Shown one piece after another: positions 1-64,000 of a stretch of DNA of 64,000 nt (within the stretch, counting starts at the first letter, position 1; the number at the start of each line of letters is the position of its first letter). The translations under genes were made by a program, and so were the position numbers. The notes under the pieces are model-generated. The model was given only the letters and a program-made list of their open reading frames with translations, did not search any database and had not been told where the DNA came from. The DNA comes from a virus (Duplodnaviria > Heunggongvirae > Uroviricota > Caudoviricetes), in IMG/VR virus record IMGVR_UViG_3300006204_000424, positions 22,382-86,381 of that record. The stretch is one strand, 5' to 3'.

Positions 1-1
1 T

Positions 2-280
2 GAAACATATTCTGAGTTACATTCTTCTGAAAATTTCCCCGAACTGGAATTCATATCACAGAGGTTAAATGCATATCGCAATAAGTATGAGGAATCTCAG
101 GAGGTATTTGCAGAGCATGTTGGCATTCATATTGCATCACTTAGCCTGATGGAGCGGAAACGCATGAACCCAAGATTGAGCACACTGCAAAAAATTGCTG
201 CATATATGGGTATTACCGTTTCAGAGCTGCTAACGCCTTTGCAGGAAACACAGAATTCAGATAAGGAAATGAATAGATAA
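2..280 (+). CDS. XRE-family helix-turn-helix transcriptional regulator, 3' fragment (5' end lies outside the window)
   Basis: Open frame from the window edge to TAA at 278-280. Translation ...QEVFAEHVGIHIASLSLMERKRMNPRLSTLQKIAAYMGITVSELL matches the XRE/Cro-C1 HTH pattern. Confidence 0.5.
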   Translation, partial: ETYSELHSSENFPELEFISQRLNAYRNKYEESQEVFAEHVGIHIASLSLMERKRMNPRLSTLQKIAAYMGITVSELLTPLQETQNSDKEMNR

Positions 281-824
281 ATAACCGATACCGATTGGCA
301 TGAGTCAATGAATGATAAAAGAGCAGTTACTTTCGTAGCCGCTCTTTTGTTATGATTATTTTGTATTATCGCATTATAAATATCAAGGCGTTAAACCTAA
401 AAATAACCTATAGTATCTTATAACTACCAAATCAGATGTAAAATTTATACCTTACATTTCAAACCTAATCAAATTTTACCAACTTATCATATTTTGCCGG
501 AAAACAGTATTATTTGATTTATCAATATTATTTTTATAAGGGTTTGCTGAGTTACAATTATCGAAAAGATAATTAATAGAAATTATTATGTTATTAGATT
601 ATTAGCATAAACATTTGTTCTAGTCGCTTATCTATTATTCCACATTTGTTATGTAAATGTGGGGAATAATTGAATGAATAAATTTTTAACAATTGACTTA
701 TGGGAACATATATGCTATTATTGTCAAACAAATATTTCTATATTTCAATCAATGGGACTATATGTTTCCATTGATGAATTTTGTCGTAAATGATAGAATT
801 AAGGAGGTTATGGAGGTTATGGGT

Positions 825-2339
825 ATGTTAAAATCAATTAGCTTGGAAAATTATAAGTGCTTTAAAGATAAAACAGATATTAACGTTGCTCCCCTCACAG
901 TCCTGTGTGGGGTTAATAGCAGTGGGAAAAGTTCTATTCTGAAGAGTTTATTGGTGCTCAAACAATCAGCAACAGGGAATAATAAAAACTTTTCAATCTC
1001 ATTATCTGGTGATTTGGTTGATAGCGGTAACTTTAATAATGTAATCTATGATGGAGAAGATAGCGCGAGTAAGACTTTCAAAATTATTAATGAATTTAAG
1101 ATAAGAAATCATAATCTTGCTTCAATTGGTAAATATATTAAGAAATCGGATGCTGAAGCATTTAATGAATTAAGACGAATTTATACTGCTGTCAGAGGCA
1201 CAATTAAAGAATTTATCCTTAGAGTTGAGATAACTATTGAACAAAATTCTATTAATCTGGATGAATTAACAAAATATATAAATGATAATAGAATATGTGA
1301 ATATGCTATATTTATTTCTGCCATTGATAGGGAGAATAAAATCATTGAAGAATGTGCAAGCCATATTATTATTCGCAACCACAATGACAATAAACATCAT
1401 TTCATTACATGGGAAAATATACCTGGATTTGTAACATCTAGGAATGAAAATAGTTTTAAAAATTATCAATGTGTTTGTTCATTTAATGGGCTAACTGTTT
1501 CAAATATTTTTGCATATAATATGCCTAATTGGGTAAAAGGTATTGTCCCCAATATTCTAGCTATTTCCAGAATTGTATCTAATCAATATACAAATCTGCT
1601 ATATATAGCTCCTTTGAGAAATACACCGGAAAGAACATATATTATGAACAAAGATGTTGACTCTGTTGGCATAGCAGGGCAAGATACTCCAATTTTACTT
1701 GCAAAGCTTAAAAACAAAAAAGTAGATACAGATATGTACTGCCCTTTTAACAATATACTTTATAAAGATCAATTTGATTATACATATGCAGAATATTTAA
1801 CAATTATCCAGCAATGGCTTGACTATTTTGAAATAGGGAAATTGGATATTTCTGGTGAAAATAGAGTGCTAAATTTAAGATTAGATAAACACAATATCGC
1901 AGATGTTGGTTTTGGTGTGAGTCAGTTGTTACCTATTATTTCTCAGGGCGTTTGTATGAACAAAGAGCAAACTTTGCTAATAGAACAGCCTGAAATCCAT
2001 TTGCATCCAAAAATGGAATTGCAAATGGCTGATTTTCTTATTCATATGGCAAAAACAGAAAGACAGGTGATAGTGGAAACTCATAGTGACCATATTATTA
2101 ACAGGATTATAAAAAGAGCAATGGAAAACCCTAGTTTAGTAGCAGATACAAACCCTTTAATTAAGATTATCTTTTTGGATAAAGAGAATATGACATCTAC
2201 TCAAAAAATAGATATTCATATTGATAAATATAGGGGAGTATTGAATGGTACTAAAAATTTCTTTACTCAGTTTGGATTTGAGCAGATGGAAATCGCAAAA
2301 CAAGGATATGAAAACCACAAGAGGGATCAACTAAAATGA
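825..2339 (+). CDS. AAA/ABC-type ATPase (AAA_15/AAA_21-like), candidate NTPase subunit of a two-gene defence-like system
   Basis: Walker A GVNSSGKSS near the N-terminus. C-terminal LLIEQPEIHLHP (Walker B/D-loop-like) followed by VETHSDH (H-loop). Start chosen at ATG 825 with GGAGG 7 nt upstream; the ORF-track start at 693 has no RBS. 4-bp ATGA overlap with the next gene. Confidence 0.7.
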   Translation: MLKSISLENYKCFKDKTDINVAPLTVLCGVNSSGKSSILKSLLVLKQSATGNNKNFSISLSGDLVDSGNFNNVIYDGEDSASKTFKIINEFKIRNHNLASIGKYIKKSDAEAFNELRRIYTAVRGTIKEFILRVEITIEQNSINLDELTKYINDNRICEYAIFISAIDRENKIIEECASHIIIRNHNDNKHHFITWENIPGFVTSRNENSFKNYQCVCSFNGLTVSNIFAYNMPNWVKGIVPNILAISRIVSNQYTNLLYIAPLRNTPERTYIMNKDVDSVGIAGQDTPILLAKLKNKKVDTDMYCPFNNILYKDQFDYTYAEYLTIIQQWLDYFEIGKLDISGENRVLNLRLDKHNIADVGFGVSQLLPIISQGVCMNKEQTLLIEQPEIHLHPKMELQMADFLIHMAKTERQVIVETHSDHIINRIIKRAMENPSLVADTNPLIKIIFLDKENMTSTQKIDIHIDKYRGVLNGTKNFFTQFGFEQMEIAKQGYENHKRDQLK

Positions 2340-3205
2340 GAGTAATATTTTCTCCAAGTTTATATTGTACAGATTGCGCTTTATATAATCTACATCTATT
2401 AGATGATACTTTGAATTTTATTGTGGAGTATCTTGATGCGCAGTTAGATATTTATGATGAGGCTTTTTATAGCGGAAACAATCTATTTCAACCACCAGTT
2501 ACATACTATAATGAATATGCACAATATTGCGGAATATTTACTAAATTATGTAAATTAATGCAGCAAGGCGATAATGTTGTATTAGAACATACTAATACAG
2601 CATTTACAATAGAAAATCGTAATTTTCAGATGATCAATAAATTTGAATTACAGAAAATTATAGATTATATACACTGGTTATTATCAAAAAATTTAATCAG
2701 CGAAGTTATAATGTTTTCAGATGTTATGCCAGAAGATTGCACTAACAATAGTATAGAAATTTCAGTCAACGGCAATCAGATATGTATTCCAATTGTTGCC
2801 GATCCCTGGCTTGATGAAACTGGAAATTTTGATAATTTCATAAAAGAAAATATTAAAGATTATAATAGTATTTTTCCATGTAATGAACTTTGTTGTAAAA
2901 TAGGTAACATAACAATGGAAATTGGCAACAAAGCACTTTACAATAAATATGCAACAATTGTTGCAAACAGGAATGGATATAACAAAATACCGTATTCGTC
3001 TCGCCAATATAAAAATGTACCATATTTTATGCGTAATGATGGAGAGTATATAATATGTGTTGATACATTGCACGGATTATTTGAGGTATTTCAAAAAACT
3101 GGTTCAACATATGAAAAATATTTAGGGGAGTATGATTTTTCATGCAAGAAAGTATCTGCTAAAACATCTTCTTCTGAAACACATAAATGTTATAATGATT
3201 ATTAA
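2336..3205 (+). CDS. Cys-rich partner protein translationally coupled to the ATPase, unknown function (candidate effector; RloB/DUF4276- or AriB/DUF4435-like is untested)
   Basis: 289-aa ORF overlapping the ATPase stop (ATGA). Contains CTDC and CNELCC motifs. No domain recognised by eye. Confidence 0.45.
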   Translation: MRVIFSPSLYCTDCALYNLHLLDDTLNFIVEYLDAQLDIYDEAFYSGNNLFQPPVTYYNEYAQYCGIFTKLCKLMQQGDNVVLEHTNTAFTIENRNFQMINKFELQKIIDYIHWLLSKNLISEVIMFSDVMPEDCTNNSIEISVNGNQICIPIVADPWLDETGNFDNFIKENIKDYNSIFPCNELCCKIGNITMEIGNKALYNKYATIVANRNGYNKIPYSSRQYKNVPYFMRNDGEYIICVDTLHGLFEVFQKTGSTYEKYLGEYDFSCKKVSAKTSSSETHKCYNDY

Positions 3206-3232
3206 AAAAAGACACCATCAGGTGTCTTTTTT
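3204..3232 (+). terminator. Rho-independent terminator after the ATPase pair
   Basis: aaaaaaa GACACC atca GGTGTC tttttt directly after the stop at 3205. The A-run upstream makes it bidirectional. Confidence 0.6.
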
Positions 3233-3343
3233 AATGCCGCTTTTTATATGCTATTACAGCAAAACAATAATCAAAAATCGAATTATATCATAAAATATCG
3301 AATATGTATAGATAGGAATATACCTTCTAAAATGCAAAATTAA

Positions 3344-3392
3344 GGCTACTGAATAAATCACACAAATTATTGATATGATTTATTCAGTAGCC
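3344..3392 (-). terminator. 17-bp-stem hairpin terminator downstream of the minus-strand zinc-ribbon gene
   Basis: GGCTACTGAATAAATCA - 15-nt loop - TGATTTATTCAGTAGCC is a perfect 17-bp inverted repeat. On the minus strand it is followed by a T-rich stretch. Confidence 0.5.
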
Positions 3393-3424
3393 TTACTCTT
3401 AAAAAATATAGAAAGCCATGATAA

Positions 3425-3781
3425 TCAAAAATCACTCTTACACTTATTACAATGGTACTGTTTCCCTACTTTCTTGCTGCCAAAACCAAATAATCCCGTA
3501 GACACTATCCTACTCACTGCTGAAATTTTTGATGTATCTGTTGATTGACAGTATGGACATTTAACAACAGGTATATAATACGGACTATTGGGGTCTAGTG
3601 TTGGATCATATGGTGGTGTATTCTTTACTTTTTCAGCCAATTCCGTATCACAATCAAAATTATCTATAAATGTCAAATCACAATTACACTTTGGACAAAT
3701 TGCGTTATATTCTTTTGAAGTTTCAAATAAATAATATTCTTTACACTGAGGACATTCATATTGATTTTTATTTATAATCAT
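3425..3781 (-). CDS. Zinc-ribbon protein with four CxxC pairs
   Basis: CPQC..CPKC..CPYC..CNKC in a 118-aa ORF. Transcribed divergently from the tape-measure gene. Confidence 0.5.
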   Translation of the reverse strand: MIINKNQYECPQCKEYYLFETSKEYNAICPKCNCDLTFIDNFDCDTELAEKVKNTPPYDPTLDPNSPYYIPVVKCPYCQSTDTSKISAVSRIVSTGLFGFGSKKVGKQYHCNKCKSDF

Positions 3782-3893
3782 AGATTTCCACTCCTGTTTT
3801 TATTTTTAATTATACTTCCTAACAATGTATAAATCAAGTACAACCCCAACAATGTACTAAAAGTGTATCCCAACAATACACACAGACTATAGT

Positions 3894-6800
3894 ATGATAT
3901 TCAGAACGATAACAGACGATATAACAGGAGCAAATAAATCTGTCGGATTATTTGGAAAAACTCTAAATGACCTTAAAGGAATATTCAATTCTTTTAAGCA
4001 GAACGGAATTGTAAGCACATTACTCAACACGCCTCTAATCAATATTGATATGCGTGCCATAAATAGATATAATGACGCAATTAGAGCTGGTAAAAATTTT
4101 GAAGAAGGATTAGCTACAGCACGAAGAACTACTAATGCTGCTACGCTCGCGCTGATTGAATCCTCTCATGGAGCTGAAGTCCAAATTGAAAGAATAACTG
4201 CTGCACAAAGGGCTTCAACCATTGCCGCCAAGGCTCATTCAGCCGCCCTCAAAGCCCTCTCCATTGCAGGGAACATTGCAATGATGATAGCAATCAGCAA
4301 AGCAATCCAGCTTGCCATATCCGCATACGACAATTATGTCCATAGGCTTGATAATGCAAAAGAAGCATTAAATTCTTCTGCCGAATCCTATGAAAAGAAT
4401 AAAAAGGAAATTGAAGAATTACAGAAGCAAGTAGATGAATGTGCAAAGTCTATTGCTAACCTTGAAAAGCTGGAAAAAGATGGAAGTATCTCTATCATTC
4501 AGCAGGACGAATTGGACACACTGCGCCAGACAAATGAAGAACTTCAAAGAGAACTTCTCATTAAGCAGGAACTGGCAAAGGTAGATGCTCGTAAAACTGC
4601 TGACGATGCTACCAAACTATTTAATACTGCTGTTAAAAGTGAGTATGCTGGAAATATATATTATAAATCCAGAATTTTAGGAGATGTATCCCAACAGCAA
4701 GAACTTGAGTTTTCTATTGAAGAATACCAACGCCTTGCAGAACAGCAGAAGCGAAACGACATTGCATACGCCAACGGAGAAATTTCATTAAAGAAATACA
4801 CCAAAACAAACGATAAACTGATACAGGGAATGGCAGATGCCAGGAACAGGGCAACCGAAATGGCAGATGTTATCAATCAAACTGGCACCGCCTTGCAAAC
4901 ACTTGAATCATCTGGTGAAACTTTAACTTCTGACCAACAAACCCTGTTGTCACAGACAAATGCCCTAGGTGATGAGTATTCCAACTTCATCCACCAGATC
5001 GATGCAGCAACAAACGCTTTTGAGCAATTAGATGAGAAACAAAAGAGAGTCCGAGTGAAAACAAGGATTATAGAATCTGGTATCAGTGAAAGTGATGCGC
5101 AATCTATTGTTGACAGTTTTAAGGAGAAAGATCTGGATGTAGTTGGTTCTGTAAAGTTTGACTTTGAAGCACCTGAAAAGTCAGATTTTGATTCCGCAGA
5201 GGAATGGGGAAAGGCTTACGCAGAGAAATTCTTAGAAAGTGCTGTTGAGACTATCGAGAAAGATGAAAGCCTGCAAAATGCAATTGGGCAAACAGCAGAA
5301 AAAATGATTACTTCACTTGAATCGCTTTCCGATGGTTTTGATAAGATTTCTTCCATTTATGAGGATGTACAGAACAAAGCTGATTTCGATTATGGAAGTC
5401 TGATTGATGAAGATTTTGTCAATATTTTCAAAGCATACACAGCGGAATATGAGAATTTTGTTGATGTAATAAGTAACTCCCCTACTGACATTAAGGCTTG
5501 CCAATCCGCATTTGATGATTTGGTAACAGCATGGTTTAATGGGCAGGAACCTTTGAAAAACATCACCGAAGAAACATACGCACTTACTGTAAAATGGTTA
5601 GAGCAAAATGGTGTTGCAAACGCAAACGAAGTTGCAACCTATGCGCTTGCCAAGAGCAAGGTTGAGGCTTTCATTGCAGGACGTGACCTGTCACAAGTTA
5701 CTGACGAAGAAATTGCAAAATTCCTTGAAGAAAATGCCGCGCTTGGTGTAACGCAAGAGATGCTTTGGAAGTTACAGCTTGAAATGATTAACGCCAGCAA
5801 TACAAAACTGGATTTCAGCCAACAGCTTGAAGCATTAAATGAACTTGCTGAACGGGCTGGCGTTGCTGCTATCAGCCTGAGTAATATCGGCGGAGTACAG
5901 ACTGGAAACGCTATTGCAAATAACCTGATTAATTCTATTGCAAACCCTATGGGGACTCAATTTCAGAAAACCGCAATTGCCCATCAACAGAAAGCAATTC
6001 AGGATAAAATCAATAGCGGTACACCAAAAGTTTCCTACACACCCCGTTCTTCTGGTTCTTCTGGCAGTGGTTCATCTGCAAAAGAAAAATACGCTGCCGA
6101 AATTGACAAGTATAAAGACCTTTCTGAAGCCGTAGAGGACGTACAGACGAAGATTGAACATCTCAACGATGTTTACGACCACACAGACGATATTAACGAG
6201 CAGATTGCACTCAAGGACAAGCTGATTGGTCTGTATCAGGATGAGAAAAACGCCCTCTCCGCTTTGAACAATGCCAGAGATAAAGAAATCGCAGAGAATG
6301 TCCAAAAACTTCGTGATGCAAATTTCCAGGTTGATTACGACCCGAAAACTGACAGACTGAAAATCCATAATCTTGAGCATTTGAACGAGCTTTCTCAGGA
6401 TACTATCAAAGATTATGAAGATTTAATCAAGAAAACTGAGGAACTTAACGATGCCAATAAGGACAGCGCAGAGCAATGGACTGACCTTACTTATAAAATC
6501 GTTGAGGCTGGCGATGCAATCAGGGATTTGGAAACCAAAAAATACGAACAGTATATCAAGGATACGGAGCACCTGATTACACTGATGAGCAACCGCAAGG
6601 ATACGCTTGGCGGGGACATTCCTTTCTACACTAATATGATGAACGCCGCTGTTGAGCGGATGATGAAGCTTGCAAAAGAGGGCTACGAGAAAAACAAGGA
6701 CGAAATCCAAGACCTGCAGCGTGACTGGATGGATTACTACGACAAGCGTCTGGAACGAGAAAAGGAAATCCTTGAAATGCAGCTTGACAAAAAAGACGGC

Positions 6801-9215
6801 GCACTTGACGCTGTTATCAATCTGATTGACGAGCAAATCAAACAGCTTGACGATGAGCTTGATTCCATGAAAAAGCTGAACGAGGAGCGGAAAGAAGCAC
6901 TTGAACTGCAAAAAGCACAGGCTGCTTTGGACAAGGCAAAGGATCAGAAGGTCAGAAAAGTCCTGCGTGACGGGAAAGGCTATGTTTACGAAGCCGATGA
7001 AGATGCAGTCAAAGAAGCAGAAGAAAATCTTGCAGACCTGAAATATGAAAGCAAAGTTTCCTCTATTGAGAAGGAAAAGGAAAAATTAGAGGAATACAAA
7101 AACCTCTGGGCTGAAATCCCCAATCTGTTTGAGAAATACCAGAACGAACTTCTTGCAGAACAGATTCTTGGCGCAGGCTGGGAGCAGAAAATTCTTGACG
7201 GACGCTTAGATGTTTACAACGATTTCAAAGATTCCTACTTTGATTTGCAGCAGGATATTTTTGACAAGACCGAGGAACTAAACAACCACATGAATCAGGA
7301 ATACCTTGACATGATGGAAATGTTCCAGAAAATGACTGAGATGGCTGAAACACCTGCGGCTGAAGAAAAGAAACAGGGCAAGGTATGGTATGTCCAGAAA
7401 AACGGACAGGCACCCTCTCAGGCACAGGTTGGAGATAAGATTGTAACCAAAGGCGGCATATACGAAATCGCAGAACCTAATTCCGAAGGGGCGCACTACA
7501 ACGCTGAATCGGGTTTCTGGAACAGGAAACTCAGCGATTATCAGGCAAATGTCGTTGATGGTATGTGGGGAACGGAAGTCAAAAATGCAAATGCTGAACT
7601 CTCCAATATTCTTGGGCTGAATACCCTTTCTAACAAAGATATTGTTGATGCTGCGGAAAATCAGGTCGATGAAATTCGGAACAGTATCATCGCTTCTGGC
7701 GCACTTTCCAAATACACTTCTGAAAACAGCGAGATTACGCAAGACCAGATCCGCACTATGTTTGAAAACATGGATACTCTGGATGGGAACAGCGTCAGCG
7801 TTGAAGGAAATTCCGTCAGGATTGGTGACAATACCTATGCGCTTGAGGATTTGACAAATGCGCTGAATAATTTTGAAATCAATGTAGATATTCCACAGAT
7901 TGCTCCTGATACCAGCGAACCATTTGACGACAGCCAAATGTCCGATACAGACCAGACATATATTAAACAGCTCCAAACTGCATGGAATACTGCCAAAGCA
8001 AATGGCGATACTGAGATGATGAATAAGCTTCATGCAATGGCTGAGGCAAAGCGTGATGAATACAGGAGCGGCAAAACTCCAGAAGAAGCCAAGGTTTATG
8101 AAAAGTCGCAATATGAGTTAAAGAACACGTCTAAAACTGGCGGGGCTTCCCATGGCGGTGAGAAATCAGCACTTCAGCGTGAATATGAATGGCAGTTATC
8201 TAAAGCGAAGGAGTTTGGCGCAAGCAAGGAATATATCAGCAAACTGGAAAGTGCTATTGCGCGTGAGGAATACGGTTCAGGACATACGGTTGACACTTAT
8301 ACTGACCAATACGGGAAAACCAGCACGATTATCAATGCAACAGATAAGTCAGAAGCGAATATGTCCACTGATGAACTTCAGAAAAAGTATAACAGCAACC
8401 TGAACAAGAACAGCGGCAGTATGGATAAGCTTGGCAAAGACCTTGGAAAAACAAGTGATGCCCTTTCTGACACAAGCGATTCCATGTATGATGCAAGCGA
8501 CAATATTGGCACTTCTGCAAAAGATGTTGTAGATTCTAATACAGGGTTGAAGGAAAGCCTTGATGGAGTAAAAACGGCTGTCGAGGGTATGAATTTTGGC
8601 AGCGGGAATTATAGCTCAGAAAGCACATATATTGGCGGGACTCGATTCGTAACTGACAAAAGTTCTGGTAAATTAGTTGCCGCAGGTGATAAAGAGGTTG
8701 GTATTTCTTCCAATGACAAAGTTGTGGGTACAAAAACATGGTCATCTGGCGGTAAGACGTATCAAACTACATCTTATCAGAAACCTGGCGGCAAAGTGGT
8801 TACATCCACAAAAGTAACCAGCAGTAACAAGAAGAAAGCCAAAGGTGGTCTAAACCTTCCCCCCGATATTTATAATGTAGATGAATTGGGTAAGGAAATG
8901 ATCATTGAGCCTGTGCCCCAAGCCATTCAGGGCAGGTATCACGAAATGACATATGGCGGCAACGTAATCCCTGCCGAGGTGAGTGGAAAGCTCTGGGAAT
9001 TTGGTTTGAACCCTGCGGAGTTCATAGAAAAGAACCTGACGAAACTTGTCCAGCCTAATATTTACCCTACTGTTTCCCCCGCATCTTCAAACGTGGAAAA
9101 CCATTACCATGTTGAAAGCCTTGCCCTGCCTAATGTGCAGGATGTTCCTAGTTTCCTGAAAAACCTCTCTATGCTCCCTAATCTAGCCAGCCAGTATGCG
9201 GCAAGGAGGATTTGA
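3894..9215 (+). CDS. Phage tail tape measure protein
   Basis: 1773 aa, very long coiled-coil-rich protein. Ala-rich hydrophobic segment near the N-terminus. C-terminal Gly/Ser/Thr-rich region. Typical size and composition for a siphovirus tape measure. Confidence 0.85.
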   Translation: MIFRTITDDITGANKSVGLFGKTLNDLKGIFNSFKQNGIVSTLLNTPLINIDMRAINRYNDAIRAGKNFEEGLATARRTTNAATLALIESSHGAEVQIERITAAQRASTIAAKAHSAALKALSIAGNIAMMIAISKAIQLAISAYDNYVHRLDNAKEALNSSAESYEKNKKEIEELQKQVDECAKSIANLEKLEKDGSISIIQQDELDTLRQTNEELQRELLIKQELAKVDARKTADDATKLFNTAVKSEYAGNIYYKSRILGDVSQQQELEFSIEEYQRLAEQQKRNDIAYANGEISLKKYTKTNDKLIQGMADARNRATEMADVINQTGTALQTLESSGETLTSDQQTLLSQTNALGDEYSNFIHQIDAATNAFEQLDEKQKRVRVKTRIIESGISESDAQSIVDSFKEKDLDVVGSVKFDFEAPEKSDFDSAEEWGKAYAEKFLESAVETIEKDESLQNAIGQTAEKMITSLESLSDGFDKISSIYEDVQNKADFDYGSLIDEDFVNIFKAYTAEYENFVDVISNSPTDIKACQSAFDDLVTAWFNGQEPLKNITEETYALTVKWLEQNGVANANEVATYALAKSKVEAFIAGRDLSQVTDEEIAKFLEENAALGVTQEMLWKLQLEMINASNTKLDFSQQLEALNELAERAGVAAISLSNIGGVQTGNAIANNLINSIANPMGTQFQKTAIAHQQKAIQDKINSGTPKVSYTPRSSGSSGSGSSAKEKYAAEIDKYKDLSEAVEDVQTKIEHLNDVYDHTDDINEQIALKDKLIGLYQDEKNALSALNNARDKEIAENVQKLRDANFQVDYDPKTDRLKIHNLEHLNELSQDTIKDYEDLIKKTEELNDANKDSAEQWTDLTYKIVEAGDAIRDLETKKYEQYIKDTEHLITLMSNRKDTLGGDIPFYTNMMNAAVERMMKLAKEGYEKNKDEIQDLQRDWMDYYDKRLEREKEILEMQLDKKDGALDAVINLIDEQIKQLDDELDSMKKLNEERKEALELQKAQAALDKAKDQKVRKVLRDGKGYVYEADEDAVKEAEENLADLKYESKVSSIEKEKEKLEEYKNLWAEIPNLFEKYQNELLAEQILGAGWEQKILDGRLDVYNDFKDSYFDLQQDIFDKTEELNNHMNQEYLDMMEMFQKMTEMAETPAAEEKKQGKVWYVQKNGQAPSQAQVGDKIVTKGGIYEIAEPNSEGAHYNAESGFWNRKLSDYQANVVDGMWGTEVKNANAELSNILGLNTLSNKDIVDAAENQVDEIRNSIIASGALSKYTSENSEITQDQIRTMFENMDTLDGNSVSVEGNSVRIGDNTYALEDLTNALNNFEINVDIPQIAPDTSEPFDDSQMSDTDQTYIKQLQTAWNTAKANGDTEMMNKLHAMAEAKRDEYRSGKTPEEAKVYEKSQYELKNTSKTGGASHGGEKSALQREYEWQLSKAKEFGASKEYISKLESAIAREEYGSGHTVDTYTDQYGKTSTIINATDKSEANMSTDELQKKYNSNLNKNSGSMDKLGKDLGKTSDALSDTSDSMYDASDNIGTSAKDVVDSNTGLKESLDGVKTAVEGMNFGSGNYSSESTYIGGTRFVTDKSSGKLVAAGDKEVGISSNDKVVGTKTWSSGGKTYQTTSYQKPGGKVVTSTKVTSSNKKKAKGGLNLPPDIYNVDELGKEMIIEPVPQAIQGRYHEMTYGGNVIPAEVSGKLWEFGLNPAEFIEKNLTKLVQPNIYPTVSPASSNVENHYHVESLALPNVQDVPSFLKNLSMLPNLASQYAARRI

Positions 9216-9327
9216 GTTTGAGGGACTGTCTTTGGACAGCCCCTCGAAAATAAAAATACTATATAAAAAATCTTCTATTTTACTATATCAATTTATGATA
9301 TAATATATATAATAGGAGGTGATATAT

Positions 9328-9498
9328 TTGGAAAAGAATAATAAAAATCAAAACTCTATCCATGAAGTAAACAATATCTTTTCCCAATATACAAAACATG
9401 GAGAACATCAAAGCGGCAAAAATCTTTTAGACAATTTGATAAAAATTCATCAAGAACCCAATTTGTCTGAAGATACAACAAACGAAAGTGAGTGAGTA
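9328..9498 (+). CDS. Small hypothetical protein (TTG start) coupled to the downstream membrane protein
   Basis: AGGAGGTG 7 nt before TTG at 9328. 56 codons. Its TGA overlaps the GTG start of the 9492 ORF. Confidence 0.3.
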
Positions 9499-10121
9499 AA
9501 ATAGATTTATATGAATTGATAAAACTGATACCAGAATTATTGAATTTATTTCTTTCTGGTTTTATTTGTATTACCATTTTTAATTGGCTTGCAAATAAAA
9601 AAATGGAATTTTCAACTATGACATTGTGGAGTGTATTTACAAGCATACTTATAAAAAGTTGCTGCTCCTTAATACATAGTTTTTGCTTAACATCTATTGT
9701 GTTTAGCGAATATAGTAAGATTATAATATATGTGCTCATTGGTTGCATTTTGCCATTTATCGCAATATTATTATGTAAAAATAGTTATCTGCAAAAAATT
9801 TTATACAAAATAAGTAGTAAATCAGTTTGCGCAAACATTTTTGACGATGTACTTGATTATAAAAAAAGAACGACCCTCCAGGTATACTTAAAGGATTCTA
9901 ATATAATGTATATAGGCACTTTTAAGTTTCTCGAAGAAAATGGATTAGACTCTTATATTGTTTTAATTGACTATGCCTCTTTCGATAAACAAACAAAAGC
10001 AGTAATTTTTGAACCAGACAAACATAATTTACATTCTGTTGCCGTTGTAAATCTTCGTGATATTGAAAGAATAGAAATAATTTATTCAGAAAATTCGGAA
10101 GTATGGAAAAGAATAACTTGA
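9492..10121 (+). CDS. Membrane protein (moron; N-terminal TM helices plus a soluble C-terminal domain)
   Basis: GTG start overlapping the upstream small ORF. Hydrophobic segments LNLFLSGFICITIF and IIIYVLIGCILPFIAILL. Confidence 0.45.
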   Translation: MSKIDLYELIKLIPELLNLFLSGFICITIFNWLANKKMEFSTMTLWSVFTSILIKSCCSLIHSFCLTSIVFSEYSKIIIYVLIGCILPFIAILLCKNSYLQKILYKISSKSVCANIFDDVLDYKKRTTLQVYLKDSNIMYIGTFKFLEENGLDSYIVLIDYASFDKQTKAVIFEPDKHNLHSVAVVNLRDIERIEIIYSENSEVWKRIT

Positions 10122-10145
10122 TAAAATTCACAGCAGAAATATAGG

Positions 10146-10175
10146 TTGAATATATCCTATGTATCTGGTATAATA
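10146..10175 (+). promoter_or_regulatory. Sigma-A-type promoter for the phd-doc operon
   Basis: TTGAAT - 17 nt - TATAAT (tatctggTATAATac) 25 nt upstream of the phd start. Confidence 0.55.
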
Positions 10176-10199
10176 CTATCAAAAAAAGGATGTGGATAT

Positions 10200-10442
10200 A
10201 TGCAGGTTAATATAAAAAGTTTAGTTTCGATGACAGAAGCAAATCAGAATTTTTCTAAAGTGGCACGGCTTGTAGATGAGAATGGTATTGCTGTTATTTT
10301 GAAAAATAATGCTCCCAGATATGTTATACTTGACTACAGCAAACTTCAAGAAGATGAAATTGCTGATAACCAGACAGTTGAAGATGTTTCAAAAATGATC
10401 TTAGAGAAACATCTTAAAGCATTTGAGGAGTTGGCAAAATGA
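10200..10442 (+). CDS. phd: Type II antitoxin, Phd/YefM family
   Basis: MQVNIKSLVSMTEANQNFSKVARLVDENGIAVILKNNAPRYVILDY fits the Phd/YefM N-terminal fold pattern. ATGA overlap with the downstream Doc gene. Confidence 0.75.
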   Translation: MQVNIKSLVSMTEANQNFSKVARLVDENGIAVILKNNAPRYVILDYSKLQEDEIADNQTVEDVSKMILEKHLKAFEELAK

Positions 10443-10813
10443 TTAGATTAACAAAAGAACAAATTGTCACAATGCACAAGTTGCTCATAATTAAAACTGG
10501 TGGATTAGATGGCATTAAAGATAATGGATTACTTGAATCTGCGATTCAAAGTCCCTTTCAAACCTTTATGGGAGAAGAACTTTACCCTACAATAATTAAG
10601 AAAGCTTCCGTTCTCTGCTATGGATTAATAAACAATCATGCATTTTTTGATGGGAACAAACGTATTGGCATTTTAACAATGCTAACATTTCTGAAATTAA
10701 ATGGTGTTGTTCTTACTTGCACTGATAATGAAATCGTACAGCTTGGTCTTGGAATTGCTTCTGGAAATATCAGCCATAATGAAATATCGAACTGGATCAT
10801 ACAGCACTGTTAA
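10439..10813 (+). CDS. doc: Type II toxin, Doc (death-on-curing) / Fic-fold
   Basis: Fic/Doc motif HAFFDGNKRIG (HxFx[DN]GNKR). 124 aa, typical Doc size. Confidence 0.8.
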   Translation: MIRLTKEQIVTMHKLLIIKTGGLDGIKDNGLLESAIQSPFQTFMGEELYPTIIKKASVLCYGLINNHAFFDGNKRIGILTMLTFLKLNGVVLTCTDNEIVQLGLGIASGNISHNEISNWIIQHC

Positions 10814-10879
10814 AAATGTAAAATGGCACACTCAAGGAGATGATGTTAAACGAAAGACACAGACTATCTATTAAAGGCA

Positions 10880-11092
10880 ATGGAAATCATTGCCGAAACC
10901 CTCCCCCACCCTTTCGACCAAACAAAGCGCGGGAGAGTGGCTGAAAAACTACCCAACAACCAATACAAAGTCCAATTACAGGACAAAGTATATACAATTA
11001 AATCAAATTTTTCTTTTGAGGTCAATGAGAGCGTTCTTGTGATGTTTCCACAGGGGCGTGACACTGACCTTTATTTATATCCGAATAGATGA
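10880..11092 (+). CDS. Hypothetical small protein
   Basis: 70-aa ORF in the moron block. No recognisable domain. Confidence 0.25.
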   Translation: MEIIAETLPHPFDQTKRGRVAEKLPNNQYKVQLQDKVYTIKSNFSFEVNESVLVMFPQGRDTDLYLYPNR

Positions 11093-11268
11093 TGGTGGAT
11101 TAAATTACTATAGAATCCTAAATGCTATCTTCTTTCTAATTTCTTGGAATATTTAAGTCAAATGGATTATTATTTGTAGAAAATATCATTTTTATAGAAA
11201 CTATGTATACATTGTTCTTAAATCTACTTTGCAGTTGACAATATTAGACAATTTATGGTATAATTTCT

Positions 11269-12225
11269 TTGGTGATTAAATTGAAAGTAAAATTTGAACA
11301 ACTAATTTTAACATCAATGAAAGAATATATTATGGCTATTTTTCTTATAGTAATCATTATTATATTCATTTATAAATTAGAAAAAATAAAATTTCTACAG
11401 AAAAAAATTGCCAATATATTAACTATAATTATACCGATTGTTGCAATGACTGTATCAGTAATCTCACAACCTTATTCTTTATCTATTGTATTAGGTTTTC
11501 TTTTTTTACTTTCTTTTGTTTTAGGCTTTGTTCTTGTAAAAAACAAATTTCAAACTAAAAAATATGTAACTGATTATAAAACTTCAAAGATTGCAGTGAA
11601 ATTACCCATAGATGCGAAATATTCCTTTGATTCCCACCTCATAGAAAATATACCATCCTATGTAGATTCAATTTCATATATGTGCGAAGCTATCCGCATA
11701 GCAACAAATGAATTTATATTAAAATTTGAAGAAGAAAGTATAGATGAAAAAAGAGAGTTATTGCTACAAGCATTTTTTACTTCAATCTGTTACACTATTG
11801 CAACTATGTTTGATAATTCAACCCGTGTTCATGTAAGAAAATTTAATGGGCATACTTATAGTAAATTTGTTGCAACATATAGCAGAAGATTATATTCGAC
11901 TTCAATGAAGGATATGTCCTTTGGCAATCTTATGATTGAAGAATCGTTTAAAAAAAGATGCTCTCTTATAAAAACATTAAATCCTAAATTACATGAAGAT
12001 GGTAGTAGTTATAAATTTAAAAATTATTTAACTTTTGCATTACCCCAAATTACTAAAGACAATAAACCAATTTTTTCTATGGGTATTTCTGTTACAGATA
12101 AAAGAAACGAACTTCTCTTTTTTTTGAATTATTGTAGAATTGAAACTTTGATTGGTCAATATATCGCAGATGTCGCAAAAAATCGAAACTTCACAGATTT
12201 TATAGATAGGTTTTATTTTAAGTAA
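11269..12225 (+). CDS. Membrane-anchored hypothetical protein (moron)
   Basis: Two N-terminal hydrophobic helices (IFLIVIIIIFIY, LSIVLGFLFLLSFVLGFVLV) followed by a roughly 230-aa soluble domain. True start probably an internal Met. Confidence 0.4.
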   Translation: MVIKLKVKFEQLILTSMKEYIMAIFLIVIIIIFIYKLEKIKFLQKKIANILTIIIPIVAMTVSVISQPYSLSIVLGFLFLLSFVLGFVLVKNKFQTKKYVTDYKTSKIAVKLPIDAKYSFDSHLIENIPSYVDSISYMCEAIRIATNEFILKFEEESIDEKRELLLQAFFTSICYTIATMFDNSTRVHVRKFNGHTYSKFVATYSRRLYSTSMKDMSFGNLMIEESFKKRCSLIKTLNPKLHEDGSSYKFKNYLTFALPQITKDNKPIFSMGISVTDKRNELLFFLNYCRIETLIGQYIADVAKNRNFTDFIDRFYFK

Positions 12226-12282
12226 CATCTTTCTTGCTTTATAATATATTAACTATAACATTACATAAAACTAAAGGTCAAG

Positions 12283-12522
12283 GTGGAAATCATGAAAACA
12301 GATATTAATCAAACAATAATTGATCAATTAGATATTTTTATTAAAATGGCAGAAGCTATAAACAGCGGTAATTTAACAATGGCAAAAAATATTGACCAAA
12401 TTATCCGCCAAAAATTAATTGAACACAAGAAATGTCATACACTAAGTACAACTTTTTCTCTTACAGATGAAGAATTATTTATTATTAAAAAAAACCGAAC
12501 AACAAATTCTTCTCCAATTTAA
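12283..12522 (+). CDS. Hypothetical small protein
   Basis: 79-aa ORF preceded by AAGGTCAAGGTGGAAATC-ATG. Confidence 0.3.
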   Translation: MEIMKTDINQTIIDQLDIFIKMAEAINSGNLTMAKNIDQIIRQKLIEHKKCHTLSTTFSLTDEELFIIKKNRTTNSSPI

Positions 12523-12665
12523 AATTTATAATTTAATTTAGGTTAAATTACAATTATATAAATATTGTCCTTGTAAGTAACAAAATACTGTAAATACAGT
12601 AAGCGTCAAACCTAAGAGTGGATTGGCGCTTACTAAATACAAGACAAAATAACAAGTTACAATAC

Positions 12666-12714
12666 GAAGAAAGTAACTGTTCAGTTTCTGAGGCTGAGGA
12701 CAGTTACTTTCTTG
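12666..12714. terminator. Bidirectional 15-bp-stem hairpin between convergent genes
   Basis: GAAGAAAGTAACTGT - 19-nt loop - ACAGTTACTTTCTTG, 14 of 15 paired. T-rich flanks on both strands. Confidence 0.4.
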
Positions 12715-12793
12715 CATTCTTGCCAATCACGTAACCTATTTTATATGCAGCACCGCACAAAATACTTGCAATACCTACAAGGTAAATAACAAA

Positions 12794-13231
12794 TTAATTA
12801 TTTTTTAACATCATAATTGCAATCGCTTGTTTCGCAGATTCAACCGCAATATCGTGAGCTACTGTTTCAACAAAGCCAAGTGTATGATTTCCAAATTTAT
12901 TTGCTATTGCCTTTGTCTTTTCCCAAACAGATGGTTCTTTTAATGATTCAATAAAATTGTATCCTGCCATTGTAATATCTTCAATAGTACAGCGTACTAA
13001 ATATGGTGCATTTTCTGGAAACTTTGTGGAAATCTTCAAAAAACCGCATTCATCTAATTTAAGCACTGAACGCATTATTTCTTTTTTACTAAATGAACTC
13101 AAATCCGATGAAGCATACATCATGACTAAATTTACACTTTTTGTCTGCCAGTCATTCCCAAATTCTTCATAATCAATATTGTCAACACAGTATTTCATAA
13201 CACATCTTATGCAGTCTAAATTTATATCCAT
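12794..13231 (-). CDS. Hypothetical protein (moron, minus strand)
   Basis: 145-aa ORF antisense to the tail operon. No recognised domain. Confidence 0.4.
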   Translation of the reverse strand: MDINLDCIRCVMKYCVDNIDYEEFGNDWQTKSVNLVMMYASSDLSSFSKKEIMRSVLKLDECGFLKISTKFPENAPYLVRCTIEDITMAGYNFIESLKEPSVWEKTKAIANKFGNHTLGFVETVAHDIAVESAKQAIAIMMLKNN

Positions 13232-13592
13232 TGTCTACCTCCATAACGTATAGAAAGGGTTGAGTTTTTATAGAATTTACACTTCCAAATACAAAAAAAC
13301 TTTATCTTGTTGTTGAAATATCCCAGCTTTTGCATCAATATAACTGCACTTATAATGAAGCTGATTTCATATTAAACCTTATTACTGAAGAAATAAAACA
13401 ACAGCGGGAAGATTTGGAGTATGATTTCGTATTTGACGATATAAACGAAAGCATTGAGAAAGTCAAAGTATGCAATGCTGATAATCGTATTATCCAAAAA
13501 ATGAACCATTGTCCTCCATATGGTTGATTATAAATATATCTTATCTTTTTGTCAATTTATATAATCTCTAACAGAAACGAGGTGAACACTAA

Positions 13593-14699
13593 ATGGCAGT
13601 TTCCCCTATCCTGCTGAACACCCTGCCCTTTGATGCAGAAAAAGAACATACTCTACAATTCACATATACAGGGGCGCAGATTTTCGCCCACAAAATTGTA
13701 ATAAAAGATAACAGCACAAACACTGTTGTATACAACAAGAAAACCAGCGCAATGAACACGCTGGCTCGTATCCCACCAAATACTTTGACAAATGGCAATA
13801 CCTATAATATCCAAATCTCAGTATTCGACCACGAGGGTAAAGAAAGCCCTCTCAGCAATCCAGCCATTCTGAAATGCTTAAAGACCCCTACTTTTACATT
13901 CACAAATATCCATGAAGGTCTAATAGTCAGAAATTCATTCTTAGATGCAGAGTTATCTTATTCCCAAGAAAACGGCGAATTACTGAACGCTTACAGCGTC
14001 ACTCTATATGCTGTCAACCAAACCACAGTTGTCTATGACTCTGGTATACGATACTTTAGTGATAACCTTATCGTAAGAGTACCTGAGATGCTGGATGATA
14101 CCACATATTATATCCGTGCAACTGGCGAAACCGTAAACGGCATGGAGATGGATACAGGGCTGATTGAAATTGTCTGCGATTATCTGAAACCAGACATTTT
14201 CTTAAAATTCCGTGCAGACAACATTTCAGAAGAAGGCAGCGTCCGCCTTACATCGAACTTTATCCTGATTGAAGGTAAATCTGAGCCAGAGGAACTTGTC
14301 TATATTGACGATGAAAAAGTCAGCTTGCTAAACGGGGAAAAGGTATGGTTTGACGATGGATTTACGGCTGATAACTTCGTGTGTGAAATTATTGCAGAAC
14401 AAATACCTGATTTCACGAAATTTATTACATTCAACATGAAATCCGCAATGGCATATATCACATGGAACTATGGATACTTTGAAGGTTCTGAGGAAAAACA
14501 ATATTATGCTGAACTAACGGCATATCAATATGTTGGCAGCGAAAAGCTAAATTATGTTCAAATCAGTAATCGTATCCCTCCCCTTTCAGATGGCGAGCAG
14601 GTACATTTCTGGATGCGTCATATAAATGGGGCTTTCGACTTAATCATTACAAAACTCAATGGAACAAATACACTTATAGAAGGAGGCGACAGTGCATGA
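13593..14699 (+). CDS. Phage tail component (distal-tail-protein position, Ig/FN3-like repeats)
   Basis: Position downstream of the tape measure. Beta-rich repeat composition. 4-bp overlap with the next gene. Confidence 0.5.
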   Translation: MAVSPILLNTLPFDAEKEHTLQFTYTGAQIFAHKIVIKDNSTNTVVYNKKTSAMNTLARIPPNTLTNGNTYNIQISVFDHEGKESPLSNPAILKCLKTPTFTFTNIHEGLIVRNSFLDAELSYSQENGELLNAYSVTLYAVNQTTVVYDSGIRYFSDNLIVRVPEMLDDTTYYIRATGETVNGMEMDTGLIEIVCDYLKPDIFLKFRADNISEEGSVRLTSNFILIEGKSEPEELVYIDDEKVSLLNGEKVWFDDGFTADNFVCEIIAEQIPDFTKFITFNMKSAMAYITWNYGYFEGSEEKQYYAELTAYQYVGSEKLNYVQISNRIPPLSDGEQVHFWMRHINGAFDLIITKLNGTNTLIEGGDSA

Positions 14700-15595
14700 T
14701 GTTCTTAGGGGCTTTTCTTGGCTTCAAAACTTCACTTGATCCAACGCCTGTTGCCGCTGGCACGACAGAATATTTTGAGATTGAAAACGGAATCTTTGAC
14801 GAAGTATACCTTGACAGTGACATACAAAGGGAACACAGCACAGTCATTCCAGACTGGGGATATTCCACAATCCTTGACGCAAAATTCAAAGGAAATATTC
14901 TTGCTGGCAATGTAGATTTTACCCTGTCTTCTATTTCATCTATGCTGTTGAAACGCCGTAAAAAAGGAACTTATAAATGGACTACTATTCACCAAATCCC
15001 TATCAGCAGTGAAGATGATTTTGATTTTTACTTCAACGATATCAGTGTGGCATCACAAACTACATATGAATATGCCGCCGTTCCTATTATCAATGGTGTT
15101 GAGGGAACTTATCAAATTATTGGTGTCGATGTAGCATTTGACGGTGCATTTATCATTGACCCAACATATGGATATCAAATCATCCTTAACTTTAAGCGCG
15201 AAAATCTAACCCGTGGCATTCCGTCTAATGTTTTAGAGCCTGTCAATTCTTACTATCCTATTGTGAATTATTATTCCAAAAAAAGATATGACAGTGTAAC
15301 ACTTTCTGGAACATTTATCGAGCTTGACAGAAATACTTGTAATTTTGATACAATTCATAGCTGGCGTTACAGAAAGATGCTACGTGACTTTTTGAGCAAC
15401 CAGCGTTCTAAAATTGTAAAACTCTATGATGGACAGATATGGATGGCATGTGTTGTCGACCCAATCTCAGAAAGTTATAACGGACATCCAGAAAATGTAA
15501 TCACCACTATCAATATTGTTGAAATTGGCGATGTTGAAAATAACCGTGACCTCTATTATCATGGCTTTGCAAACTTTTTGGAGGTGCATATCTAA
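14696..15595 (+). CDS. Phage tail protein
   Basis: Overlapping-stop operon structure within the tail module. No specific motif recognised. Confidence 0.45.
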   Translation: MMFLGAFLGFKTSLDPTPVAAGTTEYFEIENGIFDEVYLDSDIQREHSTVIPDWGYSTILDAKFKGNILAGNVDFTLSSISSMLLKRRKKGTYKWTTIHQIPISSEDDFDFYFNDISVASQTTYEYAAVPIINGVEGTYQIIGVDVAFDGAFIIDPTYGYQIILNFKRENLTRGIPSNVLEPVNSYYPIVNYYSKKRYDSVTLSGTFIELDRNTCNFDTIHSWRYRKMLRDFLSNQRSKIVKLYDGQIWMACVVDPISESYNGHPENVITTINIVEIGDVENNRDLYYHGFANFLEVHI

Positions 15596-17139
15596 TGCCC
15601 TACTACCCTACCCAAAAAGATATACAGGCACTTGGTTTTAGCGAAAAAATAATTCTGGTAAGAATCGTACTATTAAATAATCAGCTTCAAAGCGTTTATG
15701 AATTAAAGTACGAATACATTTCTGGTGATATGACAACCGACACTGACTCTGATATACGAAACACATTCAGTATGACACTTGCAGCTTGCGATGAAAGCGT
15801 TGGAATTGCAGAGAATAAAAAATTATGGATAGATAAATTTATAAAAGTATTTATCGGCATAAAAGTGCCTTGCTGGGAAGAAACATTATGGTATGATAAA
15901 GGCATTTTTGTTATGACAGATTATTCTTATGATGCAATAAATCGTACCCTGCACATTAACTGTTCTGATTTGGTATGTGCCTTAAATGGTGATGTTGGCG
16001 GCAGCCTGGAAGGCTTGGAAACCATTATTTATGAAGCAGATAAGCATACAATTCGTTATGCCATTATTGAAACGCTCACAGACCTTACCCCTTTTCGAAA
16101 ATATTATATAGAGGATATGTCAAAACTTATCCCATTTGATTTGGAATTTGGGGCAACTGATACTGTCTGGACGATCCTGACAAAGTTACGTGATTTGTAT
16201 CCTGGCTATGAAATGTTCTTTGATACAGATGGTACATTTATCTGTTGCAAAGTTTCTACTCTGGAAAGTGACCCTGTATTGCTGGATGACAGCATCTTAC
16301 AACCACTTTATTTATCGGAAACAGATAATGGTGACTTAAAAGACATTCGGAATGTTTCAAAGGTATGGGGAAAATGCTTGGATACAGACTATTTTACAGA
16401 CACTTGCACCTATGATGCATCTTCAAATACTTATAGCGCACATTTCACAGGTATAGCAGTCAATGAAGATGGCAGTTTACCAACCAGCACAAAATTTGCA
16501 GTAAAAATACCAACAACAAATACAGATGCAGGAACAAAGCTTGCAATCTATAACAAAACCAACGCTACAGCCTCGGAAACCCTTGTGTCTACATTGCCAA
16601 TTACTGACAGCTTAGAACAGGAAATTAAAAAAGGTTTTTTCCTTTCATCACGCTCTTTCGTATTCCGTTACCGTAGAAAAAGTATGTATGTAATGGGGCA
16701 ATGGCAGATTTTTGCAGTAAATAAGCTGCGGAACACTGCTCCTACTACTGCACAACATAATGCAGATAAAGCAAAACATGGATGCGATGATATTACTTAC
16801 ACAATTATATCCGACTCCCCATTTGCAATTGAACGGATTGGAGAGCGGCTTAAGACGTTTGAGGGCGGAGAATATGACGACATACAGGCAATAGACGACT
16901 GCATTACCCGCGCAGAGTATGAAACATGGCTGGCGGCAAAAATCGGCTACACCATTACGCTGGAAATGGTATACATCCCATGGCTTCAGGGAAACGAAAA
17001 AATCCGGTTCACTCTGGCGGCAACTGGCGAAACAAAAGACTGGGTTGTTACCAGCATCAGCACATCGTTAAGCGAAGGAACTATGACCCTGACATTAACG
17101 GAGTTCATGCCATTATATAACTTTGAAGTTGTTGAATAA
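15595..17139 (+). CDS. Phage tail/baseplate protein (tail-associated-lysin-like position)
   Basis: 514 aa. ATG overlaps the upstream stop. Tail-module context. Confidence 0.45.
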   Translation: MPYYPTQKDIQALGFSEKIILVRIVLLNNQLQSVYELKYEYISGDMTTDTDSDIRNTFSMTLAACDESVGIAENKKLWIDKFIKVFIGIKVPCWEETLWYDKGIFVMTDYSYDAINRTLHINCSDLVCALNGDVGGSLEGLETIIYEADKHTIRYAIIETLTDLTPFRKYYIEDMSKLIPFDLEFGATDTVWTILTKLRDLYPGYEMFFDTDGTFICCKVSTLESDPVLLDDSILQPLYLSETDNGDLKDIRNVSKVWGKCLDTDYFTDTCTYDASSNTYSAHFTGIAVNEDGSLPTSTKFAVKIPTTNTDAGTKLAIYNKTNATASETLVSTLPITDSLEQEIKKGFFLSSRSFVFRYRRKSMYVMGQWQIFAVNKLRNTAPTTAQHNADKAKHGCDDITYTIISDSPFAIERIGERLKTFEGGEYDDIQAIDDCITRAEYETWLAAKIGYTITLEMVYIPWLQGNEKIRFTLAATGETKDWVVTSISTSLSEGTMTLTLTEFMPLYNFEVVE

Positions 17140-17157
17140 GAAAAGAGGTGAAAATAA

Positions 17158-18288
17158 ATGAGTGAAACATATCTGGATCTGACACACAGTAATTTTCCAG
17201 AGCAAATGGATAAAATGTACGGCTGGCGAGACCCCTCCGCAAGCGAAGTGCCGCTGATTGCACAATATCAGTCCCTAATCGCGTCTGGGCAGGTTGTGAC
17301 TGCTGTTGAGTACCTGAACAGCCACCCTTCCTTAATGGACGTTATCATAAACGCCGACAAGCTGCTCCGCTTACAGCATGGACTGACTGCCGTACAGCGG
17401 TATTTTTACGATAATGTTCTGGATAAGATATACCGCCTTGGAAACATGAAAGGCGATTGGAACAGTCAAATGTCATCCGAAGCAGGCGGGCAGAACCGTT
17501 TGAATAAATTTGACGTAGTACGCTATCCCGTTGACGGCGTAAAACAGTATTTCCTCGTCATCGGTGAAGAAGTCCCTGCTGGTACACTGCCTACTGACGA
17601 AACTGTATATTTGCAGCTTTCCATGAAGGGCGACAAAGGCGATGCCGGTATTGACGGTGTTGACGGCGCACCTGGGCTTGGCATGTCGCCACAAGGCGCA
17701 TGGGTAAATAACAAGCAGTATCATCAATATGACATCGTTTCCCATGATGGATATCTCTGGTATGCCACGGAAGATAATGCATTGACGGAGCCGTCCGATG
17801 ACAATGCTGTGTGGCAGCGTGTACAGATTTCCATGCAGGTTACAACCAGCACAGAAAGGCCCGTAAATTTAGATGATGGTGGTCTGTGGCTGCACATGCA
17901 GGAAGATGGCCACGTTATACTGAAAACAAAAAACGAGAATGGCGAATACCGCACTGTTTATCCAGAAATACAGGCCGCATATGTTTTAGATGCCGCTGGA
18001 GAAAATTTGCAGCGGAAAATATACCGCCATTATTTTGAACGAGATGATGTAACCTCGCACTACAAAGAAAATGACAATATTTACACAGGCGAAGCGAAGC
18101 TGATCAGCAATCCCGCTGTTACTGTTGCTAAGTCTGTAATGACGGATACTTCTGATACAGACGGAAGGTATACGGAAGAATTTACCGTTTATGATGAAAC
18201 TGGCGTTTATATTGTATACAAAACAAAACGTGTTTTTACAGAAAATGAAGATGGAAGCTATGACTGCACGCCAGAAGTGATTGTGTAA
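17158..18288 (+). CDS. Tail fibre protein with collagen-like Gly-X-Y segment
   Basis: KGDKGDAGIDGVDGAPGLG collagen-like repeat, typical of phage fibres. Confidence 0.55.
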   Translation: MSETYLDLTHSNFPEQMDKMYGWRDPSASEVPLIAQYQSLIASGQVVTAVEYLNSHPSLMDVIINADKLLRLQHGLTAVQRYFYDNVLDKIYRLGNMKGDWNSQMSSEAGGQNRLNKFDVVRYPVDGVKQYFLVIGEEVPAGTLPTDETVYLQLSMKGDKGDAGIDGVDGAPGLGMSPQGAWVNNKQYHQYDIVSHDGYLWYATEDNALTEPSDDNAVWQRVQISMQVTTSTERPVNLDDGGLWLHMQEDGHVILKTKNENGEYRTVYPEIQAAYVLDAAGENLQRKIYRHYFERDDVTSHYKENDNIYTGEAKLISNPAVTVAKSVMTDTSDTDGRYTEEFTVYDETGVYIVYKTKRVFTENEDGSYDCTPEVIV

Positions 18289-18317
18289 AGAACACAGAGA
18301 GGAGCTGAAAGAGTATA

Positions 18318-18443
18318 ATGACAATGTTAGTAGAAAGTTTGAGAAGGCTTTATTCCAAAGGCGAAATTACGCTGGAACGTTTGGAAAGCATGATTGGCAA
18401 GTCAATTACGAACGAAGATTTTAGATATATCACGAAAGAATAA
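18318..18443 (+). CDS. XkdX-like small phage protein
   Basis: 41 aa with ...KSITNEDFRYITKE C-terminus (IT..E.y..IT pattern shared with the XkdX-like ORF at 23402). AGAGGAG RBS. Confidence 0.4.
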   Translation: MTMLVESLRRLYSKGEITLERLESMIGKSITNEDFRYITKE

Positions 18444-18485
18444 TTGCCCGATTGAAAGGGTTTTTTATATGCTAAGGAGGAAAAT

Positions 18486-18527
18486 ATGACTTATATTTTA
18501 GGTAGAAAAATTACCCCCCCCCCCTAA
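18486..18527 (+). promoter_or_regulatory. Leader ORF A (MTYILGRKITPPP*) containing an 11-nt poly-C tract (18514-18524) upstream of fibre gene A
   Basis: AAGGAGG RBS, ATG, ...ATT ACC CCC CCC CCC TAA. One of three paralogous cassettes (see findings). Confidence 0.5.
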
Positions 18528-18580
18528 AACATATCTGATTACTATGAATTTGGCGGTATCTCGATTGGAGGTGCTGCGGT

Positions 18581-19372
18581 ATGAATGGTGATTTTGATTT
18601 ATATGTTTTGAATGGGAAAATAAAAGAACTGAGGAAAAGCAACGAGCGGCAGGAAAATGGACTCGGACAGATAGAAGAAAATATTTCTATGATTGGTGAA
18701 AAAATGGAAAACTTATCTGTTGACGTTGATTTGAGCAGCTTAAACAGTACGATTGGGACTGGCTCATTTGCTTCATTAGATAAAATCATTAAAGATGGAA
18801 CTTCAAGTGTCTCTGCCCTTATCTCTGCTTTGAATGGCAAAATAAGTACAGTTTCTGGAGGTGTAAGAAAGTTTACCGCCGATGGAACATTTACCGTTCC
18901 GGCGAATGTAACTAAGATTTGGATTACCGCTTGCGCAGGCGGAGGATACGGAGAACGATATAAAGGCGGCGATGGCGGAGATTGGCTGTTCCGTGAGCCA
19001 TACTCTGTAACTCCGGGGCAAAAACTTACTATTACGGTTGGAAAAGGTGGAATTAGGGTAGGAGATATAGGAGGTTCCACCGTAATTTCCCCTTTGGTAA
19101 CGCTTACTTGTCCGGGACAAAGAGGGGGTATTGGTGGAGATAGTAATGCATATGAATCGCCTTTTGGTATAAATGGAACTGATGGATATGCTGGTGGAGG
19201 TCATGGCACAACTATCAAATCAGGAGAAGGTTTTTTGGCTAATCGCTATGGCGGCGGAGGAAGTTTAGGGAGAGGAGGAGGATATAAAGGTGGGACAAAT
19301 ATTGATCCTGGATATGGTGGCGGTGGCAGCAGCGGAAATGGCAGCGATGGCGTTGTCATTATCGAATGGTAA
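18581..19372 (+). CDS. Glycine-rich tail fibre / receptor-binding candidate (fibre A)
   Basis: GGAGGTG RBS. GGGYG, GGIGGD and GGGGS repeats. Confidence 0.5.
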   Translation: MNGDFDLYVLNGKIKELRKSNERQENGLGQIEENISMIGEKMENLSVDVDLSSLNSTIGTGSFASLDKIIKDGTSSVSALISALNGKISTVSGGVRKFTADGTFTVPANVTKIWITACAGGGYGERYKGGDGGDWLFREPYSVTPGQKLTITVGKGGIRVGDIGGSTVISPLVTLTCPGQRGGIGGDSNAYESPFGINGTDGYAGGGHGTTIKSGEGFLANRYGGGGSLGRGGGYKGGTNIDPGYGGGGSSGNGSDGVVIIEW

Positions 19373-19384
19373 GGAGGTGAACGC

Positions 19385-19726
19385 ATGACGTATGCAATGA
19401 TTTTACAGAATAAAGTAATCGATGTACTGCCGAATCAGGAAACCGAACCATGGTGGCCGCCAGACCCAGCAGGGAATCCGGTTACGGCGGTGCTTTGCGA
19501 TGATACGGTCAAGAAAGGAATGGAATATGAACCAGAAACAGGTGAGTTTTCCGAATACATACCGCCAGAACCAGAACCAGAGCCAATCCCAGAACCGACA
19601 CAGCTTGACCGCATCGAAGCAGCAATCAGTCAATCAAATACATACCTTTCTCAAACTTACTCCGAAATTGAAAATAGAATTATCGACAACTACACAATGT
19701 CTTTGGTCGAAAACAATATCATCTAA
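19385..19726 (+). CDS. XkdW-like protein (paralog 1)
   Basis: PEPEPEPIPEPTQLDRIEAAISQSN motif shared with the ORFs at 23059 and 24750. Confidence 0.5.
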   Translation: MTYAMILQNKVIDVLPNQETEPWWPPDPAGNPVTAVLCDDTVKKGMEYEPETGEFSEYIPPEPEPEPIPEPTQLDRIEAAISQSNTYLSQTYSEIENRIIDNYTMSLVENNII

Positions 19727-19768
19727 AAAATCACCATTCATACAAACAACTTTAAGGAGGAAATTTGT

Positions 19769-20080
19769 ATGAATACAGTTTATGACTTTGCTCAACAGCG
19801 CAAAGCAGAAAAAGAACGATTAAAAAAATTCGATATTACATTATCCGCAGATCATTGGTCTGATACCCTCCCCTACTCTCAGACTGTACAGGTTCAAGGG
19901 GTTACTGGAACAAATATCGTTTTTATAGCCCCTGAACCTGTACAGGAAAATATTGAAGGAGTTGGTGATTGCAAAATCATAGCAACTGAACAAACTACGA
20001 ATGCAATCACCTTCACAGCATTTGACGCAAAGCCTGATATTAACATTAACTTTCATGTTTTAGTTGGGGGTGAGGGTTAA
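19769..20080 (+). CDS. Hypothetical tail-associated protein, overlaps the next gene (ATGCC/TAATG)
   Basis: AAGGAGG RBS. 103 aa. Stop overlaps the start of the 20080 gene. Confidence 0.4.
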   Translation: MNTVYDFAQQRKAEKERLKKFDITLSADHWSDTLPYSQTVQVQGVTGTNIVFIAPEPVQENIEGVGDCKIIATEQTTNAITFTAFDAKPDININFHVLVGGEG

Positions 20081-21318
20081 TGCCAATTATCAATGAAACC
20101 ATTATCAGCGGTGTAAATGCCAAAAATGCTACCGCTACCAGCAAGGATATTCTGCAAGGTAAAACTGCTGTTGCAGGAAAAGAATTGATTACAGGTTCTA
20201 TGCCAGACAAAACTGGTCAAACGGTTAATGGCACATTCTATTCTGGCACTACTGGCTATATCACAGGCAAAATTGCTCAAGAGGGACATTATGCTACGAA
20301 TAGTAAATTAAAGATACCTGTATCTAATTTAACTGCCGGGAATATTAAAAAAGGTATTAATATAGGCGGAGTTGTAGGCACTCTTGAACCTATTCCATCA
20401 AATTTGTCTTTGTTTGCCGAATATTTTTCTCCTGCTAATAACGATTCTGAAATTGTAAATTTTAGTAATGGCAGTTTAGCCATACCCAATACATATTCGG
20501 ATCGTGGCGGTGTATGTTTAGTCAATGGCATCACTACAACTGTTAAATCTTTGGTAAATGGCTCTAACGTTAGACAGTTAGTAGGCGGAGGAACTAAAGC
20601 TATGATCAGAGGGAACTATGGAGCTTTTATATCTACTGACTCTGGTTCTATCTGGAAATCCCCCGTTGGCGTTAATATAACTTCTAGTACAAGTGCGGCA
20701 TTTATAAGGTTCAATGGCTCTAAATTTTATGTATGTATAGGTCTGAATTACACAACCCCACACTATGTTTCAAATACTGCCTGTACTTCTTTTTCTGTTG
20801 TTTCTATTCCATCAAATGATTATGAAGTTGGAAGTAGCACTGATGGTATTTGGTATGCTTATAATCATTCACTGGGCGGCATTTATTCCTCCAGTGATTT
20901 AATAAATTGGACAAAAAAATATACTCTCACAAGCAATGTAACAAATTTTATTAGTCTTTACAAACTAGGTTCTATTGTGTGTGCAACTTTTAATGGGCGC
21001 AGTCGTTCAGGTAGCAATAATACTTCTGCCACATATATCTCTTATGATAACGGACTGACATTTAGTGATAGTTTAAGTATCGGTATATCCTCGTCATATA
21101 CTCATCATAACCATATATTTACCCATAAAAATAATATATTTGTATATAGTTTTCATTCTTCTAAATTACCTCAGACAGTCTACAAAGTTGCCAATGGCAC
21201 AAAAACCATTATTAACTTACCAACAGTAAACTCAAAATACCCGAACATTATAGGTTCTAATGGAACATCATTAATTTTAGCTTATAATAATGGCGTTATT
21301 AGAACAATGTCAGTATAA
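20080..21318 (+). CDS. Receptor-binding protein candidate with BNR/Asp-box (sialidase-like) repeats
   Basis: Asp-box-like S-x-D-x-G-x-(T/S)-W/F motifs (STDSGSIWK, SYDNGLTFS) in the C-terminal half. Confidence 0.5.
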   Translation: MPIINETIISGVNAKNATATSKDILQGKTAVAGKELITGSMPDKTGQTVNGTFYSGTTGYITGKIAQEGHYATNSKLKIPVSNLTAGNIKKGINIGGVVGTLEPIPSNLSLFAEYFSPANNDSEIVNFSNGSLAIPNTYSDRGGVCLVNGITTTVKSLVNGSNVRQLVGGGTKAMIRGNYGAFISTDSGSIWKSPVGVNITSSTSAAFIRFNGSKFYVCIGLNYTTPHYVSNTACTSFSVVSIPSNDYEVGSSTDGIWYAYNHSLGGIYSSSDLINWTKKYTLTSNVTNFISLYKLGSIVCATFNGRSRSGSNNTSATYISYDNGLTFSDSLSIGISSSYTHHNHIFTHKNNIFVYSFHSSKLPQTVYKVANGTKTIINLPTVNSKYPNIIGSNGTSLILAYNNGVIRTMSV

Positions 21319-21403
21319 GATACTGATACTATTTTCTTTATAGTAGTATTTTACTTATACAATAATACGATAAAATCATACAAAACAGTGAGGTGAACAA
21401 CAA

Positions 21404-21976
21404 ATGGATTTATCTGAATTTATTATCAGCAAAATAGAAAATATCACCCCCACAGCTATTATTTTCTGCTGTATTCTTCTGTTCCTTATCATTAATTGGG
21501 TCATTTCAAAAAAAGATTTCTTCATTGATACATGGAACAAATTTTATGAACATCGCAAACGCAGGGAAGAATTTTTTCAAATGCTGATTGATGATCATAA
21601 ACGAATAAAAGAGTATGAAGAAAATCGTATCCATGACAGGGAGCAGTCTTTTCAGATTCAAAAACAGCTGATTGATGCCAATGCAAATCTGGCAGAAAAA
21701 CTTGAATCAATGTCCCAGAAAATTGACGCAAATCAAAAACTTACCGATGAGAGATTTGCCGCATCTGAGGAAAGCAGCAAACAGCGTATACGTGCCGAAT
21801 TGAAAGACAAGCTTCTCAGGGCATACAGACAGCATCATGCCGCCGCACACATTTCTTCTATGGAATTAGAGGCAATGTCAGAACTGATTGAAGTATACTC
21901 TCAAAATGGCGGCAATAGTTTTGTACATGAAATCATTGTTCCCGAAATGTATACTTGGGAAGTTGTAGATGAATAA
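21404..21976 (+). CDS. Membrane-anchored coiled-coil protein
   Basis: N-terminal TM segment AIIFCCILLFLIINWVI, then charged coiled-coil. Confidence 0.4.
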   Translation: MDLSEFIISKIENITPTAIIFCCILLFLIINWVISKKDFFIDTWNKFYEHRKRREEFFQMLIDDHKRIKEYEENRIHDREQSFQIQKQLIDANANLAEKLESMSQKIDANQKLTDERFAASEESSKQRIRAELKDKLLRAYRQHHAAAHISSMELEAMSELIEVYSQNGGNSFVHEIIVPEMYTWEVVDE

Positions 21977-21990
21977 TCCGAGGTGGTAAA

Positions 21991-22332
21991 ATGGCTGCCA
22001 AAAATAAAACTGCCCATGCCACAAAAAAGGCTGCAAAACAAAAAGTACAGACATCAAAACTCATAGTATACTCAAGCCTTGCCCTGTCGTGGGCTTTTAT
22101 TATTTTTATTTGCTATGAGATGCACAGGCTATGTGATTTAAGTCCTGTTGCTGTCATAGGAACATCAATTGTAGGAATGATTGCGGCTACAAATGCGGCT
22201 TATATGTGGAGGGCAAAGCAGGAGGATTATTTAAGGCTTGAGTTAGAAAAAATAAAACGGCTCTCTGAAATGAAGAAAAAATATGGAGATGATTTCATTT
22301 CAGAGGAATTACACGAGGTAAATATGAACTAA
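21991..22332 (+). CDS. Small two-TM membrane protein with Lys-rich N-terminus
   Basis: AKNKTAHATKKAAKQK followed by two hydrophobic helices. Confidence 0.4.
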   Translation: MAAKNKTAHATKKAAKQKVQTSKLIVYSSLALSWAFIIFICYEMHRLCDLSPVAVIGTSIVGMIAATNAAYMWRAKQEDYLRLELEKIKRLSEMKKKYGDDFISEELHEVNMN

Positions 22333-22348
22333 ATGAAAGGAGCATTTC

Positions 22349-22399
22349 ATGGAATATTTGTTAAATAAAACTACCCCCCCCCCCGAAAATTTGAACTAA
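22349..22399 (+). promoter_or_regulatory. Leader ORF B (MEYLLNKTTPPPENLN*) containing an 11-nt poly-C tract (22374-22384) upstream of fibre gene B
   Basis: AAAGGAG RBS plus ATG. Poly-C encodes PPP. Paralogous to leaders A and C. Confidence 0.5.
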
Positions 22400-22457
22400 A
22401 TCAATGCGTACTTCAGACGATTTATTGTGGATATTTTCGAAAGAAGGTGTCCGCATA

Positions 22458-23057
22458 ATGATGGATTGGAATTATTTAATTTTAGGCAGAATCAAGAAAA
22501 TTTTAAACTCCATTTCTTCTATACAGAATCTGCTGTCTTCTACACAGAAGCTGATTGGTACAACAACAGACATAGGCGGGAGCCAGACGGCAGGGACGGT
22601 GTTTGGTAAGGAAAATGCGATACTGGAAACGTTGAAAGAACAGAATGCAAAAATCTTTACAAGTATGGTATGGAAGCAGACTGCAAAAAAGGCCGTGACA
22701 ACCGCTATGAGCGGAGTGAAAATATTGAGTTTTTCTTTTGAAAGTCCGGTTAAATTCAGAGCAATAAACATTGAAGGTACTATAGATTTAGGACAATTTG
22801 CTTCGGCGTATTTTATTAACGGAGAAAGCTCATTCACAGCGTTAGCGTCTATTGCCAGTTCTACTGCTAGATATATGATAGCCGTTGACGGTGGTTCCCG
22901 TAACCGCTTTTTACTTAAAACAAGTTTTGGAGAACGCGAAAATATTTTACAGGACATTTGGATAACACAGATAGATATTCATTTCCCTGCTGTTGCTGCG
23001 GATAAAGTTTCAACATACAATGGCTACGTAGAATATCAGGAAGGGCAGGCGGGATAA
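22458..23057 (+). CDS. Short tail fibre / receptor-binding candidate (fibre B)
   Basis: N-terminus MMDWNYLILGRIKKILNS is paralogous to fibre C (MISDWNTVILSKVKNILGK). Conserved upstream TTCGAAAGAAGGTGT element. Start moved from the track ATG 22404 to 22458 by this homology. Confidence 0.5.
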   Translation: MMDWNYLILGRIKKILNSISSIQNLLSSTQKLIGTTTDIGGSQTAGTVFGKENAILETLKEQNAKIFTSMVWKQTAKKAVTTAMSGVKILSFSFESPVKFRAINIEGTIDLGQFASAYFINGESSFTALASIASSTARYMIAVDGGSRNRFLLKTSFGERENILQDIWITQIDIHFPAVAADKVSTYNGYVEYQEGQAG

Positions 23058-23058
23058 A

Positions 23059-23370
23059 ATGCTGTTATATTTGGATGAAAACCGGAAAATCATTGATAAC
23101 AACTATGTAATCAGCCATGCCAGCGCATTAAAGATAATGGCAGAAAATCCCCTTGCGGAATGGCACGATATTGATTTTTCCTTTGCAATGGGCGAAAACA
23201 GGGCTGGATATGATAAAGTCTTTTATCTGGAAACGGATGGGATGATTCGGATTGAGTATGAGGAAATACCACCCGAACCAGCCCCGCCCCTTTCCGAACA
23301 GGAGCAGATTGCCATTGACACGGCGTTGAATGTGGAATACATTGCCTGCCTGATGGAGGCAAATTTATAA
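23059..23370 (+). CDS. XkdW-like protein (paralog 2)
   Basis: About 100 aa. EEIPPEPAPPLSEQEQIAIDTALN motif. Located between the fibre and the XkdX-like ORF as in PBSX-type late regions. Confidence 0.55.
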   Translation: MLLYLDENRKIIDNNYVISHASALKIMAENPLAEWHDIDFSFAMGENRAGYDKVFYLETDGMIRIEYEEIPPEPAPPLSEQEQIAIDTALNVEYIACLMEANL

Positions 23371-23401
23371 CGACTTTGAAATAATATGAGGAGGAATTTT
23401 C

Positions 23402-23542
23402 ATGATTTACACACTGCTGAAAAACAAAATCACACGGGGTACATACGACAGGGAGGATTTGAAAAACAAGATGGACACATACCTGCTGTTCGGACGCATC
23501 ACGGAGGAACAGTATACGGAACTGACGGGGCTGATGGCATGA
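23402..23542 (+). CDS. XkdX-like small phage protein
   Basis: 46 aa MIYTLLKNKITRGTYDREDLKNKMDTYLLFGRITEEQYTELTGLMA. GAGGAGG RBS. Sits immediately before the holin. Confidence 0.5.
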   Translation: MIYTLLKNKITRGTYDREDLKNKMDTYLLFGRITEEQYTELTGLMA

Positions 23543-23614
23543 TTACGATACATGAAAAGTGTTAATATTTCAACATAATCAGGAGTTTAACTGAAATATA
23601 TAAGGAGGAAAATT

Positions 23615-23980
23615 ATGACAGATATTACGATAATTTTAGAAACAATTATTAAGTTGGCTTGTTTGGTGTTTTTGCTTTTTGTAATCCCCTGTTTGAAAAC
23701 CGCTGGGGCAAATAACAAACTGCTGGCGGCATTAAAGGTCTCTGATGAAATTGCAAAAATTGCAGGTATTGTTGTACGTTCTGCAAACGAACTTGAAATC
23801 ACAGGAGACCTTCTAAAACTTGGAATTACAAAGGCTGATTATGCTATGGAACAGGTCAAAAAAGAACTTGAAAGCAGAGGAATTACTTTTAATGAAGATT
23901 TGATTGTAAAATATATCAAAGCCGCCGTGACAGAACTGCGGGTTGAAATTGCGAATACCCCCGCTGAAAAGGAAAACTAA
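23615..23980 (+). CDS. Phage holin
   Basis: 121 aa with N-terminal TM helix LACLVFLLFVIPCL and a charged C-terminal tail. Upstream of the endolysin. Confidence 0.6.
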   Translation: MTDITIILETIIKLACLVFLLFVIPCLKTAGANNKLLAALKVSDEIAKIAGIVVRSANELEITGDLLKLGITKADYAMEQVKKELESRGITFNEDLIVKYIKAAVTELRVEIANTPAEKEN

Positions 23981-24048
23981 ATAACTTTATTTGAGCAGGG
24001 TAAACCACCCTGCTCTATTCATTTCATACAAAAATGAGGAGGAATTCT

Positions 24049-24096
24049 ATGTATTTATTTGTTAGTAAAATCACCCCCCCCCCCCCGAAAATTTAA
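24049..24096 (+). promoter_or_regulatory. Leader ORF C (MYLFVSKITPPPPKI*) containing a 13-nt poly-C tract (24074-24086) upstream of fibre gene C
   Basis: GAGGAGG RBS plus ATG. Paralogous to leader B. Confidence 0.5.
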
Positions 24097-24156
24097 CCTA
24101 AAAACAAGACTTATTCCAGCCAGATTTTGTAAGTATTTTCGAAAGAAGGTGTTTGC

Positions 24157-24726
24157 ATGATTTCGGATTGGAATACAGTTATTTTGAGTAAGGTAAAAAA
24201 TATATTAGGTAAGATTACAGAACAAAGCAATAAAATAGATGCTGCCAGTTCTATTGCAGAAAATATCCATACAAAGATTGATACGTTGGATGAAAATATA
24301 AATGGAATTAAAACTACATCTGATTCTATCAGTTCAAGCGTGTCAAGTCTTGGTACAATCAATTCAAACGTTTCCTCTGTGAAAAATACCGTTTCAAGCA
24401 TGTCTTCTACGCTGTCTACGGTAAATACTAATGTGAAGAATTTAATGAATAGCGGGAATAGTGTGGTAAAGAGTGTACAGAGGGGAATCGTTAGTAGCAG
24501 TAGAACAATAACTATTTCGACTGTTAATTTATCTAAAAGTATTATTATTACATCTGGCGACGGCCCCGCTGCTTTTTTTGTTAGTAGTAATAGTAGTCTT
24601 TATGGCTCATATGGTCTGGGACGATTCGAAAGCAGTACCCAAATATTTATTAATGTTGCACGTGGAAGTTATGGGGGAAGTTCGTATAGTGCTCAAGTAG
24701 CCTGGCAAGTTATTGAATTTTATTGA
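24157..24726 (+). CDS. Short tail fibre / receptor-binding candidate (fibre C), located between holin and endolysin
   Basis: N-terminal paralogy to fibre B. Ser/Thr/Asn-rich repeats. Confidence 0.5.
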   Translation: MISDWNTVILSKVKNILGKITEQSNKIDAASSIAENIHTKIDTLDENINGIKTTSDSISSSVSSLGTINSNVSSVKNTVSSMSSTLSTVNTNVKNLMNSGNSVVKSVQRGIVSSSRTITISTVNLSKSIIITSGDGPAAFFVSSNSSLYGSYGLGRFESSTQIFINVARGSYGGSSYSAQVAWQVIEFY

Positions 24727-24749
24727 TAAATGGAAATGGAGGTGAATTT

Positions 24750-25052
24750 ATGTCTTTTATTTATGCACAAATTGATGAAAATAATATCTGCTGCGCTGTT
24801 TCTAATCTTTCTGGTGAAATATTCGATACACATTTAATCCCTATTCAAACATTCGACACAACCATGATTGGGAAGAAATTTTCAGATGGTCACTGGCTGG
24901 AAGTGCCAAAATCAGAAATGGGAGAAACCATAGCTCCTGAACCCACACAGCTTGACCGCATTGAAGCTGCCATAAATATGAAAAATAATGAAATTTCAGA
25001 AAGGGCAATTGATACATACACAAAGCAACTGTTGGAAAACGGTTTACTTTAA
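24750..25052 (+). CDS. XkdW-like protein (paralog 3)
   Basis: ETIAPEPTQLDRIEAAINMKNNE motif, nearly identical to the one at 19385. GGAGGTG RBS at ATG 24750. Confidence 0.5.
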   Translation: MSFIYAQIDENNICCAVSNLSGEIFDTHLIPIQTFDTTMIGKKFSDGHWLEVPKSEMGETIAPEPTQLDRIEAAINMKNNEISERAIDTYTKQLLENGLL

Positions 25053-25110
25053 CCTTATACTTCCCTGCCCTTCATCGGGTAGGGATTTTTTTACGAAATG
25101 AGGTGACAAA

Positions 25111-25743
25111 TTGTCAAAGAAAATGACAGGCAAAGAATTAGTGGCATTTGCAAGGTCTAAAATTGGAACACCTTATGTTTATGGTGCAAAGGGTGAGGTT
25201 TTAACAAAAGAAAAATATGACTGGCTGAAAAAACAATATGGTTCCTTGGTTTGGGACAGCGATAAGAAAAAAATCGGAAAGGTTTGTGTGGACTGCTCAG
25301 GACTGCTCTCTTGGGCTTGTGGTGTTGTTTTAGGCTCTAGTCAGTGGAATAGTCATGCTGATGTGAAAAAGCCGATACAAAGCATCTCAGAGGCTCCTAT
25401 GGGGGCTTTGGTCTGGTGTAAAGGACACATTGGCGTTTACAGTGGTTTGAAGAATGGAGTCCCTTGCTATATCGCAGCAGATGGATCAGCATATGGTGTG
25501 CGGGAAGTGCCATTGAGCCAGAATAAGTTCACACATTGGCTGCTTGTCCATGATTTTTTCGAGTATGAGGAGGACGAAATGGTAGAAAGAGATATGATTG
25601 TTGTAAATGATACAGAATATAGTGTTGATATGATTCGGAAAGATGGGACTACGTTTATTAAAACCAGGGATATTGCTGATATTCTAGGAATGAAGGTATC
25701 GAGTAATGGGAGGATTCCTGTGTTGGAGAGTGGGAAGAAGTGA
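25111..25743 (+). CDS. NlpC/P60 (CHAP-like) cell-wall peptidase, endolysin
   Basis: Catalytic Cys context CVDCSGL and His context KGHIGVYSG. End of the lysis cassette. Confidence 0.65.
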   Translation: MSKKMTGKELVAFARSKIGTPYVYGAKGEVLTKEKYDWLKKQYGSLVWDSDKKKIGKVCVDCSGLLSWACGVVLGSSQWNSHADVKKPIQSISEAPMGALVWCKGHIGVYSGLKNGVPCYIAADGSAYGVREVPLSQNKFTHWLLVHDFFEYEEDEMVERDMIVVNDTEYSVDMIRKDGTTFIKTRDIADILGMKVSSNGRIPVLESGKK

Positions 25744-26131
25744 AGTTATGGCATTTGAAATATCAGATTTAGAATTTATAAGTGGAATGGGATTATACTT
25801 AGATAAATTGCAATCTTTACCTGATGAAATTGCAAAAAAAGAAGCATTGTATGCTTTGATCCGCACTGGTGTATTGGATAAGGATGGCAAGGCAAAAAGT
25901 TGTATTGTTTCTTTAGTGTGAAGTTTCTTTAGTGTGAAAATAGATGTGCTAAAAATAGATAGGAGCAATATAGTATATACTCCACATAATATAACTGTAA
26001 AAACTTTAACATCATGCCTCTTGCCTTTTTTCTCTAATGGCATTATAATAAATCTGCATAGAATGACAAATTTCGCTTTTCTTATATAGTATACTGTTAT
26101 TGCTTAAACAAAAAATAAGAGAGGTTATTTT

Positions 26132-26350
26132 ATGCGTCCAAAAAAGAAGTTATCCAAGATGAAAGGGGATGTTTATATGCGGACTATAACTGATTCTCAT
26201 ATGAATGATTTGAAAAAACGCGCATCTCAAAGACGCATCCTTTTCCCCAATCAAAAAAACTCAGAAGATGTAAAACTAGAAAATGATTTTTTTGAAGATG
26301 TAAAGAATAAAATGTATGAACAAATTTCGGAGGATGAAAAATGGAATTGA
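26132..26350 (+). CDS. Putative antitoxin partner of the MazF-like toxin
   Basis: 72-aa ORF overlapping the toxin start by 10 nt. Basic N-terminus. Confidence 0.4.
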   Translation: MRPKKKLSKMKGDVYMRTITDSHMNDLKKRASQRRILFPNQKNSEDVKLENDFFEDVKNKMYEQISEDEKWN

Positions 26351-26760
26351 AACGTGGGGAAATATATTATATAACTTTTCCATATACCCTTGATCCAAAG
26401 TATCCTAATGGTAAACCTAAATTTGTATTGGTATTACAAGAGGGCGAATACTTTGCAAAATATAACACGGTTGAAATAATGCTTATTACTTCTGATAAGC
26501 AATATAAGCCTAGAGAAAAATATGCTACTGATGTAGAAATAGAAGTGGGGACAACAAAACTTAAAGATAAATCATGGGTTCTTTGTTCACAACCTTATCC
26601 AATTGAAAAGAAGTTATTTGAGCAATCTGGCGTATGGTGTGCGGGGATGTTATCTGCCGAAAAAATGGATGAAATCGATGAAGCTACTTATATTGGATTA
26701 TGTATGGGGTTACAGCATGAACTTGCACTTGAACCAGCAGATGAAGATTCTGATAATTGA
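26341..26760 (+). CDS. MazF/PemK-family mRNA interferase toxin
   Basis: RGEIYYITFPY...GKPKFVLVLQEG...VEIMLITSDKQ...KSWVLCSQPYPIEKK matches the MazF/PemK fold motif order. Confidence 0.65.
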   Translation: MELKRGEIYYITFPYTLDPKYPNGKPKFVLVLQEGEYFAKYNTVEIMLITSDKQYKPREKYATDVEIEVGTTKLKDKSWVLCSQPYPIEKKLFEQSGVWCAGMLSAEKMDEIDEATYIGLCMGLQHELALEPADEDSDN

Positions 26761-26804
26761 ATAGTTATTTTCTGGCACTATTATCGATTATAATTAAAAA
26801 TTTT

Positions 26805-26834
26805 AGGGATGCTTTTGAGCGTCCCTATTTTTTT
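26805..26834 (+). terminator. Rho-independent terminator after the MazEF-like pair
   Basis: AGGGATGC ttttga GCGTCCCT followed by ATTTTTTT. Confidence 0.55.
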
Positions 26835-27171
26835 GACTTTACGTGTCACCAAAAAAATGGACAGTGAGCCTTCATGGCTGGCTCAGGTCTATGGCGAACC
26901 GGAGATTATGTACGAAAGACATCTGCCGGAATAAGCAGGTGAAACCAGGCAGCGGTCTTGACACATTTATTTACAGCTGATATATATAACGAGGGCGAAA
27001 AGCTGATTCTCAAGCCTTTCGCCCAATCGTATCATAGAATATCTTTATTTACAGACTTTTGCTCACAGATTCCTGTTTTTGGTTACGCCATATTTGAAAA
27101 CAAATGGGCGTTTAAAACATGCAAAACTCGCCTCCTCCCAATATCAGGTCATCCTTGTTTCTGCCAGTAAT

Positions 27172-28170
27172 TTACAAGAAATTAAAATAACTGCCAAGAC
27201 CCTTTTCAAGAGCTCTTTTATAAGCAACTCCAGCAACGGCGATATCCATAGCCCCTGTACCAATAGGAATACATATAATTCGTTCTTTGCTAACATTTTG
27301 TACAGATTTCTTGTTAGTTGCAATTTCACCTATTGTAGCATAGATATTTTCTTCATGAATTTTTTCATCTTCAACTACATCATGCAGGGCTCCACGATGT
27401 AGGCATTGACCAATATGATCAACAATAATTCTATCAGCATTTAGCAGTAAAGTATCTTCGCATTCCGTATAAGAACCCATAGGGAACACAATTTGTCCTG
27501 GCTTGATCCAATCGTCTTTTATGAATTTATCTTTGGATTGTGTGAAAGCAACAACAACATCGCCAACTGCCGCATCTTCCGGATTGTCGCAAATAATAAT
27601 TTCACCTTTTACAACGTTTTTCATATTTTCCTTAAATTTTGCAGCTGCCGCCGGAAGCATATCATAAACCCTCAATTCTTTGATATCAAATAACTCCGCA
27701 AATGCCAATGTCTGCATATGTCCTTGCATACCAGCTCCATATAAGCCAATTTTAATTTCTTTCCCGGTATACAAATATTTTGTCGCAACAGCAGCTTGCG
27801 CACCTGTGCGCAGATTTGTAATCAAAGCACCATCCATCATACATTTAAATTCGCCAATCGAAGGGTCAATCAGCATAATTGCAGCCGTGACATAAGGTAA
27901 TCCCATTTCACGACGTTTTCCAAGAAATCCTCCAGCCCATTTAATACCAGCAATATCCAGCCATCCGACATAAGCAGGCATAGCATTCATAAAACCTTCG
28001 TAAGCAGGATAAGATGCGGTTTCTCCCAAATCAAGATTAACTTTCGTAGGATTAATTGTCGTCCCTTCACCAAACCCGATGAACGTTTTGTCAACAATCT
28101 CAACGATATCTTTCATAGTGAGAAGATTATCAATATCAGATTGTTTCAGTAGCATAGTCTTATGTTCCAT
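27172..28170 (-). CDS. Ornithine cyclodeaminase / mu-crystallin family enzyme
   Basis: 332 aa. N-terminal LLKQSDIDNLLTMKDIVEIVDKTF. Rossmann motif IGLYGAGMQG. Confidence 0.65.
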   Translation of the reverse strand: MEHKTMLLKQSDIDNLLTMKDIVEIVDKTFIGFGEGTTINPTKVNLDLGETASYPAYEGFMNAMPAYVGWLDIAGIKWAGGFLGKRREMGLPYVTAAIMLIDPSIGEFKCMMDGALITNLRTGAQAAVATKYLYTGKEIKIGLYGAGMQGHMQTLAFAELFDIKELRVYDMLPAAAAKFKENMKNVVKGEIIICDNPEDAAVGDVVVAFTQSKDKFIKDDWIKPGQIVFPMGSYTECEDTLLLNADRIIVDHIGQCLHRGALHDVVEDEKIHEENIYATIGEIATNKKSVQNVSKERIICIPIGTGAMDIAVAGVAYKRALEKGLGSYFNFL

Positions 28171-28194
28171 GATTCATTTCCCCTTTCTTTTTAA

Positions 28195-29667
28195 TCAGTC
28201 ATTATTTTTGTTTATAGTAGAAACTGAACCTCTATTGCTCAGTTTGCTAACAAGAAGGAGTGCAACTACAGATGCTATAAGTCCCCAGATTACATAAGGC
28301 ACAGGAGATTTAAGCAAGGTAGCAATGATACAGCCCAAAATTCCGCATATCATACTTGCTCGTATACCCGCAGTAGTCACCATATTTCTTTTGCGAAGAA
28401 AGTATCCCAGATACATAGGCGCAGCCAAACCAGCAGCAGAATATGCGTAGGTTGTTACAATCGCATTCAATACGTTTGGATAAATGATAGAAAGCGTTGC
28501 CGCAAGGATTAACACAATAACCGAAAGAATCCTTGAAATCTTTAGCAATTTTTTGCTGTCAGTTTCCGGATGTGCCGACTGATAAATATCATGTGTCAGA
28601 TTTACCACAACAGACTGTGCTGCTGAACTTATGGTAGACATAATTGTTGCTACTATCAGACCAGCAAACAGTGCAACCAAAAATATTGGCATCTGCGTCA
28701 ATAGCCATCCAGTGGCATTTTCTCCTTCTATATTAGGGTTCATAGCATGTATTCCCAGACCTAATATACAAGACCAAGCTAATCCTATCAGGATAATTAT
28801 GGCGCTGATGATCAAACTTCTATTAACTTGTTTTTTGTTCTCAATTGCACAAATCCTCTGAAAATACATCTGGTTTGTCATGCCGCCAGGTAATGTAGAA
28901 AAGATCCATAAAAATACAGTGCCCCAACCAACACTAATAAAACCTCTTGGCATTTCAATGATTTCAGATGGGACTCTAACTTTGATATCTGCCACAGAGC
29001 CGCCATTCCGCATAACGAAAGCAAAAGTAACCAGCATGATTACAAGCATAAAACAGCCAAAGAAAAAGTCTGTCCATGCTACTGTTTTCATGCCAGAAGG
29101 CATGACAAAGAGAATGCTGCATATCGCCATTGCAATAATTAGAAATTCCAAAGGCAATCCAGTGATTTCCCGATAGATTTTTGCAAAAGCGGTCATCTGG
29201 GAAATAAGCCAGCCAAATGGCACCAATATAGTTAAGATAGATGCACATACTTTTACAAAACGGTCATTGTTACTAAAACTGCCTACCATATCAGGAATTG
29301 TTTCAAATTCATTTTCTCGTATCCAATTACCAATGAGCATATAAATCAAAAATGGCAAAACAGCAAAAACAGCATAGATTATCATGGCTAAACCATTGTT
29401 ATACGCATTGCCAACCTGCCCGACAAGCACGCCTCCGCCCATTGCACTGGCAAACTGAGTGCCTATTATCACATAAAGCGGCAGGCTTCGACCACCAATA
29501 TTCCAATCTTCTGTTGCATCAGCTTTCTTCTTATTTCGCTTATTGATCACAGTTGTGAGGAAAAAACTCAAAGCCAAAATTGTAATTGTTGCTATAACTG
29601 TAATAATCGCTTTTGTCGTCATTTTTTTCTCCTTTCTGTTGAAATAACAATTCTCAGGATTCATCAT
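28195..29667 (-). CDS. Sodium:solute symporter family transporter
   Basis: 490 aa, multi-pass membrane protein. GTQFASAMGGGVLVGQ region typical of the SSS family. Confidence 0.65.
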   Translation of the reverse strand: MMNPENCYFNRKEKKMTTKAIITVIATITILALSFFLTTVINKRNKKKADATEDWNIGGRSLPLYVIIGTQFASAMGGGVLVGQVGNAYNNGLAMIIYAVFAVLPFLIYMLIGNWIRENEFETIPDMVGSFSNNDRFVKVCASILTILVPFGWLISQMTAFAKIYREITGLPLEFLIIAMAICSILFVMPSGMKTVAWTDFFFGCFMLVIMLVTFAFVMRNGGSVADIKVRVPSEIIEMPRGFISVGWGTVFLWIFSTLPGGMTNQMYFQRICAIENKKQVNRSLIISAIIILIGLAWSCILGLGIHAMNPNIEGENATGWLLTQMPIFLVALFAGLIVATIMSTISSAAQSVVVNLTHDIYQSAHPETDSKKLLKISRILSVIVLILAATLSIIYPNVLNAIVTTYAYSAAGLAAPMYLGYFLRKRNMVTTAGIRASMICGILGCIIATLLKSPVPYVIWGLIASVVALLLVSKLSNRGSVSTINKNND

Positions 29668-29682
29668 ATATATGATGAATCC

Positions 29683-29712
29683 ATCATAATCGATTATCGA
29701 TTATTTGTCAAT
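29683..29712 (-). promoter_or_regulatory. Promoter of the transporter/OCD operon with embedded direct repeats
   Basis: On the minus strand: TTGACA - 17 nt (aataATCGATaATCGAT) - TATGAT. A 16-bp perfect palindrome CATCATATATATGATG spans the start codons at 29662-29677. Confidence 0.45.
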
Positions 29713-29746
29713 AGATTGATTTTCATACAACTCATATTTATCATTA

Positions 29747-29775
29747 TTGACAAATGTTCTCAAAAAATGTAAAAT
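29747..29775 (+). promoter_or_regulatory. Divergent plus-strand promoter, probably for gntR with a long leader
   Basis: TTGACA - 17 nt - TAAAAT. Confidence 0.4.
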
Positions 29776-30114
29776 ATTTTCGTCAATATATACCCAATGT
29801 AGATTAAATGAAAAAAATCAAAAGCGGAAAAATGGAAGAAATAGGAATATATGTATTATTTGTACTGACACTGACAAAAGAAACGAATAAGTGAAATGAC
29901 ATATGATTCATTAGTTAAATTTCTGGGTTTTTAAGAAATAAAAAATACTATCTATAATAAATAAAAATATTATGAAGTAAAACTTCATTTATGTGTCTAT
30001 ATGTCGAAATTACAATATATGATTTTTTCGTTGTAATTTAACGTCAATGTTTCGCTATTTGCTCCTGGCTTGTATACATAACTTCTGTTCAAAAAGGAGG
30101 ATACACAGTAGATT

Positions 30115-30762
30115 ATGAAAGCAATTACTTTAAAGCAACAAATTTACCAGATACTAAAAAAACGTATTTTAGAGGGAGAGTATGCTTTGGGCGGAAAACT
30201 AAATATTGATATAATCCGCAAAGAGTTCTCCGTCAGTCTTGCGCCAGTTCGCGAAGCCTTAACTCTTTTAGTTAAAGACAATCTGGTTGTAATGAATCCA
30301 AATACCGGTGTTCGGGTAATTGATTTTGATCCGAAAGCATATTATGAATTAACAGATGCAGTTAATGGATTATTGCTGGGTGCTTATGAAATCTGTTGTC
30401 GACGTAACAAAAAACAAATACTTCTGGAACATCTTTCACTACGACTTGAAAAGTTTTTAGAAAGTGTAGCTTCTGGCACCGACCGTGAAAAATTTTATGC
30501 CATTCTATTGTTTGATCGTTGCTTTGTTACTGCTACAGAAAATAATATGTATATTGACATTTTTGATAATAGGTTAGACTATTTATATCTGGCATATAGA
30601 TATAACCATCAAAATCGGTCTATTGACTGGGAGCAAGCAATTCGGCGCAATAAAATCTTGCTAGAAGCTGTTCAGGCCGATAAGATTGATATTGTAAGAG
30701 ACATTTTGTATGAAAGAATTAGTCCACATATTGCAGATGAGAAAAATGGACGGATTCCTTAA
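30115..30762 (+). CDS. GntR-family transcriptional regulator (FCD-type C-terminal domain)
   Basis: N-terminal winged HTH: IYQILKKRILEGEYALGGKLNIDIIRKEFSVSLAPVREALTLL. Confidence 0.7.
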   Translation: MKAITLKQQIYQILKKRILEGEYALGGKLNIDIIRKEFSVSLAPVREALTLLVKDNLVVMNPNTGVRVIDFDPKAYYELTDAVNGLLLGAYEICCRRNKKQILLEHLSLRLEKFLESVASGTDREKFYAILLFDRCFVTATENNMYIDIFDNRLDYLYLAYRYNHQNRSIDWEQAIRRNKILLEAVQADKIDIVRDILYERISPHIADEKNGRIP

Positions 30763-30952
30763 ATTTATAATTTATTATCGCAGATATATTTAATCTATAT
30801 AAATTAAAGACAGCTCGATGTTGGAGTGGCTTCTGACAGGAATCGGGGGCGGACATTTTCTTGGACTGGTTATGCCGCATACATATGCTAAAGCATTTTT
30901 TATCAACCCCCAGTATAACCGGGGTTTTGTCTTGCCTATTCGGCGCACAATC

Positions 30953-30987
30953 AAAAAAGTCATTGTATAAAATACAATGACTTTTGA
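30953..30987 (-). terminator. Hairpin terminator for the minus-strand 31006-31305 gene
   Basis: AAAAGTCATTGTAT aaa ATACAATGACTTTT, 14-bp perfect stem. T-run on the minus strand. Confidence 0.5.
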
Positions 30988-31005
30988 TTAGGTATGATAT
31001 TTATT

Positions 31006-31305
31006 CTATTCATTATTAGCTAATTGACCAATACACTCTTTAGCTTCTTCTATGGTCAAACCTTTTTCTTGGATTAAGGAAAGAAGTCCTTCAATTTCCT
31101 CATTCTTTTTTGCTATTTCGAGTTCTTTTCTTTCAGCTTTAAGTTCCTTCAAAAGTTGTTCTGTTTCTGCAATTTTCTTGATGTTCTCATCTAAGCGTTC
31201 TGCAATCGTTTTAGGACTTTTGTTCTTGCGGATTCCTCTCATATCATCAGTACCTCCAAATAGTATTATTATCAGTCTAAGACAAAAAACAAAATTTTTC
31301 AACAC
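31006..31305 (-). CDS. Small coiled-coil hypothetical protein
   Basis: Charged heptad-like sequence (...KKIAETEQLLKELKAERKELEIAKKNEE...). Probable start at the internal Met (MRGIRKNK). Confidence 0.3.
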   Translation of the reverse strand: MLKNFVFCLRLIIILFGGTDDMRGIRKNKSPKTIAERLDENIKKIAETEQLLKELKAERKELEIAKKNEEIEGLLSLIQEKGLTIEEAKECIGQLANNE

Positions 31306-31432
31306 ATATGATTATAAATTTTAACGCATAAAAATACCCCGCATTATTCTTGACACTACCAAGCTGATGGATAATGTTGCGTTTTCCTTCTGTCATTTGT
31401 ACCCGATGTATGGGTTTCTTCTGTTTTGCCAT
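31287..31432 (-). pseudogene. Truncated ribbon-helix-helix-like small ORF reading across the 17-bp repeat
   Basis: Strong RBS TAGGAGGATC - 10 nt - ATG. N-terminus MAKQKKPIHRVQMTEGKRNIIHQL is RHH-like. The frame degenerates right after the repeat. Confidence 0.3.
31326..31342. repeat. 17-bp direct repeat copy 1 (GCATAAAAATACCCCGC)
   Basis: Exact match to 35087-35103. Confidence 0.5.
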
Positions 31433-31647
31433 AATAAAAGATCCTCCTATGATTTAGATTTTACCATAGAAGAACCTCTTCAATTACATATTTACAGAAA
31501 AAGTTTCACACTGCCTCCATATGTTGAATTGACGCTTACCAAACTTTCGCCACATAGTATCATAGAAGCTCTCTATTTATAGACTTTTGCTCCCATGCCC
31601 AACTTTTGCTTACAGACTCGAAAATGTTGCAATGTCCCTTTTATTAG

Positions 31648-33615
31648 TTACTCACTTTTCTTTGACTGATTTTCAAGAAAATCATATCCATTTTTCGACA
31701 TTTGAAAAATCGTTCTATCTGAATTCCGTTGTACCACAAATCCGACACGAATTAACTCTTCCAATGCTGCTTCCATTTTCACTATTTCACGTTGGTCATT
31801 ACTATTATTCATAGGAATACTTCCAGCCTGTATTACTGTTCCAGATAAATCTTTAATTACAAGTATTTGACCTGTAGAATCTTTTCCAGCATTGCTCAGA
31901 ATAGAAAAAGCTGTGTCATTTATTTTTACAACATTTTTAGAAGTTATTTTTAAAACTTCAGTGATAAATCTATTTCTTTTTTCTTCCCAATTATTCCTGT
32001 ATTTTAAATTAAAAATCTTTTTCAGCTTATCATAAACTTGGTTTAATCTATCTTTGACCTCCATCTCCTCATTATCAAGCTTAATAGCCGCTATTTCATT
32101 TCTTACAACACCATTCATCATGTCAAAGTCAAAATGCGGAAGTAATATAGATGTAAAACTGGTTTTTAACGCCCATGCAGCACCCATCTCATTTAGGCTT
32201 ATGATACTATTATAATAATTTTCTGAATGAATAAAAAATACATATAGATCATATTCTAAAAACTGTTTTTTTAAATAATCAAAAATATTTTCATCATTTG
32301 GTATATTGTATCCTGGTAAAGAACTACAAAAAATTTGCTCATCCCATAGTCCCATGTCTTCAAAAAGTTCAACCAATAATTTTACATAGGGAGCATCCTT
32401 GGAAGAATGGCTTATAAATATTTTAGGGAACTTTGTTTTCATTTTGACTTCCTCCTTAATTTGTATAATATTCTTTTTAGTTTTTGTCGAATGGCATATT
32501 TCGTACATTGGACAATTTACATATCTATCTTTATAATTGTTTTCTTTTATGTCATATGTCAATCTCTGAAATTCTCTATCTCTATTTCGATGGGCTACCA
32601 AATATCTTTCTAGGTACTTTTTCACTGCTTCGCTTCTTTCATAAAAATACCATTCACTAATGTTAGTCGCAATATTCTTATCATAAACATATAGCGATAA
32701 GCCTCTTGCAATCCCTTCTTTCACTCTATCATCTTTATACCAAATGGAAGGGCAATCTAAAATATCTTTTATATAGTCATAATTATTTTTAATAAAAGTT
32801 TGATCTCTCCAAATATTCGTTAATGCCCATTTTTTAGGTTGCAAATCAAGATTATCTATAAAATCATTTACACTACAATCCAAATTCAAATCTCTCACAC
32901 TAAAACTCTTTTGTAAATTAAAAGTTGTCATTGCAAATTTCTGCACATTGATATTATCATGACGTAAAAGGTCTGAAAATATTTCTTTTTTAAAAGATGA
33001 TGCCGGGTTTTTAATACAATTGCGATTTATCATATTATATATTGTCGCAAGGAAACATAATTCAGTTGCATCATTATTATTTATTATTTTATCAATTTGT
33101 TTTTTGCTCAGACGTTCGATTGCACCTTTAGCAGAATTTTTAGGGGAAAAAAATTTAGCTAATTCAATTTTAGACTTTGTAAGTTTGCAATCTGCATTAG
33201 ACATCTTGTCCAAATACTTACCATTTTCTTGATTTCTAAAAAAAATCTCTGAAGCCATCAACATTTGATTATATTTATCATTTTCGTAACGAAATGAATC
33301 TTCTGATAAATAATCTAAAGCTGGCAAATTTCTTGATACACATAAACGAAGTACACATCTTCTCACAACCTCATCATTATGCGTAAGCAAATTATCCAAT
33401 CTTTTATTTAAGAGTTCTTGGCATCGAACACAAAAGTATCTTCTCTTTTCTAAAATATCCAACATATGATGAAGACCATTTATAATTAAACGATTGTCAT
33501 CTGAATATAAATATGATATATATCTTTTAAAATCACACTTGGTTTTTCCTTCTCTAGGGAAAGCGCATACTCTCTCAGCATGGCAAAATTTGCTATTACC
33601 CAAAGTTAAATTCAC
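31648..33615 (-). CDS. TIR-domain protein with an approximately 390-aa alpha-helical N-terminal domain
   Basis: TIR hallmarks KIFISHSSKD (beta-A), central conserved region, and FIHSENYYNSIISLNEMGAAWAL (SxNYxxSxWCxxEl-like alpha-E). Confidence 0.6.
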   Translation of the reverse strand: MNLTLGNSKFCHAERVCAFPREGKTKCDFKRYISYLYSDDNRLIINGLHHMLDILEKRRYFCVRCQELLNKRLDNLLTHNDEVVRRCVLRLCVSRNLPALDYLSEDSFRYENDKYNQMLMASEIFFRNQENGKYLDKMSNADCKLTKSKIELAKFFSPKNSAKGAIERLSKKQIDKIINNNDATELCFLATIYNMINRNCIKNPASSFKKEIFSDLLRHDNINVQKFAMTTFNLQKSFSVRDLNLDCSVNDFIDNLDLQPKKWALTNIWRDQTFIKNNYDYIKDILDCPSIWYKDDRVKEGIARGLSLYVYDKNIATNISEWYFYERSEAVKKYLERYLVAHRNRDREFQRLTYDIKENNYKDRYVNCPMYEICHSTKTKKNIIQIKEEVKMKTKFPKIFISHSSKDAPYVKLLVELFEDMGLWDEQIFCSSLPGYNIPNDENIFDYLKKQFLEYDLYVFFIHSENYYNSIISLNEMGAAWALKTSFTSILLPHFDFDMMNGVVRNEIAAIKLDNEEMEVKDRLNQVYDKLKKIFNLKYRNNWEEKRNRFITEVLKITSKNVVKINDTAFSILSNAGKDSTGQILVIKDLSGTVIQAGSIPMNNSNDQREIVKMEAALEELIRVGFVVQRNSDRTIFQMSKNGYDFLENQSKKSE

Positions 33616-33898
33616 TCCTAGTATTCCAGTTCTAAAGTATTAGATTTTTGAAAAAATATCAATTTAAATATATTTTAAGCAATAAAATCTTACTCAACAA
33701 TATTTTACTTTCTTTATTATGTAAATTTTTCCAATATAATAATTTCTATACTAATCCAAATATCATATCTAAATTTCACACTTTTAAAATGAACATGCCA
33801 TACTAAGGATATTTATATCATTTTAACCTGATTTTCTACAGCTTATCAAACAGCTTTCACTGAAACATCATATTTCTTATAACTTTGATTGTCTTATT

Positions 33899-34690
33899 TC
33901 ATATTGTCAAAAATTTATCTATATCCAGCCATATTAATTTACCAATCTTTTTCCCATCACTATCTACTTGAAATATTCCGAAATATTTGCCCTTTTTATT
34001 TTTTTTATATATTTTTGTATAATGATTAACAAAATAATCAGCTGCTCCTATAGTTCCATTTGTACCACAGCCAAAAATAAGGTGAATTGTTTTTGGCTCT
34101 ATTTCTGAATTATTTTTATCTATAGTTATTTTAATTAAAATACCCCATCCTCTTCCTCCTTTAGAATATGGATAAAAAGTACCATCAATTAAAAAACCTT
34201 CATTTCCTTCATCCGATACTTCAATAAATTCATAATTTAATTTTTTTAAATTTTCGTCCCTTTTGTACTTATTCAAATGTTCATTCGTAACTATCCATTT
34301 AATATTCTTTAAATATAAATTAAAATAGTGATTTACATACTCGTTTGAAACTGGTCCCCCTATATGTATTTCATCATATAATACATTTTTTTCATTATTA
34401 AATAAAATGGTGACACCTATTTTATTTAATAAAAAACTTATATTATACATTAGATGTATTTCATCTAAAATTACGACATCACGTTTTCTATCCAGTATCT
34501 TACTTTTAAATTTCGGAATTGATACAAAACATTTTGGAGGATATGTTTTGAAGCATAATACTTTTTTTAGTATTCGAATTTTATTTTTTTCTTGTAAAAA
34601 ATGTACAAAATATACAAAAAACACAAAGTAGAGCAATTTTGTATATTTAATAAAGTTAATAAAAAAAGTTATTAAATCTAAAAAATCCAT
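33899..34690 (-). CDS. Membrane-anchored protein with a Gly-rich GCGTNGTIG motif (possible nucleotide-binding effector)
   Basis: N-terminal TM helix LLYFVFFVYFVHFL. C-terminal LIFGCGTNGTIGAADYF P-loop/Rossmann-like glycine motif. Confidence 0.4.
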   Translation of the reverse strand: MDFLDLITFFINFIKYTKLLYFVFFVYFVHFLQEKNKIRILKKVLCFKTYPPKCFVSIPKFKSKILDRKRDVVILDEIHLMYNISFLLNKIGVTILFNNEKNVLYDEIHIGGPVSNEYVNHYFNLYLKNIKWIVTNEHLNKYKRDENLKKLNYEFIEVSDEGNEGFLIDGTFYPYSKGGRGWGILIKITIDKNNSEIEPKTIHLIFGCGTNGTIGAADYFVNHYTKIYKKNKKGKYFGIFQVDSDGKKIGKLIWLDIDKFLTI

Positions 34691-35086
34691 AAAACTATTA
34701 CCTCATTGCCAAACGAATTAACACAATCAATTGAATCAATCTTAAATCTACCATCATCTTTCTAATAATCCTATATAATCCTCCTTGTAAAATTTTTCTA
34801 TTAATTCTACTATTTTTCTATGGCTAGGATATAAATCCGAATTATACTTCACACCTAATGCTACTGCTACCATTAAAATAATTATAAAAAAACTACAGCT
34901 CCGGATATTGCCACCATATTTTTATAATCTGTATTAATAATATCACCTTATTTCTAGTATATGTAGAATAAGAATTGTCACAACAAAATAAATCTAATAT
35001 TATAGACACTCTTATACTATCATGCCCTAAGACAAATTTCAACATTTTCCAACTAAAATATATTCTATCTTATTTTCATTTCTGAT

Positions 35087-35103
35087 GCATAAAAATACCC
35101 CGC
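35087..35103. repeat. 17-bp direct repeat copy 2 (GCATAAAAATACCCCGC), about 370 bp from the integrase gene end
   Basis: Exact match to 31326-31342. Confidence 0.5.
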
Positions 35104-35210
35104 CTCTCAGCAAAGTATTCTCTTCCCTATTAATAACTTTTCTACTGAAACACATCAAATTATTTAACTAGAAAAATCATCACATTAAGGCTCCTTATTC
35201 TCATTGGCAT

Positions 35211-35468
35211 AAATTGGTGTAAGTGTGGTGTAAATCAACCAAAACCATAGAAAAAGACGTGCTGGAAATCCAGTAAAATCAGGCATTGTTGAACTTTATT
35301 CTTTCTTTTCATACAACCTTTTCTTTTCTTGTTTCCAATATTTAATAAATGCTGATTTTCCTTGATATTTCGGCATTTTCTCGATTTTTTGATTTCATTA
35401 AGTGTAGCAAATTATGATCTATTTCAGTATAATTTGGTACAAGAATGGTGTAAATTTTGGTGTAAATC
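35211..35468. repeat. Arm-type-site-like GGTGTAAAT repeats next to the integrase
   Basis: GGTGTAAATC at 35227, GGTGTAAATT at 35447, GGTGTAAATC at 35459. Larger conserved blocks AATTGGTGTAAGTGTGGTGTAAATC and AATTTGGTACAAGAATGGTGTAAAT. Confidence 0.45.
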
Positions 35469-35476
35469 TATTTGCA

Positions 35477-36664
35477 TTAATTTGTATATTCACAAGTATT
35501 CAGTAATACATCTCTCATTGATTTCATCGCAACATCGCTTGACATATGTGTATAAATATCCAATGTTGTTTTAACATTCTTGTGACCCATAATATACTGT
35601 AAAGATTTTATATCAATTCCACGTTCAATCATCCTTGTACAAAATGTGTGTCGCATAGAATGAGGCGTTATGGCAGGGATTTTATCGTGATGAAATTGGT
35701 TATACAAATTAACAGCATCTGATATACTTTTGTTAAGCATACAATAAGTTACAATTTTTGATTTTTTGTGTGATTTTAGAAGAAATTTTGAATAGCCATC
35801 TATAATAATTTCAATAGGTGTTTCCTCATCTCTCCTTTTTATCAAATTCAAAAATGAAACATATGCTTTATCAGAAATATATATCTCTCGCTTTCCTGCT
35901 TCTGTTTTTAGTGTATCGATTCTGAGTGGTGTGTTAGCGACATTATTGCGAGAACACAGCTGATGGTTTATGCTTAGTTCCCTATTCTTCAAATCAATAT
36001 CATCTAATGTAAGACCCAAAAGTTCTCCAACGCGAATACCTGTTTCTAACATTATGACAAATATGTCATAATACCACTGTATCTTCTTTGTATTCTTCAC
36101 AAATTCCAAAAATTCTGTTTCTTGATTTTGTGATAAAATAGCTTTTTCTTTGTAATTTGAAGGCAAAAAATCCAACTTAATATCGCATGGGTTTTTACGT
36201 ATCCAATCATCTTGTAAAGCAATATTAAAACAAAGTTTCAAAACACAATGATAAAATTGAATTCTTTCTTTGTGGATACCTGCGTTGTATAAACTTAAGT
36301 AAAATTCTTTGATATGAGAAGATTTCACTTTATTTATTTTCATTTTTGCAATTGGATACTTGCTGATGACGTTGATACCATATCGCATTTTTTGTGTAGT
36401 AGATTGCTTCCATTTTTTATTGCTTTCAAAATATATTTTTAGTAACTCTAAAACAAACATATTTCCATTATTAATAGATAACCCATCATCAATATCTTTT
36501 TGAAGTTGTTTTTCCTTTACACGCAATTCTTTTAATGTCGGCGCATATATGGTATGCCTTTTACCATAGCCATCACTACATCGATACATATAGTTACCAT
36601 CTTTACGCTGGCTTTCTCCAGTGAACAAATTCCTGCCCTTATTATCTTTTCTCTTTTCAGCCAT
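35477..36664 (-). CDS. int: Tyrosine recombinase / phage integrase
   Basis: C-terminal catalytic region HSMRHTFCTRMIERGIDIKSLQYIMGHKNVKTTLDIYTHM (R..H..Y). N-terminal arm-binding-like GRNLFTGESQRKDGNYMYR. Start set at MAEKRK (GGAGAGAGGAG RBS); the track ORF extends to 36715. Confidence 0.85.
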   Translation of the reverse strand: MAEKRKDNKGRNLFTGESQRKDGNYMYRCSDGYGKRHTIYAPTLKELRVKEKQLQKDIDDGLSINNGNMFVLELLKIYFESNKKWKQSTTQKMRYGINVISKYPIAKMKINKVKSSHIKEFYLSLYNAGIHKERIQFYHCVLKLCFNIALQDDWIRKNPCDIKLDFLPSNYKEKAILSQNQETEFLEFVKNTKKIQWYYDIFVIMLETGIRVGELLGLTLDDIDLKNRELSINHQLCSRNNVANTPLRIDTLKTEAGKREIYISDKAYVSFLNLIKRRDEETPIEIIIDGYSKFLLKSHKKSKIVTYCMLNKSISDAVNLYNQFHHDKIPAITPHSMRHTFCTRMIERGIDIKSLQYIMGHKNVKTTLDIYTHMSSDVAMKSMRDVLLNTCEYTN

Positions 36665-36752
36665 ACAAATTCGCTCCTCTCTCCTGCCGAAAAGAGCCTT
36701 AATGTGATAAAACATATTTTACCACATCAAGGCTGCAATTACAAATTCCTCG

Positions 36753-36986
36753 TCAAATTACATTTATCTGATTTATCTCTTTTTCAAAAAGTTCTCTTTT
36801 CAGCAAAGCCTTGTTGCCATTCCAGAGAAGATAATCTGCCCTTGGGTTGCTTCTGATTATCTCCCGCAGTTTCTTTTCTCCGATATTAAAATATTCTGCC
36901 GCTTCAAATACTGTCAGCGCATACTTTTTCCAGATAGGAACTTTATTGTTTTCCAGTGCTTCCAATACCTCCTCTGTTCTCTCCAC
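36753..36986 (-). CDS. xis: Excisionase / HTH DNA-binding protein (Xis-like)
   Basis: 77 aa. [27 protein letters not shown]. Immediately upstream of int on the same strand. Confidence 0.6.
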
Positions 36987-37782
36987 TCAATTGGTCAACT
37001 TCCTCAAATTCAATTTGTGGTTGATGTTTCATTACCCTAAACTGACAGATGCGGTCATTTATATGGATTTCTGTATCTCTCAACGCATACGCTGGAAAAT
37101 GCCATTGATCGCCATTACCGCAATATGTCTCATCAATCAACCCCATATGATTTGTTTGAATCACACCAAAATTTTTAAATGTTGAACTCCTCGGAAGAAT
37201 ATGCGCTTCATAGCCCTTCGGCAGCTGCATAGCAACGCCAAGTGGGATCAACTTATATTCACCTGCTTTTAACGTAACATCCTCTGCTGCTCTCAAGTCA
37301 ATCCAATCGGATTTCCTATCAATGTATCTCAATTTTTCAATTTTATCTGTAAAATACTTAATTTTAATATCCATGTTTCTTTCTCCTTTGTTGTTTCTCT
37401 TATGAACTTCATTTATCTTCTTATCAGCAGTAAAATCTTCCGCGATTTGATATTTGGGTATAATCTTTGGCAAGCCACTTGTGTAGAATAGATTTTCCCA
37501 TGATTTTTTATTTTTGAATATCTCTTTTGACAAAGCACCTGCTGACTTTTTTCTTTTTAATTCAGTAATAGTGCCAATGGTTTCTATGTCTTCTTCTTTA
37601 GGGATTTGAACATTATGTGTTTCACAAATACGGCAATTATAGTACCAACGATATGCGTCATTTATTTCTTTTAATACTGGATAGTTTGTTCCTCTTATTC
37701 CTATCCAAAAATCATCGTCAATCAAAAATTTACCAGTTTGGCTATGATATTCACCTTGTATAAGATATAACATTTTTTGCAA
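36943..37782 (-). CDS. dut: dUTPase (trimeric type) with an approximately 135-aa N-terminal extension
   Basis: C-terminal half carries dUTPase motifs RSS.., [16 protein letters not shown] and RGGIGSTG. The N-terminal extension is unrecognised; an internal Met (MDIKIKYF) could be the real start. Confidence 0.65.
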
Positions 37783-37874
37783 ATGGCTTAATGTAACTGA
37801 TTTTCCTTCCCTGCAACATTTATCAATTATGTATTTTGCTAAGTTTAGCCCCTTTAAATTTTTGCTCCTTTGAT

Positions 37875-38723
37875 TTATCCGTAAATTTTATGTTCCTGAA
37901 CAACGAAAGCATTTAATACATTTTGCAGAAGTGCCAAACGTGTCAGCAAACCAACCCCGCCTGGAACTGGCGTACAAAAACCTGTTACTTGTTTCACATC
38001 ATCATAATCTACATCTCCGCACATCTTACCATTATTATCAAAGTTAATCCCTACATCAATAACAACAGCATTTGGCTTCACATATCTCCGATCGATAAAT
38101 TTTGCTTTTCCAACAGCAACAACCAGAATATCTGCCATTGAAGTAATCTGCTCTAAATTATTTGTCTTACTATGGCAAACTGTCACAGTTGCATCATTAT
38201 CCAGTATTGTTTTTGCTAACGGTTTCCCAACCAGTTCACTTCTTCCGACAATAACACAGTGATACCCTGCAAAGTTTTCGCCATTCGGAGAAAGGTAACT
38301 CATAATTCCCTGCGCTGTACAAGGAGTGTGCTTGCTGTCTTTTCTGAATCCATCAACATCTTTTTCTTTTGGAATCAGATTTATGATATTATCCCAAACA
38401 TTTTCAAGATGACATGGTAACGGCTTCTGAATAATCACTCCATGTACATCATTCATATTTGAAATTTTAGCAACTTCATCTGAAAATTCTGTTTCGGAAA
38501 TACCCTCTTCATATTTTAAGTAAATTGTCCTAATCCCAACCTCATCACAATCCGAGATTTTCCCTTTTATGTACCTGTTAGATGCAGGGTTGTCCCCTAC
38601 TTGAATAATCGCAAGTGTTGGAATTTTTCTGTCAGCATAGTTTTCACAAATATCTTTACATATAGTCTTTTCCTTTTCAACAAATTCCTTTATATCCTCT
38701 TTACTGCAAAATAAATGTGACAT
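37875..38723 (-). CDS. folD: Bifunctional methylene-THF dehydrogenase / methenyl-THF cyclohydrolase (FolD)
   Basis: 282 aa. [30 protein letters not shown] and GGVGLLT motifs. Confidence 0.8.
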
Positions 38724-38907
38724 TATATCTCCTTTCGCATTATTTACTTGTAATCTGATGTAAAAATGGCAGTGCTATCGGTCTGCCAGTCCGTCTGATT
38801 GGTTACAGAGTGTCAGCGTATTGATATTATCTCACTGTTCCACAAAAGATTTTTATCTTTACCAAATTTAAAGGATTGACATTAAATAGCAATATATATA
38901 GATATGC

Positions 38908-39789
38908 TTACAATGGTTTATACTCACTTTTAGACGTTACAACTGCCGTGCCTGCCCCTTGAACCGTCACCCATCCATGCTCCATTCTAGCTTCCGCTTC
39001 TTTCATATCAATCAATTCTCTTGTAATGCTACCAGCGATTACCTTGTTTGCTTCGGCTTCAGCCTGTGCTTTTGTTAAAGTAATGTCAGCCTCGTTTTTT
39101 GCTTTAATCAGCGCAGTTTCGGCTTCAACCCTTGCTGTTTCCTGTTCCGCCTGAGCCTGTTGTTTCTTTTGCAAAGCTGTTACACGGTTATCAATAGTTT
39201 GCTGGAGTTGTGCGTCTGGATGTACGTCAATAATGCTTGCATCAATCACTTGGATACCATATGCGTCAGAGAATTCTTTTGCAAGATAATCTGTGATTTT
39301 GTTGTTAATTTCGCTACGGTTCCCAGAATAAATGTCCATCATGGAGTAATCTGTTGTTACCTCCGAAATTTTAGATTTCAAAACAGTTTTTACACGGTTA
39401 TTTACAATATCCTCACCACTCATACCTCGGAATTTCTTATATGTATCTACCAAATCTTCCTGAATGAATTTATAGGACATCTGGAAACTTACAGAAATGC
39501 TTGCATCGTCCGCAGTAGATACATTGAAACTCTCATCCGTTTCACTTCCATCCCGTTCGTCTTTAGAAAGAATCAGCTGCTCGTTGCTCACTGTAAACTC
39601 CTTTACCTTTACCGTAGGCGACACAATGTGCCAGCCTTGAGAAAGCACCTCATCTTTCACGCCGCCATTCATAGAATACTGCACGCCGTTATAGCCATTC
39701 GGAATACGCTCAGTACAAATTCCAACACACAAAATTGTGCAAATCAAAATCACTGCAAAACTTACACCACCAATTAACCCTTTTTTCAT
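38908..39789 (-). CDS. SPFH/Band-7 (prohibitin/HflK-like) membrane protein
   Basis: N-terminal TM helix. Ala/Glu/Gln-rich C-terminal helix QQAQAEQETARVEAETALIKAKNEADITLTKAQAEAEANK. Confidence 0.65.
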   Translation of the reverse strand: MKKGLIGGVSFAVILICTILCVGICTERIPNGYNGVQYSMNGGVKDEVLSQGWHIVSPTVKVKEFTVSNEQLILSKDERDGSETDESFNVSTADDASISVSFQMSYKFIQEDLVDTYKKFRGMSGEDIVNNRVKTVLKSKISEVTTDYSMMDIYSGNRSEINNKITDYLAKEFSDAYGIQVIDASIIDVHPDAQLQQTIDNRVTALQKKQQAQAEQETARVEAETALIKAKNEADITLTKAQAEAEANKVIAGSITRELIDMKEAEARMEHGWVTVQGAGTAVVTSKSEYKPL

Positions 39790-39953
39790 TTTTCATCTTC
39801 TCCTTCTTCTTTATTGTCTTCTTCGTTTAAAATTTCTCTTGTATCATCCATAATTCTGTAAAGCCATTTCCCAAATGGTTTGAACAAAATTGATAATCCA
39901 AACCAAATGATTATTGTAGCTAGAATTACAAGAAACCAAAATACTGGATTCAT
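39786..39953 (-). CDS. 55-aa single-TM micro-protein translationally coupled (ATGA) to the SPFH gene
   Basis: GGAGG RBS. MNPVFWFLVILATIIIWFGLSILF... Its TGA overlaps the SPFH ATG. Confidence 0.35.
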   Translation of the reverse strand: MNPVFWFLVILATIIIWFGLSILFKPFGKWLYRIMDDTREILNEEDNKEEGEDEK

Positions 39954-39956
39954 TCT

Positions 39957-40154
39957 TTAACCTCCTATTGCAATCAAAACAGGTTTTACAATCCACGAAT
40001 CGATCAAAATAATGCCTGTCCCAGATAAAATCATGATCATCATAATTCGTTTTATGTCCTTAAATTCCATACTGTTGCAATTGTATGTATCACAACTAAA
40101 TTGATATAATACGAGTGCGACAACAATCAAAATAATACCTAAAATACTTGCCAT
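39957..40154 (-). CDS. 65-aa two-TM micro-protein
   Basis: Hydrophobic ORF. Its stop lies 3 nt before the next micro-ORF start. Confidence 0.3.
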   Translation of the reverse strand: MASILGIILIVVALVLYQFSCDTYNCNSMEFKDIKRIMMIMILSGTGIILIDSWIVKPVLIAIGG

Positions 40155-40155
40155 T

Positions 40156-40533
40156 TTATCTACCTACCTTTAATAGAATATTTTTAATTTCAAAAAAATA
40201 CTGCCTTAAATGTTCCTCAAAATCCTCTTTTGTGATCCATTGCATACTATGCGGTATATCATTTATAGAATAGAAATAGTTTTTTTCGATGATATATGAA
40301 TTTTCACCATTACAATCCCTTTCAGTAGTAAATAGCCAACATCCAATACTTCTGGTTTTTTCGTTATATGTATCAAACATCAAATATTCAGCATCATCAC
40401 GTAAAACCATGTAATACTCGCCCTGGAGATTTATCAGATTTTCTCTGTTGATCTTATCTTTCAGCCTATTTTTTTCTTCTATATTTTTTTGTATTATTAT
40501 TTCTAATTCATCAAACCTTTCTTTATCATTCAT
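40156..40533 (-). CDS. Hypothetical protein
   Basis: 125-aa ORF in the operon. No recognised domain. Confidence 0.35.
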   Translation of the reverse strand: MNDKERFDELEIIIQKNIEEKNRLKDKINRENLINLQGEYYMVLRDDAEYLMFDTYNEKTRSIGCWLFTTERDCNGENSYIIEKNYFYSINDIPHSMQWITKEDFEEHLRQYFFEIKNILLKVGR

Positions 40534-40562
40534 ATAACATCACCTCTCTGGTGGGCAGGTTT

Positions 40563-41108
40563 TTACCCCTGCCTATACAAAATAATCTTTCCGTATTTCA
40601 AAGTTTTTTGAACGTCTATAACACGTTGGTTTGTACTGCCAGCATATGGATAATTTATATCTGCCAAATGTTTTACGAATTTTCCATCTACTAAAACATC
40701 TATATGGCGCAACAAATCATTTCCAATATTTCTTGTCACATTGAAGTCATCTGTCGTTACGCTTCCTTCGTGAATATATATTTGTTCAAAAGTATATCCC
40801 GAGTAAATCCAGATTGTTTTATTCGGAAATTGTGTTTTGATTTCTCTACACAAGTTATACACTGTCAAAATATTATCCGGATGTAATGGGTCGCCGCCAG
40901 AAATGGTAAGTCCGCTAATATAATCGTGTTTCATTTCGTTTATGATTTCTGTCTTAGCATCAATATCAAATTCTATTCCGCTACTTGGGTCGTGCGTTTG
41001 CGGGTTATGGCATCCATCGCAATGATTGCTACAACCAGAAACAAATAATACCACACGCAGCCCGCTGCCATTTCTCATATCATCATGAAGAATGTCATGA
41101 TAATTCAT
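40563..41108 (-). CDS. nrdG: Anaerobic ribonucleotide reductase activating protein (radical SAM), NrdG
   Basis: CSNHCDGC (CxxxCxxC) cluster. 181 aa. ATGA overlap with nrdD exon 2. Confidence 0.8.
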   Translation of the reverse strand: MNYHDILHDDMRNGSGLRVVLFVSGCSNHCDGCHNPQTHDPSSGIEFDIDAKTEIINEMKHDYISGLTISGGDPLHPDNILTVYNLCREIKTQFPNKTIWIYSGYTFEQIYIHEGSVTTDDFNVTRNIGNDLLRHIDVLVDGKFVKHLADINYPYAGSTNQRVIDVQKTLKYGKIILYRQG

Positions 41109-41572
41109 TACATGCTCACCCGCTCTTTCAGTTCTGCGTTTTTTGCAGCATTATATCTAGTGTCACCATGGACTCTCGTGTACCCAAGGTATCCGTTCAT
41201 CCTGTCAATTTTAGTGATCAAGCTGCTCCCGCATTTAGGGCAAACGTCCATTTCCAATTCTTCGTATCCGCATTCTTCACAGTATGCCAGAGAAAGGTTG
41301 ATACCTTCATAAAAACCCATATCCATAGCTCTTCTTACAAGTGTTCGGATTGCCTCTTTGTTATAATTTATAGGGTATCTACAATATTGGATTTTTCCGC
41401 CATTAAACAAATTCCAGAAACGCCCCTCAAGATTTTGTTTTTCAATCGGTGTAATATCTTCCCAAACACCACAATGAAAAGAGTTACTTACATATGGTCT
41501 ATCAGAAACACCTTCAATAATGCCATATTTTTTACGAAATTGCTCTATTTGCAATCCACATAAGGATTCTGC
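41108..41572 (-). CDS. nrdD: nrdD exon 2 (C-terminal glycyl-radical / Zn-ribbon part of anaerobic RNR)
   Basis: AESLCG..VSNSFH..CEECGYEELEMDVCPKCGS..RMNGYLGYTRV (glycyl-radical RxxGY) pattern. Frame open without ATG back to 41572. The preceding nucleotide is the intron omega-G. Confidence 0.6.
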   Translation of the reverse strand, partial: AESLCGLQIEQFRKKYGIIEGVSDRPYVSNSFHCGVWEDITPIEKQNLEGRFWNLFNGGKIQYCRYPINYNKEAIRTLVRRAMDMGFYEGINLSLAYCEECGYEELEMDVCPKCGSSLITKIDRMNGYLGYTRVHGDTRYNAAKNAELKERVSM

Positions 41573-42676
41573 CGTTATACCCTCGGTTTCCCGATATTTA
41601 TTAGGGGACTAGACTATATTATGTTCTCTATAATAGAGAACCCTCATCTTTCGATTTAAACTGGACTTAATCGGAACATTGCCAGTACCTAACATCTAGG
41701 CTCTACTCTACTCGCTTCGTGTAAATTTCACCTTATTCTATTATTTTTATAATAGTGCTTTCGATAGTCGTTAGAAATCATTGACTGTTTGCTATTTTCA
41801 TTATTTATAGATTTATACAGAAAACTTCAAATTTTTTGTTCCTGTAAATTTCAAATATTCTTCTTTAGATATACTTTTAAAATAATAACCTTTTCTTCCT
41901 TTTGTGTTTTTGTCAATCATTTTTGCAATATTATTTTTACTATAACCTTCAATGCATCTTGCGGCTTGGCTAATAGAACCATACATTGAAACAAAATTAT
42001 CATTATTTTTATATACAGATACTGGTTTAGATTGACTATCAGATATACCTATATCATTCTTAGCCAATTGATCATCAAATGCCTTTTTGGTATTTTCGCT
42101 TGTATTAGTCCAATATAGATTGCTTAAATCAAAATTTGATTTATCATTATCTTTATGCCCAACTATGTCATACTCATTTGGTTTTGGATTACTAATAAAA
42201 GCTTGAGCTAAAAGTCTATGTAATCTTCTACTCCTATTTTTTCCATCCTTACATGTTATTCCAATATAAACATATCCGTTATGTTTATTTATATTGAATT
42301 TTTTAGGATAAAACCAGTCTTCACCATAATCTTTATATACTTTTCCTGAAGGGGTAATATAATCAGTATTACTTTCTTCAATCAAAATCATTTTTTCTTG
42401 TATATCTTCTTTTTTTATTAAGTTTTTTAATAGTTTTCTTCTTGCTATGCAACATCACCTTCCATTTTGATTTTGTTTATAGCAAACAGTCAACAACTTA
42501 CGGTATTATCTCTATCCTATAAGTTAATATAGGACTTTAGAATCTCTTACCAGCCTGCTTCGTCTTTTTTATATTGCTATCTGCATCTGCCTTGAGCAAT
42601 AGTCTTATTCTGGCTATGACCGTTTAATGAGGTGTTTTCGACTTAATATCACTATTAAGCTGCCCACTTATGTTTA
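41573..42676 (-). mobile_element. Group I intron (about 1.1 kb) interrupting nrdD and carrying an HNH homing endonuclease ORF
   Basis: The 5' exon ends in U (cct|). The intron ends in G (taacG|gca). Exon frames join to give ...IYGTP|AESLCG... Internal free-standing HNH ORF. Confidence 0.55.
41813..42391 (-). CDS. HNH-family homing endonuclease (intron-encoded)
   Basis: NRSRRLHRLLAQAFISNP and GHKDNDKSN segments typical of phage HNH_3 / AP2-type homing endonucleases. Confidence 0.65.
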   Translation of the reverse strand: MILIEESNTDYITPSGKVYKDYGEDWFYPKKFNINKHNGYVYIGITCKDGKNRSRRLHRLLAQAFISNPKPNEYDIVGHKDNDKSNFDLSNLYWTNTSENTKKAFDDQLAKNDIGISDSQSKPVSVYKNNDNFVSMYGSISQAARCIEGYSKNNIAKMIDKNTKGRKGYYFKSISKEEYLKFTGTKNLKFSV

Positions 42677-44358
42677 GGCGTTCCATAAATTGCATAAAGA
42701 ATACCATCTTCTTCTTTAAATTCACTCACACGTTGATTAATATACTCCATAACCTCAATAGCAAACCCACCATCTTCTACAATTGATTTGCCATTATAAA
42801 GCTCTTGTAGCTCATTTAATGCTGTAATACCAAAGCTCATTGTCATAGGTTTCAAAATAGGTTTAATTTTATCATTTGGTTGCAAATAACCTCCATAAAA
42901 TCCACCCATACAATATGCCAAAGGATTAGTGGATGCTTTCTTTTCGCCAAGATATTCATAAGTCTTGATATGGAGTTTCCTGATCAATTCAAGATAAAAA
43001 TCAAGAACTTCATAAAAATCTTTATTCTCTTGCTTTGCTTTTGCCAAAATCATAGGTAAATGAAGGCTGATAGCACCAAGGTTAAAGCGGCCTTCAAAAA
43101 CAGGCATATCATTTTCATCCGCTGGATACATTCCTCCGCGCTCATACCATGGAGAAAGCGATGCCCTGCAGCCCATCAGCGATACAACCTTCCCATACTT
43201 TTTATACATAGAAGGGATATATCCTTCTCCAGTCAAAGAAAGAAAATCTGGATACATTGCTTTGCTGGAACAATCTATTGCTGTTTCAAACAGGCTTTCC
43301 AATTTCTTACCTTTTCCATGTAAATTTTCATCATACAAAAACGTCAGCTTAGGGAACAATACCACTTTTCTAAATCCATCTTTTCCTTGCCCATTCATTC
43401 TTGTTTTCAATACCACTTCGCTTGCCATTACACCCCATCTTGAGGTATCAATACCAAAACTAATGGAAGTAAATGGGTAATCTCCTCTGGAACTTCCGAC
43501 AGTGTTAAACCTCATCTCCCAAGATTGGAAGCCCTGCTCAAAATCACGTTTAACCTTCTTTGCCGCATATTCATCCGCTTTATCAAGGAAATGATTTTGT
43601 GATAACCCTTCTGTAAATCCGTCCGTAATCTCAAGATATTCTTTTTTATATTTTTCATAGGATTTTTCTGCATAAGGAGCAAGAAGGCTATCAACTCTTG
43701 GAATAGTAAAACCACCATATTGGCAGGCGGCTGCACTGATCGCAACATCACTGATCACATCAAATGCAACATCTAGTGTTTTAGGTTCGTTATACCACAC
43801 ATTACCCATCTCAAAACCACCGGCCAGCACCTCATCCATTCGGAACAAGCAGCAATTGACCGTATCGCGTCTTGCCGACATATCATGAATATAAATGTAT
43901 CCATCCCGACAAGCCTGAAGTTCTTCTGTATTTAAAAAGAATTTTTTATAAAGTTCCTTGTTTAACTCATTATAAATCAGGCTGCGCTGTGTCGGAACCA
44001 ATGCACTATCGCTGTTTGCATTATCTTTATCTCCAATGTACATAATAGACTGTGCTTTCTTATAAACTTCGTCCAGCATCTTTACAAAATCCTGTTTATA
44101 GTTTCTGTAATTACGGTAACTTGTCGCAACAGATGGATTTACTTTTTCCAATGCTGTTTCTACTGCATAATGCATTGTTGAAATTGGTACATCCTCTATT
44201 CCCAAATGTGTGATAATACTCAAAACATTTTCACAGATCTGTTCATCATCTTCTGTCGAAAGTCTAACCATTGCTCTCTCGGCAGATTTGCCCACAGCTA
44301 CAATAATTTTTTGCTTATTAAATTTTTCTTTTGTTCCATCCTTCTTTATTACGTTCAA
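42677..44358 (-). CDS. nrdD: nrdD exon 1 (anaerobic ribonucleoside-triphosphate reductase, N-terminal and core part)
   Basis: 561 codons to ...AIYGTP. The ORF-track frame runs 6 codons into the intron (KHKWAA*). Confidence 0.7.
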
Positions 44359-44810
44359 TTACATTCCTCCAAACATGTGATTTTTCCATATATTTTCTGA
44401 ATATCGCTCTTTAAGCATTTGTATGAATTATCATTTATATTCAACAATCCACAATCATAACATTTTCTTTGTATTTTATTTTGTCCGAAACAATTTTCAC
44501 TCATGATTTGATAATAAATATTGTGATTTTTGCAGTATGCGATTTCAGACATACATCCTATACTAAACTGATAATCTCCAAATACCCACATTTCATCGCA
44601 TTTTTCTAGCAGCCATAAACACATATTTAAACCTTTTTGATATGAAACATCATGATAAGCAAATGAGAAGGAATGGATCGGAGATATGAATAGAAAATCA
44701 GGAAACGTTTTTTGCAATTTTACAATAAGCCTTCCTATTATTCTTTGATTATTTTCATCTCCACCAAAAGGGTGAGAAATATAGATTATACTTTTGTACT
44801 TCATAACCAC
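44355..44810 (-). CDS. Nucleoside 2-deoxyribosyltransferase-like (DUF4406-like) protein
   Basis: YISHPFGG...MWVFGDYQFSIGCMSEIAYC resembles the NDT-fold pattern. Low certainty. Confidence 0.35.
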   Translation of the reverse strand: MVMKYKSIIYISHPFGGDENNQRIIGRLIVKLQKTFPDFLFISPIHSFSFAYHDVSYQKGLNMCLWLLEKCDEMWVFGDYQFSIGCMSEIAYCKNHNIYYQIMSENCFGQNKIQRKCYDCGLLNINDNSYKCLKSDIQKIYGKITCLEECN

Positions 44811-45325
44811 CTCATTTTGTAATAAATATGTGCTGCCATTTTAGCGACTGTATTACGTTCCATAACGAAAATATCGGGCTGCTTTTCGAAACCTGAAAAT
44901 TCTTTTCTGTCATAGAAAATACGCCTAAGCGAATCAATAAATCCATCGCCACGCTTTACCATTCGATATAATCTGACAATCCAATTCACTTTTAAATATA
45001 TTACTTTATATTGTTTTTCGCCATTGTAGTGATTTTGAAATGATTTTACTCCGCAGGGATCAATCACATAGACATCTGCTTCGTCACACTGCTCTTTTGT
45101 TGCACAATAATAATTGCCATGGTAATATGTTGTCGCAACCTTATTTTTCAGCATAACATAATCTTCATACGAAATAAAAACATGACCTTTTTCATTCTCT
45201 GTTCTTGGAGGACGTGTTGTGTAGCTTTCCAGCATCTTCATACCGTAATGTTTCTCAAGATACGTTGACAAATATGTCTTTCCCGATCCCGATTTACCTA
45301 CAAGCAAAATCAATGGTTTAGCCAT
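44801..45325 (-). CDS. Guanylate-kinase-like (d)NMP kinase
   Basis: P-loop GKSGSGKT and YTTRPPR motif. Confidence 0.65.
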   Translation of the reverse strand: MAKPLILLVGKSGSGKTYLSTYLEKHYGMKMLESYTTRPPRTENEKGHVFISYEDYVMLKNKVATTYYHGNYYCATKEQCDEADVYVIDPCGVKSFQNHYNGEKQYKVIYLKVNWIVRLYRMVKRGDGFIDSLRRIFYDRKEFSGFEKQPDIFVMERNTVAKMAAHIYYKMRWL

Positions 45326-45971
45326 ATATTGCCTTCATCCTTTCATAAAAATCCTCATTATATAGGGCATACCGTTCCTGAATATTTAAAAGATTCTCTT
45401 TCTGATATTTTTGTACAAATGCAGACCAAAAACCACATTCTTTAAATTCTGGACAACCACATCTATAAATACAATGCGGCACTAATACATCAGCCTCAAA
45501 CGGGTTTGTCTTATGTAATGTGTATTTGAAGTTCTCACCATACGATCTTGCTTCTGGTGTTGCTGCATTACACAACCTCTTACGCCATGCATCAATAAGA
45601 TTTTGCATATTGGCGTATCCATCAAAGGAAACAGGTGCCTCCTGTAGTTTTTCTCCTCTTGGAACAACATCTTTTAATCTGTCATTTCTTTGTGTGCTGA
45701 TAAATTTTTCAAACTTATGCCTCGACCACTCAGTAGAAACCCAATACGGTATAGACTTCCATGTCCAGTCAAACTCTATCAGACGGATTGGAGAATGTTC
45801 TGAAATCAATAGCTGCCATTTGAATGCATCCGTTGCATTATTTTCAGTAAAATCTTTATTATCCGTTGTCCTGCAATGGTTTTTTACCCTTTTCCAATCA
45901 TCTGCAATCCAGTTAAATACTGTTACAATATTTGTTTTCTGCATTTTAACCTCCTTTATCTTACTATCCAT
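45318..45971 (-). CDS. ThyX-like (flavin-dependent thymidylate synthase family) protein, divergent
   Basis: EHSPIRLIEFDWTW...STEWSRHKFEKFISTQRNDR aligns with the ThyX HGSPFEH..FTFEI...RHRxxSxxxxSQRY core. 217 aa. Confidence 0.45.
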   Translation of the reverse strand: MDSKIKEVKMQKTNIVTVFNWIADDWKRVKNHCRTTDNKDFTENNATDAFKWQLLISEHSPIRLIEFDWTWKSIPYWVSTEWSRHKFEKFISTQRNDRLKDVVPRGEKLQEAPVSFDGYANMQNLIDAWRKRLCNAATPEARSYGENFKYTLHKTNPFEADVLVPHCIYRCGCPEFKECGFWSAFVQKYQKENLLNIQERYALYNEDFYERMKAIYG

Positions 45972-46390
45972 ACATCAACATTTTTCTGTCTGCCAAGCTG
46001 AAACGCTTCAGAAGTTTTTTCTACAAATACATCAATCTTGTTTCCTTTTATAGCACCTCCAGTATCCTCTGCGTATCTTACTCCAAAACCATCTATTTCA
46101 ATCATTGTTCCATATGGAATTAAAGATGGGTCAACCGCTACTGTTCTCCCAACAACAGGCATTACTCCTGTTGCTGTTGGTGAATAGGGAAATTGTTCTT
46201 TAGAATAGAATGTTAATTCAAACTTTCCGATATGTTCTTTTTCAATTTGCGATACAGCTTCTTCTGCATCGTAATTGGAAATTGTTACATATCCATCAAA
46301 TGTTTGCGCAAAATCAATTCCTGTTCCTGCACATAATACATTTGATGTTAAAATTGCCGAAAAAATAATTGTTGTTAAAATGATAAATAT
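45956..46390 (-). CDS. Secreted 3D-domain protein with no canonical start codon
   Basis: 3D-domain motif VAVDPSLIPYGT...EDTGGAIKGNKIDVFV. Upstream in-frame signal peptide ILTTIIFSAILTSNVLCAG after AGGAAGGAGAG, but only ATA/ATT/ATC codons are available as starts. Confidence 0.45.
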   Translation of the reverse strand: MFIILTTIIFSAILTSNVLCAGTGIDFAQTFDGYVTISNYDAEEAVSQIEKEHIGKFELTFYSKEQFPYSPTATGVMPVVGRTVAVDPSLIPYGTMIEIDGFGVRYAEDTGGAIKGNKIDVFVEKTSEAFQLGRQKNVDVWIVR

Positions 46391-46413
46391 ATCTCTCCTT
46401 CCTGTATAAACTT

Positions 46414-46608
46414 CTATCTTTGCTTTATATCACCTTCTTTAGTTTCGTTATTTCGTATATTGTATTTGGTTTCTAACATATATACCCTTTTCTTCAAAGA
46501 ACAAATTTCTGAAATAAATCTTCTTATCCAAGTACAAGCAAAGCATCCAAGGCCACACCACAAAATAATATCCACCCAAATAGGGATAAAAGATTGCATA
46601 CCAATCAT
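46414..46608 (-). CDS. Small membrane protein
   Basis: 64-aa hydrophobic ORF. Confidence 0.3.
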   Translation of the reverse strand: MIGMQSFIPIWVDIILWCGLGCFACTWIRRFISEICSLKKRVYMLETKYNIRNNETKEGDIKQR

Positions 46609-46645
46609 ATGTTATTCACACCCTTATTATAAACTTGTCTAATTA

Positions 46646-46834
46646 TCATTTAACTGCATTCGCTTGTTCAACAATCCATTTATACAGATTACAGCAACAG
46701 GGAATATGTAAGTTTTCTTTTTCATTTCTTGTGCGTTTCTCGTACCCATATATCTCCACAGGACAATTATCGCATTCAGTTAAACAACAAAATTGAATTG
46801 CTAATTCTTTAAGAGTTCGAATCGGTCTTTCCAT
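46646..46834 (-). CDS. Small Cys-rich protein
   Basis: CCLTECDNCP...PCCCN in 62 aa. Confidence 0.3.
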   Translation of the reverse strand: MERPIRTLKELAIQFCCLTECDNCPVEIYGYEKRTRNEKENLHIPCCCNLYKWIVEQANAVK

Positions 46835-47549
46835 ATGTTTCTACCTCTTTCAATCTATCCACAGTAATTTTCACAGCTTTTTCGTTGATATCACATCCTA
46901 TGTATTGTCTCCCCAATTCTTTAGCAACTACGCAGGTAGTACCTGAACCGCAGAAAAAATCTGCAACAATACCATTTGCAGGACAGCTTGAGTCGATTAT
47001 TTTATACAATAATTCTTTTGGTTTTTGTGTTGAATAACCAACCCTCTCCGTTTTATCATTTTGCCCTAATATATTTATTCTCCATACATCATCCATTATT
47101 TTTCCGCGACTATCGTAATATTTCTCTTTTTCATATCCTCGCGGAGCTGTTTTAGAATATTCTTGCCTAATATATTGGCTATTTTCATTGAAATAATAAT
47201 TATCCGATTTGCTGTATCGAAAAATTGTGTCGTGTCTCTTCCCGAAGTCTTTCTTTTTTCTTGGCGCAGAATTATACCACCAAATTATTTCATTTCTGAA
47301 ATTGGCTTCGCCAAAAATTTTATCAAGTGCTATTTTTATATAATGTGACAAATTGCAATCACAATGTATATACAATAAGCCAGTAGGTTTCAATACTCTT
47401 TTCATTTCAAACAATCTTGGGGAATACCATTGAACCGCTTCTGATATGCTTCCTAAATTATCAATAAAATCATCATATTTTTTGCCTGTATTATATAAAA
47501 TGTCATTGTAGATAAGATCTATGCTTTCATCCTCTAACTTCTGCAGCAA
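46809..47549 (-). CDS. DNA methyltransferase (N6-A/N4-C family, beta class)
   Basis: Motif IV-like DLIYNDILYN precedes motif I ADFFCGSGTTCVVAKELGR. Confidence 0.65.
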   Translation of the reverse strand: MLQKLEDESIDLIYNDILYNTGKKYDDFIDNLGSISEAVQWYSPRLFEMKRVLKPTGLLYIHCDCNLSHYIKIALDKIFGEANFRNEIIWWYNSAPRKKKDFGKRHDTIFRYSKSDNYYFNENSQYIRQEYSKTAPRGYEKEKYYDSRGKIMDDVWRINILGQNDKTERVGYSTQKPKELLYKIIDSSCPANGIVADFFCGSGTTCVVAKELGRQYIGCDINEKAVKITVDRLKEVETYGKTDSNS

Positions 47550-47605
47550 ATCTAAATTGTCAGTTTTATATATAGTATTTACTTTTATTTTTTTACCCCC
47601 CTTAT

Positions 47606-49372
47606 TTAATTATAACTTGGTTCACTTTTGTCAAATCTTACAGTTTCAAACACTGGAAATTGGATTGATATACCTCCATCCTTATTCTTTGTTTCTTCTT
47701 TATACTTCACAGTAATGATTTTACCAATTACGCCTTCAGGATTTTGCCAAATTCGTTTTCTATCTTCATCAGAAAATCCACTCCCAACATTAACTTTATT
47801 CCCCTTATAGTCACACACCAACGCTCCCAATGTTCCTCTGTTGCGTCCTGAACCTCCTTCTATGCCAATACACTTAATATCGCAAGATAAAAACTTTTTA
47901 ACCTTTATCAAATTTTTAGTACGCTTGCATTCATAAGGTTCATCTAAATTGATAATAACGCCCTCCCAGTCATTTTCTTCAGCATAATCTAGCCACTTCC
48001 AGATTTCAGAATGATCTGTACCGGCATATAACTGATTTACAACCTCTATATTCTTACAGCAAACATCCTGCAATTGTAAATCAAATAGATTTAAGGCTTT
48101 TCTGCGATTTTTATACGTATTATGTGATTTGCCATTCCAAAATTCTTCTAGCGGAAACAAATCAAATACTACTAATTTTAAGTCCAGTTTATTTTCATCT
48201 TTACTCATCGCTATTCCAGTACCTTTTTGGAAAGATTCTGAGTCTGATAGCCCTTCGCTATTTTTATATAAAAGTTCACCATCAATGAAATAATTCTCAT
48301 ATCCCGTTTTCGTAATATCATTGATAATATGATCCAAGCCTATATATTCTTTTCCCTGTCTGGTCATACACTTATTGCCTACAAAAGCACATCTACAATT
48401 ATGAACCGCATATCCATTTGCGAAATAAGTATGATTATTCTCAACTTCTATGTCATAAGCTCTATTGGATTTTCTTTCACTTGAATGGTTAAATTTAAGT
48501 TCTTCACTTAAAATAATTTTTTCTATTTTTCTTTCAATTAATTTATATTCCCCATAACATTTCGTCCAATCATAATCCTTAATATAGATAGTATCTCCTT
48601 TATATAAGGTTCCCGCCTCTTTCCACCCATCAGGAGTGAATATTTTATGATTTTTTGTTACTTGAATAAAATCTCTAAGGTTCCCTCTTTCTACGGCAGT
48701 TTCTATTTGCATCCATTCTGACCTATCTTTTAGTCCGTTATCAAATACATTTATTACTTTTTGTTTTGATATTTTTTTGGTATTTTCATTAAATGATAAA
48801 ACTTCATCGCCTATAACTATATCTTTAATTTTCTTTTTTGTATTATCAGACATAGTAATATATGTATTTCCATCAAAACATCCGTTTAACTTTCTGGATA
48901 TAGAAATCCATTCATTGCCTTTTAGTTTCACTTTATCAATCGGAGTACCAAGCATAACATCAAAGGTCGGAATAAGTCCATGAATGCACTTGTTCACTAA
49001 TTTTGCATCAGCTCCAAGTTTTATACTTTTTGTGATCAATCCTCTAACAAAATCTTTTACTTCATTACTCATCATACAGCACCACGACTGTACATGTATT
49101 ACATCTTCTTCTCTTCCTGTGTTGTGTTGCTTAATATAATTCAACAATCCTAAAAATTCACTATCAATATCATTATGTACCCAATCTGATGTTTGAACTG
49201 TAATTGAATCAAATTTCTTTTCTGCAATTCCTGTTGTTACATTTCCATCTAACAGGAACTTCAAACATTCCTTAAATAACTCGTTATCTTTGTTATTTGT
49301 AATGATTTTCTTTTTGTCATTTAGGCTACTTGTTTTCTGAATTTGCTTAAATAATTTTATAACTTCTAACAA
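47606..49372 (-). CDS. ATP-dependent DNA ligase interrupted by a mini-intein
   Basis: After removing residues 165-325, motif I is KLNG|CR. Motif III LVVFDL, motif IV EGVIINL, motif V LIKVKK. C-terminal OB-like FPVFETVRFDKS. Confidence 0.65.
   Translation of the reverse strand: MLEVIKLFKQIQKTSSLNDKKKIITNNKDNELFKECLKFLLDGNVTTGIAEKKFDSITVQTSDWVHNDIDSEFLGLLNYIKQHNTGREEDVIHVQSWCCMMSNEVKDFVRGLITKSIKLGADAKLVNKCIHGLIPTFDVMLGTPIDKVKLKGNEWISISRKLNGCFDGNTYITMSDNTKKKIKDIVIGDEVLSFNENTKKISKQKVINVFDNGLKDRSEWMQIETAVERGNLRDFIQVTKNHKIFTPDGWKEAGTLYKGDTIYIKDYDWTKCYGEYKLIERKIEKIILSEELKFNHSSERKSNRAYDIEVENNHTYFANGYAVHNCRCAFVGNKCMTRQGKEYIGLDHIINDITKTGYENYFIDGELLYKNSEGLSDSESFQKGTGIAMSKDENKLDLKLVVFDLFPLEEFWNGKSHNTYKNRRKALNLFDLQLQDVCCKNIEVVNQLYAGTDHSEIWKWLDYAEENDWEGVIINLDEPYECKRTKNLIKVKKFLSCDIKCIGIEGGSGRNRGTLGALVCDYKGNKVNVGSGFSDEDRKRIWQNPEGVIGKIITVKYKEETKNKDGGISIQFPVFETVRFDKSEPSYN
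48398..48880 (-). mobile_element. 161-aa mini-intein (no endonuclease domain) inserted at ligase motif I
   Basis: Begins with Cys + block A (CFDGNTYITMSDNTKKKIKDIVIGDEVLS). Ends TYFANGYAVHN followed by the +1 Cys. Confidence 0.65.
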
Positions 49373-49400
49373 ACATACACTCCTTTCTTCAAAACAAACA

Positions 49401-49676
49401 TTAATCTAATCCGATTATACTTCTATATTTTGTTATAGAAATCTTTTTCATTTTCATATCTATATATGCTTTTAAATTTGTTACATCATATAAGCTTGGC
49501 ATATTATAAATATAATCACGGATTTTATTGACAGCACTTTTACTATCAATATGTTGTTTAGATTCGTCAACACAAACTTCGCCAATTAAACATTGGCTAT
49601 TTCTAAAATTTTCTATTAGATAAATCAATTGTTTTTTTGATAGTTTTTTTAATGTTTCTTTCTCTCTTTTTGTCAC
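49401..49676 (-). CDS. Hypothetical protein
   Basis: 91-aa ORF. No recognised domain. Confidence 0.3.
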   Translation of the reverse strand: MTKREKETLKKLSKKQLIYLIENFRNSQCLIGEVCVDESKQHIDSKSAVNKIRDYIYNMPSLYDVTNLKAYIDMKMKKISITKYRSIIGLD

Positions 49677-49706
49677 TTTCTTCTCCTTTAAAATGCGATT
49701 TCAATA

Positions 49707-50159
49707 CTATTTCTGCTCTAAACTTTCTGCATATTCCCTGATCTTATCTACATTACTTTTCTTTGCCATAATAGAAATTTCTACATATGAATCAACATTT
49801 TTCAAATACTCTTTTACAGCTTTAATATCTTCATCTAAATCTAAATCCTTTTCGTCACAAATATCTTTCACCTTATAATAAAGCCTGTCTCCATCTTCAT
49901 TTAGATTCCAGTCACAATCTGCAACTTCATCTTCTGAATACACTTCTATGGAAAGATCCCCTTCTACTTCACTATGTTTACCATCCAACTCACCAACATA
50001 GATACCACTTGCATTTTCATTGTTTTCGGAATCATATTCATCTAATTCTGTTTTGATTTTTTCATATAAATTCTTTGATATAACCACATCTTCTTCATAA
50101 GTAGCTCCACTATAATACGCCTCTGCATAAACATTTAATTTTACAATATCCATAGTCAC
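49707..50159 (-). CDS. Acidic hypothetical protein
   Basis: 150 aa, strongly Asp/Glu-rich. Confidence 0.35.
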   Translation of the reverse strand: MTMDIVKLNVYAEAYYSGATYEEDVVISKNLYEKIKTELDEYDSENNENASGIYVGELDGKHSEVEGDLSIEVYSEDEVADCDWNLNEDGDRLYYKVKDICDEKDLDLDEDIKAVKEYLKNVDSYVEISIMAKKSNVDKIREYAESLEQK

Positions 50160-50204
50160 ATTCTCCTTTATTTTTTTCTTTGAAAGACTTGTTTCATTAC
50201 CTCA

Positions 50205-50783
50205 TTATTTATCAAAATCTACATTATTCAAAATTTGATATAACTCCCTAATAACTTTCGCATCATATAAAGCATTGTGCTTTTCGCCACTAACTGTGTT
50301 ATCCTTCCACCTATCCCATAATATTTGTTCTCTTGATTTATCAAATGCTTCAGATTGACTAATTCTATAATGTCTTGCAACATCTTGATTTATATCGTAG
50401 CAACTTGCGCTTACATTTTTAGGCAAGTCAAACGCTGTTCCAAACAAATCAATTAATAGAACCATATCGTAATGGCATACATCAGACACCAATTCTACTC
50501 CATCAAATTGGCTAAACCAATTACCAAGAGCCAATGCAATATCATCCTTTGTTCCAATATGATAATTAGGAATATATTTTCTGTCATTTTCACTTTTTGA
50601 TTTATAAAGATTTGCAATGACATTTTCTTCTATCCAATTCCAATTATCTGTATCTGGTAATGTTCTTTTATAATCTGTTAGTTCTGCATAAAAACATCTT
50701 CGATCTTCTGAAATTAGCCCAATGCTAATTAATGTTGTATCTTTATGTAACCCTGTAAATTCTGTATCAAAAAATATTTTCAT
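50205..50783 (-). CDS. DEDDh 3'-5' exonuclease (DnaQ-like)
   Basis: Exo I FFDTEFTG, Exo III HNALYDAKV. Confidence 0.7.
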   Translation of the reverse strand: MKIFFDTEFTGLHKDTTLISIGLISEDRRCFYAELTDYKRTLPDTDNWNWIEENVIANLYKSKSENDRKYIPNYHIGTKDDIALALGNWFSQFDGVELVSDVCHYDMVLLIDLFGTAFDLPKNVSASCYDINQDVARHYRISQSEAFDKSREQILWDRWKDNTVSGEKHNALYDAKVIRELYQILNNVDFDK

Positions 50784-50920
50784 TAGTTAGTTTTATACCT
50801 TACCTTTCCACACTTTTTACATTCACAATGATATAACTTAGCCATTCCTCCGTTAATCATGTAAAGATAAGTGTATTTATAATCATGTTTGCAGAATAAT
50901 CTTTTAATAAATTTCTTCAT
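50784..50920 (-). CDS. 45-aa Cys/His micro-protein coupled (TAATG) to the exonuclease gene
   Basis: AAAGGAG RBS. CKHDY...CECKKCGK. Stop overlaps the exonuclease ATG. Confidence 0.3.
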
Positions 50921-50949
50921 TGTCCAATTTCTCCTTTGAAAGCGTGGAT

Positions 50950-51351
50950 TCATTGTCTCATATATTTCTTTAAAATCGCTATCCTCTGCCTAATCTCAGT
51001 TTCATGTTGTTTAATCTCTTCCACATCGTCATCAGTTATAAAATTAGCCCATCCATACAAATCATTTTCTATGTCTTTAATAAGTTCTTTCTCCAAATCC
51101 TCTATCTTCATCTCAGAAAAATCATGTAATATTGGTTTCTCTTTTTCTTCAATAATAAATAATGAATATGGAGTTATTACTAATGTAAATTCTGTGCCTT
51201 CTTCATCAAACCAAATCACTCCACAGCCTTTATTATGATAATCTATAAAAGCTGCAAGTATATCTATTGGCACGTCTGTTAAATAACTTGGTGTACCATC
51301 AAATGTCCCTAATTTGAAATTACACCAACCATGTTTAGGATTTGAGATCAT
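50950..51351 (-). CDS. Hypothetical protein
   Basis: GAGGAGG RBS before MISNPKHGW. No recognised domain. Confidence 0.35.
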   Translation of the reverse strand: MISNPKHGWCNFKLGTFDGTPSYLTDVPIDILAAFIDYHNKGCGVIWFDEEGTEFTLVITPYSLFIIEEKEKPILHDFSEMKIEDLEKELIKDIENDLYGWANFITDDDVEEIKQHETEIRQRIAILKKYMRQ

Positions 51352-51490
51352 ATAATTCCTCCTCAAATATCTCTTCTACTTTCTGAGCAAACTCAATACC
51401 AATATTTTCAGATACAATTCTGAGAACATCTGATAAGTCTTTGACTTGCTCCCAGTTCCCATTTATCATTATCATAGATAGTCCTCCCGT

Positions 51491-52003
51491 TTATTTATTT
51501 AGAATATTTATAGCCATATCTACATGTTCTCTTTTTAAACCTCCATCACCAAACCATGTAGGCTGTATCCAATTATTTTCATACCCATAATCAGACCATT
51601 GCCAATCTTCATCATCCAATATCACGAAACTTTCTACATCATGTTCGTCAGCCCATTTTTGAATTTCCGCAGCTCTTCCAGTTCCATACTTACATTTAAT
51701 ATCTAAATCTTCTTCTAATCTTATTGTTTCAGGAATATCACCTATAATTTCTGTTTTTAAATATGGTGTATCACCTAAAACATCTATATTATTCTTTGAT
51801 AAAATTTTTCTCAAAACATGATATATTTGAGGTGTATATTTTTCAAATCCTCGCCAGCTAGAGCTAATAACAACTTTTGCATCTGTTTTGTCACATATTT
51901 CTTTAAGAAGTTTCACTTTTCCAATATCAATATTTGCAGTTTCTTCATTTTTATAATTGCTATATGTAAGTTCTCCGTCCACATCCAAAAATATAATTTT
52001 CAC
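51491..52003 (-). CDS. HAD-superfamily phosphatase-like protein
   Basis: N-terminal motif I FLDVDGEL. 170 aa. Confidence 0.45.
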   Translation of the reverse strand: MKIIFLDVDGELTYSNYKNEETANIDIGKVKLLKEICDKTDAKVVISSSWRGFEKYTPQIYHVLRKILSKNNIDVLGDTPYLKTEIIGDIPETIRLEEDLDIKCKYGTGRAAEIQKWADEHDVESFVILDDEDWQWSDYGYENNWIQPTWFGDGGLKREHVDMAINILNK

Positions 52004-52039
52004 ATAATCACCTCACATTCACTGGATAAAACGAGCGAT

Positions 52040-52759
52040 TCATTGATACAAACCTATTCTTTCTTTCGCAATCTGAAAATATTTTTCAGCAATTTCAATT
52101 CCAATAAATTTTCTGTCAAGTTTTTTGCAGCTAACACCACATCCGCCGATACCCATAAAAGGATCAAAAATCGTATCGCCTTTATTAGAAGAATTTTGAA
52201 TTAGAATGTCAGTTAATTCAACTGGCTTTTCTGTATCATGAATTGTCTTATTATTTTCATCCTTCATTTTTTTATTAGCAATTTGTAAAACATCACTTGT
52301 GCCACAATTATTGATTTTCTTGTGTGAGCCTTTCCTTAGCATAATAATATATTCAAACTGACTCATATAAGTTTGTCCCATAATCTTATTATCCTTAACC
52401 CATATAAGACATTTGATATAGTGAAAATCTGATTTATCAATAACATCAAGATAGTGTGTAATATTTTTATTATTGGTCATTATGTAACAGTGACTATTAT
52501 CTTTCAGAACTTTATAGAACTTTGGCAACCAGTCTTCAATTTCCAAATCATTTACATTAAATACCCTTCCATTGTTGACCTCTTTTTTTTGAAACATACC
52601 GCCTGAATTACCACCATTACCCCTTGCTGTAATTTTATAAGGTGGATCAGTAAAAATCATATCTACCTTCTTACCCTTTTCTATCATTAAATCCAATATA
52701 TCTAATGCACTTTCATTAAATATTAAATGTTTATCTTCATTAAGTTTTAAATATTTCAA
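52040..52759 (-). CDS. DNA methyltransferase (DPPY motif; N6-A/N4-C, beta class)
   Basis: IFTDPPYKI (motif IV) precedes DPFMGIGGCGVSCKKLDRKFIGIE (motif I). Confidence 0.75.
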   Translation of the reverse strand: MKYLKLNEDKHLIFNESALDILDLMIEKGKKVDMIFTDPPYKITARGNGGNSGGMFQKKEVNNGRVFNVNDLEIEDWLPKFYKVLKDNSHCYIMTNNKNITHYLDVIDKSDFHYIKCLIWVKDNKIMGQTYMSQFEYIIMLRKGSHKKINNCGTSDVLQIANKKMKDENNKTIHDTEKPVELTDILIQNSSNKGDTIFDPFMGIGGCGVSCKKLDRKFIGIEIAEKYFQIAKERIGLYQ

Positions 52760-52920
52760 TATTTTTTAGGAGCAAATCATGATTTTCTGTGCGCACAAAT
52801 CTCTTTACTCCTTTCATTTATTTTTTTACCTTTGAAACCTATCTTTCATTGATTCATAGGTATTTATTTTCTTATAAATATATGATATACTTAGTCCAAA
52901 AAAATAGTGAGGATATCAAT

Positions 52921-53343
52921 ATGAGCAACCCATCTGGAAATAGAATAAATCATGATTTAGACTATATAAATATTTTACATGATGAATGGAAATTTAGACT
53001 ATCTCAATATTGGTCTCTTACATCCAAAACTGTTTTACTCAGTTTTATATTATTTTTTATTCCTTATATGAAAGACGCTTGGGGTGCTAATACAGGAAAT
53101 TTGCCGAATCAAATTTTTCCAGTAGTAGGAATTATTTTTTCTATTTTTACATGTTTATTATCTACTATTGAAATGAAGAAAATAAATACCATAAAGAATT
53201 CAATCAAAAAATATATTTTAGTACATTCCCAACAAATTGATAGTCCTTACAATTACAATAATACAATTCACCATAATTTACCTATTGCCATATGCTGCGC
53301 TCAAATTATTATAGGTTTTTTTGTACTCATAAGCATTTCATAA
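52921..53343 (+). CDS. Membrane protein, the only plus-strand gene in the replication block
   Basis: 140 aa with three or four hydrophobic helices. The ORF-track start at 52789 was trimmed to Met at 52921. Confidence 0.4.
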   Translation: MSNPSGNRINHDLDYINILHDEWKFRLSQYWSLTSKTVLLSFILFFIPYMKDAWGANTGNLPNQIFPVVGIIFSIFTCLLSTIEMKKINTIKNSIKKYILVHSQQIDSPYNYNNTIHHNLPIAICCAQIIIGFFVLISIS

Positions 53344-53374
53344 TACATAAAAGTCCTATTTTATTGGCATATTT

Positions 53375-53430
53375 AGTCTATATATAGTGGTTTTGCGCTT
53401 TGCAAGCTACTATATATAGACTGTTTTTTA
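53375..53430. terminator. Bidirectional hairpin terminator
   Basis: AGTCTATATATAGTGG - 17 nt - TACTATATATAGACT followed by GTTTTTT. Confidence 0.5.
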
Positions 53431-53432
53431 AA

Positions 53433-55688
53433 TCAAAACACCAACTTTGGATGAGCAGTATCATATAAACATTGCTGCAGATGGGTTTGCTTCTTACTTA
53501 CTCCCTCTTTACTAATCGCCATTCTCAACGCTCCAATTTGTGCTACCATATCACACATTCTTTTTGCTCTCGTGATTCCTGTATATAATAATTCTCTTGT
53601 TAGCAGCGAATATGACCCAAAATCAATCCCGAATATTACATGGTCAAATTGTGATCCTTGCGATTTATGAACAGTAATTGCGTATCCAAGTTCAATACTG
53701 TTTACCTGAGTTCCTTCAACATAAACTTCTCCAATTCCCATGAATGAAATAATTAATGCTTTGTCTTCTGGGAACACATCTTTAATAATCCCCAAATTAC
53801 CGTTAAAAATTGGTGGAATGGTCTTATAGGTATTCTGTGTATTTATAACCTTGTCTCCCTGTCGGAGAATTGTAACTTTTCCTTGGGACACTACTTCAAT
53901 CTGTGGTTTGCTGTCATCACTTGGATTGTACAAATCTTGAATTGTATTATTGATATTATAAGTACAAGCATCTCCATTATTTTTTACTGGCACTAATATC
54001 TGAGTTTCCATTATGTCAAAATTTTCTTTATTCATTGCTTCTGAAAACTTCTGCATAACTTTATAAAATGTATTGCTCTTGTCAGAATAACAATCTAAAG
54101 ACAAATCCTTTAGTTCTCCTCGAATATCTGTACCAACCCAATCTTTTTCTACAATCTGTATTCCTTGTCTAATCTGTCTTGCCTCTGTAACGATTGCTGA
54201 TGAAGCAGCTTGTCTATGCACCTGGCTAAGATACACTGTAGGAATTTCTGGCGAATGGATCATATCAAACGCAATATTTCCACAACCAATAGACTCTAAC
54301 TGTCCCATATCACCCAAACAAATCAGCTTTGCTCCTGAAGGAATCGCTCTAATCAGATAATAGAACAAATACGCATCTACCATTGAAATTTCATCAACAA
54401 TTACGATATCTACGTCCAAAGGATTTTCATCGTGATATGTAAAACCATTTTTACCACCTTCGCCTTGGCACGGATATTTCAACAACCTATGAATCGTGTA
54501 CCCTTCTTCTCCTGTAATCTCTGCCATTCTGGAACTTGCTCTACCAGATAATGCACATTGTACATATACATAATTCTTTAGTGCTTCAAGAAAAGCTGAT
54601 ACAGAAGAACTTTTTCCTGTTCCGGCTTCTCCATGAATAACCACCACATTGTTTTCAAGTGCTTCTTTCACACCTAGCTTTTGTTCTTCTGTAAATTGCC
54701 AGCCATTCTTATGTTCAACGTGCTTAATTGTGTCTTCCCAATCTCCATAAGCGATTTCTGACTTTGCATCTCGTATTCTGATTAATTCTTTCGCAATCTT
54801 ATCTTCTACATTGAAATATTTTCTGAGTCCGATTTGCGTTTTGTCCTCATTCCACCACAAATCTTCTTCCATAGCATGAATCGCTTCTGTAATATTGGCA
54901 TCAGGTATTTCTTCTCCTAACATTTCAATAATTGCACCCATTAGTTCATCTGGTGTTACCCATGAACAACCATTCTGTCCCGAATCGTCCAAATACTTAT
55001 ACATATAAGCACTGATACGCTCTATACTATATTCTCCCATTCCTCCTTCAAGTGCGATTTTATCAGCGGTCTTCCAGCCGATACCTTTCACTTCATTGCA
55101 TAAAACATATGGATTGTTTTTTACTTTCTCAATTACAAGGTCTGGCGAATTGTACTTCTCCATCAATCTTTGTACCATATTATTTGTCAGGTTAAAATCC
55201 TCTAATTCCGAGAAAATCTTTGCAAGATGCATATTTCGATTGAATCTATCTATCCATCTTGCAGCCGTATCAAGCCCACACCCTTTTACTTGAACCAAAT
55301 CTTCTGCTCTATTATTCTTCAAAGACTCAAATGGATTATCTAAAACAGCGTACATATTCTCAATCTGTAACGGAGTAAACAAAGTGGACAGGAATTTTTT
55401 CTGTCCCACTATGTCATCCTCACCAAAAGTAATAGCACTATAGATTGAAATGATATTGTACTGACCTCCCCATTTCGGATCTTCTACATAATCAGCTACC
55501 AATATATAAGGATTACCTTCAATCAATTGAGGCATTGTTCCCTTAATAATAATTTGGTTGAATTTATCTGTCTTTAGTTTACCTTCCTTTACTTTGTCTA
55601 CCGAAACAACCGCTATACCAAATTCATTTTTATAAAACCTGATTGTTTCTACACTGCAAATAATTTTTATTCTATCTTCTAGTGCCAT
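53433..55688 (-). CDS. RecD2/YrrC-like SF1 DNA helicase
   Basis: Walker A HGEAGTGKSS, Walker B VIVDEISMVD, motif YAITVHKSQGSQFDHV. Confidence 0.75.
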   Translation of the reverse strand: MALEDRIKIICSVETIRFYKNEFGIAVVSVDKVKEGKLKTDKFNQIIIKGTMPQLIEGNPYILVADYVEDPKWGGQYNIISIYSAITFGEDDIVGQKKFLSTLFTPLQIENMYAVLDNPFESLKNNRAEDLVQVKGCGLDTAARWIDRFNRNMHLAKIFSELEDFNLTNNMVQRLMEKYNSPDLVIEKVKNNPYVLCNEVKGIGWKTADKIALEGGMGEYSIERISAYMYKYLDDSGQNGCSWVTPDELMGAIIEMLGEEIPDANITEAIHAMEEDLWWNEDKTQIGLRKYFNVEDKIAKELIRIRDAKSEIAYGDWEDTIKHVEHKNGWQFTEEQKLGVKEALENNVVVIHGEAGTGKSSSVSAFLEALKNYVYVQCALSGRASSRMAEITGEEGYTIHRLLKYPCQGEGGKNGFTYHDENPLDVDIVIVDEISMVDAYLFYYLIRAIPSGAKLICLGDMGQLESIGCGNIAFDMIHSPEIPTVYLSQVHRQAASSAIVTEARQIRQGIQIVEKDWVGTDIRGELKDLSLDCYSDKSNTFYKVMQKFSEAMNKENFDIMETQILVPVKNNGDACTYNINNTIQDLYNPSDDSKPQIEVVSQGKVTILRQGDKVINTQNTYKTIPPIFNGNLGIIKDVFPEDKALIISFMGIGEVYVEGTQVNSIELGYAITVHKSQGSQFDHVIFGIDFGSYSLLTRELLYTGITRAKRMCDMVAQIGALRMAISKEGVSKKQTHLQQCLYDTAHPKLVF

Positions 55689-55702
55689 TCTTCCTCTCTT
55701 TC

Positions 55703-58700
55703 CTATACCTTTGTCCGTTCAGATTGCAATAATAATGTTCCATCTTCATAAATCTCTTGGACTCTATTAACTGTGTGTTGATAAATTGTATCTTTGTATA
55801 TCATTGGTCTAAAACTGTCTTCTCTTCTAATACCAGCAACGATAATTTTTGAACCACGACTTAACCAACTTTTTTCAAGTACTGTCTTTTTGTCACTATC
55901 AGGATCAAGTTTCGCTGAAATCTGTTTGTTATAAAACGCATAGTGTCCTTTATTAAATTTCACTTGCACAGCTCCATGTCTGGTTAAAAGTGTTACCATA
56001 CAATGAAGATTATCTGCATTGATTACTGTACCAGCAATTCGAGAAATCTTAAATTTAGGCATTTGTCTTGGTGTCCCGTCTATGTACCGAGTATAATAAT
56101 CATATGGTTCTGGTTCTTCTGGTAATTCAAAGAAATTCACTACACCATATAATTCTTCATTCATATGTTCCAACTCATGTTCTCCATCATAGAAACTTAA
56201 TGCTTGCATAGACCATGAAGGCAAGGAACCATCAGCGTTTTTTCTCCATATTGTTTGGTAGACAGAATCATTATACAATTTCAATGTATCTTCATTTTCA
56301 AACCAATCCTTTAATGACTGAATCTTTTGATCTGCCTCTTTTGCAAATAATTTCTCTGAAACAATGTAATAATCTCCTTTGGTTTTTACTATTGAATCCT
56401 CTGTAAAATGTTCTTTAAAGAATGGCTGTGAATTATCATCTAAAATATAGTAGCCATCATGATATCCTCTTTTGGGTATCTTCTTTCCTTCTTCAATATG
56501 TTTTTCAAATAAGTTTTCATCATCTAAAACATACTTTTTAAAATTCACTGTTCTAACTGCCAAATCTAAGTTGTCAGGTATGATACCCAATCCTATAAGT
56601 TTTCCAAATTGTTGCATTGTAATCTTTTCGCAAGGAATAAAGGCATACTTCTTTAAAAACCAGTCCATTGTTTTTTCTCTATCTTGAGAATGTAAATCTG
56701 TAAAGCAACCAGCTTTTATCAACTGAACCATTTTAGAATTTGTGATCAGCTTAGTATCCAACATTCTCGTGGCAAAATCTTCAATAGAATTAAATGGTTT
56801 GTTTTGAATAATAGCTTGTACAATATCATCACCAATACCATTGATACCCTTAAAGCCAAAAATAATTCTATTGTTCTCAACATCAGCTTTAAAACCAAAT
56901 TCCGCTGAATTGATAAGTGGTAGTTCTACTTTAACATTCTCTTTTTGTACAGACGCTATTGCTATTGCCATCTTGCCATAATTGGTAGAGTCACCAGCAT
57001 TTTCATCTATTGCACCTGAATCTACAATTAAATTCGCTGTCTGCCAATAAATCGGATTGTATTTATAACATAAATTCAATTCCTGTAATCCGATAATCGA
57101 ATATGCCAATGTATGCGATTTATTAAATCCATATCCCCTTTGAGTACATATAAGAACATTCCACACATAATTCGTTAGGTTCTTTGATAAATTTTTCTCT
57201 TTTGCGTTTGCAAAAAATTCATCTTGCAACTGTAGAAACTCTTTAGGTTTCTTTTTTGCTACTGCTTTTCTTAACCTGTCACCCCAAGCCAACGAAAAAC
57301 CACCAATTTTAGGATGCTGTGTTAATAGCACTAAATATTCCTGTGCTTCACAAATGCCAAATGATACGCCTATAATGTCTTTCAAAATATCCTGTTCTTC
57401 TTGCGTAAGTCCGTATTCAGTCATTTCATCATACCAATACTGAATATTTTCTCTAAACCTAGCGTATTTTTGCAATGGAGATTCTGCGCCCTTTTCTTGT
57501 GCCATTAGTCTCAATACAGAATTGATTGTTGCTAATTCGTCAACGGATGCAGGCTTTGCTAATGCAACCGCTTGTACTCCACTTTCTTTTTCCATCTGAA
57601 AGAAAGACATTACTTTGTGGTTCCACAACATCTTCCACATATCTTCTGCTTCACGTTCAAGTGTATATACTCCAATATATTTCTCATAAGTCGCTTTCAA
57701 AGAGCCTTGCCATTCAATTAATTTATTCTCTAATAACAAATCCAATTCCGCTTGCATTTTATCTAATGCATCAATACACAATAAATCTACCTTAATAAGC
57801 GAACAATCCTCGCACATATGAAGATCAAATTGTGTAATTATATCTCCTGAATTGGTTTTCATTAAAGCAGTTGTATCGGTAAAAGGCTTATCTACAAGAA
57901 TAATCCCTCCTGCGTGTGAACCCACACCATTTACTAACCCTTCTATTTTTTGTGCTGCGTTCCACAATTCAGGGTATTTATCCATCTCAGTTACAAATTC
58001 TCTAACTGGTGGATTATCATCATCTCCATAATACATTTGGGATAATGTTCTTAATTGTCCTCTATCTGCTACAATCAAAGAACTGATATATTGTGCAATA
58101 TCATTGTCAATTTTCAATCCACGAGCAGCAGTTAAAATAGCACTTCTACTTTTTTCAGTAGATAAGGTCATGACCTTACTAACTCTATCTTCTCCATAAG
58201 TGTCTTTCATTGCCTGAATAACTGTCTCACGCTTTGAACCACATATATCAATATCTATATCTAACACAGAGGCACGTTCTGGATTCAAAAATCTCCAAGG
58301 ATAAGTTTTTGTCTTTTCTCTCAATGGATTAATTTGTGTAATACCAAGTATATTTAGCAGACAAAATCCTACTCCTGATCCTCGTCCTGCTCCTACCAAT
58401 GTTCCAGCTTCCCAAGCAATCTGTACATCAATGGCAATCTGTAACAGATACTTAGACCATCGTACTTTCATTTTTTCGGAAGAATCCTTGATATAATGCA
58501 AACACTCATTGATTTTTTCATAGGCTTCTTTTGTACGATAATATTCATCCGTATCTATGTATGCGACAATATCTCTTACCAGATGCCTGTCACAGTCATA
58601 TTTTGATTCATAAAAGTCCTTTAATAATGCAATTTTACTTTTGTATTTTTCATATAAGTCTTTGTTTGGTTCACTTGTATCAAGAGGCAAATAAGGAATA

Positions 58701-59638
58701 TCTAAATCTTTTGTTAATTTGTAATACTCTGCTTTTTCATAGATGAGCATTGTATTATCCAAACCTTTTTGCACCACATCATATCCATAATAGTCATCCA
58801 TATAATCATGAATTTCTTCTTCACTCATTATGTAAGTGGTAGAATAAAAATCATCTACTTCCCTATCACCGTCCTGCGACTCTAAAAAGATTTTGTGAAT
58901 CTCTCGATCCTCTTTTTTTAAATAATGTGCATCGGTGGTAATGATGTATGGTGTACTAGTTTCGGCTGATAACTGTAGCAATTTTTGATTGACATATATT
59001 TGCTCTTGCATATGAGAAGGCTGCAATTCTAAGAAGAAATATCCTTCCCCAAATATTTCATTCATATATGCAATCCAATCTTTACAAGACTGCCAAATTT
59101 CTGCATATTGTTTTGGATTATTTTTTTCTAAATCCTGAAATTGCAATAATCTATGCGGTAATGCTCCTCCAAGGCAAGCACTACTCCCCACAATATCCCC
59201 CTTATAGTTCGCCATCATTTCTTCAAGATCACTATAATAAGTAGGGACTCGCATCATAACATGCATAAATGAATTTACAATCCATGCTTTTGTACTTAAT
59301 TCTCTAATGCCCTTATGACCATTTGCATTTAAAGCCACCAAAATAAAATGTGGATAACGGTTATTAAATTTGTTTTCTGCTGTTACATCTTCAGTACACA
59401 GGTATATCTCATTACCAAGAACAACTTTAAATCCTTCCCATCCCTCTATATTTCTGTGATTATCATAATATTTCAATGCGTCTAAAGAGGAAGTAATTGA
59501 TTCATGTTCTGTAAAACAAATACCAGAATGACCCAATGAGTGAGCATACTCAATCATTTCTGGTATTTTATTTATGGAATCTCGAAGTCTGAGATTACTT
59601 CCCTCATCACTATGATTATGTACTCCAAAAAAACTCAC
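55703..59638 (-). CDS. dnaE: DNA polymerase III alpha subunit (DnaE type, N-terminal PHP domain)
   Basis: 1311 aa. N-terminal PHP motifs FFGVHNHSDEGS and HSGICFTEHE. Confidence 0.8.
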   Translation of the reverse strand: MSFFGVHNHSDEGSNLRLRDSINKIPEMIEYAHSLGHSGICFTEHESITSSLDALKYYDNHRNIEGWEGFKVVLGNEIYLCTEDVTAENKFNNRYPHFILVALNANGHKGIRELSTKAWIVNSFMHVMMRVPTYYSDLEEMMANYKGDIVGSSACLGGALPHRLLQFQDLEKNNPKQYAEIWQSCKDWIAYMNEIFGEGYFFLELQPSHMQEQIYVNQKLLQLSAETSTPYIITTDAHYLKKEDREIHKIFLESQDGDREVDDFYSTTYIMSEEEIHDYMDDYYGYDVVQKGLDNTMLIYEKAEYYKLTKDLDIPYLPLDTSEPNKDLYEKYKSKIALLKDFYESKYDCDRHLVRDIVAYIDTDEYYRTKEAYEKINECLHYIKDSSEKMKVRWSKYLLQIAIDVQIAWEAGTLVGAGRGSGVGFCLLNILGITQINPLREKTKTYPWRFLNPERASVLDIDIDICGSKRETVIQAMKDTYGEDRVSKVMTLSTEKSRSAILTAARGLKIDNDIAQYISSLIVADRGQLRTLSQMYYGDDDNPPVREFVTEMDKYPELWNAAQKIEGLVNGVGSHAGGIILVDKPFTDTTALMKTNSGDIITQFDLHMCEDCSLIKVDLLCIDALDKMQAELDLLLENKLIEWQGSLKATYEKYIGVYTLEREAEDMWKMLWNHKVMSFFQMEKESGVQAVALAKPASVDELATINSVLRLMAQEKGAESPLQKYARFRENIQYWYDEMTEYGLTQEEQDILKDIIGVSFGICEAQEYLVLLTQHPKIGGFSLAWGDRLRKAVAKKKPKEFLQLQDEFFANAKEKNLSKNLTNYVWNVLICTQRGYGFNKSHTLAYSIIGLQELNLCYKYNPIYWQTANLIVDSGAIDENAGDSTNYGKMAIAIASVQKENVKVELPLINSAEFGFKADVENNRIIFGFKGINGIGDDIVQAIIQNKPFNSIEDFATRMLDTKLITNSKMVQLIKAGCFTDLHSQDREKTMDWFLKKYAFIPCEKITMQQFGKLIGLGIIPDNLDLAVRTVNFKKYVLDDENLFEKHIEEGKKIPKRGYHDGYYILDDNSQPFFKEHFTEDSIVKTKGDYYIVSEKLFAKEADQKIQSLKDWFENEDTLKLYNDSVYQTIWRKNADGSLPSWSMQALSFYDGEHELEHMNEELYGVVNFFELPEEPEPYDYYTRYIDGTPRQMPKFKISRIAGTVINADNLHCMVTLLTRHGAVQVKFNKGHYAFYNKQISAKLDPDSDKKTVLEKSWLSRGSKIIVAGIRREDSFRPMIYKDTIYQHTVNRVQEIYEDGTLLLQSERTKV

Positions 59639-59652
59639 TCATGTCCTCCTCT

Positions 59653-60438
59653 TTATAACTGTTTTAATAAACTTCTTACTGGTTCTCTTCCATAATTCTC
59701 TTTTAACCAATCAATATATCCTTTATCTTCTGAAGCTATATCTATCAACTTTCTATCTTTGTACTTACCAAAAGTTAAAACATATGTATTTAATGGTGGC
59801 AATTCAGGTTTCTCCCAATTATCAAATTGAAGTTCTATATCTTTACGAGAAGCCAAATAATCACATTCATGTACAAATTCTTGTGTCAATGTTATTGGCT
59901 TAGATAAAATCACTTCCGACTTTTTACTAACGTTCCATTGTCCCATATGGGTATCAATACAATTAGCAATCATATCTATTTCATCTACTAATCGAGGAAA
60001 TTTTTCTTCCATTTTCTTTACAGCTTCAAACATTAATCTGGGATGTTCATGTACTGTATGCCCACTATCTTCTTCTCCAGATTTTCTTCCGTCATGACAC
60101 AAACAAGCAATCCTTAAACAGTCTCTTTGTCTTGAATCAAATTTGTTTTGATTTTGCTCCAGTTCTAATTTCCAATTACAGAATCTAGCAACCGCAATTT
60201 GGTGTCTCATCAATCCACCCTCTCCCAGATCCGTTGATGGATGATACTTTCCAGAAGAACTTCCTGGAACATGCCAAATATAATCCGGCATATCATCTAA
60301 TATTGCGACACATAATTCTTTCAAATCTTTATTTTCAATGGAATCCACAATTCTTTCAACCAACTTATATCTATCTTCTGTCATCAAAATACCAACTTTC
60401 TTTTCGTTGTAGGGTTCATATTTTCTAATGCGTTCCAC
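59653..60438 (-). CDS. HD-domain phosphohydrolase
   Basis: GKYHPSTD ... CLCHDGRK (H..HD..D pattern). Confidence 0.55.
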   Translation of the reverse strand: MERIRKYEPYNEKKVGILMTEDRYKLVERIVDSIENKDLKELCVAILDDMPDYIWHVPGSSSGKYHPSTDLGEGGLMRHQIAVARFCNWKLELEQNQNKFDSRQRDCLRIACLCHDGRKSGEEDSGHTVHEHPRLMFEAVKKMEEKFPRLVDEIDMIANCIDTHMGQWNVSKKSEVILSKPITLTQEFVHECDYLASRKDIELQFDNWEKPELPPLNTYVLTFGKYKDRKLIDIASEDKGYIDWLKENYGREPVRSLLKQL

Positions 60439-61355
60439 TTTTTATTAACCTCAAATGTTTTCTGTGTTGGAGTCCACTTAGAAAAATATTCACATTCATT
60501 TCTATAAATTGTTGCTTCTGGATTAGTCTGGCAGAAATTACACCAATGACATAAAGGAGATGGTTTTGGTACAAAAACTTTCTTATTTTCGCTTGCTTCT
60601 ATATCACCAAACACTTTATCTAACGCTTTGATTAAACGCTTCTCCCACCCTTTTGTAAGAGCATACTGCTCATCGTCAATAAGAATAAATCTGTATTTTG
60701 ATTCAGCAGGCAATACTCCAAATTCATTCAAAATTGCCAAGGCATAAATTCCAAACTGTAATGAAGTAGCCAATTTGCTTTGTTCATATACTTTTTTGGA
60801 AGTCTTATAATCCACAGTTCTATATTGTCCATCTTTTACATCTATGCGATCTATGAAGCCTTTCAAAATTACTTTGTTATCCCAAACAAACTCAAACGGT
60901 CTTTCAAAATATGTAGATTCCCACTCAGTATCTTCCATTTCTTTATGTAATACTTGATCAAACAATTTGATTTTTTCATCATATGAAGCACCACTAGCAT
61001 TGTCTGCCTCGTGCCATACTTCAAAATACTTTCGTTTTAATTGACTTACACCCAACAACTTTTCTTTTGTTTTTTCATCTACTTCCGATACACCGTCTAG
61101 CAAAATATTATTTAGTTTGTCATAATCAACTTTTTGTTTAGCAGCAACCATTCGTCCTTTCTGTTCTAAAACATAGTGACACAAGCTCCCAAGTTCTAAA
61201 GCAATTGAAGTATCCTGAGAATACTTTTTTTCAATATACTTATATCTATATTGCAACGGACAGTTTTTAAAAACTTCCAATTTACTATAAGAAAATACTG
61301 GAAGTTCTTTATCTGTCTCCGTTACAGGTCTAATTCTATTTAGTAATTCTTGCAA
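60384..61355 (-). CDS. PD-(D/E)XK nuclease, Cas4/RecB-like with C-terminal Cys cluster
   Basis: GFIDRIDV ... DYKTSKK nuclease core. CHWCNFC...C cluster. Confidence 0.6.
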   Translation of the reverse strand: MQELLNRIRPVTETDKELPVFSYSKLEVFKNCPLQYRYKYIEKKYSQDTSIALELGSLCHYVLEQKGRMVAAKQKVDYDKLNNILLDGVSEVDEKTKEKLLGVSQLKRKYFEVWHEADNASGASYDEKIKLFDQVLHKEMEDTEWESTYFERPFEFVWDNKVILKGFIDRIDVKDGQYRTVDYKTSKKVYEQSKLATSLQFGIYALAILNEFGVLPAESKYRFILIDDEQYALTKGWEKRLIKALDKVFGDIEASENKKVFVPKPSPLCHWCNFCQTNPEATIYRNECEYFSKWTPTQKTFEVNKKWNALENMNPTTKRKLVF

Positions 61356-62522
61356 TTATTTCTCCTTCTTTGTTTCTTTTAATACTCTATTAACCTCATC
61401 CATAGTAATCACAATTTTCTCGTCAAGCAGTTCCAATAAAACTTCCTTTCCCATATCTGTAGGACTAGCTTTATATGGCAACCTATTTTCGCTATCCAAC
61501 AATAAACACACCTTACAATATGGAACTATATTTGCTACCTTTTTAACCAATTTGTTATAATATATCTCTGCTTCAAACGAATGCGGATCGTCATATTCTC
61601 TATCAAAAGCCAGAATAATCTCTTCACACTTCAAGTAGTAAAGTAATATTTTTTGTTGTGTGAGAGTTATATTGCTTCCACAAGTAGCAACAGCAAAAGA
61701 ATCTTCTCCAAAATAGGAATAATTTTGCATACATCCTTTTTCTGATTCTAATATCATAGCTTTCCTAATGCTTTTGATTTTGTCTTGTGTAACATTGATT
61801 CCATATAAATTTGAACCTAACTGATGACTTAAAAATCTACCGTTTATTTGCAATGGAACATATTTTCCAACTCTTTCTATGTCCTTTTCATCAAGGTATC
61901 TACCCCTTATTCCAATCAAACGTCCCTCTTTATCTCTGTGAGGAATAACAATTTGATTTGTCAATCCATAATATCCTATCTCATATCTGCTAAGTGCTTC
62001 ACGAGAAATATTGTCATTTAACCAATCTTCATGTGGTGCATAGTAAAATGTTTCTAAAACATTTTCATTAACTTTGGACAATGTAGGAATTTCTTTTTTG
62101 TTCTTCTTTACAGATTTTAATCTGTTAATCCATTCAAAATCTGTAATGTGATTCTTTTCTTTTTCTACATCTTCAGCACTTGTTGTTGCCAATTTATTTG
62201 TTAATTGTCCAATATATCTAAGGGCTTTATACCATGTAACAGTTTTTCCTTTCGTTCTATTTGCTCTAATTACTAATTCAACGATGTTAAAACTATCACT
62301 ACATCTGGAATAACAATGAAAAGTTCTGCCCTTATAATCTTTTTCTTCATTTGGTTCGTGATAGTAATATAATTTCCATGAATCCGATCCATGACAGACC
62401 GATTGAAAAATCAAATCACCATTACTATCTGATTTAGGATATGCAGAACCAAGATTCATAACGATTTTGATAATATCTTCTTTAGTAAGTGAGTTGAGAA
62501 TTGCATCTTTATCTAAATACAT
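61356..62522 (-). CDS. DNA primase (CHC2 zinc finger plus TOPRIM, DnaG-like)
   Basis: CHGSDSW...CYSRC zinc motif. TOPRIM-like ILESEKG and AFDRE motifs. Confidence 0.7.
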   Translation of the reverse strand: MYLDKDAILNSLTKEDIIKIVMNLGSAYPKSDSNGDLIFQSVCHGSDSWKLYYYHEPNEEKDYKGRTFHCYSRCSDSFNIVELVIRANRTKGKTVTWYKALRYIGQLTNKLATTSAEDVEKEKNHITDFEWINRLKSVKKNKKEIPTLSKVNENVLETFYYAPHEDWLNDNISREALSRYEIGYYGLTNQIVIPHRDKEGRLIGIRGRYLDEKDIERVGKYVPLQINGRFLSHQLGSNLYGINVTQDKIKSIRKAMILESEKGCMQNYSYFGEDSFAVATCGSNITLTQQKILLYYLKCEEIILAFDREYDDPHSFEAEIYYNKLVKKVANIVPYCKVCLLLDSENRLPYKASPTDMGKEVLLELLDEKIVITMDEVNRVLKETKKEK

Positions 62523-62535
62523 GTCATCACCTCAC

Positions 62536-63996
62536 TTACCAATTTCCCCAACTTTTCTTATCAGTTGGTTCTTCCTCATTTTCTTCTAATGGACTATCAG
62601 GAACTTGTGACAGCAAGACAGAATGTTCTTTTATTTTTTCTTCTACCTGTTCAATCTTTGTAAAATCCATATCAATTAGTTCAAAATCGTAATTGGTAAC
62701 AAATAAACATTGTTCTGTCATGGTACCCAAATCAATTTTTGTCCAAATAATAATTCGTGTTAGTCTGCCTCGCCTTACCTTATATACCCAATGGCACATA
62801 TTGGGTACTGGCATATTGACCATCTTGTGTAAAACTGCTTCAATCTTTTTTCTCTCTGCCTTTGTTGGAGCCATTGAAATAACCCCCATATCTAACTTGT
62901 TTGCCAATGCTTTTGAACCAGCCAACAAATTCTGATCTTTATACAAAGCGTTTTGTGCTTCTCCGTTTAACTGTGAAGCGGTATAAATGAATACATCTAA
63001 TTGCTGTGCTATCGTTTTTAATTCTGTTGCAAATACCAAAAGTAATTGATGTTCTTTTAATCCCATACCAGATTTACTATTAACCTCTGCCATTAGCCGT
63101 AATGAAGTATGGATATAATCAAAGAAAAAATATCGCACAGAAAATTCTCTATTGTATTTTTTAATCTGGTTCTTTATATCTTCAATGGAAAAATCGGGAA
63201 TGTGTACGATATATAGTGGACTGGATTCTATGTAAGAAATTGCTTGTGTTACTCTGTCTAGTTCATCATTTTCATATGTCCCATACAAAATATGCTCTTC
63301 GTTCACCTTGCTAACGGCTGCTATCAAAAGTGTTTGTATCTCATCAACCGGCATTTCTGTTGAAAATATTGTTGTTGGTTCACTGTTTCCCGTAAATACA
63401 TACTGTTTTGTACTCACATCATAGAAATAGGGAACCGCTATTTTACAGGCATCACCTGCCGCCATCCTTGTCTTGCCGCCGCCCTGGGGGCAAGAACGCA
63501 TAAATAAACACCCCAACCTTGCGCCTCTTGATACCGTATTTAAGCCCACATTGTTTAGTGCTAAACCCACATCAGGAACTTCCATTAATTCATTAACAAG
63601 ATCCGTCATACCATCACCAGCTTGAACATCTGTACTGAGTGTATTGGTGCAATACTTCATATTGGGATTGATAACGAATGTTGTTTCAACAATCTCAATA
63701 ATGTCTTGTTCCGTATAATTGTCAAACTTAATCTTTTCTGCTTCTATTTTTGAAGCGTCAGCGATTGTACTGTCATATATAAAGCGTGTGTCTAACCCTT
63801 GTTTTTCATAATATCTTAGTAATGAATATTTCCTCAATCTATGGTAGTGGTAATCATAGTTTTCAAGCGTTGCTATTTCTCTGGCATTAGAAAGATATTC
63901 GATTCCCTGATTCTCTTGAAAAATGGAATATTGTTCTTTATAGTTGCTCAAATACGAATCAATATTGAATTCATCAATTGTGGTACAACCTTGCAT
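62536..63996 (-). CDS. DnaB-like replicative helicase (SF4); N-terminus may extend past the window end
   Basis: Walker A CPQGGGKT. DnaB H4-like SQLNGE. The first visible Met is 4 nt from the window edge. Confidence 0.65.
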   Translation of the reverse strand: MQGCTTIDEFNIDSYLSNYKEQYSIFQENQGIEYLSNAREIATLENYDYHYHRLRKYSLLRYYEKQGLDTRFIYDSTIADASKIEAEKIKFDNYTEQDIIEIVETTFVINPNMKYCTNTLSTDVQAGDGMTDLVNELMEVPDVGLALNNVGLNTVSRGARLGCLFMRSCPQGGGKTRMAAGDACKIAVPYFYDVSTKQYVFTGNSEPTTIFSTEMPVDEIQTLLIAAVSKVNEEHILYGTYENDELDRVTQAISYIESSPLYIVHIPDFSIEDIKNQIKKYNREFSVRYFFFDYIHTSLRLMAEVNSKSGMGLKEHQLLLVFATELKTIAQQLDVFIYTASQLNGEAQNALYKDQNLLAGSKALANKLDMGVISMAPTKAERKKIEAVLHKMVNMPVPNMCHWVYKVRRGRLTRIIIWTKIDLGTMTEQCLFVTNYDFELIDMDFTKIEQVEEKIKEHSVLLSQVPDSPLEENEEEPTDKKSWGNW

Positions 63997-64000
63997 ATGC

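Follow-up and report, generated by a model that had tools for sequence, protein, structure and literature searches.

The tract of 13 C residues (C13) in the leader open reading frame (ORF) of cassette C most likely works as a mutable switch that turns on or off the translation of one tail-fibre-like gene out of three alternatives in a gut prophage. We hold with reasonable, though far from complete, confidence that cassette C is a contingency locus of the prophage tail module and that it acts through its leader ORF, not through the fibre ORF. A change in tract length toggles the leader between a form of 14 to 17 aa and a form of 35 to 37 aa that has a stop/start overlap with the fibre gene; the effect of this toggling on fibre expression is predicted only.

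The window, by which we mean the whole stretch of DNA that was analysed, comprises 64 kb of prophage sequence with 34% G+C from gut metagenome assemblies. Its three cassettes are placed within the tail and lysis module of the prophage, among tail-fibre, XkdX, holin and lysin genes, and all of them follow the same order of leader, fibre gene and small partner ORF of approximately 100 aa. Cassette C is flanked by the holin gene on one side and the lysin gene on the other, and two terminator-like hairpins lie in the intervening gaps. Identical copies of the 514-aa gene in the list below carry DUF5048 in precomputed annotation.

15595-17139: gene of 514 aa with a match to a PHROG tail protein
17158-18288: gene of 376 aa, tail-fibre protein
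23402-23542: XkdX-like small ORF
23615-23980: holin gene, 121 aa (phrog_6918, E 5.5e-14)
23993-24015, + strand: terminator-like hairpin in the gap between the holin gene and the cassette C leader (9-bp stem, 6 G-C pairs, T-rich tail)
25062-25085, + strand: terminator-like hairpin closing cassette C, before the lysin gene
25111-25743: NlpC/P60-like lysin gene

Cassette C itself consists of the following elements, of which the read-through leader is the form obtained with 12 C.

24036-24042, + strand: Shine-Dalgarno sequence GAGGAGG of the leader, 6 nt before the ATG at 24049
24049-24096, + strand: leader ORF as sequenced, 15 aa, MYLFVSKITPPPPKI, stop at 24094-24096
24074-24086, + strand: C13 homopolymer tract
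24049-24160, + strand: read-through leader, 36 aa, MYLFVSKITPPPRKFNLKTRLIPARFCKYFRKKVFA, followed by its stop
24157-24726, + strand: fibre C ORF, 189 aa; predicted long helix in the N-terminal part, C-terminal domain variable
24750-25052, + strand: partner ORF, 100 aa

The sequence-only reading had claimed that a tract of 13 C occupies this leader, that the loss of one C would give a 36-aa leader, and that the TGA of this leader (24158-24160) would overlap the fibre C ATG at 24157. The tract is exactly 13 C long, and both of the other claims were reproduced when the region was rebuilt in silico with 9 to 16 C. With 9, 12 or 15 C, the leader runs for 35 to 37 aa to the TGA at 24158-24160 and thereby forms an ATGA overlap with the fibre gene; with 10, 13 or 16 C, it stops after 14 to 16 aa at the TAA at 24094-24096; and with 11 or 14 C, it stops after 16 or 17 aa at the TAA at 24099-24101. 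The early stops fall 8 to 15 nt past the tract. The tract lies 71 nt upstream of the fibre C ATG in a separate ORF, and a fusion between leader and fibre can be ruled out, the two frames being joined at no tract length. The count of 13 comes from one assembly, and such a tract is hard to sequence and varies between assemblies.

Two further cassettes of the same construction lie upstream in the window.

18486-19726, + strand: cassette A, leader ATG at 18486
18514-18524: C11 tract of cassette A
18581-19372, + strand: fibre A gene, with a Gly_rich_2 domain
19385-19726, + strand: partner ORF of cassette A
22349-23370, + strand: cassette B, leader ATG at 22349
22374-22384: C11 tract of cassette B
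22458-23057, + strand: fibre B gene
23059-23370, + strand: partner ORF of cassette B

Cassette A reads through at 10 or 13 C and cassettes B and C at 9 or 12, and all three are in a short-leader frame as sequenced. The statement that both B and C would have 36-aa leaders at 12 C also held, where the stop of the B leader overlaps the fibre B start as TAATG; in cassette A, the read-through stop is a TGA located 8 to 10 nt inside the fibre A gene. All three tracts are on the + strand; each is located inside a short ORF that has a strong ribosome-binding site, approximately 25 nt from the start of that ORF and 57 to 74 nt upstream of a fibre-like gene. Elsewhere in the 64-kb window, C runs reach at most 6 residues and G runs at most 5, and among the direct repeats of the region the three tracts make up the top-ranking family. 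In each window cassette, two frames stop within 15 nt of the tract and the third remains open to the fibre start. When the local sequence is described by a Markov model, an element has a probability of approximately 0.076 of having two frames shut within 17 nt and the third open for at least 51 nt, a figure that excludes the further requirement for a stop/start overlap. The layout of two closed frames and one open frame was found in five element types (A to E), and the frame logic holds for the three window cassettes and for types D and E of the relatives described below. Judged by these sequence comparisons, the cassette layout is more than chance.

A hairpin that pairs the Shine-Dalgarno sequence of the fibre gene and ends at its start codon is predicted in all three cassettes. 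These hairpins are a feature absent from the sequence-only reading.

18553-18577: predicted hairpin of cassette A, 10 bp, -16.1 kcal/mol
22426-22455: predicted hairpin of cassette B, 13 bp, -16.9 kcal/mol
24122-24163, + strand: predicted hairpin of cassette C, 13 bp plus a 5-bp outer helix, -12.1 kcal/mol
24145-24151, + strand: fibre C Shine-Dalgarno sequence GAAGGTG, predicted to be paired in the hairpin throughout its 7 nt

In cassette C, the core helix pairs 24128-24140 with 24145-24157 around a GAAA loop at 24141-24144, and in addition to the Shine-Dalgarno sequence it would engage the A and the G of the AUG. Across types A to D, the predicted hairpins have 10 to 15 bp, with 6 or 7 of the 7 Shine-Dalgarno nucleotides paired. 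As a control for accessibility, pairing probabilities at positions -15 to +3 were computed for 22 + strand genes in the first part of the window (1-27000); fibres B, C and A had the least accessible starts, with unpaired fractions of 0.21, 0.25 and 0.31, and the remaining 19 genes had fractions of 0.32 to 0.66. By our own count, three named genes would occupy the bottom three ranks by chance approximately once in 1,540.

From type to type, the stem changes in the part that separates the Shine-Dalgarno sequence from the AUG, and the complementary upstream segment matches this part in each case, as seen in the following segment pairs.

Type A: GCGG / CUGC
Type B: UGUGGA / UCCGCA
Type C, window: UGUAAG / UUUGCA
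Type C, L029: UGUAAGC / GCUUGCA
Type D: UGCUAU / GGUAGCA

Between the B and C stems there are two double-sided compensatory changes (U-A to C-G), and the stem of the diverged cassette C allele in L029 differs from that in the window by two one-sided changes that strengthen pairing (G-U to G-C and U-G to C-G). Whole-region fold z-scores are modest (-1.1 to -2.6), and RNAalifold, applied to all hairpin types aligned with MAFFT, gave a consensus energy of almost nil; this calculation is uninformative because the helices of A and D are in a different register from those of B and C, and the helices were therefore compared separately for each type. No Rfam match was found within 17000-26000.

Tract-length profiling had been suggested by the sequence-only reading as a check, and its outcome was favourable. 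The fibre C protein, exact or 99% identical, is present on many Logan, JGI and ENA contigs, and tract lengths were listed by counting complete tracts after duplicate records had been removed. Public sequencing runs that contain the phage include SRR30351113-18 and ERR4808445. Fourteen cassette C tracts had lengths of 13, 11, 10, 10, 9, 14, 11, 11, 13, 10, 14, 9, 10 and 10. Independent assemblies of this prophage had 9, 10, 11, 13 or 14 C within flanks that were otherwise identical. In 16 contig pairs, the C tracts were unequal with zero differences in flanks of up to 1,500 nt, and two haplotype groups with identical flanks had tracts of 13/11/14/11/11 and 13/14/9/10/10. G/C homopolymers are hypermutable from about 8 residues or more, and C13 is well above this usual range; the hypermutability of the tract is supported by comparison between assemblies. 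Three contigs (L005, L010 and L012) break within the cassette C tract, as would be expected from graph branching and within-sample heterogeneity; this is only an indirect hint of frequent, reversible switching in a clonal population, with sequencing dropout as the alternative.

Tract lengths ranged from 9 to 13 in cassettes A and B and from 9 to 14 in cassette C, with the read-through state in 7 of 12 tracts of A, 1 of 13 of B and 2 of 14 of C. The commonest length was 10 in all three alike, and because this length gives read-through only in A, the commonest genotype is one with A in read-through and with B and C short. Other combinations occur: cassette C is in read-through with A and B short in L029, A and B are both in read-through in L090, and no cassette is in read-through in the window or in L014. 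The counts are small, the samples are not all independent, and short-read errors at long C runs could explain part of the length spread.

These data bear on a competing explanation, in which the tract is hypermutable but regulates nothing, the Shine-Dalgarno sequence of the fibre gene suffices for its translation in any leader frame, and the length differences reflect neutral drift or errors of short reads and assembly. Fibre C does possess its own GAAGGTG 5 nt from the ATG, most assemblies and the window have B and C in frames without read-through, and the contig breaks at the tract are explained equally well by sequencing dropout. The rarity of read-through in B and C and the window with all cassettes OFF also fit neutral tract drift in a silent prophage. 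Against this stand the observations that the full layout recurs in five diverged element types, with the predicted hairpin in types A to D, and that long C/G runs occur at no other place in these phages. Taken together with the evidence from relatives, to which we now turn, these observations lead us to regard a tract without regulatory function as unlikely.

Relatives were sought with baseplate protein scans of IMG/VR and metagenomes, which recovered a small phage group at 62-90% baseplate identity, some members of which are labelled human gut. Two scans of species-representative genomes, one with the baseplate protein and one with its alignment, found no relative, and no DNA match was found among cultured phages; the nearest deposited phage baseplate homologues are those of an unannotated human faecal phage (27.6%) and of cultured Enterocloster phages (approximately 26%). 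The comparison with related prophages that the sequence-only reading had proposed likewise turned out in its favour. L029, at 90% identity, has all three cassettes, and its cassette C, with 9 C, is in the read-through frame; leader, tract and overlapping stop and start are all kept in this diverged allele, and the long ORF is still open despite approximately 12 substitutions in the spacer, a retention that argues against a tract without function.

The same layout appears in unrelated sequence in L031 and L037 (66%), which carry a fourth type, D. In its leader, MRFVRKKST precedes the tract, which is C9 or C10; the spacer is unrelated, a Shine-Dalgarno hairpin particular to this type is predicted, and the overlap is ATGA. 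Type D reads through at 8 or 11 C, and at 11 C its leader is again 36 aa long. L021 (67%) carries a looser variant, type E, in which the 3' end of a partner-like ORF contains a G9 run; as sequenced, this ORF is in the read-through frame and forms an ATGA overlap with the gene that follows, and both remaining frames are shut within 17 nt. Type E has no clear Shine-Dalgarno hairpin, only 4 of the 7 nt being paired, and these in a different short stem. Beyond the tracts, the related loci (approximately 20 kb), including those of tractless relatives, contain no C/G run of 6 or more. The tractless fibre genes in relatives follow directly on the stop codon before them; they have a plain ribosome-binding site but neither leader nor hairpin, which also speaks against a non-regulatory tract. 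As far as these comparisons reach, the leader, the tract and the overlapping stop and start travel as a module, together with the predicted hairpin in types A to D.

Within IMG/VR, this element looks confined to the small phage group described here. A search of IMG/VR with the conserved 18-mer TATTTTCGAAAGAAGGTG returned three matches, all of them unrelated chance matches. The pattern C9, a gap of 45-75 nt, AGGTG, a gap of 5-8 nt and ATGA was found at 37 IMG/VR loci, mostly in higher-G+C phages, none of which has a comparable leader with a ribosome-binding site and a short ORF.

We propose that slipped-strand mispairing during DNA replication would add C residues to the tract or remove them. 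A leader ribosome translating in either of two frames would be released approximately 30 nt before the hairpin, and the fibre start would remain masked and be poorly translated (OFF). A ribosome in the remaining frame (9, 12 or 15 C) would melt the hairpin and terminate on the ATGA, and the same or a new ribosome would then initiate fibre C (ON), an instance of positive translational coupling. The buried Shine-Dalgarno sequence would in this way provide a mechanistic reason for the stop/start overlap. Cassettes A and B would operate likewise with their own tracts, so that the population would contain a heritable and reversible mix of fibre repertoires. The tract, its variation in length, the frame logic and the conserved layout rest on sequence and comparison, and the hairpins are computational predictions; mispairing, translational coupling, the equation of read-through with ON and reversible switching within a clone are all inferred, without any expression data. 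The OFF state may be leaky, because fibre C has a reasonable Shine-Dalgarno sequence of its own and the predicted hairpin of cassette C, at -12 kcal/mol, contains many G-U pairs.

The frame change could in principle take place in RNA or at the ribosome and not be heritable: a slip of tRNA-Pro (+1 or -1) on CCC-C, or slippage of the polymerase, would then give a low, constant dose of fibre in each cell. CCC-N is a classic +1 shift site, long homopolymers permit transcriptional slippage, and PPP(P), which slows ribosomes, is encoded here in every frame; at 13 C, moreover, a +1 shift within the run enters exactly the read-through frame. Programmed shift sites, however, have a fixed length and a stimulatory structure nearby, 5-9 nt downstream, whereas the length of the present tract is not fixed, differing between 9 and 14 in otherwise identical genomes, and the nearest predicted structure starts approximately 35-40 nt past it. 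Opposite directions of shift would also be needed in different cassettes. We therefore consider slippage at the RNA level quite unlikely as the main explanation, although it is possible that it adds leakiness on top of a DNA switch without replacing that switch.

The polarity of the proposed switch could also be reversed, with read-through ribosomes occluding the fibre start, or the effect could be transcriptional, through Rho or an attenuator acting on C-rich RNA that is left exposed when the leader terminates early. Reversed polarity would make the commonest state of B and C, which is without read-through, mostly ON, and a transcriptional effect could draw on the terminator-like hairpins on both sides of cassette C; unstructured C-rich RNA is, in addition, a good loading site for Rho. 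An ATGA or TAATG overlap combined with a buried Shine-Dalgarno sequence is, however, the standard signature of positive coupling, and the arrangement observed here points in that direction instead. The fibre hairpin is not an intrinsic terminator, because no U run follows it, which also counts against an attenuator; the untranslated stretch of RNA from the early stop to the fibre start would measure only approximately 60 nt, a short distance for Rho to act on; and the commonest length of cassette A, 10, is a read-through length, contrary to what reversed polarity would favour. We regard both variants as very improbable, and positive coupling in the read-through frame remains our preferred reading.

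Phase variation through homopolymers is well known from the contingency loci of Neisseria, Haemophilus, Campylobacter and Bordetella, in which it is a classic bet-hedging device. To our knowledge, homopolymer contingency loci of phages have been reported only in Campylobacter phages and, lately, in coliphages. The cassettes described here would resemble the bacterial and coliphage loci in that a change of repeat length causes stochastic and reversible toggling. In known contingency loci, the repeat lies in the target ORF or its promoter, where it changes frame or spacing, whereas here the frameshift occurs in a separate ORF ahead of the target gene, and we propose that it is read out by translational coupling, with a masked Shine-Dalgarno sequence as the intermediary. 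Contingency loci in coliphages T2 and T4 were described in a recent preprint (Gomez et al. 2025, PMC12633550). The closest precedent is found in Campylobacter phages of the Fletchervirus group, whose receptor-binding protein genes are reported to contain hypermutable polyG (Sorensen et al. 2021, Cell Rep 35:109214; via PMC12633550 and PMC12823448). Both systems feature hypermutable G/C homopolymers of 7-14 nt in a phage, and the tie to host-recognition proteins and the mixed phage populations would likewise be common to both. The Fletchervirus tract lies inside the receptor-binding protein frame and alters the protein, whereas the tract in the present cassettes lies in a separate leader ORF and leaves the fibre ORF untouched. 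The present case differs further in being a temperate prophage, known from low-G+C gut metagenome assemblies, with three parallel cassettes.

The proposed read-out has its own precedents. Ribosome-mediated unmasking of a buried Shine-Dalgarno sequence links the coat gene of MS2 to its replicase and lysis genes, and a leader ORF controls ermC. In these cases, as is proposed for the cassettes here, a hairpin hides the downstream start, the preceding ORF terminates at that start or overlaps it, and translation of this ORF opens the structure; the same applies to the Salmonella mgtA upstream ORF (uORF), another instance of leader-ORF control (PMC8092293). In MS2, ermC and mgtA, the coupling is constitutive or set by a drug or metabolite, whereas here it would be set by a mutable DNA tract. 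A search of the full-text literature, weak and of limited coverage, found no description that combines phase variation with translational coupling, a leader peptide or a uORF. We consider the chances evenly balanced that the cassettes represent an undescribed form of phase variation, in which a homopolymer in a uORF gates a separate gene through a buried Shine-Dalgarno sequence and is used three times to give a combinatorial, heritable and reversible receptor-binding repertoire, with A ON and B and C OFF at the commonest tract length.

Fibre switching is achieved in other phages by inversion, through Gin and the G segment in Mu and through Cin in P1, and by a diversity-generating retroelement in the Bordetella phage BPP-1. 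The outcome, alternative host-recognition proteins from one genome, would be the same as here, and the mechanisms are unrelated. A search of 17000-26200 revealed only weak inverted repeats (18-23 nt, 78-84% complementarity), no template/variable pair and no long imperfect direct repeat in the fibre genes; DNA inversion and a retroelement are excluded for the fibre region only, because it is there that suitable repeats are missing.

If the proposed mechanism is correct, the prophage hedges its host range by means of three independently switching fibre cassettes, and virions that differ in their host-recognition proteins could arise from one phage population. Combining a leader-ORF frameshift with translational coupling would then be a route outside the listed mechanisms of phase variation. 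The succession of ribosome-binding site, short ORF, G/C run, Shine-Dalgarno hairpin and ATGA overlap may serve as a signature for virome searches, and it carries the warning that consensus assemblies would misreport which host-recognition genes such phages express.

That the 189-aa product of cassette C is a fibre or receptor-binding protein is inferred. Fibre A has, in addition to its Gly_rich_2 domain, matches to tail-fibre PHROGs; fibre C matched no known fibre family and gave coiled-coil-type matches only, and PDB sequence searches with fibres B and C returned nothing meaningful. The only feature common to fibres B and C is a short N-terminal motif, DWN..IL...K.IL. A single-sequence AlphaFold2 model of fibre C predicts a helix of 112 residues (2-113) with pLDDT above 90; the modelling of the C-terminal domain is poor, with pLDDT below 50. 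Among the cassette C alleles (that of the window, that of L029 and L080, and that of L081), the N-terminal part is kept and the C-terminal domain swapped, and the type D alleles of L031 and L037 follow the same pattern. Such a pattern is typical of receptor-binding proteins, and the modularity of fibre C would fit such a role, although this evidence is circumstantial. The partner ORFs of cassette C (100 aa) and of cassette A (113 aa, after fibre A) are homologous, with 36% identity and an E value of 1e-12.

Three leader types, those of cassettes B and C and the type D leader of the related phages L031 and L037, yield peptides of exactly 36 aa at the commonest tract lengths that keep the frame open to the fibre start (12 C for B and C, 11 C for D). 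These peptides also begin alike, with M-x-(Y/F)-hydrophobic-x-K/R-K-x-T-PPP, and the tract encodes polyproline in every frame. The leader starts compared lie in the following regions:

Window 18474-18486, leader start region
Window 22336-22349, leader start region
Window 24036-24049, leader start region
L031 and L037, leaders of the two related phages

Some public contigs that span cassette C are damaged. In L018 (229-300), 19 C are followed by approximately 50 nt of unrelated, A-rich sequence; in L081 (160-175), a deletion of approximately 7 nt introduces a stop within the fibre gene; and in L080 (1-140), the fibre gene is joined at its middle to a ParA-like fragment. The damage around the tract in these contigs could reflect either assembly chimeras or real decay.

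A fourth fibre-like gene, encoding 412 aa (window 20080-21318; phrog_38337), lies between cassettes A and B, downstream of a 103-aa ORF (19769-20080) that ends in ATGA. Because it lacks a tract, a leader and a hairpin, this fibre-like gene is apparently constitutive, and we regard it, from its sequence, as a candidate for host recognition.

In the structural genes of another set of related phages (L020-L026 and L033-L035), tblastn alignments against the window proteins revealed many in-frame TAG codons, 51 in all, including the following:

L020 10964, in-frame TAG
L022 10955, in-frame TAG
L026 10331 and 11207, in-frame TAG

The residue opposite TAG in the window homologue was Tyr at 37 of the 51 sites and Trp at 7. 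The same alignments contained only one in-frame TAA, and no in-frame TGA was seen in these structural genes. This distribution suggests that TAG serves as a sense codon in these relatives, and the amino acid read there is probably aromatic. Unlike these relatives, the window phage has no in-frame TAG, and no tRNA genes were found either in the related-phage loci (approximately 20 kb each) or in the window.

The partner ORF of cassette C is directly followed, in certain prophages that are otherwise nearly identical, by a 332-aa ORF that looks homing-endonuclease-like from its Pfam matches, which are weak for GIY-YIG and faint for NUMOD1. The regions that hold this ORF and the lysin gene, with their counterpart, are:

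L004 8946-10704, 332-aa ORF and lysin
L005 1027-2785, 332-aa ORF and lysin
L007 1560-3318, 332-aa ORF and lysin
Window 25053-25743, counterpart

The lysin after the 332-aa ORF is of the Peptidase_C39_2 type (240-247 aa), instead of which the window carries an NlpC/P60-like lysin of 210 aa.

The prophage's right end (window 26132-26760) has a 72-aa ORF overlapping a 139-aa ORF, for which the precomputed annotation of identical copies gives a PemK_toxin domain; together the two ORFs resemble a toxin-antitoxin module. Host-like genes (OCD_Mu_crystall, SSF and GntR) lie just beyond. The right-end neighbours differ between samples (L005 6095-7276; L006 3491-7168), which suggests that integration sites differ or that the cargo varies: L005 has an integrase followed by dUTPase and FolD-like genes, L006 and L008 include a 772-aa ORF, and L006 additionally carries a protein with the CAP12-PCTIR_TIR domain, which is linked to phage defence.

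Follow-up and report, generated by a model that had tools for sequence, protein, structure and literature searches.

What does a divergent ThyX-like protein do in a temperate phage of an anaerobe: does it supply ordinary dTMP, or does it make a modified pyrimidine nucleotide for phage DNA? The question is raised by a minus-strand block of nucleotide genes in the window, by which we mean the whole 64-kb stretch of DNA that was analysed. A sequence-only reading had listed folD, a ThyX-like gene, a dUTPase gene, nrdD and nrdG, a guanylate-kinase (GK)-like gene and a deoxyribosyltransferase-like gene; every one of them was recovered by Pfam, PHROG and reading of the sequence (Table 1). The block ends at a Tn916-type Xis/Int pair, beyond which lie host-type genes encoding a GntR regulator, an SSF symporter and an ornithine cyclodeaminase. 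The best explanation is that a large temperate phage with an anaerobic, gut Clostridia-type host carries its nucleotide-precursor module here, next to its integrase, which agrees with the setting first proposed for the ThyX-like gene. To call this toolkit self-contained, as that reading did, is an overstatement, because the set includes neither an NDP kinase nor an enzyme to charge folate with a one-carbon unit. The same prophage is also found in a mouse-gut metagenome, and an intein lies within its ligase. Unrelated genes are interspersed in the block, namely two small membrane ORFs, a 125-aa ORF and an SPFH/Band 7 protein with no obvious part in nucleotide metabolism.

Table 1. Features of the nucleotide gene block and the adjoining prophage end (positions in the window).
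Feature	Position	Strand	Evidence and remarks
Tn916-type integrase	35477-36715	minus	Phage_integrase and Integrase_DNA matches; marks prophage end
Excisionase	36753-36986	minus	Tn916-Xis match; marks prophage end
dUTPase, Panacea/DUF4065-like N-terminal part fused in frame to trimeric dUTPase	36943-37782	minus	
FolD (methylene-THF dehydrogenase / methenyl-THF cyclohydrolase)	37875-38723	minus	Both Pfam domains; PHROG 7320, E 8e-82
SPFH/Band 7 membrane protein	38908-39789	minus	Band_7, E 2e-26; PHROG 200, E 5e-58
NrdG activase (radical SAM)	40563-41108	minus	Fer4_12, E 7e-43; Radical_SAM; motif CSNHCDGC
nrdD exon 2, 154 aa, glycyl-radical and zinc-ribbon end	41108-41572 (ORF piece 41108-41554)	minus	Pfam NRDD positions 427-560
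Intron within nrdD, 1,103 nt	41573-42675	minus	HNH_3 homing-endonuclease ORF at 41813-42391
nrdD exon 1, 561 codons, ATP-cone and NRDD	42676-44358 (ORF piece 42655-44358)	minus	Pfam NRDD profile positions 1-415
DUF7768 / nucleoside 2-deoxyribosyltransferase-like protein, 151 aa, Cys-rich tail	44355-44810	minus	Pfam and PHROG
GK-fold NMP kinase, 174 aa	44801-45325	minus	PHROG 1815, E 1.5e-35; P-loop GKSGSGKT and TTRPPR motifs
ThyX-like protein, 217 aa from first ATG	45318-45971	minus	Fold; sub-threshold Pfam Thy1

The ThyX-like protein is recognizable by its fold and by its relatives. The AF2 model (pLDDT 95.1, pTM 0.89) gave 138 Foldseek matches in the PDB at E <= 1e-3, and ThyX accounts for every one of the best 50 of the 138 (E 1e-6 to 1e-5, probability 1.0, TM 0.50-0.55), with 12-16% sequence identity to the solved structures; matches in BFVD are phage ThyX proteins. 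The protein itself scores 20.7 bits with Pfam Thy1 (PF02511), under the gathering score of 24.8, and 15.6 with NCBIfam thyX (TIGR02170 equivalog) against a cut-off of 87.9, and a PHROG search with it returned no match. Among 62 members of its family, 52 match Thy1 at E <= 0.01 (best E 3.8e-12), and several scanned relatives exceed the gathering score, reaching 39.7 bits; hhalign against a ThyX profile gives 88.7% probability over the N-terminal half. Profile and structure comparison thus uphold the first description of this 217-aa product as a divergent ThyX-fold protein. Its start is more likely M10 at 45944, giving 208 aa, the length called by gene callers in other assemblies.

Residue equivalents were read from HMMER and hhalign alignments to T. 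maritima ThyX, with conservation scored over the 62 diverse members, whose mean column identity is just 27%. The motif quoted in the sequence-only reading, HSP...F.W...RHKFEKFISTQR, is present in the protein; its last part is an altered, more shortly spaced form of the ThyX motif RHRxxSxxxxSxR(Y), in which R84 is conserved at 85%, H85 (ThyX H79) at 97%, and [ST]93 (S88) and R95 (R90) at 100%. H59 (H53) and N121 (N163) are likewise 100% conserved. The arginines that bind or activate dUMP are also kept: besides R95, R132 (R174) is found in every member and R105 (R147) in 92%, R147 of T. maritima ThyX being taken here as one of these arginines. In the characterized enzyme, R174 activates dUMP, S88 and R90 assist the transfer, and mutation of Y91 slows catalysis more than 100-fold (PMC8316439). 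The tyrosine equivalent to Y91, which follows the motif arginine, is variable in the family; R165 and Q75, which do not vary in an alignment of T. maritima-group ThyX, are replaced, and a linker of about 10 residues stands in for about 45 residues of the centre (T. maritima roughly 92-143). Of the putative flavin-site residues, conservation can be seen for some, the equivalents of H79 and N163.

The family has also gained residues. Its invariant positions are H59, R95, N121, R132, C134, C167, C173 and C179, and the four cysteines, C134 and three in a C-terminal extension, have no counterpart in canonical ThyX. They most likely hold a metal, which could be a structural zinc standing in for the missing helical part of the centre, or an Fe-S cluster that supplies the flavin with electrons.

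The gene neighbourhood links the ThyX-like protein to nucleotide phosphorylation. The GK-like gene overlaps it by 8 nt, and the GK-like family profile aligns over its full length with yeast guanylate kinase (Guk1; E 4e-23). Base specificity is not thereby fixed, because the family carries an invariant proline at the position aligned to yeast D100, presumably the acidic residue that specifies guanine, and the NCBIfam equivalog score of this kinase (30.8) is far under the cut-off of 160. Across 80 related loci an NMP kinase, from one of three unrelated families, is the commonest neighbour: 49 have the GK-like kinase within 10 kb, 48 of these 49 with it downstream and on the same strand; NrdD with NrdG is near in 45 and dUTPase in 26. 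A DNMK kinase is the next gene after the ThyX-like gene in one locus (L006), and an AAA_28 kinase takes that place in Clostridium phage FA67. Fusions occur in both orders, ThyX-like::GK (P0133) and GK::ThyX-like (P0231), and a further protein joins the ThyX-like domain to MazG, an NTP pyrophosphatase (P0207). The fusions place the ThyX-like protein in the flow from dNTP through dNMP to dNDP, and the dNMP kinase link is stronger than originally claimed. The DUF7768/deoxyribosyltransferase-like gene (Pfam 33.3 bits against a cut-off of 26; PHROG 355, E 6e-16) was seen in one of the 80 loci. A search of the 64-kb window, of 94 related loci and of two complete phage genomes that carry the gene (Clostridium phage FA67 and Thomasclavelia phage TR-TP1) found neither ThyA nor canonical ThyX, and the ThyX-like gene probably fills the thymidylate synthase slot. 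It is nevertheless accessory, since most nrdD-bearing relatives (29 nrdD-anchored loci) lack any sort of thymidylate synthase in the vicinity.

The module includes an uncommon folate gene. FolD exceeds both Pfam thresholds (PF00763, 86.8 bits, E 2e-24; PF02882, 187.9 bits, E 1e-55), and its NCBIfam scores of about 255 bits fall under the model cut-offs of 333-559; the phage protein is divergent from cellular FolD. GRSELVGKP and KDVDGF are present, as are the catalytic Y-x3-K and Q...D residues, whose roles we assume from E. coli FolD. Phage-borne folD is indeed unusual, with a FolD match in 54 of 50,697 phage records; such genes are known in Enterococcus, Listeria and Lak phages. The coupling of FolD to the ThyX-like protein that had been suggested does not hold across related loci: just two of the 80 have FolD within 10 kb of the ThyX-like gene, and seven of the 29 nrdD-anchored loci have FolD beside nrdD and no ThyX-like gene. 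These distributions lend themselves to a tentative alternative, to which we give somewhat less than even odds, that FolD serves another need, such as balancing NAD(P)H or supplying 10-formyl-THF for purines or for formylation of the initiator tRNA. Against it, folD and the ThyX-like gene share one tight minus-strand block in this prophage, several of the seven loci are short contigs beyond whose ends a ThyX-like gene may lie, and ThyX is known to take its one-carbon unit from CH2-THF (PMC8316439).

The dUTPase carries all five conserved trimeric motifs, including RGGIGSTG, and matches PF00692 at residues 162-276 (55.6 bits against a cut-off of 22, E 6e-15). The N-terminal extension noted by the sequence-only reading is real, at about 136 aa by the position of the Pfam domain, and the fused ORF is likewise called in other assemblies; the extension matches SocA_Panacea below threshold (E 0.0016). 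The dUTPase core (36943-37374) has a Shine-Dalgarno sequence of its own, AAAGGAG, 8 nt before the ATG at 37374.

The anaerobic reductase gene is split. The spliced NrdD of 715 aa is collinear, through the junction YGTP|AESLCG, with 44 homologues that have no interruption and contains the glycyl-radical motif RMNGYLG and the Zn-ribbon CEECG...CPKCG. The ORF within the intron matches HNH_3 and PHROG 59. As in the phage td/nrd group I introns (T4 td, nrdB and nrdD/sunY; Staphylococcus/Bacillus phages), an intron with an HNH ORF splits a gene of nucleotide metabolism, and U is the last base of exon 1 and G that of the intron. The 3' part of the intron resembles sequences in Staphylococcus, Listeria, Enterococcus and Bacillus phages: positions 41577-41641 match unannotated DNA in many of 198 phage records, most of the 198 best matches being at least 95% identical (about 88% among the matches listed). 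The intron differs from that group in drawing no match from Rfam (group I model RF00028) at the gathering score or at E <= 1, so that its class, probably group I, is inferred only.

Taken together, these features favour a reading in which the ThyX-like protein converts dUMP to dTMP within an anaerobic dNTP-supply module, to which we assign a probability of roughly 0.6. Spliced NrdD, activated by NrdG, would convert NTPs to dNTPs without oxygen, and dUTPase would convert dUTP to dUMP; both steps are intact, going by the dUTPase motifs and the collinear NrdD. The ThyX-like protein, as a shortened flavin-dependent thymidylate synthase, would pass the methylene group of CH2-THF via its flavin to C5 of dUMP and then reduce the methylene intermediate to dTMP. 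The translationally coupled GK-fold kinase would phosphorylate that product, and FolD may replenish CH2-THF from formyl- or methenyl-THF as an optional, lineage-specific addition. Several observations weigh against dTMP synthesis: the sub-threshold scores, the lost Y91, the missing central segment, the replaced R165 and Q75, the novel cysteines, the scarcity of folD nearby and the accessory status of the gene among nrdD-bearing relatives.

The sequence-only reading saw in this gene company a possible signature of pyrimidine hypermodification. On this idea, the ThyX-like enzyme would make a non-canonical pyrimidine nucleotide, for example 5-hydroxymethyl-dUMP if water takes the place of hydride in trapping the exocyclic-methylene intermediate, and a dedicated kinase would carry it toward the triphosphate for phage DNA. 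In known pre-replicative modification pathways a homologue of thymidylate synthase is combined with a dNMP kinase of its own and a dNTP pyrophosphatase, and the layout here recalls them. ThyA-family dUMP hydroxymethylases and the exocyclic methylene intermediate of ThyX have both been described (PMC8989533). The recruitment of three unrelated kinase families beside the ThyX-like gene, together with the kinase fusions, is what would be expected if host kinases reject its product; loss of the Y91 equivalent, remodelling of the central segment and the neighbouring deoxyribosyltransferase-like or dNMP-glycosidase-like gene also fit. The ThyX residues for binding and activating dUMP are kept, which counts against the claim, and downstream modification genes were found neither in the 28 kb of visible phage DNA nor in annotated phage relatives. 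Among the genes scanned we found neither an enzyme that removes dTTP or dTMP nor a glycosyl-, phospho- or aminoacyl-transferase gene. The element, a temperate one, carries genes for two DNA methyltransferases, and the searched literature holds no precedent for a base-modifying enzyme of the ThyX family in a phage. Kinases encoded by phages occur in ordinary nucleotide modules without thymidylate synthase as well: Lactococcus phage 949, one of the large Firmicutes phages whose modules have HNH endonuclease genes in or beside nrdD, clusters NrdD, NrdG, guanylate kinase and dUTPase, with no thymidylate-synthase-like gene or FolD annotated in the 10 kb of that phage that were read, whereas the present prophage adds the ThyX-like, FolD and deoxyribosyltransferase-like genes. 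The locus appears to contain no specific pointer to hypermodification, and we consider that proposal unlikely.

Nor need the substrate be a deoxyribonucleotide. The protein could be a ThyX-fold enzyme with another substrate, a nucleotide-binding regulator or an inactive relic, in a module that provides dNTPs without thymidylate; the ThyX homologue PolB acts on UMP, and ribonucleotide methylation, as in nucleoside-antibiotic pathways, might be one such activity. The distance from solved ThyX structures and the scores under every curated family cut-off would allow this, and in the many related nrdD phages without any thymidylate synthase, host dTMP supply evidently suffices. Yet the nucleotide-binding and activating residues are essentially kept across at least 62 members despite the low column identity, even R105 at 92%, which argues for conserved catalysis on a uracil nucleotide. 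With the fusions to NMP kinase and MazG and a gene that stays intact in this prophage from many metagenomes, this possibility seems very unlikely.

Canonical ThyX/FDTS (PF02511; T. maritima TM0449, PDB 1O26; T. thermophilus 6J61) has the same fold, the same motif order (AAR-like N-terminal motif, (H)SP, RH[KR]...[ST]QR, NxQ...R) and the same gene company of dUTPase and ribonucleotide reductase; the present protein differs in its central loss of about 45 residues, the unconserved Y91, the C-terminal extension and the four cysteines. The ThyA-family dUMP/dCMP hydroxymethylases with a dNMP kinase (T4 gp42 and gp1; SPO1-type 5-hmdU) are alike in clustering with a dNTP pyrophosphatase and in drawing on CH2-THF, but have the ThyA fold, unrelated to ThyX, and belong to virulent phages. 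T4/SPO1-type phages have, in addition, post-replicative transferases and enzymes for depleting the canonical nucleotide; no gene for either was found among those scanned here.

The four-cysteine proteins form a large branch within the flavin-dependent ThyX family, highly divergent and unstudied. It comprises at least 919 clusters at 50% identity from phages and prophages of anaerobes in gut and rumen, and has so far been seen only in phages and prophages of anaerobes. The clade may be a metal-cluster-dependent, ferredoxin-coupled thymidylate synthase rather than a plain NADPH-dependent one. Should the clade instead make a modified nucleotide such as 5-hmdUMP, channelled by the partner kinase into phage DNA, which we think quite improbable, temperate phages of gut anaerobes would provide the first case of a non-canonical DNA base made by way of a ThyX-family enzyme.

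The ThyX-like protein is encoded by the first gene of the nucleotide block in the direction of transcription. Homologues and the gene callers of other assemblies place its start at M10 (45944), which gives 208 aa; the stretch running from the first ATG of the ORF (45944-45971) overlaps a 68-aa ORF for a 3D-domain protein, which is 132 aa long in other prophage copies. Against Pfam Thy1 the protein scores 20.7 bits, below the threshold of 24.8 and with only residues 120-157 matching, and against NCBIfam thyX it scores 15.6 for a cut-off of 87.9. PHROGs contains no match, and a PDB sequence search with the single sequence or with a profile of close homologues returned nothing useful, while a profile of diverse members reached ThyX weakly (E 0.1). 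The family is large, comprising 1,872 clusters at 90% identity and at least 919 representatives at 50% identity with E <= 1e-3, 550 of which have E <= 1e-10. Among 62 diverse members, 52 match Pfam Thy1 at E <= 0.01 (best E 3.8e-12), and several family members exceed the Thy1 gathering score. A first AlphaFold2 model built from 26 close homologues was mediocre (pLDDT 74, weak Foldseek matches) and was replaced by a model generated from the 62 diverse members, which reached a pLDDT of 95.1 and a pTM of 0.89; the prediction is thus strongly dependent on alignment depth. The second model gives 138 Foldseek matches in the PDB at E <= 1e-3, and the best 50 of these are all ThyX chains (E 1e-6 to 1e-5, probability 1.0, TM 0.50-0.55, identity 11-16%). 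Among predicted viral structures, the best-matching proteins come from phages and bear the name thymidylate synthase or ThyX, and hhalign aligns the N-terminal half of the protein to the ThyX profile with 88.7% probability. The Foldseek, hhalign and Pfam matches therefore agree on a ThyX fold, and the divergent ThyX-family assignment of the sequence-only reading, now compared at the HMM and structural levels, is borne out: the protein is a genuine but very divergent ThyX homologue. Species-representative genomes gave 14 hits, all of them in anaerobic gut or rumen taxa, and only 9 of 50,697 phage records contain a homologue. Functional annotation is lacking for most members, and the only source name in the search output is "hypothetical protein"; the homologue of Thomasclavelia phage TR-TP1 had already been named FAD-dependent thymidylate synthase by its depositors through structure alignment.

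Residue equivalences were derived from HMMER and hhalign alignments to T. maritima ThyX (reference sequence 100% identical to the database entry), with column counts over the 62 members. Conservation is complete for H59 (T. maritima H53), T/S93 (S88), R95 (R90), N121 (N163) and R132 (R174), and high for H85 (H79, 97%), R105 (R147, 92%) and R84 (R78, 85%). In ThyX, dUMP is activated by R174, and methylene transfer is assisted by S88, R90 and Y91 (PMC8316439). The retention and invariance of the R174 equivalent argue for a uracil nucleotide as the probable substrate; dCMP was considered and set aside, since this arginine, which pairs with uracil O4/N3, is invariant. Compared with canonical ThyX, the family shows a variable residue at the Y91 equivalent and a segment between the ThyX motif and R147 that is reduced from about 45 residues in T. 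maritima to about 10, together with the replacement of R165 by Gln and of Q75 by His or Glu. All 62 members share four invariant cysteines: C134, located two residues past the R174 equivalent, and C167, C173 and C179, located in a C-terminal extension. By contrast, the alignment of the T. maritima group contains a single invariant cysteine, and C134 aligns to an aspartate. In a protein family of anaerobe phages, these four residues are most simply read as a probable metal site, either a structural zinc or an Fe-S cluster; no Cys-rich or Fe-S ThyX came up in our literature searches.

The genomic surroundings were surveyed in 80 IMG/VR loci encoding relatives 63-74% identical to the ThyX-like protein, with 10 kb of flank on each side. 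A guanylate-kinase-like (GK-like) kinase is present in 49 of the 80 loci, NrdD and NrdG in 45, the dUTPase core in 26, FolD in two and a deoxyribosyltransferase-like protein in one. Searches of the window, of 94 related loci and of two complete phage genomes (Clostridium phage FA67 and TR-TP1) turned up neither ThyA nor canonical ThyX, so that the ThyX-like protein fills the thymidylate synthase slot; literature searches gave no relevant description of these two isolated phages. Loci anchored on nrdD carry no ThyA at the ThyX-like position, which makes a test of non-orthologous displacement uninformative. Several small genes recur in this neighborhood. A conserved 69-85-aa ORF (MINxRNPNRLYxFYNEVxRLHMTYMPDWRxGQFWMNFL...) directly follows the ThyX-like gene at about 20 of the 80 loci (L013, L021, L022, L036, L050-L053, L057, L058, L064, L066, L070, L075, L083 and others). 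In two viral contigs (L074, 10614-10850; L086, 10639-10881), a 78-80-aa ORF with a ferredoxin-like CxxCxxCx5CP motif, which could encode a redox partner, lies between the ThyX-like and kinase genes. Genes for HAD-type phosphatases recur near the module, including an ORF directly after the ThyX-like gene in two further viral contigs (L067, L072), and TR-TP1 gp115 was noted as 5'-nucleotidase-like; all of these may be dNMP nucleotidases.

The kinase is the most frequent of these partners, and 48 of its 49 copies are located downstream of the ThyX-like gene on the same strand, 11 of them within 40 nt. At other loci, members of unrelated families occupy the kinase slot: in a bacterial genome (L006; GCA_900198705.1, 856605-877216) the gene following the ThyX-like gene encodes a T4-gp1-type DNMK kinase, and in FA67 the slot holds an AAA_28 P-loop protein. 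The pair in the bacterial genome adjoins an N6/N4 methyltransferase and an MjaI-type restriction enzyme, with no other phage genes recognized within 10 kb. Fusions occur in both orders, with the GK-like domain after (P0133) or before (P0231) the ThyX-like domain, and one representative (P0207) carries a MazG NTP pyrophosphatase domain after it. Synteny and the kinase and MazG fusions place the ThyX-like enzyme on a path that leads from dNTP via dNMP and a product to dNDP, which suggests that the "guanylate kinase" acts on the product of the ThyX-like protein. The kinase family aligns end to end with yeast guanylate kinase (E 4e-23), with an invariant proline opposite the guanine-binding D100 of yeast. 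Searching for related loci with a single kinase query returned one locus only, and in three annotated phages that have the GK-like kinase and lack the ThyX-like gene, no ThyA lies beside the kinase. Other fusions in the family involve HNH endonuclease domains and, once, a GH108 lysozyme with a peptidoglycan-binding domain (the remaining fusion-bearing representatives are P0163, P0174, P0196 and P0192); some fusions may be gene-calling read-throughs.

The nucleotide genes listed by the sequence-only reading are all present on the minus strand (see table). The two pieces of nrdD are separated by an intron, and its removal joins ...AIYGTP to AESLCGLQ... to give a spliced NrdD of 715 aa, unbroken across the junction in an alignment with 44 uninterrupted homologues, which fixes the intron boundaries; U is the last base of exon 1 and G the last base of the intron. 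For the 3' part of the intron, matches exist in unannotated DNA of Staphylococcus, Listeria, Enterococcus and Bacillus phages; Rfam does not recognize the intron, and its assignment to group I is therefore putative. The FolD protein falls below the NCBIfam model cut-offs. Phage-borne folD had been called unusual, and with matches in 54 of 50,697 phage records and an existing family (PHROG 7320) it is rare, not new; the proposed association with the ThyX-like gene is not conserved, given the two loci of 80, and in 7 of 29 nrdD-anchored loci FolD adjoins nrdD without the ThyX-like gene. The SPFH/Band 7 protein, the two membrane ORFs and the 125-aa ORF, which has no family match, show no obvious link to nucleotide metabolism. 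The dUTPase core contains all five trimeric dUTPase motifs and has its own AAAGGAG Shine-Dalgarno sequence 8 nt before an ATG at 37374. The reported N-terminal extension was recovered as 136 residues in frame and without a stop codon before the core, resembling Panacea/DUF4065 (E 0.0016, below threshold), and the dUTPases of 26 related loci lack it. Upstream of the TTG chosen by the ORF finder, another 35 codons are free of stops but contain no canonical start codon; as this stretch also resembles the domain, the true start is uncertain.

Features of the window and their coordinates
Feature	Coordinates	Strand	Remarks
AAA_15/AAA_21 ATPase	693-2339	+	low-GC region
1,773-aa ORF	3894-9215	+	low-GC region
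dUTPase ORF	36943-37782	-	279 aa
FolD	37875-38723	-	both domains, expected catalytic motifs
SPFH/Band 7 protein, two small membrane ORFs, 125-aa ORF	38908-40533	-	membrane ORFs 55 and 65 aa; between nrdG and folD
NrdG	40563-41108	-	
NrdD, two pieces	42655-44358 and 41108-41554	-	HNH endonuclease ORF between
nrdD intron	41573-42675	-	1,103 nt; HNH_3 homing-endonuclease ORF 41813-42391 inside
DUF7768/deoxyribosyltransferase-like protein	44355-44810	-	
Guanylate-kinase-like protein	44801-45325	-	
ThyX-like protein	45318-45971	-	
3D-domain protein	45956-46162	-	
N6/N4 DNA methyltransferases	46809-47549 and 52040-52759	-	
ATP-dependent DNA ligase with intein	47606-49372	-	Hint and Intein_splicing domains, CFDG...HNC
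HAD-type phosphatase	51491-52003	-	HAD_SAK_2

From 36.7 kb to the right end of the window, nearly all long ORFs lie on the minus strand. In the order of transcription, the replication genes come first, encoding a DnaB-like helicase, a PD-(D/E)XK nuclease, an HD-domain protein, a 1,311-aa Pol III alpha, a RecD2-type helicase, two N6/N4 DNA methyltransferases, a HAD protein and the intein-containing ligase; the nucleotide block comes after them. The element terminates at about 35.5 kb with genes for a Tn916-type excisionase and integrase, beyond which lie host-type genes (GntR regulator, SSF symporter, ornithine cyclodeaminase); this part of the window is thus the end of a large temperate phage that lies nearest its integrase. 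At least 38 blocks in the assembly collection contain this prophage in an unchanged gene order, and an identical ThyX-like protein is encoded on a mouse-gut metagenome contig. The ligase is an intein-free protein of 426 aa in other metagenome copies of the prophage (L136-L140), so the intein is polymorphic. The two methyltransferases suggest methylation-based protection of the prophage DNA. Scans of the window revealed no tRNA, and promoter and terminator signals were at chance level. Far to the left of the prophage, the AAA_15/AAA_21 ATPase is of a kind known from defence systems of the abortive-infection and OLD types. A DUF5048 protein is encoded in a block of plus-strand genes at 13.6-26 kb.

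Taken as a whole, the module is ordinary phage nucleotide metabolism, and we favor an anaerobic dTMP-supply pathway with a probability of roughly 60%. Drawing on established knowledge of class III RNR, dUTPase and ThyX chemistry, NrdD and NrdG would reduce NTPs, the dUTPase would supply dUMP, the ThyX-like flavoenzyme would methylate dUMP with CH2-THF, and the coupled kinase would make the diphosphate; in this prophage lineage, FolD could replenish CH2-THF. The sequence-only reading had also taken a divergent ThyX or ThyA homologue beside a dNMP kinase as a signature of pyrimidine hypermodification, in which the ThyX-like enzyme would belong to a base-modification pathway. The kinase coupling it relied on is indeed recurrent, and both the strong remodelling of the enzyme with loss of Y91 and its dedicated kinase recall hydroxymethyl-pyrimidine pathways. 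However, among the genes scanned neither downstream transferases nor enzymes that deplete dTTP were found, the residues that activate dUMP are retained, the phage is a temperate one with its own methyltransferases, and phage 949 carries the GK-like kinase in an ordinary module without any thymidylate synthase. Hypermodification is therefore unlikely; literature searches returned no description of a ThyX-like hydroxymethylase.

Because the database records of some members already carry the ThyX label on grounds of structural similarity, the homology itself is no discovery; what is new is a large, mostly unannotated ThyX clade, uncharacterized in the literature searched, in which the core is shortened, a metal site is probable and coupling to kinases recurs. 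ThyX is of interest both as an antibacterial target and as a textbook example of flavin-mediated methylene transfer. Since members are mostly unannotated and curated models miss the protein of the window, the thymidylate synthesis capacity of gut phages is probably under-counted. Study of this clade would show which parts of ThyX are dispensable, and either the cofactor arrangement or the product might prove to be new; a product other than dTMP would introduce a new class of DNA modification among the phages of the gut virome.

Follow-up and report, generated by a model that had tools for sequence, protein, structure and literature searches.

Inteins generally occupy conserved sites in enzymes of replication and repair. 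The described class-1 mini-inteins, natural and engineered, compared with the locus studied here are those of Mtu RecA (delta-I), Spl DnaX and Ssp DnaB, with lengths of 137-158 aa compared to 161 aa in our case. They share with our insert the residues Cys1, TxxH, Asp and His-Asn of blocks A, B, F and G, and they too lack an endonuclease where the N-terminal splicing lobe meets the C-terminal one. However, these mini-inteins reside in other host proteins and at other sites, with low sequence identity to the insert described here, which is situated in motif I of a DNA ligase. Also, the mini state observed here is natural and recent, with a full-length sibling, ~98% identical in DNA, still circulating.

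Inteins in DNA ligases have been reported. A halobacterial ATP-dependent DNA ligase I carries an intein (PMC4071816), inteins occur in archaeal DNA ligases (PMC4760082), and a split intein was found in the DNA ligase of Felix O1-like phage in ocean metagenomes (PMC2677866). Judging by the accessible portions of these papers, the hosts are likewise DNA ligases, one of them from a phage, but the ligase families and the organisms are different; the split intein, unlike the one in our sequence, comes with a free-standing endonuclease. The accessible portions of the literature on ligase inteins gave general or archaeal mentions and this single split-intein case, and the motif I site is apparently undescribed in those portions.

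Among ligases of known structure, Pmar-Lig, a three-domain ATP-dependent enzyme of the Prochlorococcus type, and T4 ligase show the N-terminal helical, adenylation and OB architecture present in the exteins of our protein. Both are devoid of an intein (Pmar-Lig has KLDGVR compared to KLNG-C-R here), and their Foldseek sequence identity to our ligase is 16-20%. The full-length inteins of the same ligase site have the same insertion point, KLNG/C...HN/CR (here and below a slash marks a junction), the same phage replication-module setting, and a splicing domain with 50-97% amino acid identity to that of our copy. On the other hand, they keep an LAGLIDADG_2 domain (PF03161) of ~219 aa that our copy does not have, and are presumably still mobile.

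The window, i.e., the whole stretch of 64,000 nt of viral DNA that was analyzed, has this ligase gene on the minus strand. We consider it very likely that the gene codes for a phage ATP-dependent DNA ligase whose motif I is interrupted by a class-1 mini-intein, and that this mini-intein is a recent, nuclease-deleted derivative of a LAGLIDADG intein. The features of the locus are as follows.

47606..49372, minus strand: precursor gene of the intein-containing ATP-dependent DNA ligase, 588 aa, 67.6 kDa, with a TTG start and the stop codon at 47606-47608
49380..49386, minus strand: AAAGGAG, the Shine-Dalgarno sequence, 7 nt before the TTG codon
48881..49372, minus strand: N-extein, residues 1-164, ending with K161-L-N-G164, supported by alignments including Pmar-Lig from its residue 11
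48881..48892, minus strand: first half of motif I, K161-L-N-G164, paired with KLDG of KLDGVR in 6rau
48398..48880, minus strand: mini-intein, residues 165-325, 161 aa, 18.9 kDa, supported by Pfam and NCBIfam intein models and PDB mini-inteins, and missing from the 427-aa alleles
48842..48880, minus strand: block A (CFDGNTYITMSDN), in which Cys1 (Cys165) is the nucleophile, within the TIGR01445 match to residues 165-246
48647..48658, minus strand: block B, T-K-N-H, intein residues 75-78, paired with TPDH of the Mtu RecA intein
48563..48580, minus strand: endonuclease-deletion scar KDY/DWT, junction between bases 48572 and 48571, from the alignment to the full-length sibling L001
48398..48460, minus strand: blocks F and G (AYDIEVENNHTYFANGYAVHN), including the Asp of block F, the penultimate His and the terminal Asn325, supported by TIGR01443
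47609..48397, minus strand: C-extein, residues 326-588, starting with Cys+1-Arg, with PF01068 at 335-492, PF14743 at 507-579 and an alignment to 6rau
48269..48289, minus strand: motif III, FIDGELL, residues 362-368, with G365, E366 and L367 invariant in the alignment
47948..47965, minus strand: motif IV, EGVIIN, residues 470-475, with E470 invariant and G471 nearly so
47894..47911, minus strand: motif V, LIKVKK, residues 488-493, with L488, K490 and K492 invariant in the alignment

The start codon of the gene is the TTG at 49372, and the homologs begin at the identical position. The neighborhood, with genes of Pol III alpha, RecD2, DnaB, NrdD/G, methylases and an integrase, is a phage module for replication and nucleotide metabolism. 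When the window was scanned with Rfam and for tRNAs, neither a group I intron nor any other RNA element turned up close to the gene.

Pfam models of DNA_ligase_A_M, DNA_ligase_OB_2, Intein_splicing and Hint all matched the 588-aa product. The Intein_splicing model (PF14890) covered residues 172-325 with 39.7 bits in the precursor (cut-off 35.8) and with 43.1 bits, E = 4.8e-11, when the intein was searched alone. The Hint model (PF01079) scored 42.8 bits against a cut-off of 29.7, and PT-HINT 30.6 against 27.7. For the intein C-terminal region, TIGR01443 gave 30.5 bits at a cut-off of 15.6, while TIGR01445, the intein N-terminal model with a cut-off of 24.5, gave 26.7 bits for the intein alone and 23.5, just under the threshold, in the precursor. 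The insert could also be aligned end to end with the Mtu RecA, Spl DnaX and Ssp DnaB mini-inteins (E ~1e-8), with AYDIEVENNHTYFANGYAVHN facing FDLEVEELHTLVAEGVVVHN of the Mtu RecA intein. Chance would not produce matches of this kind. We observed the complete class-1 residue set, that is, Cys1, TKNH, the block-F Asp, His-Asn and the Cys+1 nucleophile, Cys326. The first of these residues, Cys165, was kept in all five intein-bearing alleles. A profile search for an endonuclease domain (LAGLIDADG, HNH or GIY-YIG) in the 588-aa product found none.

The preliminary description had proposed a mini-intein without an endonuclease in a 588-aa ORF at these coordinates, and this proposal stood in all its parts. 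The ORF is present in the ORF list, and the ends of the insert had been drawn correctly, from CFDGNTYITMSDNT...IGDEVLS to ...YFANGYAVHN, followed by Cys326. Hint and intein models match over their curated cut-offs, the insert retains blocks A, B, F and G in full, and the Cys+1 is there. As for the mini state, the LAGLIDADG_2 domain of the siblings falls exactly at a gap of 219 codons. With PF03161 absent from the protein, the window copy is a descendant of the mobile LAGLIDADG form and not itself a member of it.

In the AF2 model of the precursor, the pLDDT means of 10-residue blocks over the intein ranged from ~39 to 85, a moderate confidence due to few aligned sequences containing the intein (5 of 120 rows), while the ligase domains were modeled well, with a pLDDT of ~90 across residues 1-130. 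The Hint fold is, therefore, argued from the sequence alignments to solved inteins and not from this model.

The N-extein consists of a helical N-terminal domain of DNA-binding type and the beginning of the nucleotidyltransferase domain; the C-extein starts with the second half of motif I and continues with the remainder of the adenylation domain, then with the OB domain. The score of PF01068 rose from 32.3 bits in the precursor to 36.1 bits after in-silico splicing (cut-off 26.2), and its match grew from profile positions 44-204 to 20-204 once the insert was deleted. The OB model, PF14743, scored 60.3 bits versus a cut-off of 28. The closest solved relatives of the exteins in phmmer searches were 6rau (E = 3e-30) and T4 ligase 6dt1 (2e-15). 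Foldseek with the AF2 model confirmed the ligase fold at the level of the predicted structure; the best structural matches were 6ras (E = 3e-22) and the T4 enzyme 6dt1 (E = 3e-21).

The intein splits motif I between Gly164 and residue 326, K161-L-N-G/C-R, and excision of residues 165-325 in silico restored ...SRKLNG/CRCAF. The KLNGCR of the query aligned with KLDGVR of Pmar-Lig (6rau/6rar/6ras), the best solved relative, and an uninterrupted KLNG(T/C)R was seen in 115 intein-less homologs. These observations, along with motifs III, IV and V and the OB domain downstream, bear out the motif I location suggested earlier. The KLNG/CR context given there needs a refinement, since the usual +1 residue of the empty alleles is Thr, not Cys. 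From its position in the motif, K161 is predicted to be the AMP-accepting lysine. K161, N163 and G164 did not vary across 120 homologs. The third position of motif I is Asn where the canonical residue is Asp; by the alignment, this Asn is a family trait rather than damage, because it is invariant in 120 of 120 homologs.

The intein-less alleles are exactly 427 aa long (588-161), 85-88% identical and colinear through the junction. Their +1 residue was Thr in 104 alleles and Cys in 11, while every intein-bearing allele had Cys at this position. A full-length intein of 379-380 aa with LAGLIDADG_2 was found at the same site in four clusters formed at 90% identity (P0002, P0006, P0016 and P0119, all with PF03161). 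The last one is a cluster of 123 members, among them the Blautia faecis protein WP_313721013.1, annotated just as 'hypothetical protein'. An intein of any kind was present in only ~4% of the related ligase alleles. In all, 1,570 homologs of the ligase and 2,578 relatives of the intein were counted. The full-length siblings, with ~98% DNA identity, circulate in the same sample types as the mini form.

Compared with the full-length sibling L001 (P0002), our intein lacks 657 nt in frame (219 codons), which make up the LAGLIDADG_2 domain, and the deletion junction shows a 2-nt microhomology (GA). The rest of the mini-intein DNA is 95-99% (about 98%) identical to the L001 copy, whereas the exteins of the mini and full-length alleles are mostly only ~80-88% identical in DNA. 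On the extein tree, the intein-bearing alleles formed a polyphyletic set, nested amid empty alleles. The difference in DNA identity and the scattering of the carriers over the tree point to a recent horizontal spread followed by the loss of the nuclease. We saw no long co-conversion tracts around the intein; the flanks diverge like the exteins beyond ~9 nt on each side. Empty alleles with Cys+1 are possibly the scars of precise intein loss.

In terms of mechanism, we infer the steps of splicing from the established class-1 chemistry. An N-S acyl shift would occur at Gly164-Cys165, and a trans-thioesterification would then move the N-extein onto Cys326 (+1). Cyclization of Asn325, assisted by the penultimate His, would free the 18.9-kDa intein, and an S-N shift would produce the 427-aa ligase of 48.7 kDa (the predicted mass of the precursor being 67.6 kDa) with a whole K161-L-N-G-C-R. 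In the unspliced protein the AMP-accepting lysine and the arginine of motif I would be 161 residues apart; the precursor should be inactive, because these two residues are held apart until splicing.

As for the history of the locus, the source lineage would be LAGLIDADG inteins homing into the SRKLNG/TR coding sequence of large phages, temperate or present as prophages, whose hosts would be gut Clostridia of the Lachnospiraceae type. The in-frame deletion of 657 bp of the endonuclease may have occurred shortly after or shortly before the entry into this ligase lineage. The window copy would now be an immobile yet splicing-competent passenger, which probably persists because its imprecise loss would destroy the ligase.

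A nuclease-less intein could also splice and be kept for a benefit to the phage. In one version an occupied site is immune, being uncuttable by the LAGLIDADG endonuclease of the related inteins of competing phages; indeed, endonuclease-bearing siblings ~98% identical in DNA circulate in like samples. In another version splicing is conditional, and redox control through Cys1, Cys+1 and Cys+3 gates the ligase post-translationally. Here, the C-extein begins with C-R-C compared to T-R-C in most empty alleles, and the anaerobic ribonucleotide reductase encoded by the phage suggests an anaerobic host. Conditional splicing and phage competition mediated by endonucleases of introns and inteins are described for other systems. 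Still, neutral persistence fits the data equally well, because precise deletions seldom occur and imprecise ones would inactivate the ligase; moreover, the low share of intein-bearing alleles is contrary to a strong advantage. We regard retention for such a benefit as quite improbable. The broader proposition, in which a nuclease-less intein is kept for function (immunity or redox gating) and the KxDG/ position is an intein hotspot across the whole superfamily, is unlikely as well, if a little easier to entertain.

Engineered deletions of endonucleases sometimes cripple splicing. A decayed, non-splicing Hint remnant in a ligase pseudogene, with a host ligase substituting and with the endonuclease as the first part lost in the decay, would agree with the endonuclease being already gone and with the variation of the accessory genes around the ligase among many related phages. 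Codon differences between the mini and full-length inteins speak on both sides. All four amino acid differences fall at intein residues 93-101, bunched next to the deletion junction, and could reflect either compensation or decay; on the other hand, of the 10 codons that differ among 161, six are synonymous. Besides, Cys1, TKNH, the block-F Asp, His-Asn and Cys+1 are all whole, the 588 codons are open throughout, the exteins retain every ligase residue invariant among the 120 homologs, and the protein sequence is unchanged on at least 24 contigs. This makes decay very unlikely, and a mini-intein that has kept the means to splice is the preferred reading.

Could the insert be another Hint-family module, either a pretoxin Hint domain or a bacterial intein-like (BIL) one? 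The PT-HINT model and Hint models of the Hedgehog type do match it, and many of the remoter relatives obtained with the intein alone consist of Hint repeats arranged in tandem within very large proteins. However, PT-HINT matches less strongly than the intein model does. BIL and pretoxin Hint domains lie in variable regions of non-conserved or secreted proteins, lack a strict His-Asn/+1 nucleophile and have no colinear empty alleles. Our insert is single and in frame, lies in an invariant catalytic motif of a conserved enzyme, and has colinear empty alleles, a C-terminal His-Asn followed by Cys+1, and TIGR01443 over its cut-off; its nearest relatives, LAGLIDADG inteins, occupy this very site of the ligase. 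A Hint module of another kind is, therefore, hardly credible. Equally negligible is an assembly or chimera artefact fusing an intein fragment to the ligase gene, a general possibility for any metagenome-derived sequence, because the identical 588-aa protein (cluster P0001) was present, with the same neighboring genes, on at least 24 independently assembled public contigs from many sequencing runs, and a second 588-aa member of this cluster came from JGI data. The protein is thus a stable circulating allele; one contig that carries P0001 is 219,895 bp long.

As a selfish element, the class-1 mini-intein of this ligase is of an ordinary type, and its finding leaves the understanding of inteins or ligases unchanged. 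What the locus does offer is one phage ligase family displaying the empty, the endonuclease-occupied, the freshly nuclease-deleted and possibly the precise-loss states of the intein life cycle, with DNA identities that place the events as recent. It also draws attention to KxDG/x of ligases as an under-recorded insertion site for related inteins. In metagenomes, related inteins were seen at the same KxDG/ position of other ATP-dependent DNA ligases, of an NAD-dependent ligase and of RNA ligases, and public records leave these inteins unnamed or as 'hypothetical protein'. A tblastn search with the precursor matched 1,614 phage records, none of them covering at least 80% of the query; so no annotated precedent came from the deposited phage genomes. 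Among the 40 matches listed, all were in two pieces with 65-75% coverage, as expected for intein-less ligases. On the practical side, the compact natural mini-intein with its Gly(-1)/Cys(+1) junction, and the LAGLIDADG enzyme that goes with it and has a defined target, could enter screens in protein or genome engineering.

A megablast search with 10 kb around the ligase gene against 50,697 phage records gave no hits. Intein-less relatives of the ligase occur in genomes of Lachnospiraceae, Lacrimispora and Clostridiaceae; together with the Blautia record, they suggest a host among gut Clostridia of the Lachnospiraceae type. One of the contigs with a full-length intein, the 535-kb contig carrying P0006, was considered as a megaphage, but IMG/VR marks a viral region of 127.5 kb in it, which makes a bacterial contig with a prophage the likelier explanation.

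The preliminary description had placed an intein at residues 165-325 of a 588-aa open reading frame, taken it for a mini-intein without homing endonuclease, and proposed that its removal restores ligase motif I. All three points were borne out. Positions in the gene are:

47606..49372, minus strand: open reading frame encoding the 588-aa ligase precursor; TTG start codon at 49372
48881-48892, minus strand: residues 161-164, K-L-N-G of motif I
48572-48604, minus strand: intein residues 93-103, replacement patch

The start codon is preceded by an AAAGGAG ribosome-binding site 7 nt upstream, and homologues share the start position. Residues 165-325 open with CFDGNTYITMSDNT, close with YFANGYAVHN and are followed by Cys326. 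Checks with intein HMMs all gave scores above the cut-offs. In a Pfam profile search of the precursor, Intein_splicing matched residues 172-325 with 39.7 bits (gathering score 35.8), and the excised segment alone with 43.1 bits (E = 4.8e-11). Hint scored 42.8 bits against 29.7, PT-HINT 30.6 against 27.7, and the NCBIfam intein C-terminal model 30.5 against 15.6. The solved mini-inteins of Mtu RecA, Spl DnaX and Ssp DnaB aligned with the segment over its full length (E ~1e-8). No endonuclease family was detected in residues 165-325 by the Pfam search. The exteins matched DNA_ligase_A_M and DNA_ligase_OB_2, and in silico deletion of residues 165-325 extended the adenylation-domain match from profile positions 44-204 to 20-204. 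Inserted in motif I, the class-1 intein domain is intact and retains every catalytic residue.

Among solved structures, the exteins were closest to the three-domain ligase Pmar-Lig (6rau/6rar/6ras; E = 3e-30) and next closest to T4 DNA ligase. The same two were again the top Foldseek matches of the AlphaFold precursor model (pLDDT averaging 74.9, with high values in the ligase domains and moderate ones in the intein). Since the alignment places the spliced ...SRKLNGCRCAF... over ...KLDGVRVL... of Pmar-Lig, that is, motif I with the AMP-accepting lysine, the intein lies between motif I positions 4 and 5, three residues past K161. Asn replaces the canonical Asp of KxDG; because K161, N163 and G164 were unchanged in 120/120 closest homologues, Asn at position 3 is a family-wide variant rather than damage. 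The C-extein holds motifs III (FIDGELL), IV (EGVIIN) and V (LIKVKK) and then the OB domain, with key residues of the three motifs invariant or nearly so across the 120 homologues. The ligase is intact once the intein is removed.

A public protein search retrieved the identical 588-aa protein from at least 24 contigs of many sequencing runs, the longest being 219,895 bp. Many intein-less (empty) alleles were exactly 427 aa long (588 minus 161), with identity up to 88%. Four clusters of 804-815 aa carried an extra LAGLIDADG_2 (PF03161) endonuclease within a full-length intein at the same site; one endonuclease-bearing cluster comprised 123 members, among them a Blautia faecis record labelled only 'hypothetical protein'. 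The junction KLNG|C...HN|CR (bars mark insertion boundaries) was common to all intein-bearing proteins in the alignment, while empty alleles read KLNG|TR (104/115) or KLNG|CR (11/115).

Removal of 219 residues from the 380-aa intein of P0002, one of the full-length clusters, yields the window intein, the cut falling between ...IYI(K/R)DY and DWTKCY..., in the usual place of endonuclease domains between the two splicing lobes. We aligned the DNA of the window gene with that of P0002 (locus L001) and with the empty allele of a relative's locus, L004. Compared to L001, the mini-intein has an in-frame deletion of 657 nt, the junction showing 2 nt (GA) of microhomology. The intein DNA that remains was 95-99% identical, compared to mostly ~80-88% for the exteins (lower in parts of the C-extein), and the L001 N-extein was 97-99% identical to that of L004 across ~270 nt. 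On a neighbour-joining extein tree, the intein-bearing alleles were scattered: full-length clusters P0016 and P0119 formed one group, a third, P0006, stood alone, P0002 branched from within empty alleles, and the window was nested with the empty alleles P0003, P0004, P0005 and P0007. Polyphyly combined with an intein far more similar than its host genes is the classical sign that homing has recently spread an element horizontally. The parent intein spread horizontally, and the endonuclease was lost through a recent in-frame deletion. The two intein copies have diverged by ~2%, and loss of the nuclease must postdate that divergence.

Between the mini-intein and the P0002 copy, 10 of 161 intein codons differ, six synonymously. 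The four replacements (Y/H93, K/E94, T/I97, K/R101) all fall within intein residues 93-101, just upstream of the deletion junction 103|104. Such clustering could stem from compensation, from relaxed constraint or from a patch of recombination; as P0006 has Thr97, like the window, the changes could run in either direction.

Twelve empty or occupied alleles gave the site protein sequence SRKLNG|(T/C)R(C/A/M)(A/G)F. The codon at +1, the first C-extein residue, is ACN (Thr) in empty alleles and TGY (Cys) in occupied ones, at least two base changes apart; the three sampled empty alleles with Cys+1, at loci L025 (P0043), L026 (P0031) and L027 (P0104), also have TGY. The 11 such alleles among 115 intein-less ones are spread over the extein tree and may be traces left by precise loss of an intein. 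The 30-nt 3' flank of L027 equals that of L001, yet the two belong to different extein clades; this identity fits precise loss leaving Cys+1, without proving it.

By established intein chemistry, the 67.6-kDa precursor would undergo an N-S acyl shift at Gly164-Cys165, trans-thioesterification to Cys326, Asn325 cyclisation and an S-N shift, with computed masses of 48.7 kDa for the predicted ligase and 18.9 kDa for the intein. The precursor would be inactive, as the insert keeps K161 away from the motif I Arg. The mini-intein would no longer home on its own and would persist because only precise removal keeps the ligase. An added benefit is possible, either putative protection against sibling endonucleases or splicing conditional on redox state via the C...C-R-C cluster. 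A non-splicing relic or pseudogene is disfavoured: catalytic residues and ligase motifs are intact, the reading frame is open, and the sequence is unchanged across at least 24 contigs. The His-Asn/Cys+1 signature, together with insertion at a conserved site and colinear empty alleles, contradicts a reading as another Hint module (BIL or pretoxin Hint). An assembly artefact is excluded by the recurrence of the identical protein across many runs.

A search with the intein alone against 1.84 billion cluster representatives gave 2,578 relatives at E <= 1e-3. Junctions were parsed for the best 150, and 20 of those were scanned against Pfam. Among the best 150, related LAGLIDADG inteins were found at K-x-(D/N/H)-G|C in these protein clusters:

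Other ATP-dependent DNA ligase families: P0138, P0142, P0181, P0192, P0257, P0284, P0162
NAD-dependent LigA: P0144
RNA ligases (PF09414): P0158, P0259
RNA ligase with a PHA02142 OB-fold domain and no PF09414 hit: P0168

A second ligase intein site, directly after motif IV (EG|C), was seen in P0196 and P0165; in P0162 both sites are occupied. This suggests that motifs I and IV act as intein hotspots throughout the ligase superfamily. Few members of the ligase family to which the window gene belongs have an intein: 5/120 closest clusters and 1/24 IMG/VR ligase loci. Matches were found in 1,614 deposited phage records, none of them covering at least 80% of the query.

Inteins occupy nucleotide-binding or catalytic motifs of replication enzymes and decay via endonuclease loss, a known rule that the window case fits. 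Its main value, a modest one, is a clean life-cycle snapshot and an apparent motif I hotspot common to several ligase classes. The literature searched contains three reports of inteins in DNA ligases: one intein allele of halobacterial ATP-dependent ligase I (PMC4071816), archaeal DNA ligases with inteins in a survey (PMC4760082), and a split intein in the ligase of a Felix O1-like phage from ocean metagenomes (PMC2677866). Our literature search, of incomplete coverage, turned up neither a contiguous intein within motif I of any phage ATP-dependent ligase nor this ligase family as an intein host.

The ligase gene belongs to a phage replication and nucleotide-metabolism module, syntenic with loci bearing empty or full-intein alleles and comprising:

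DnaB-like helicase, PD-(D/E)XK nuclease, Pol III alpha, RecD2-type helicase, two DNA methylases
exonuclease, NrdD/NrdG, dUTPase, FolD-like enzyme, tyrosine integrase

Since relatives occur in viral contigs up to ~157 kb and in Lachnospiraceae, Lacrimispora, Clostridiaceae and Blautia genomes, the most likely setting is a large temperate phage or prophage hosted by gut Clostridia. The module appears to be a hotspot at which different homing elements settle. The following were also observed in the window and in the relatives' loci L003 and L004, whose ligases are empty:

41813-42391, minus strand: free-standing HNH_3 endonuclease ORF between NrdD and NrdG
L003 3269-3808 and L004 3260-3799: HNH_3 ORF, with an 81-aa ORF, just downstream of the empty ligase; both absent from the window
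L003 503-1477: IS605 OrfB/TnpB (Cas12f-like) gene directly upstream of the empty ligase, in place of the MazG-like gene of L004 and a further relative, L005
27172-30762 and 35477-36715: ornithine cyclodeaminase-family, sodium:solute symporter and GntR regulator genes adjoining a Tn916-type tyrosine integrase
3894-9215, plus strand: 1,773-aa ORF without Pfam match, in the window's highest-G+C stretch (0.40-0.43, against ~0.30 around the ligase)
693-3205, plus strand: 548-aa AAA_15/AAA_21 (AbiEii- or OLD-like) ATPase with a 4-nt overlap with a 289-aa ORF without Pfam match
45318-45971, minus strand: 217-aa ORF in the nucleotide-metabolism block

Over the window's first 30 kb the G+C content shifts, and the symporter/GntR/cyclodeaminase region represents metabolic cargo or else the junction between prophage and host. 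The ATPase and the 289-aa ORF could form a putative two-gene anti-phage defence or exclusion pair. The sole match of the 217-aa ORF was to ThyX (PF02511) over its C-terminal 38 residues, below threshold (20.7 bits against 24.8); it may be a divergent thymidylate-synthase-like protein.
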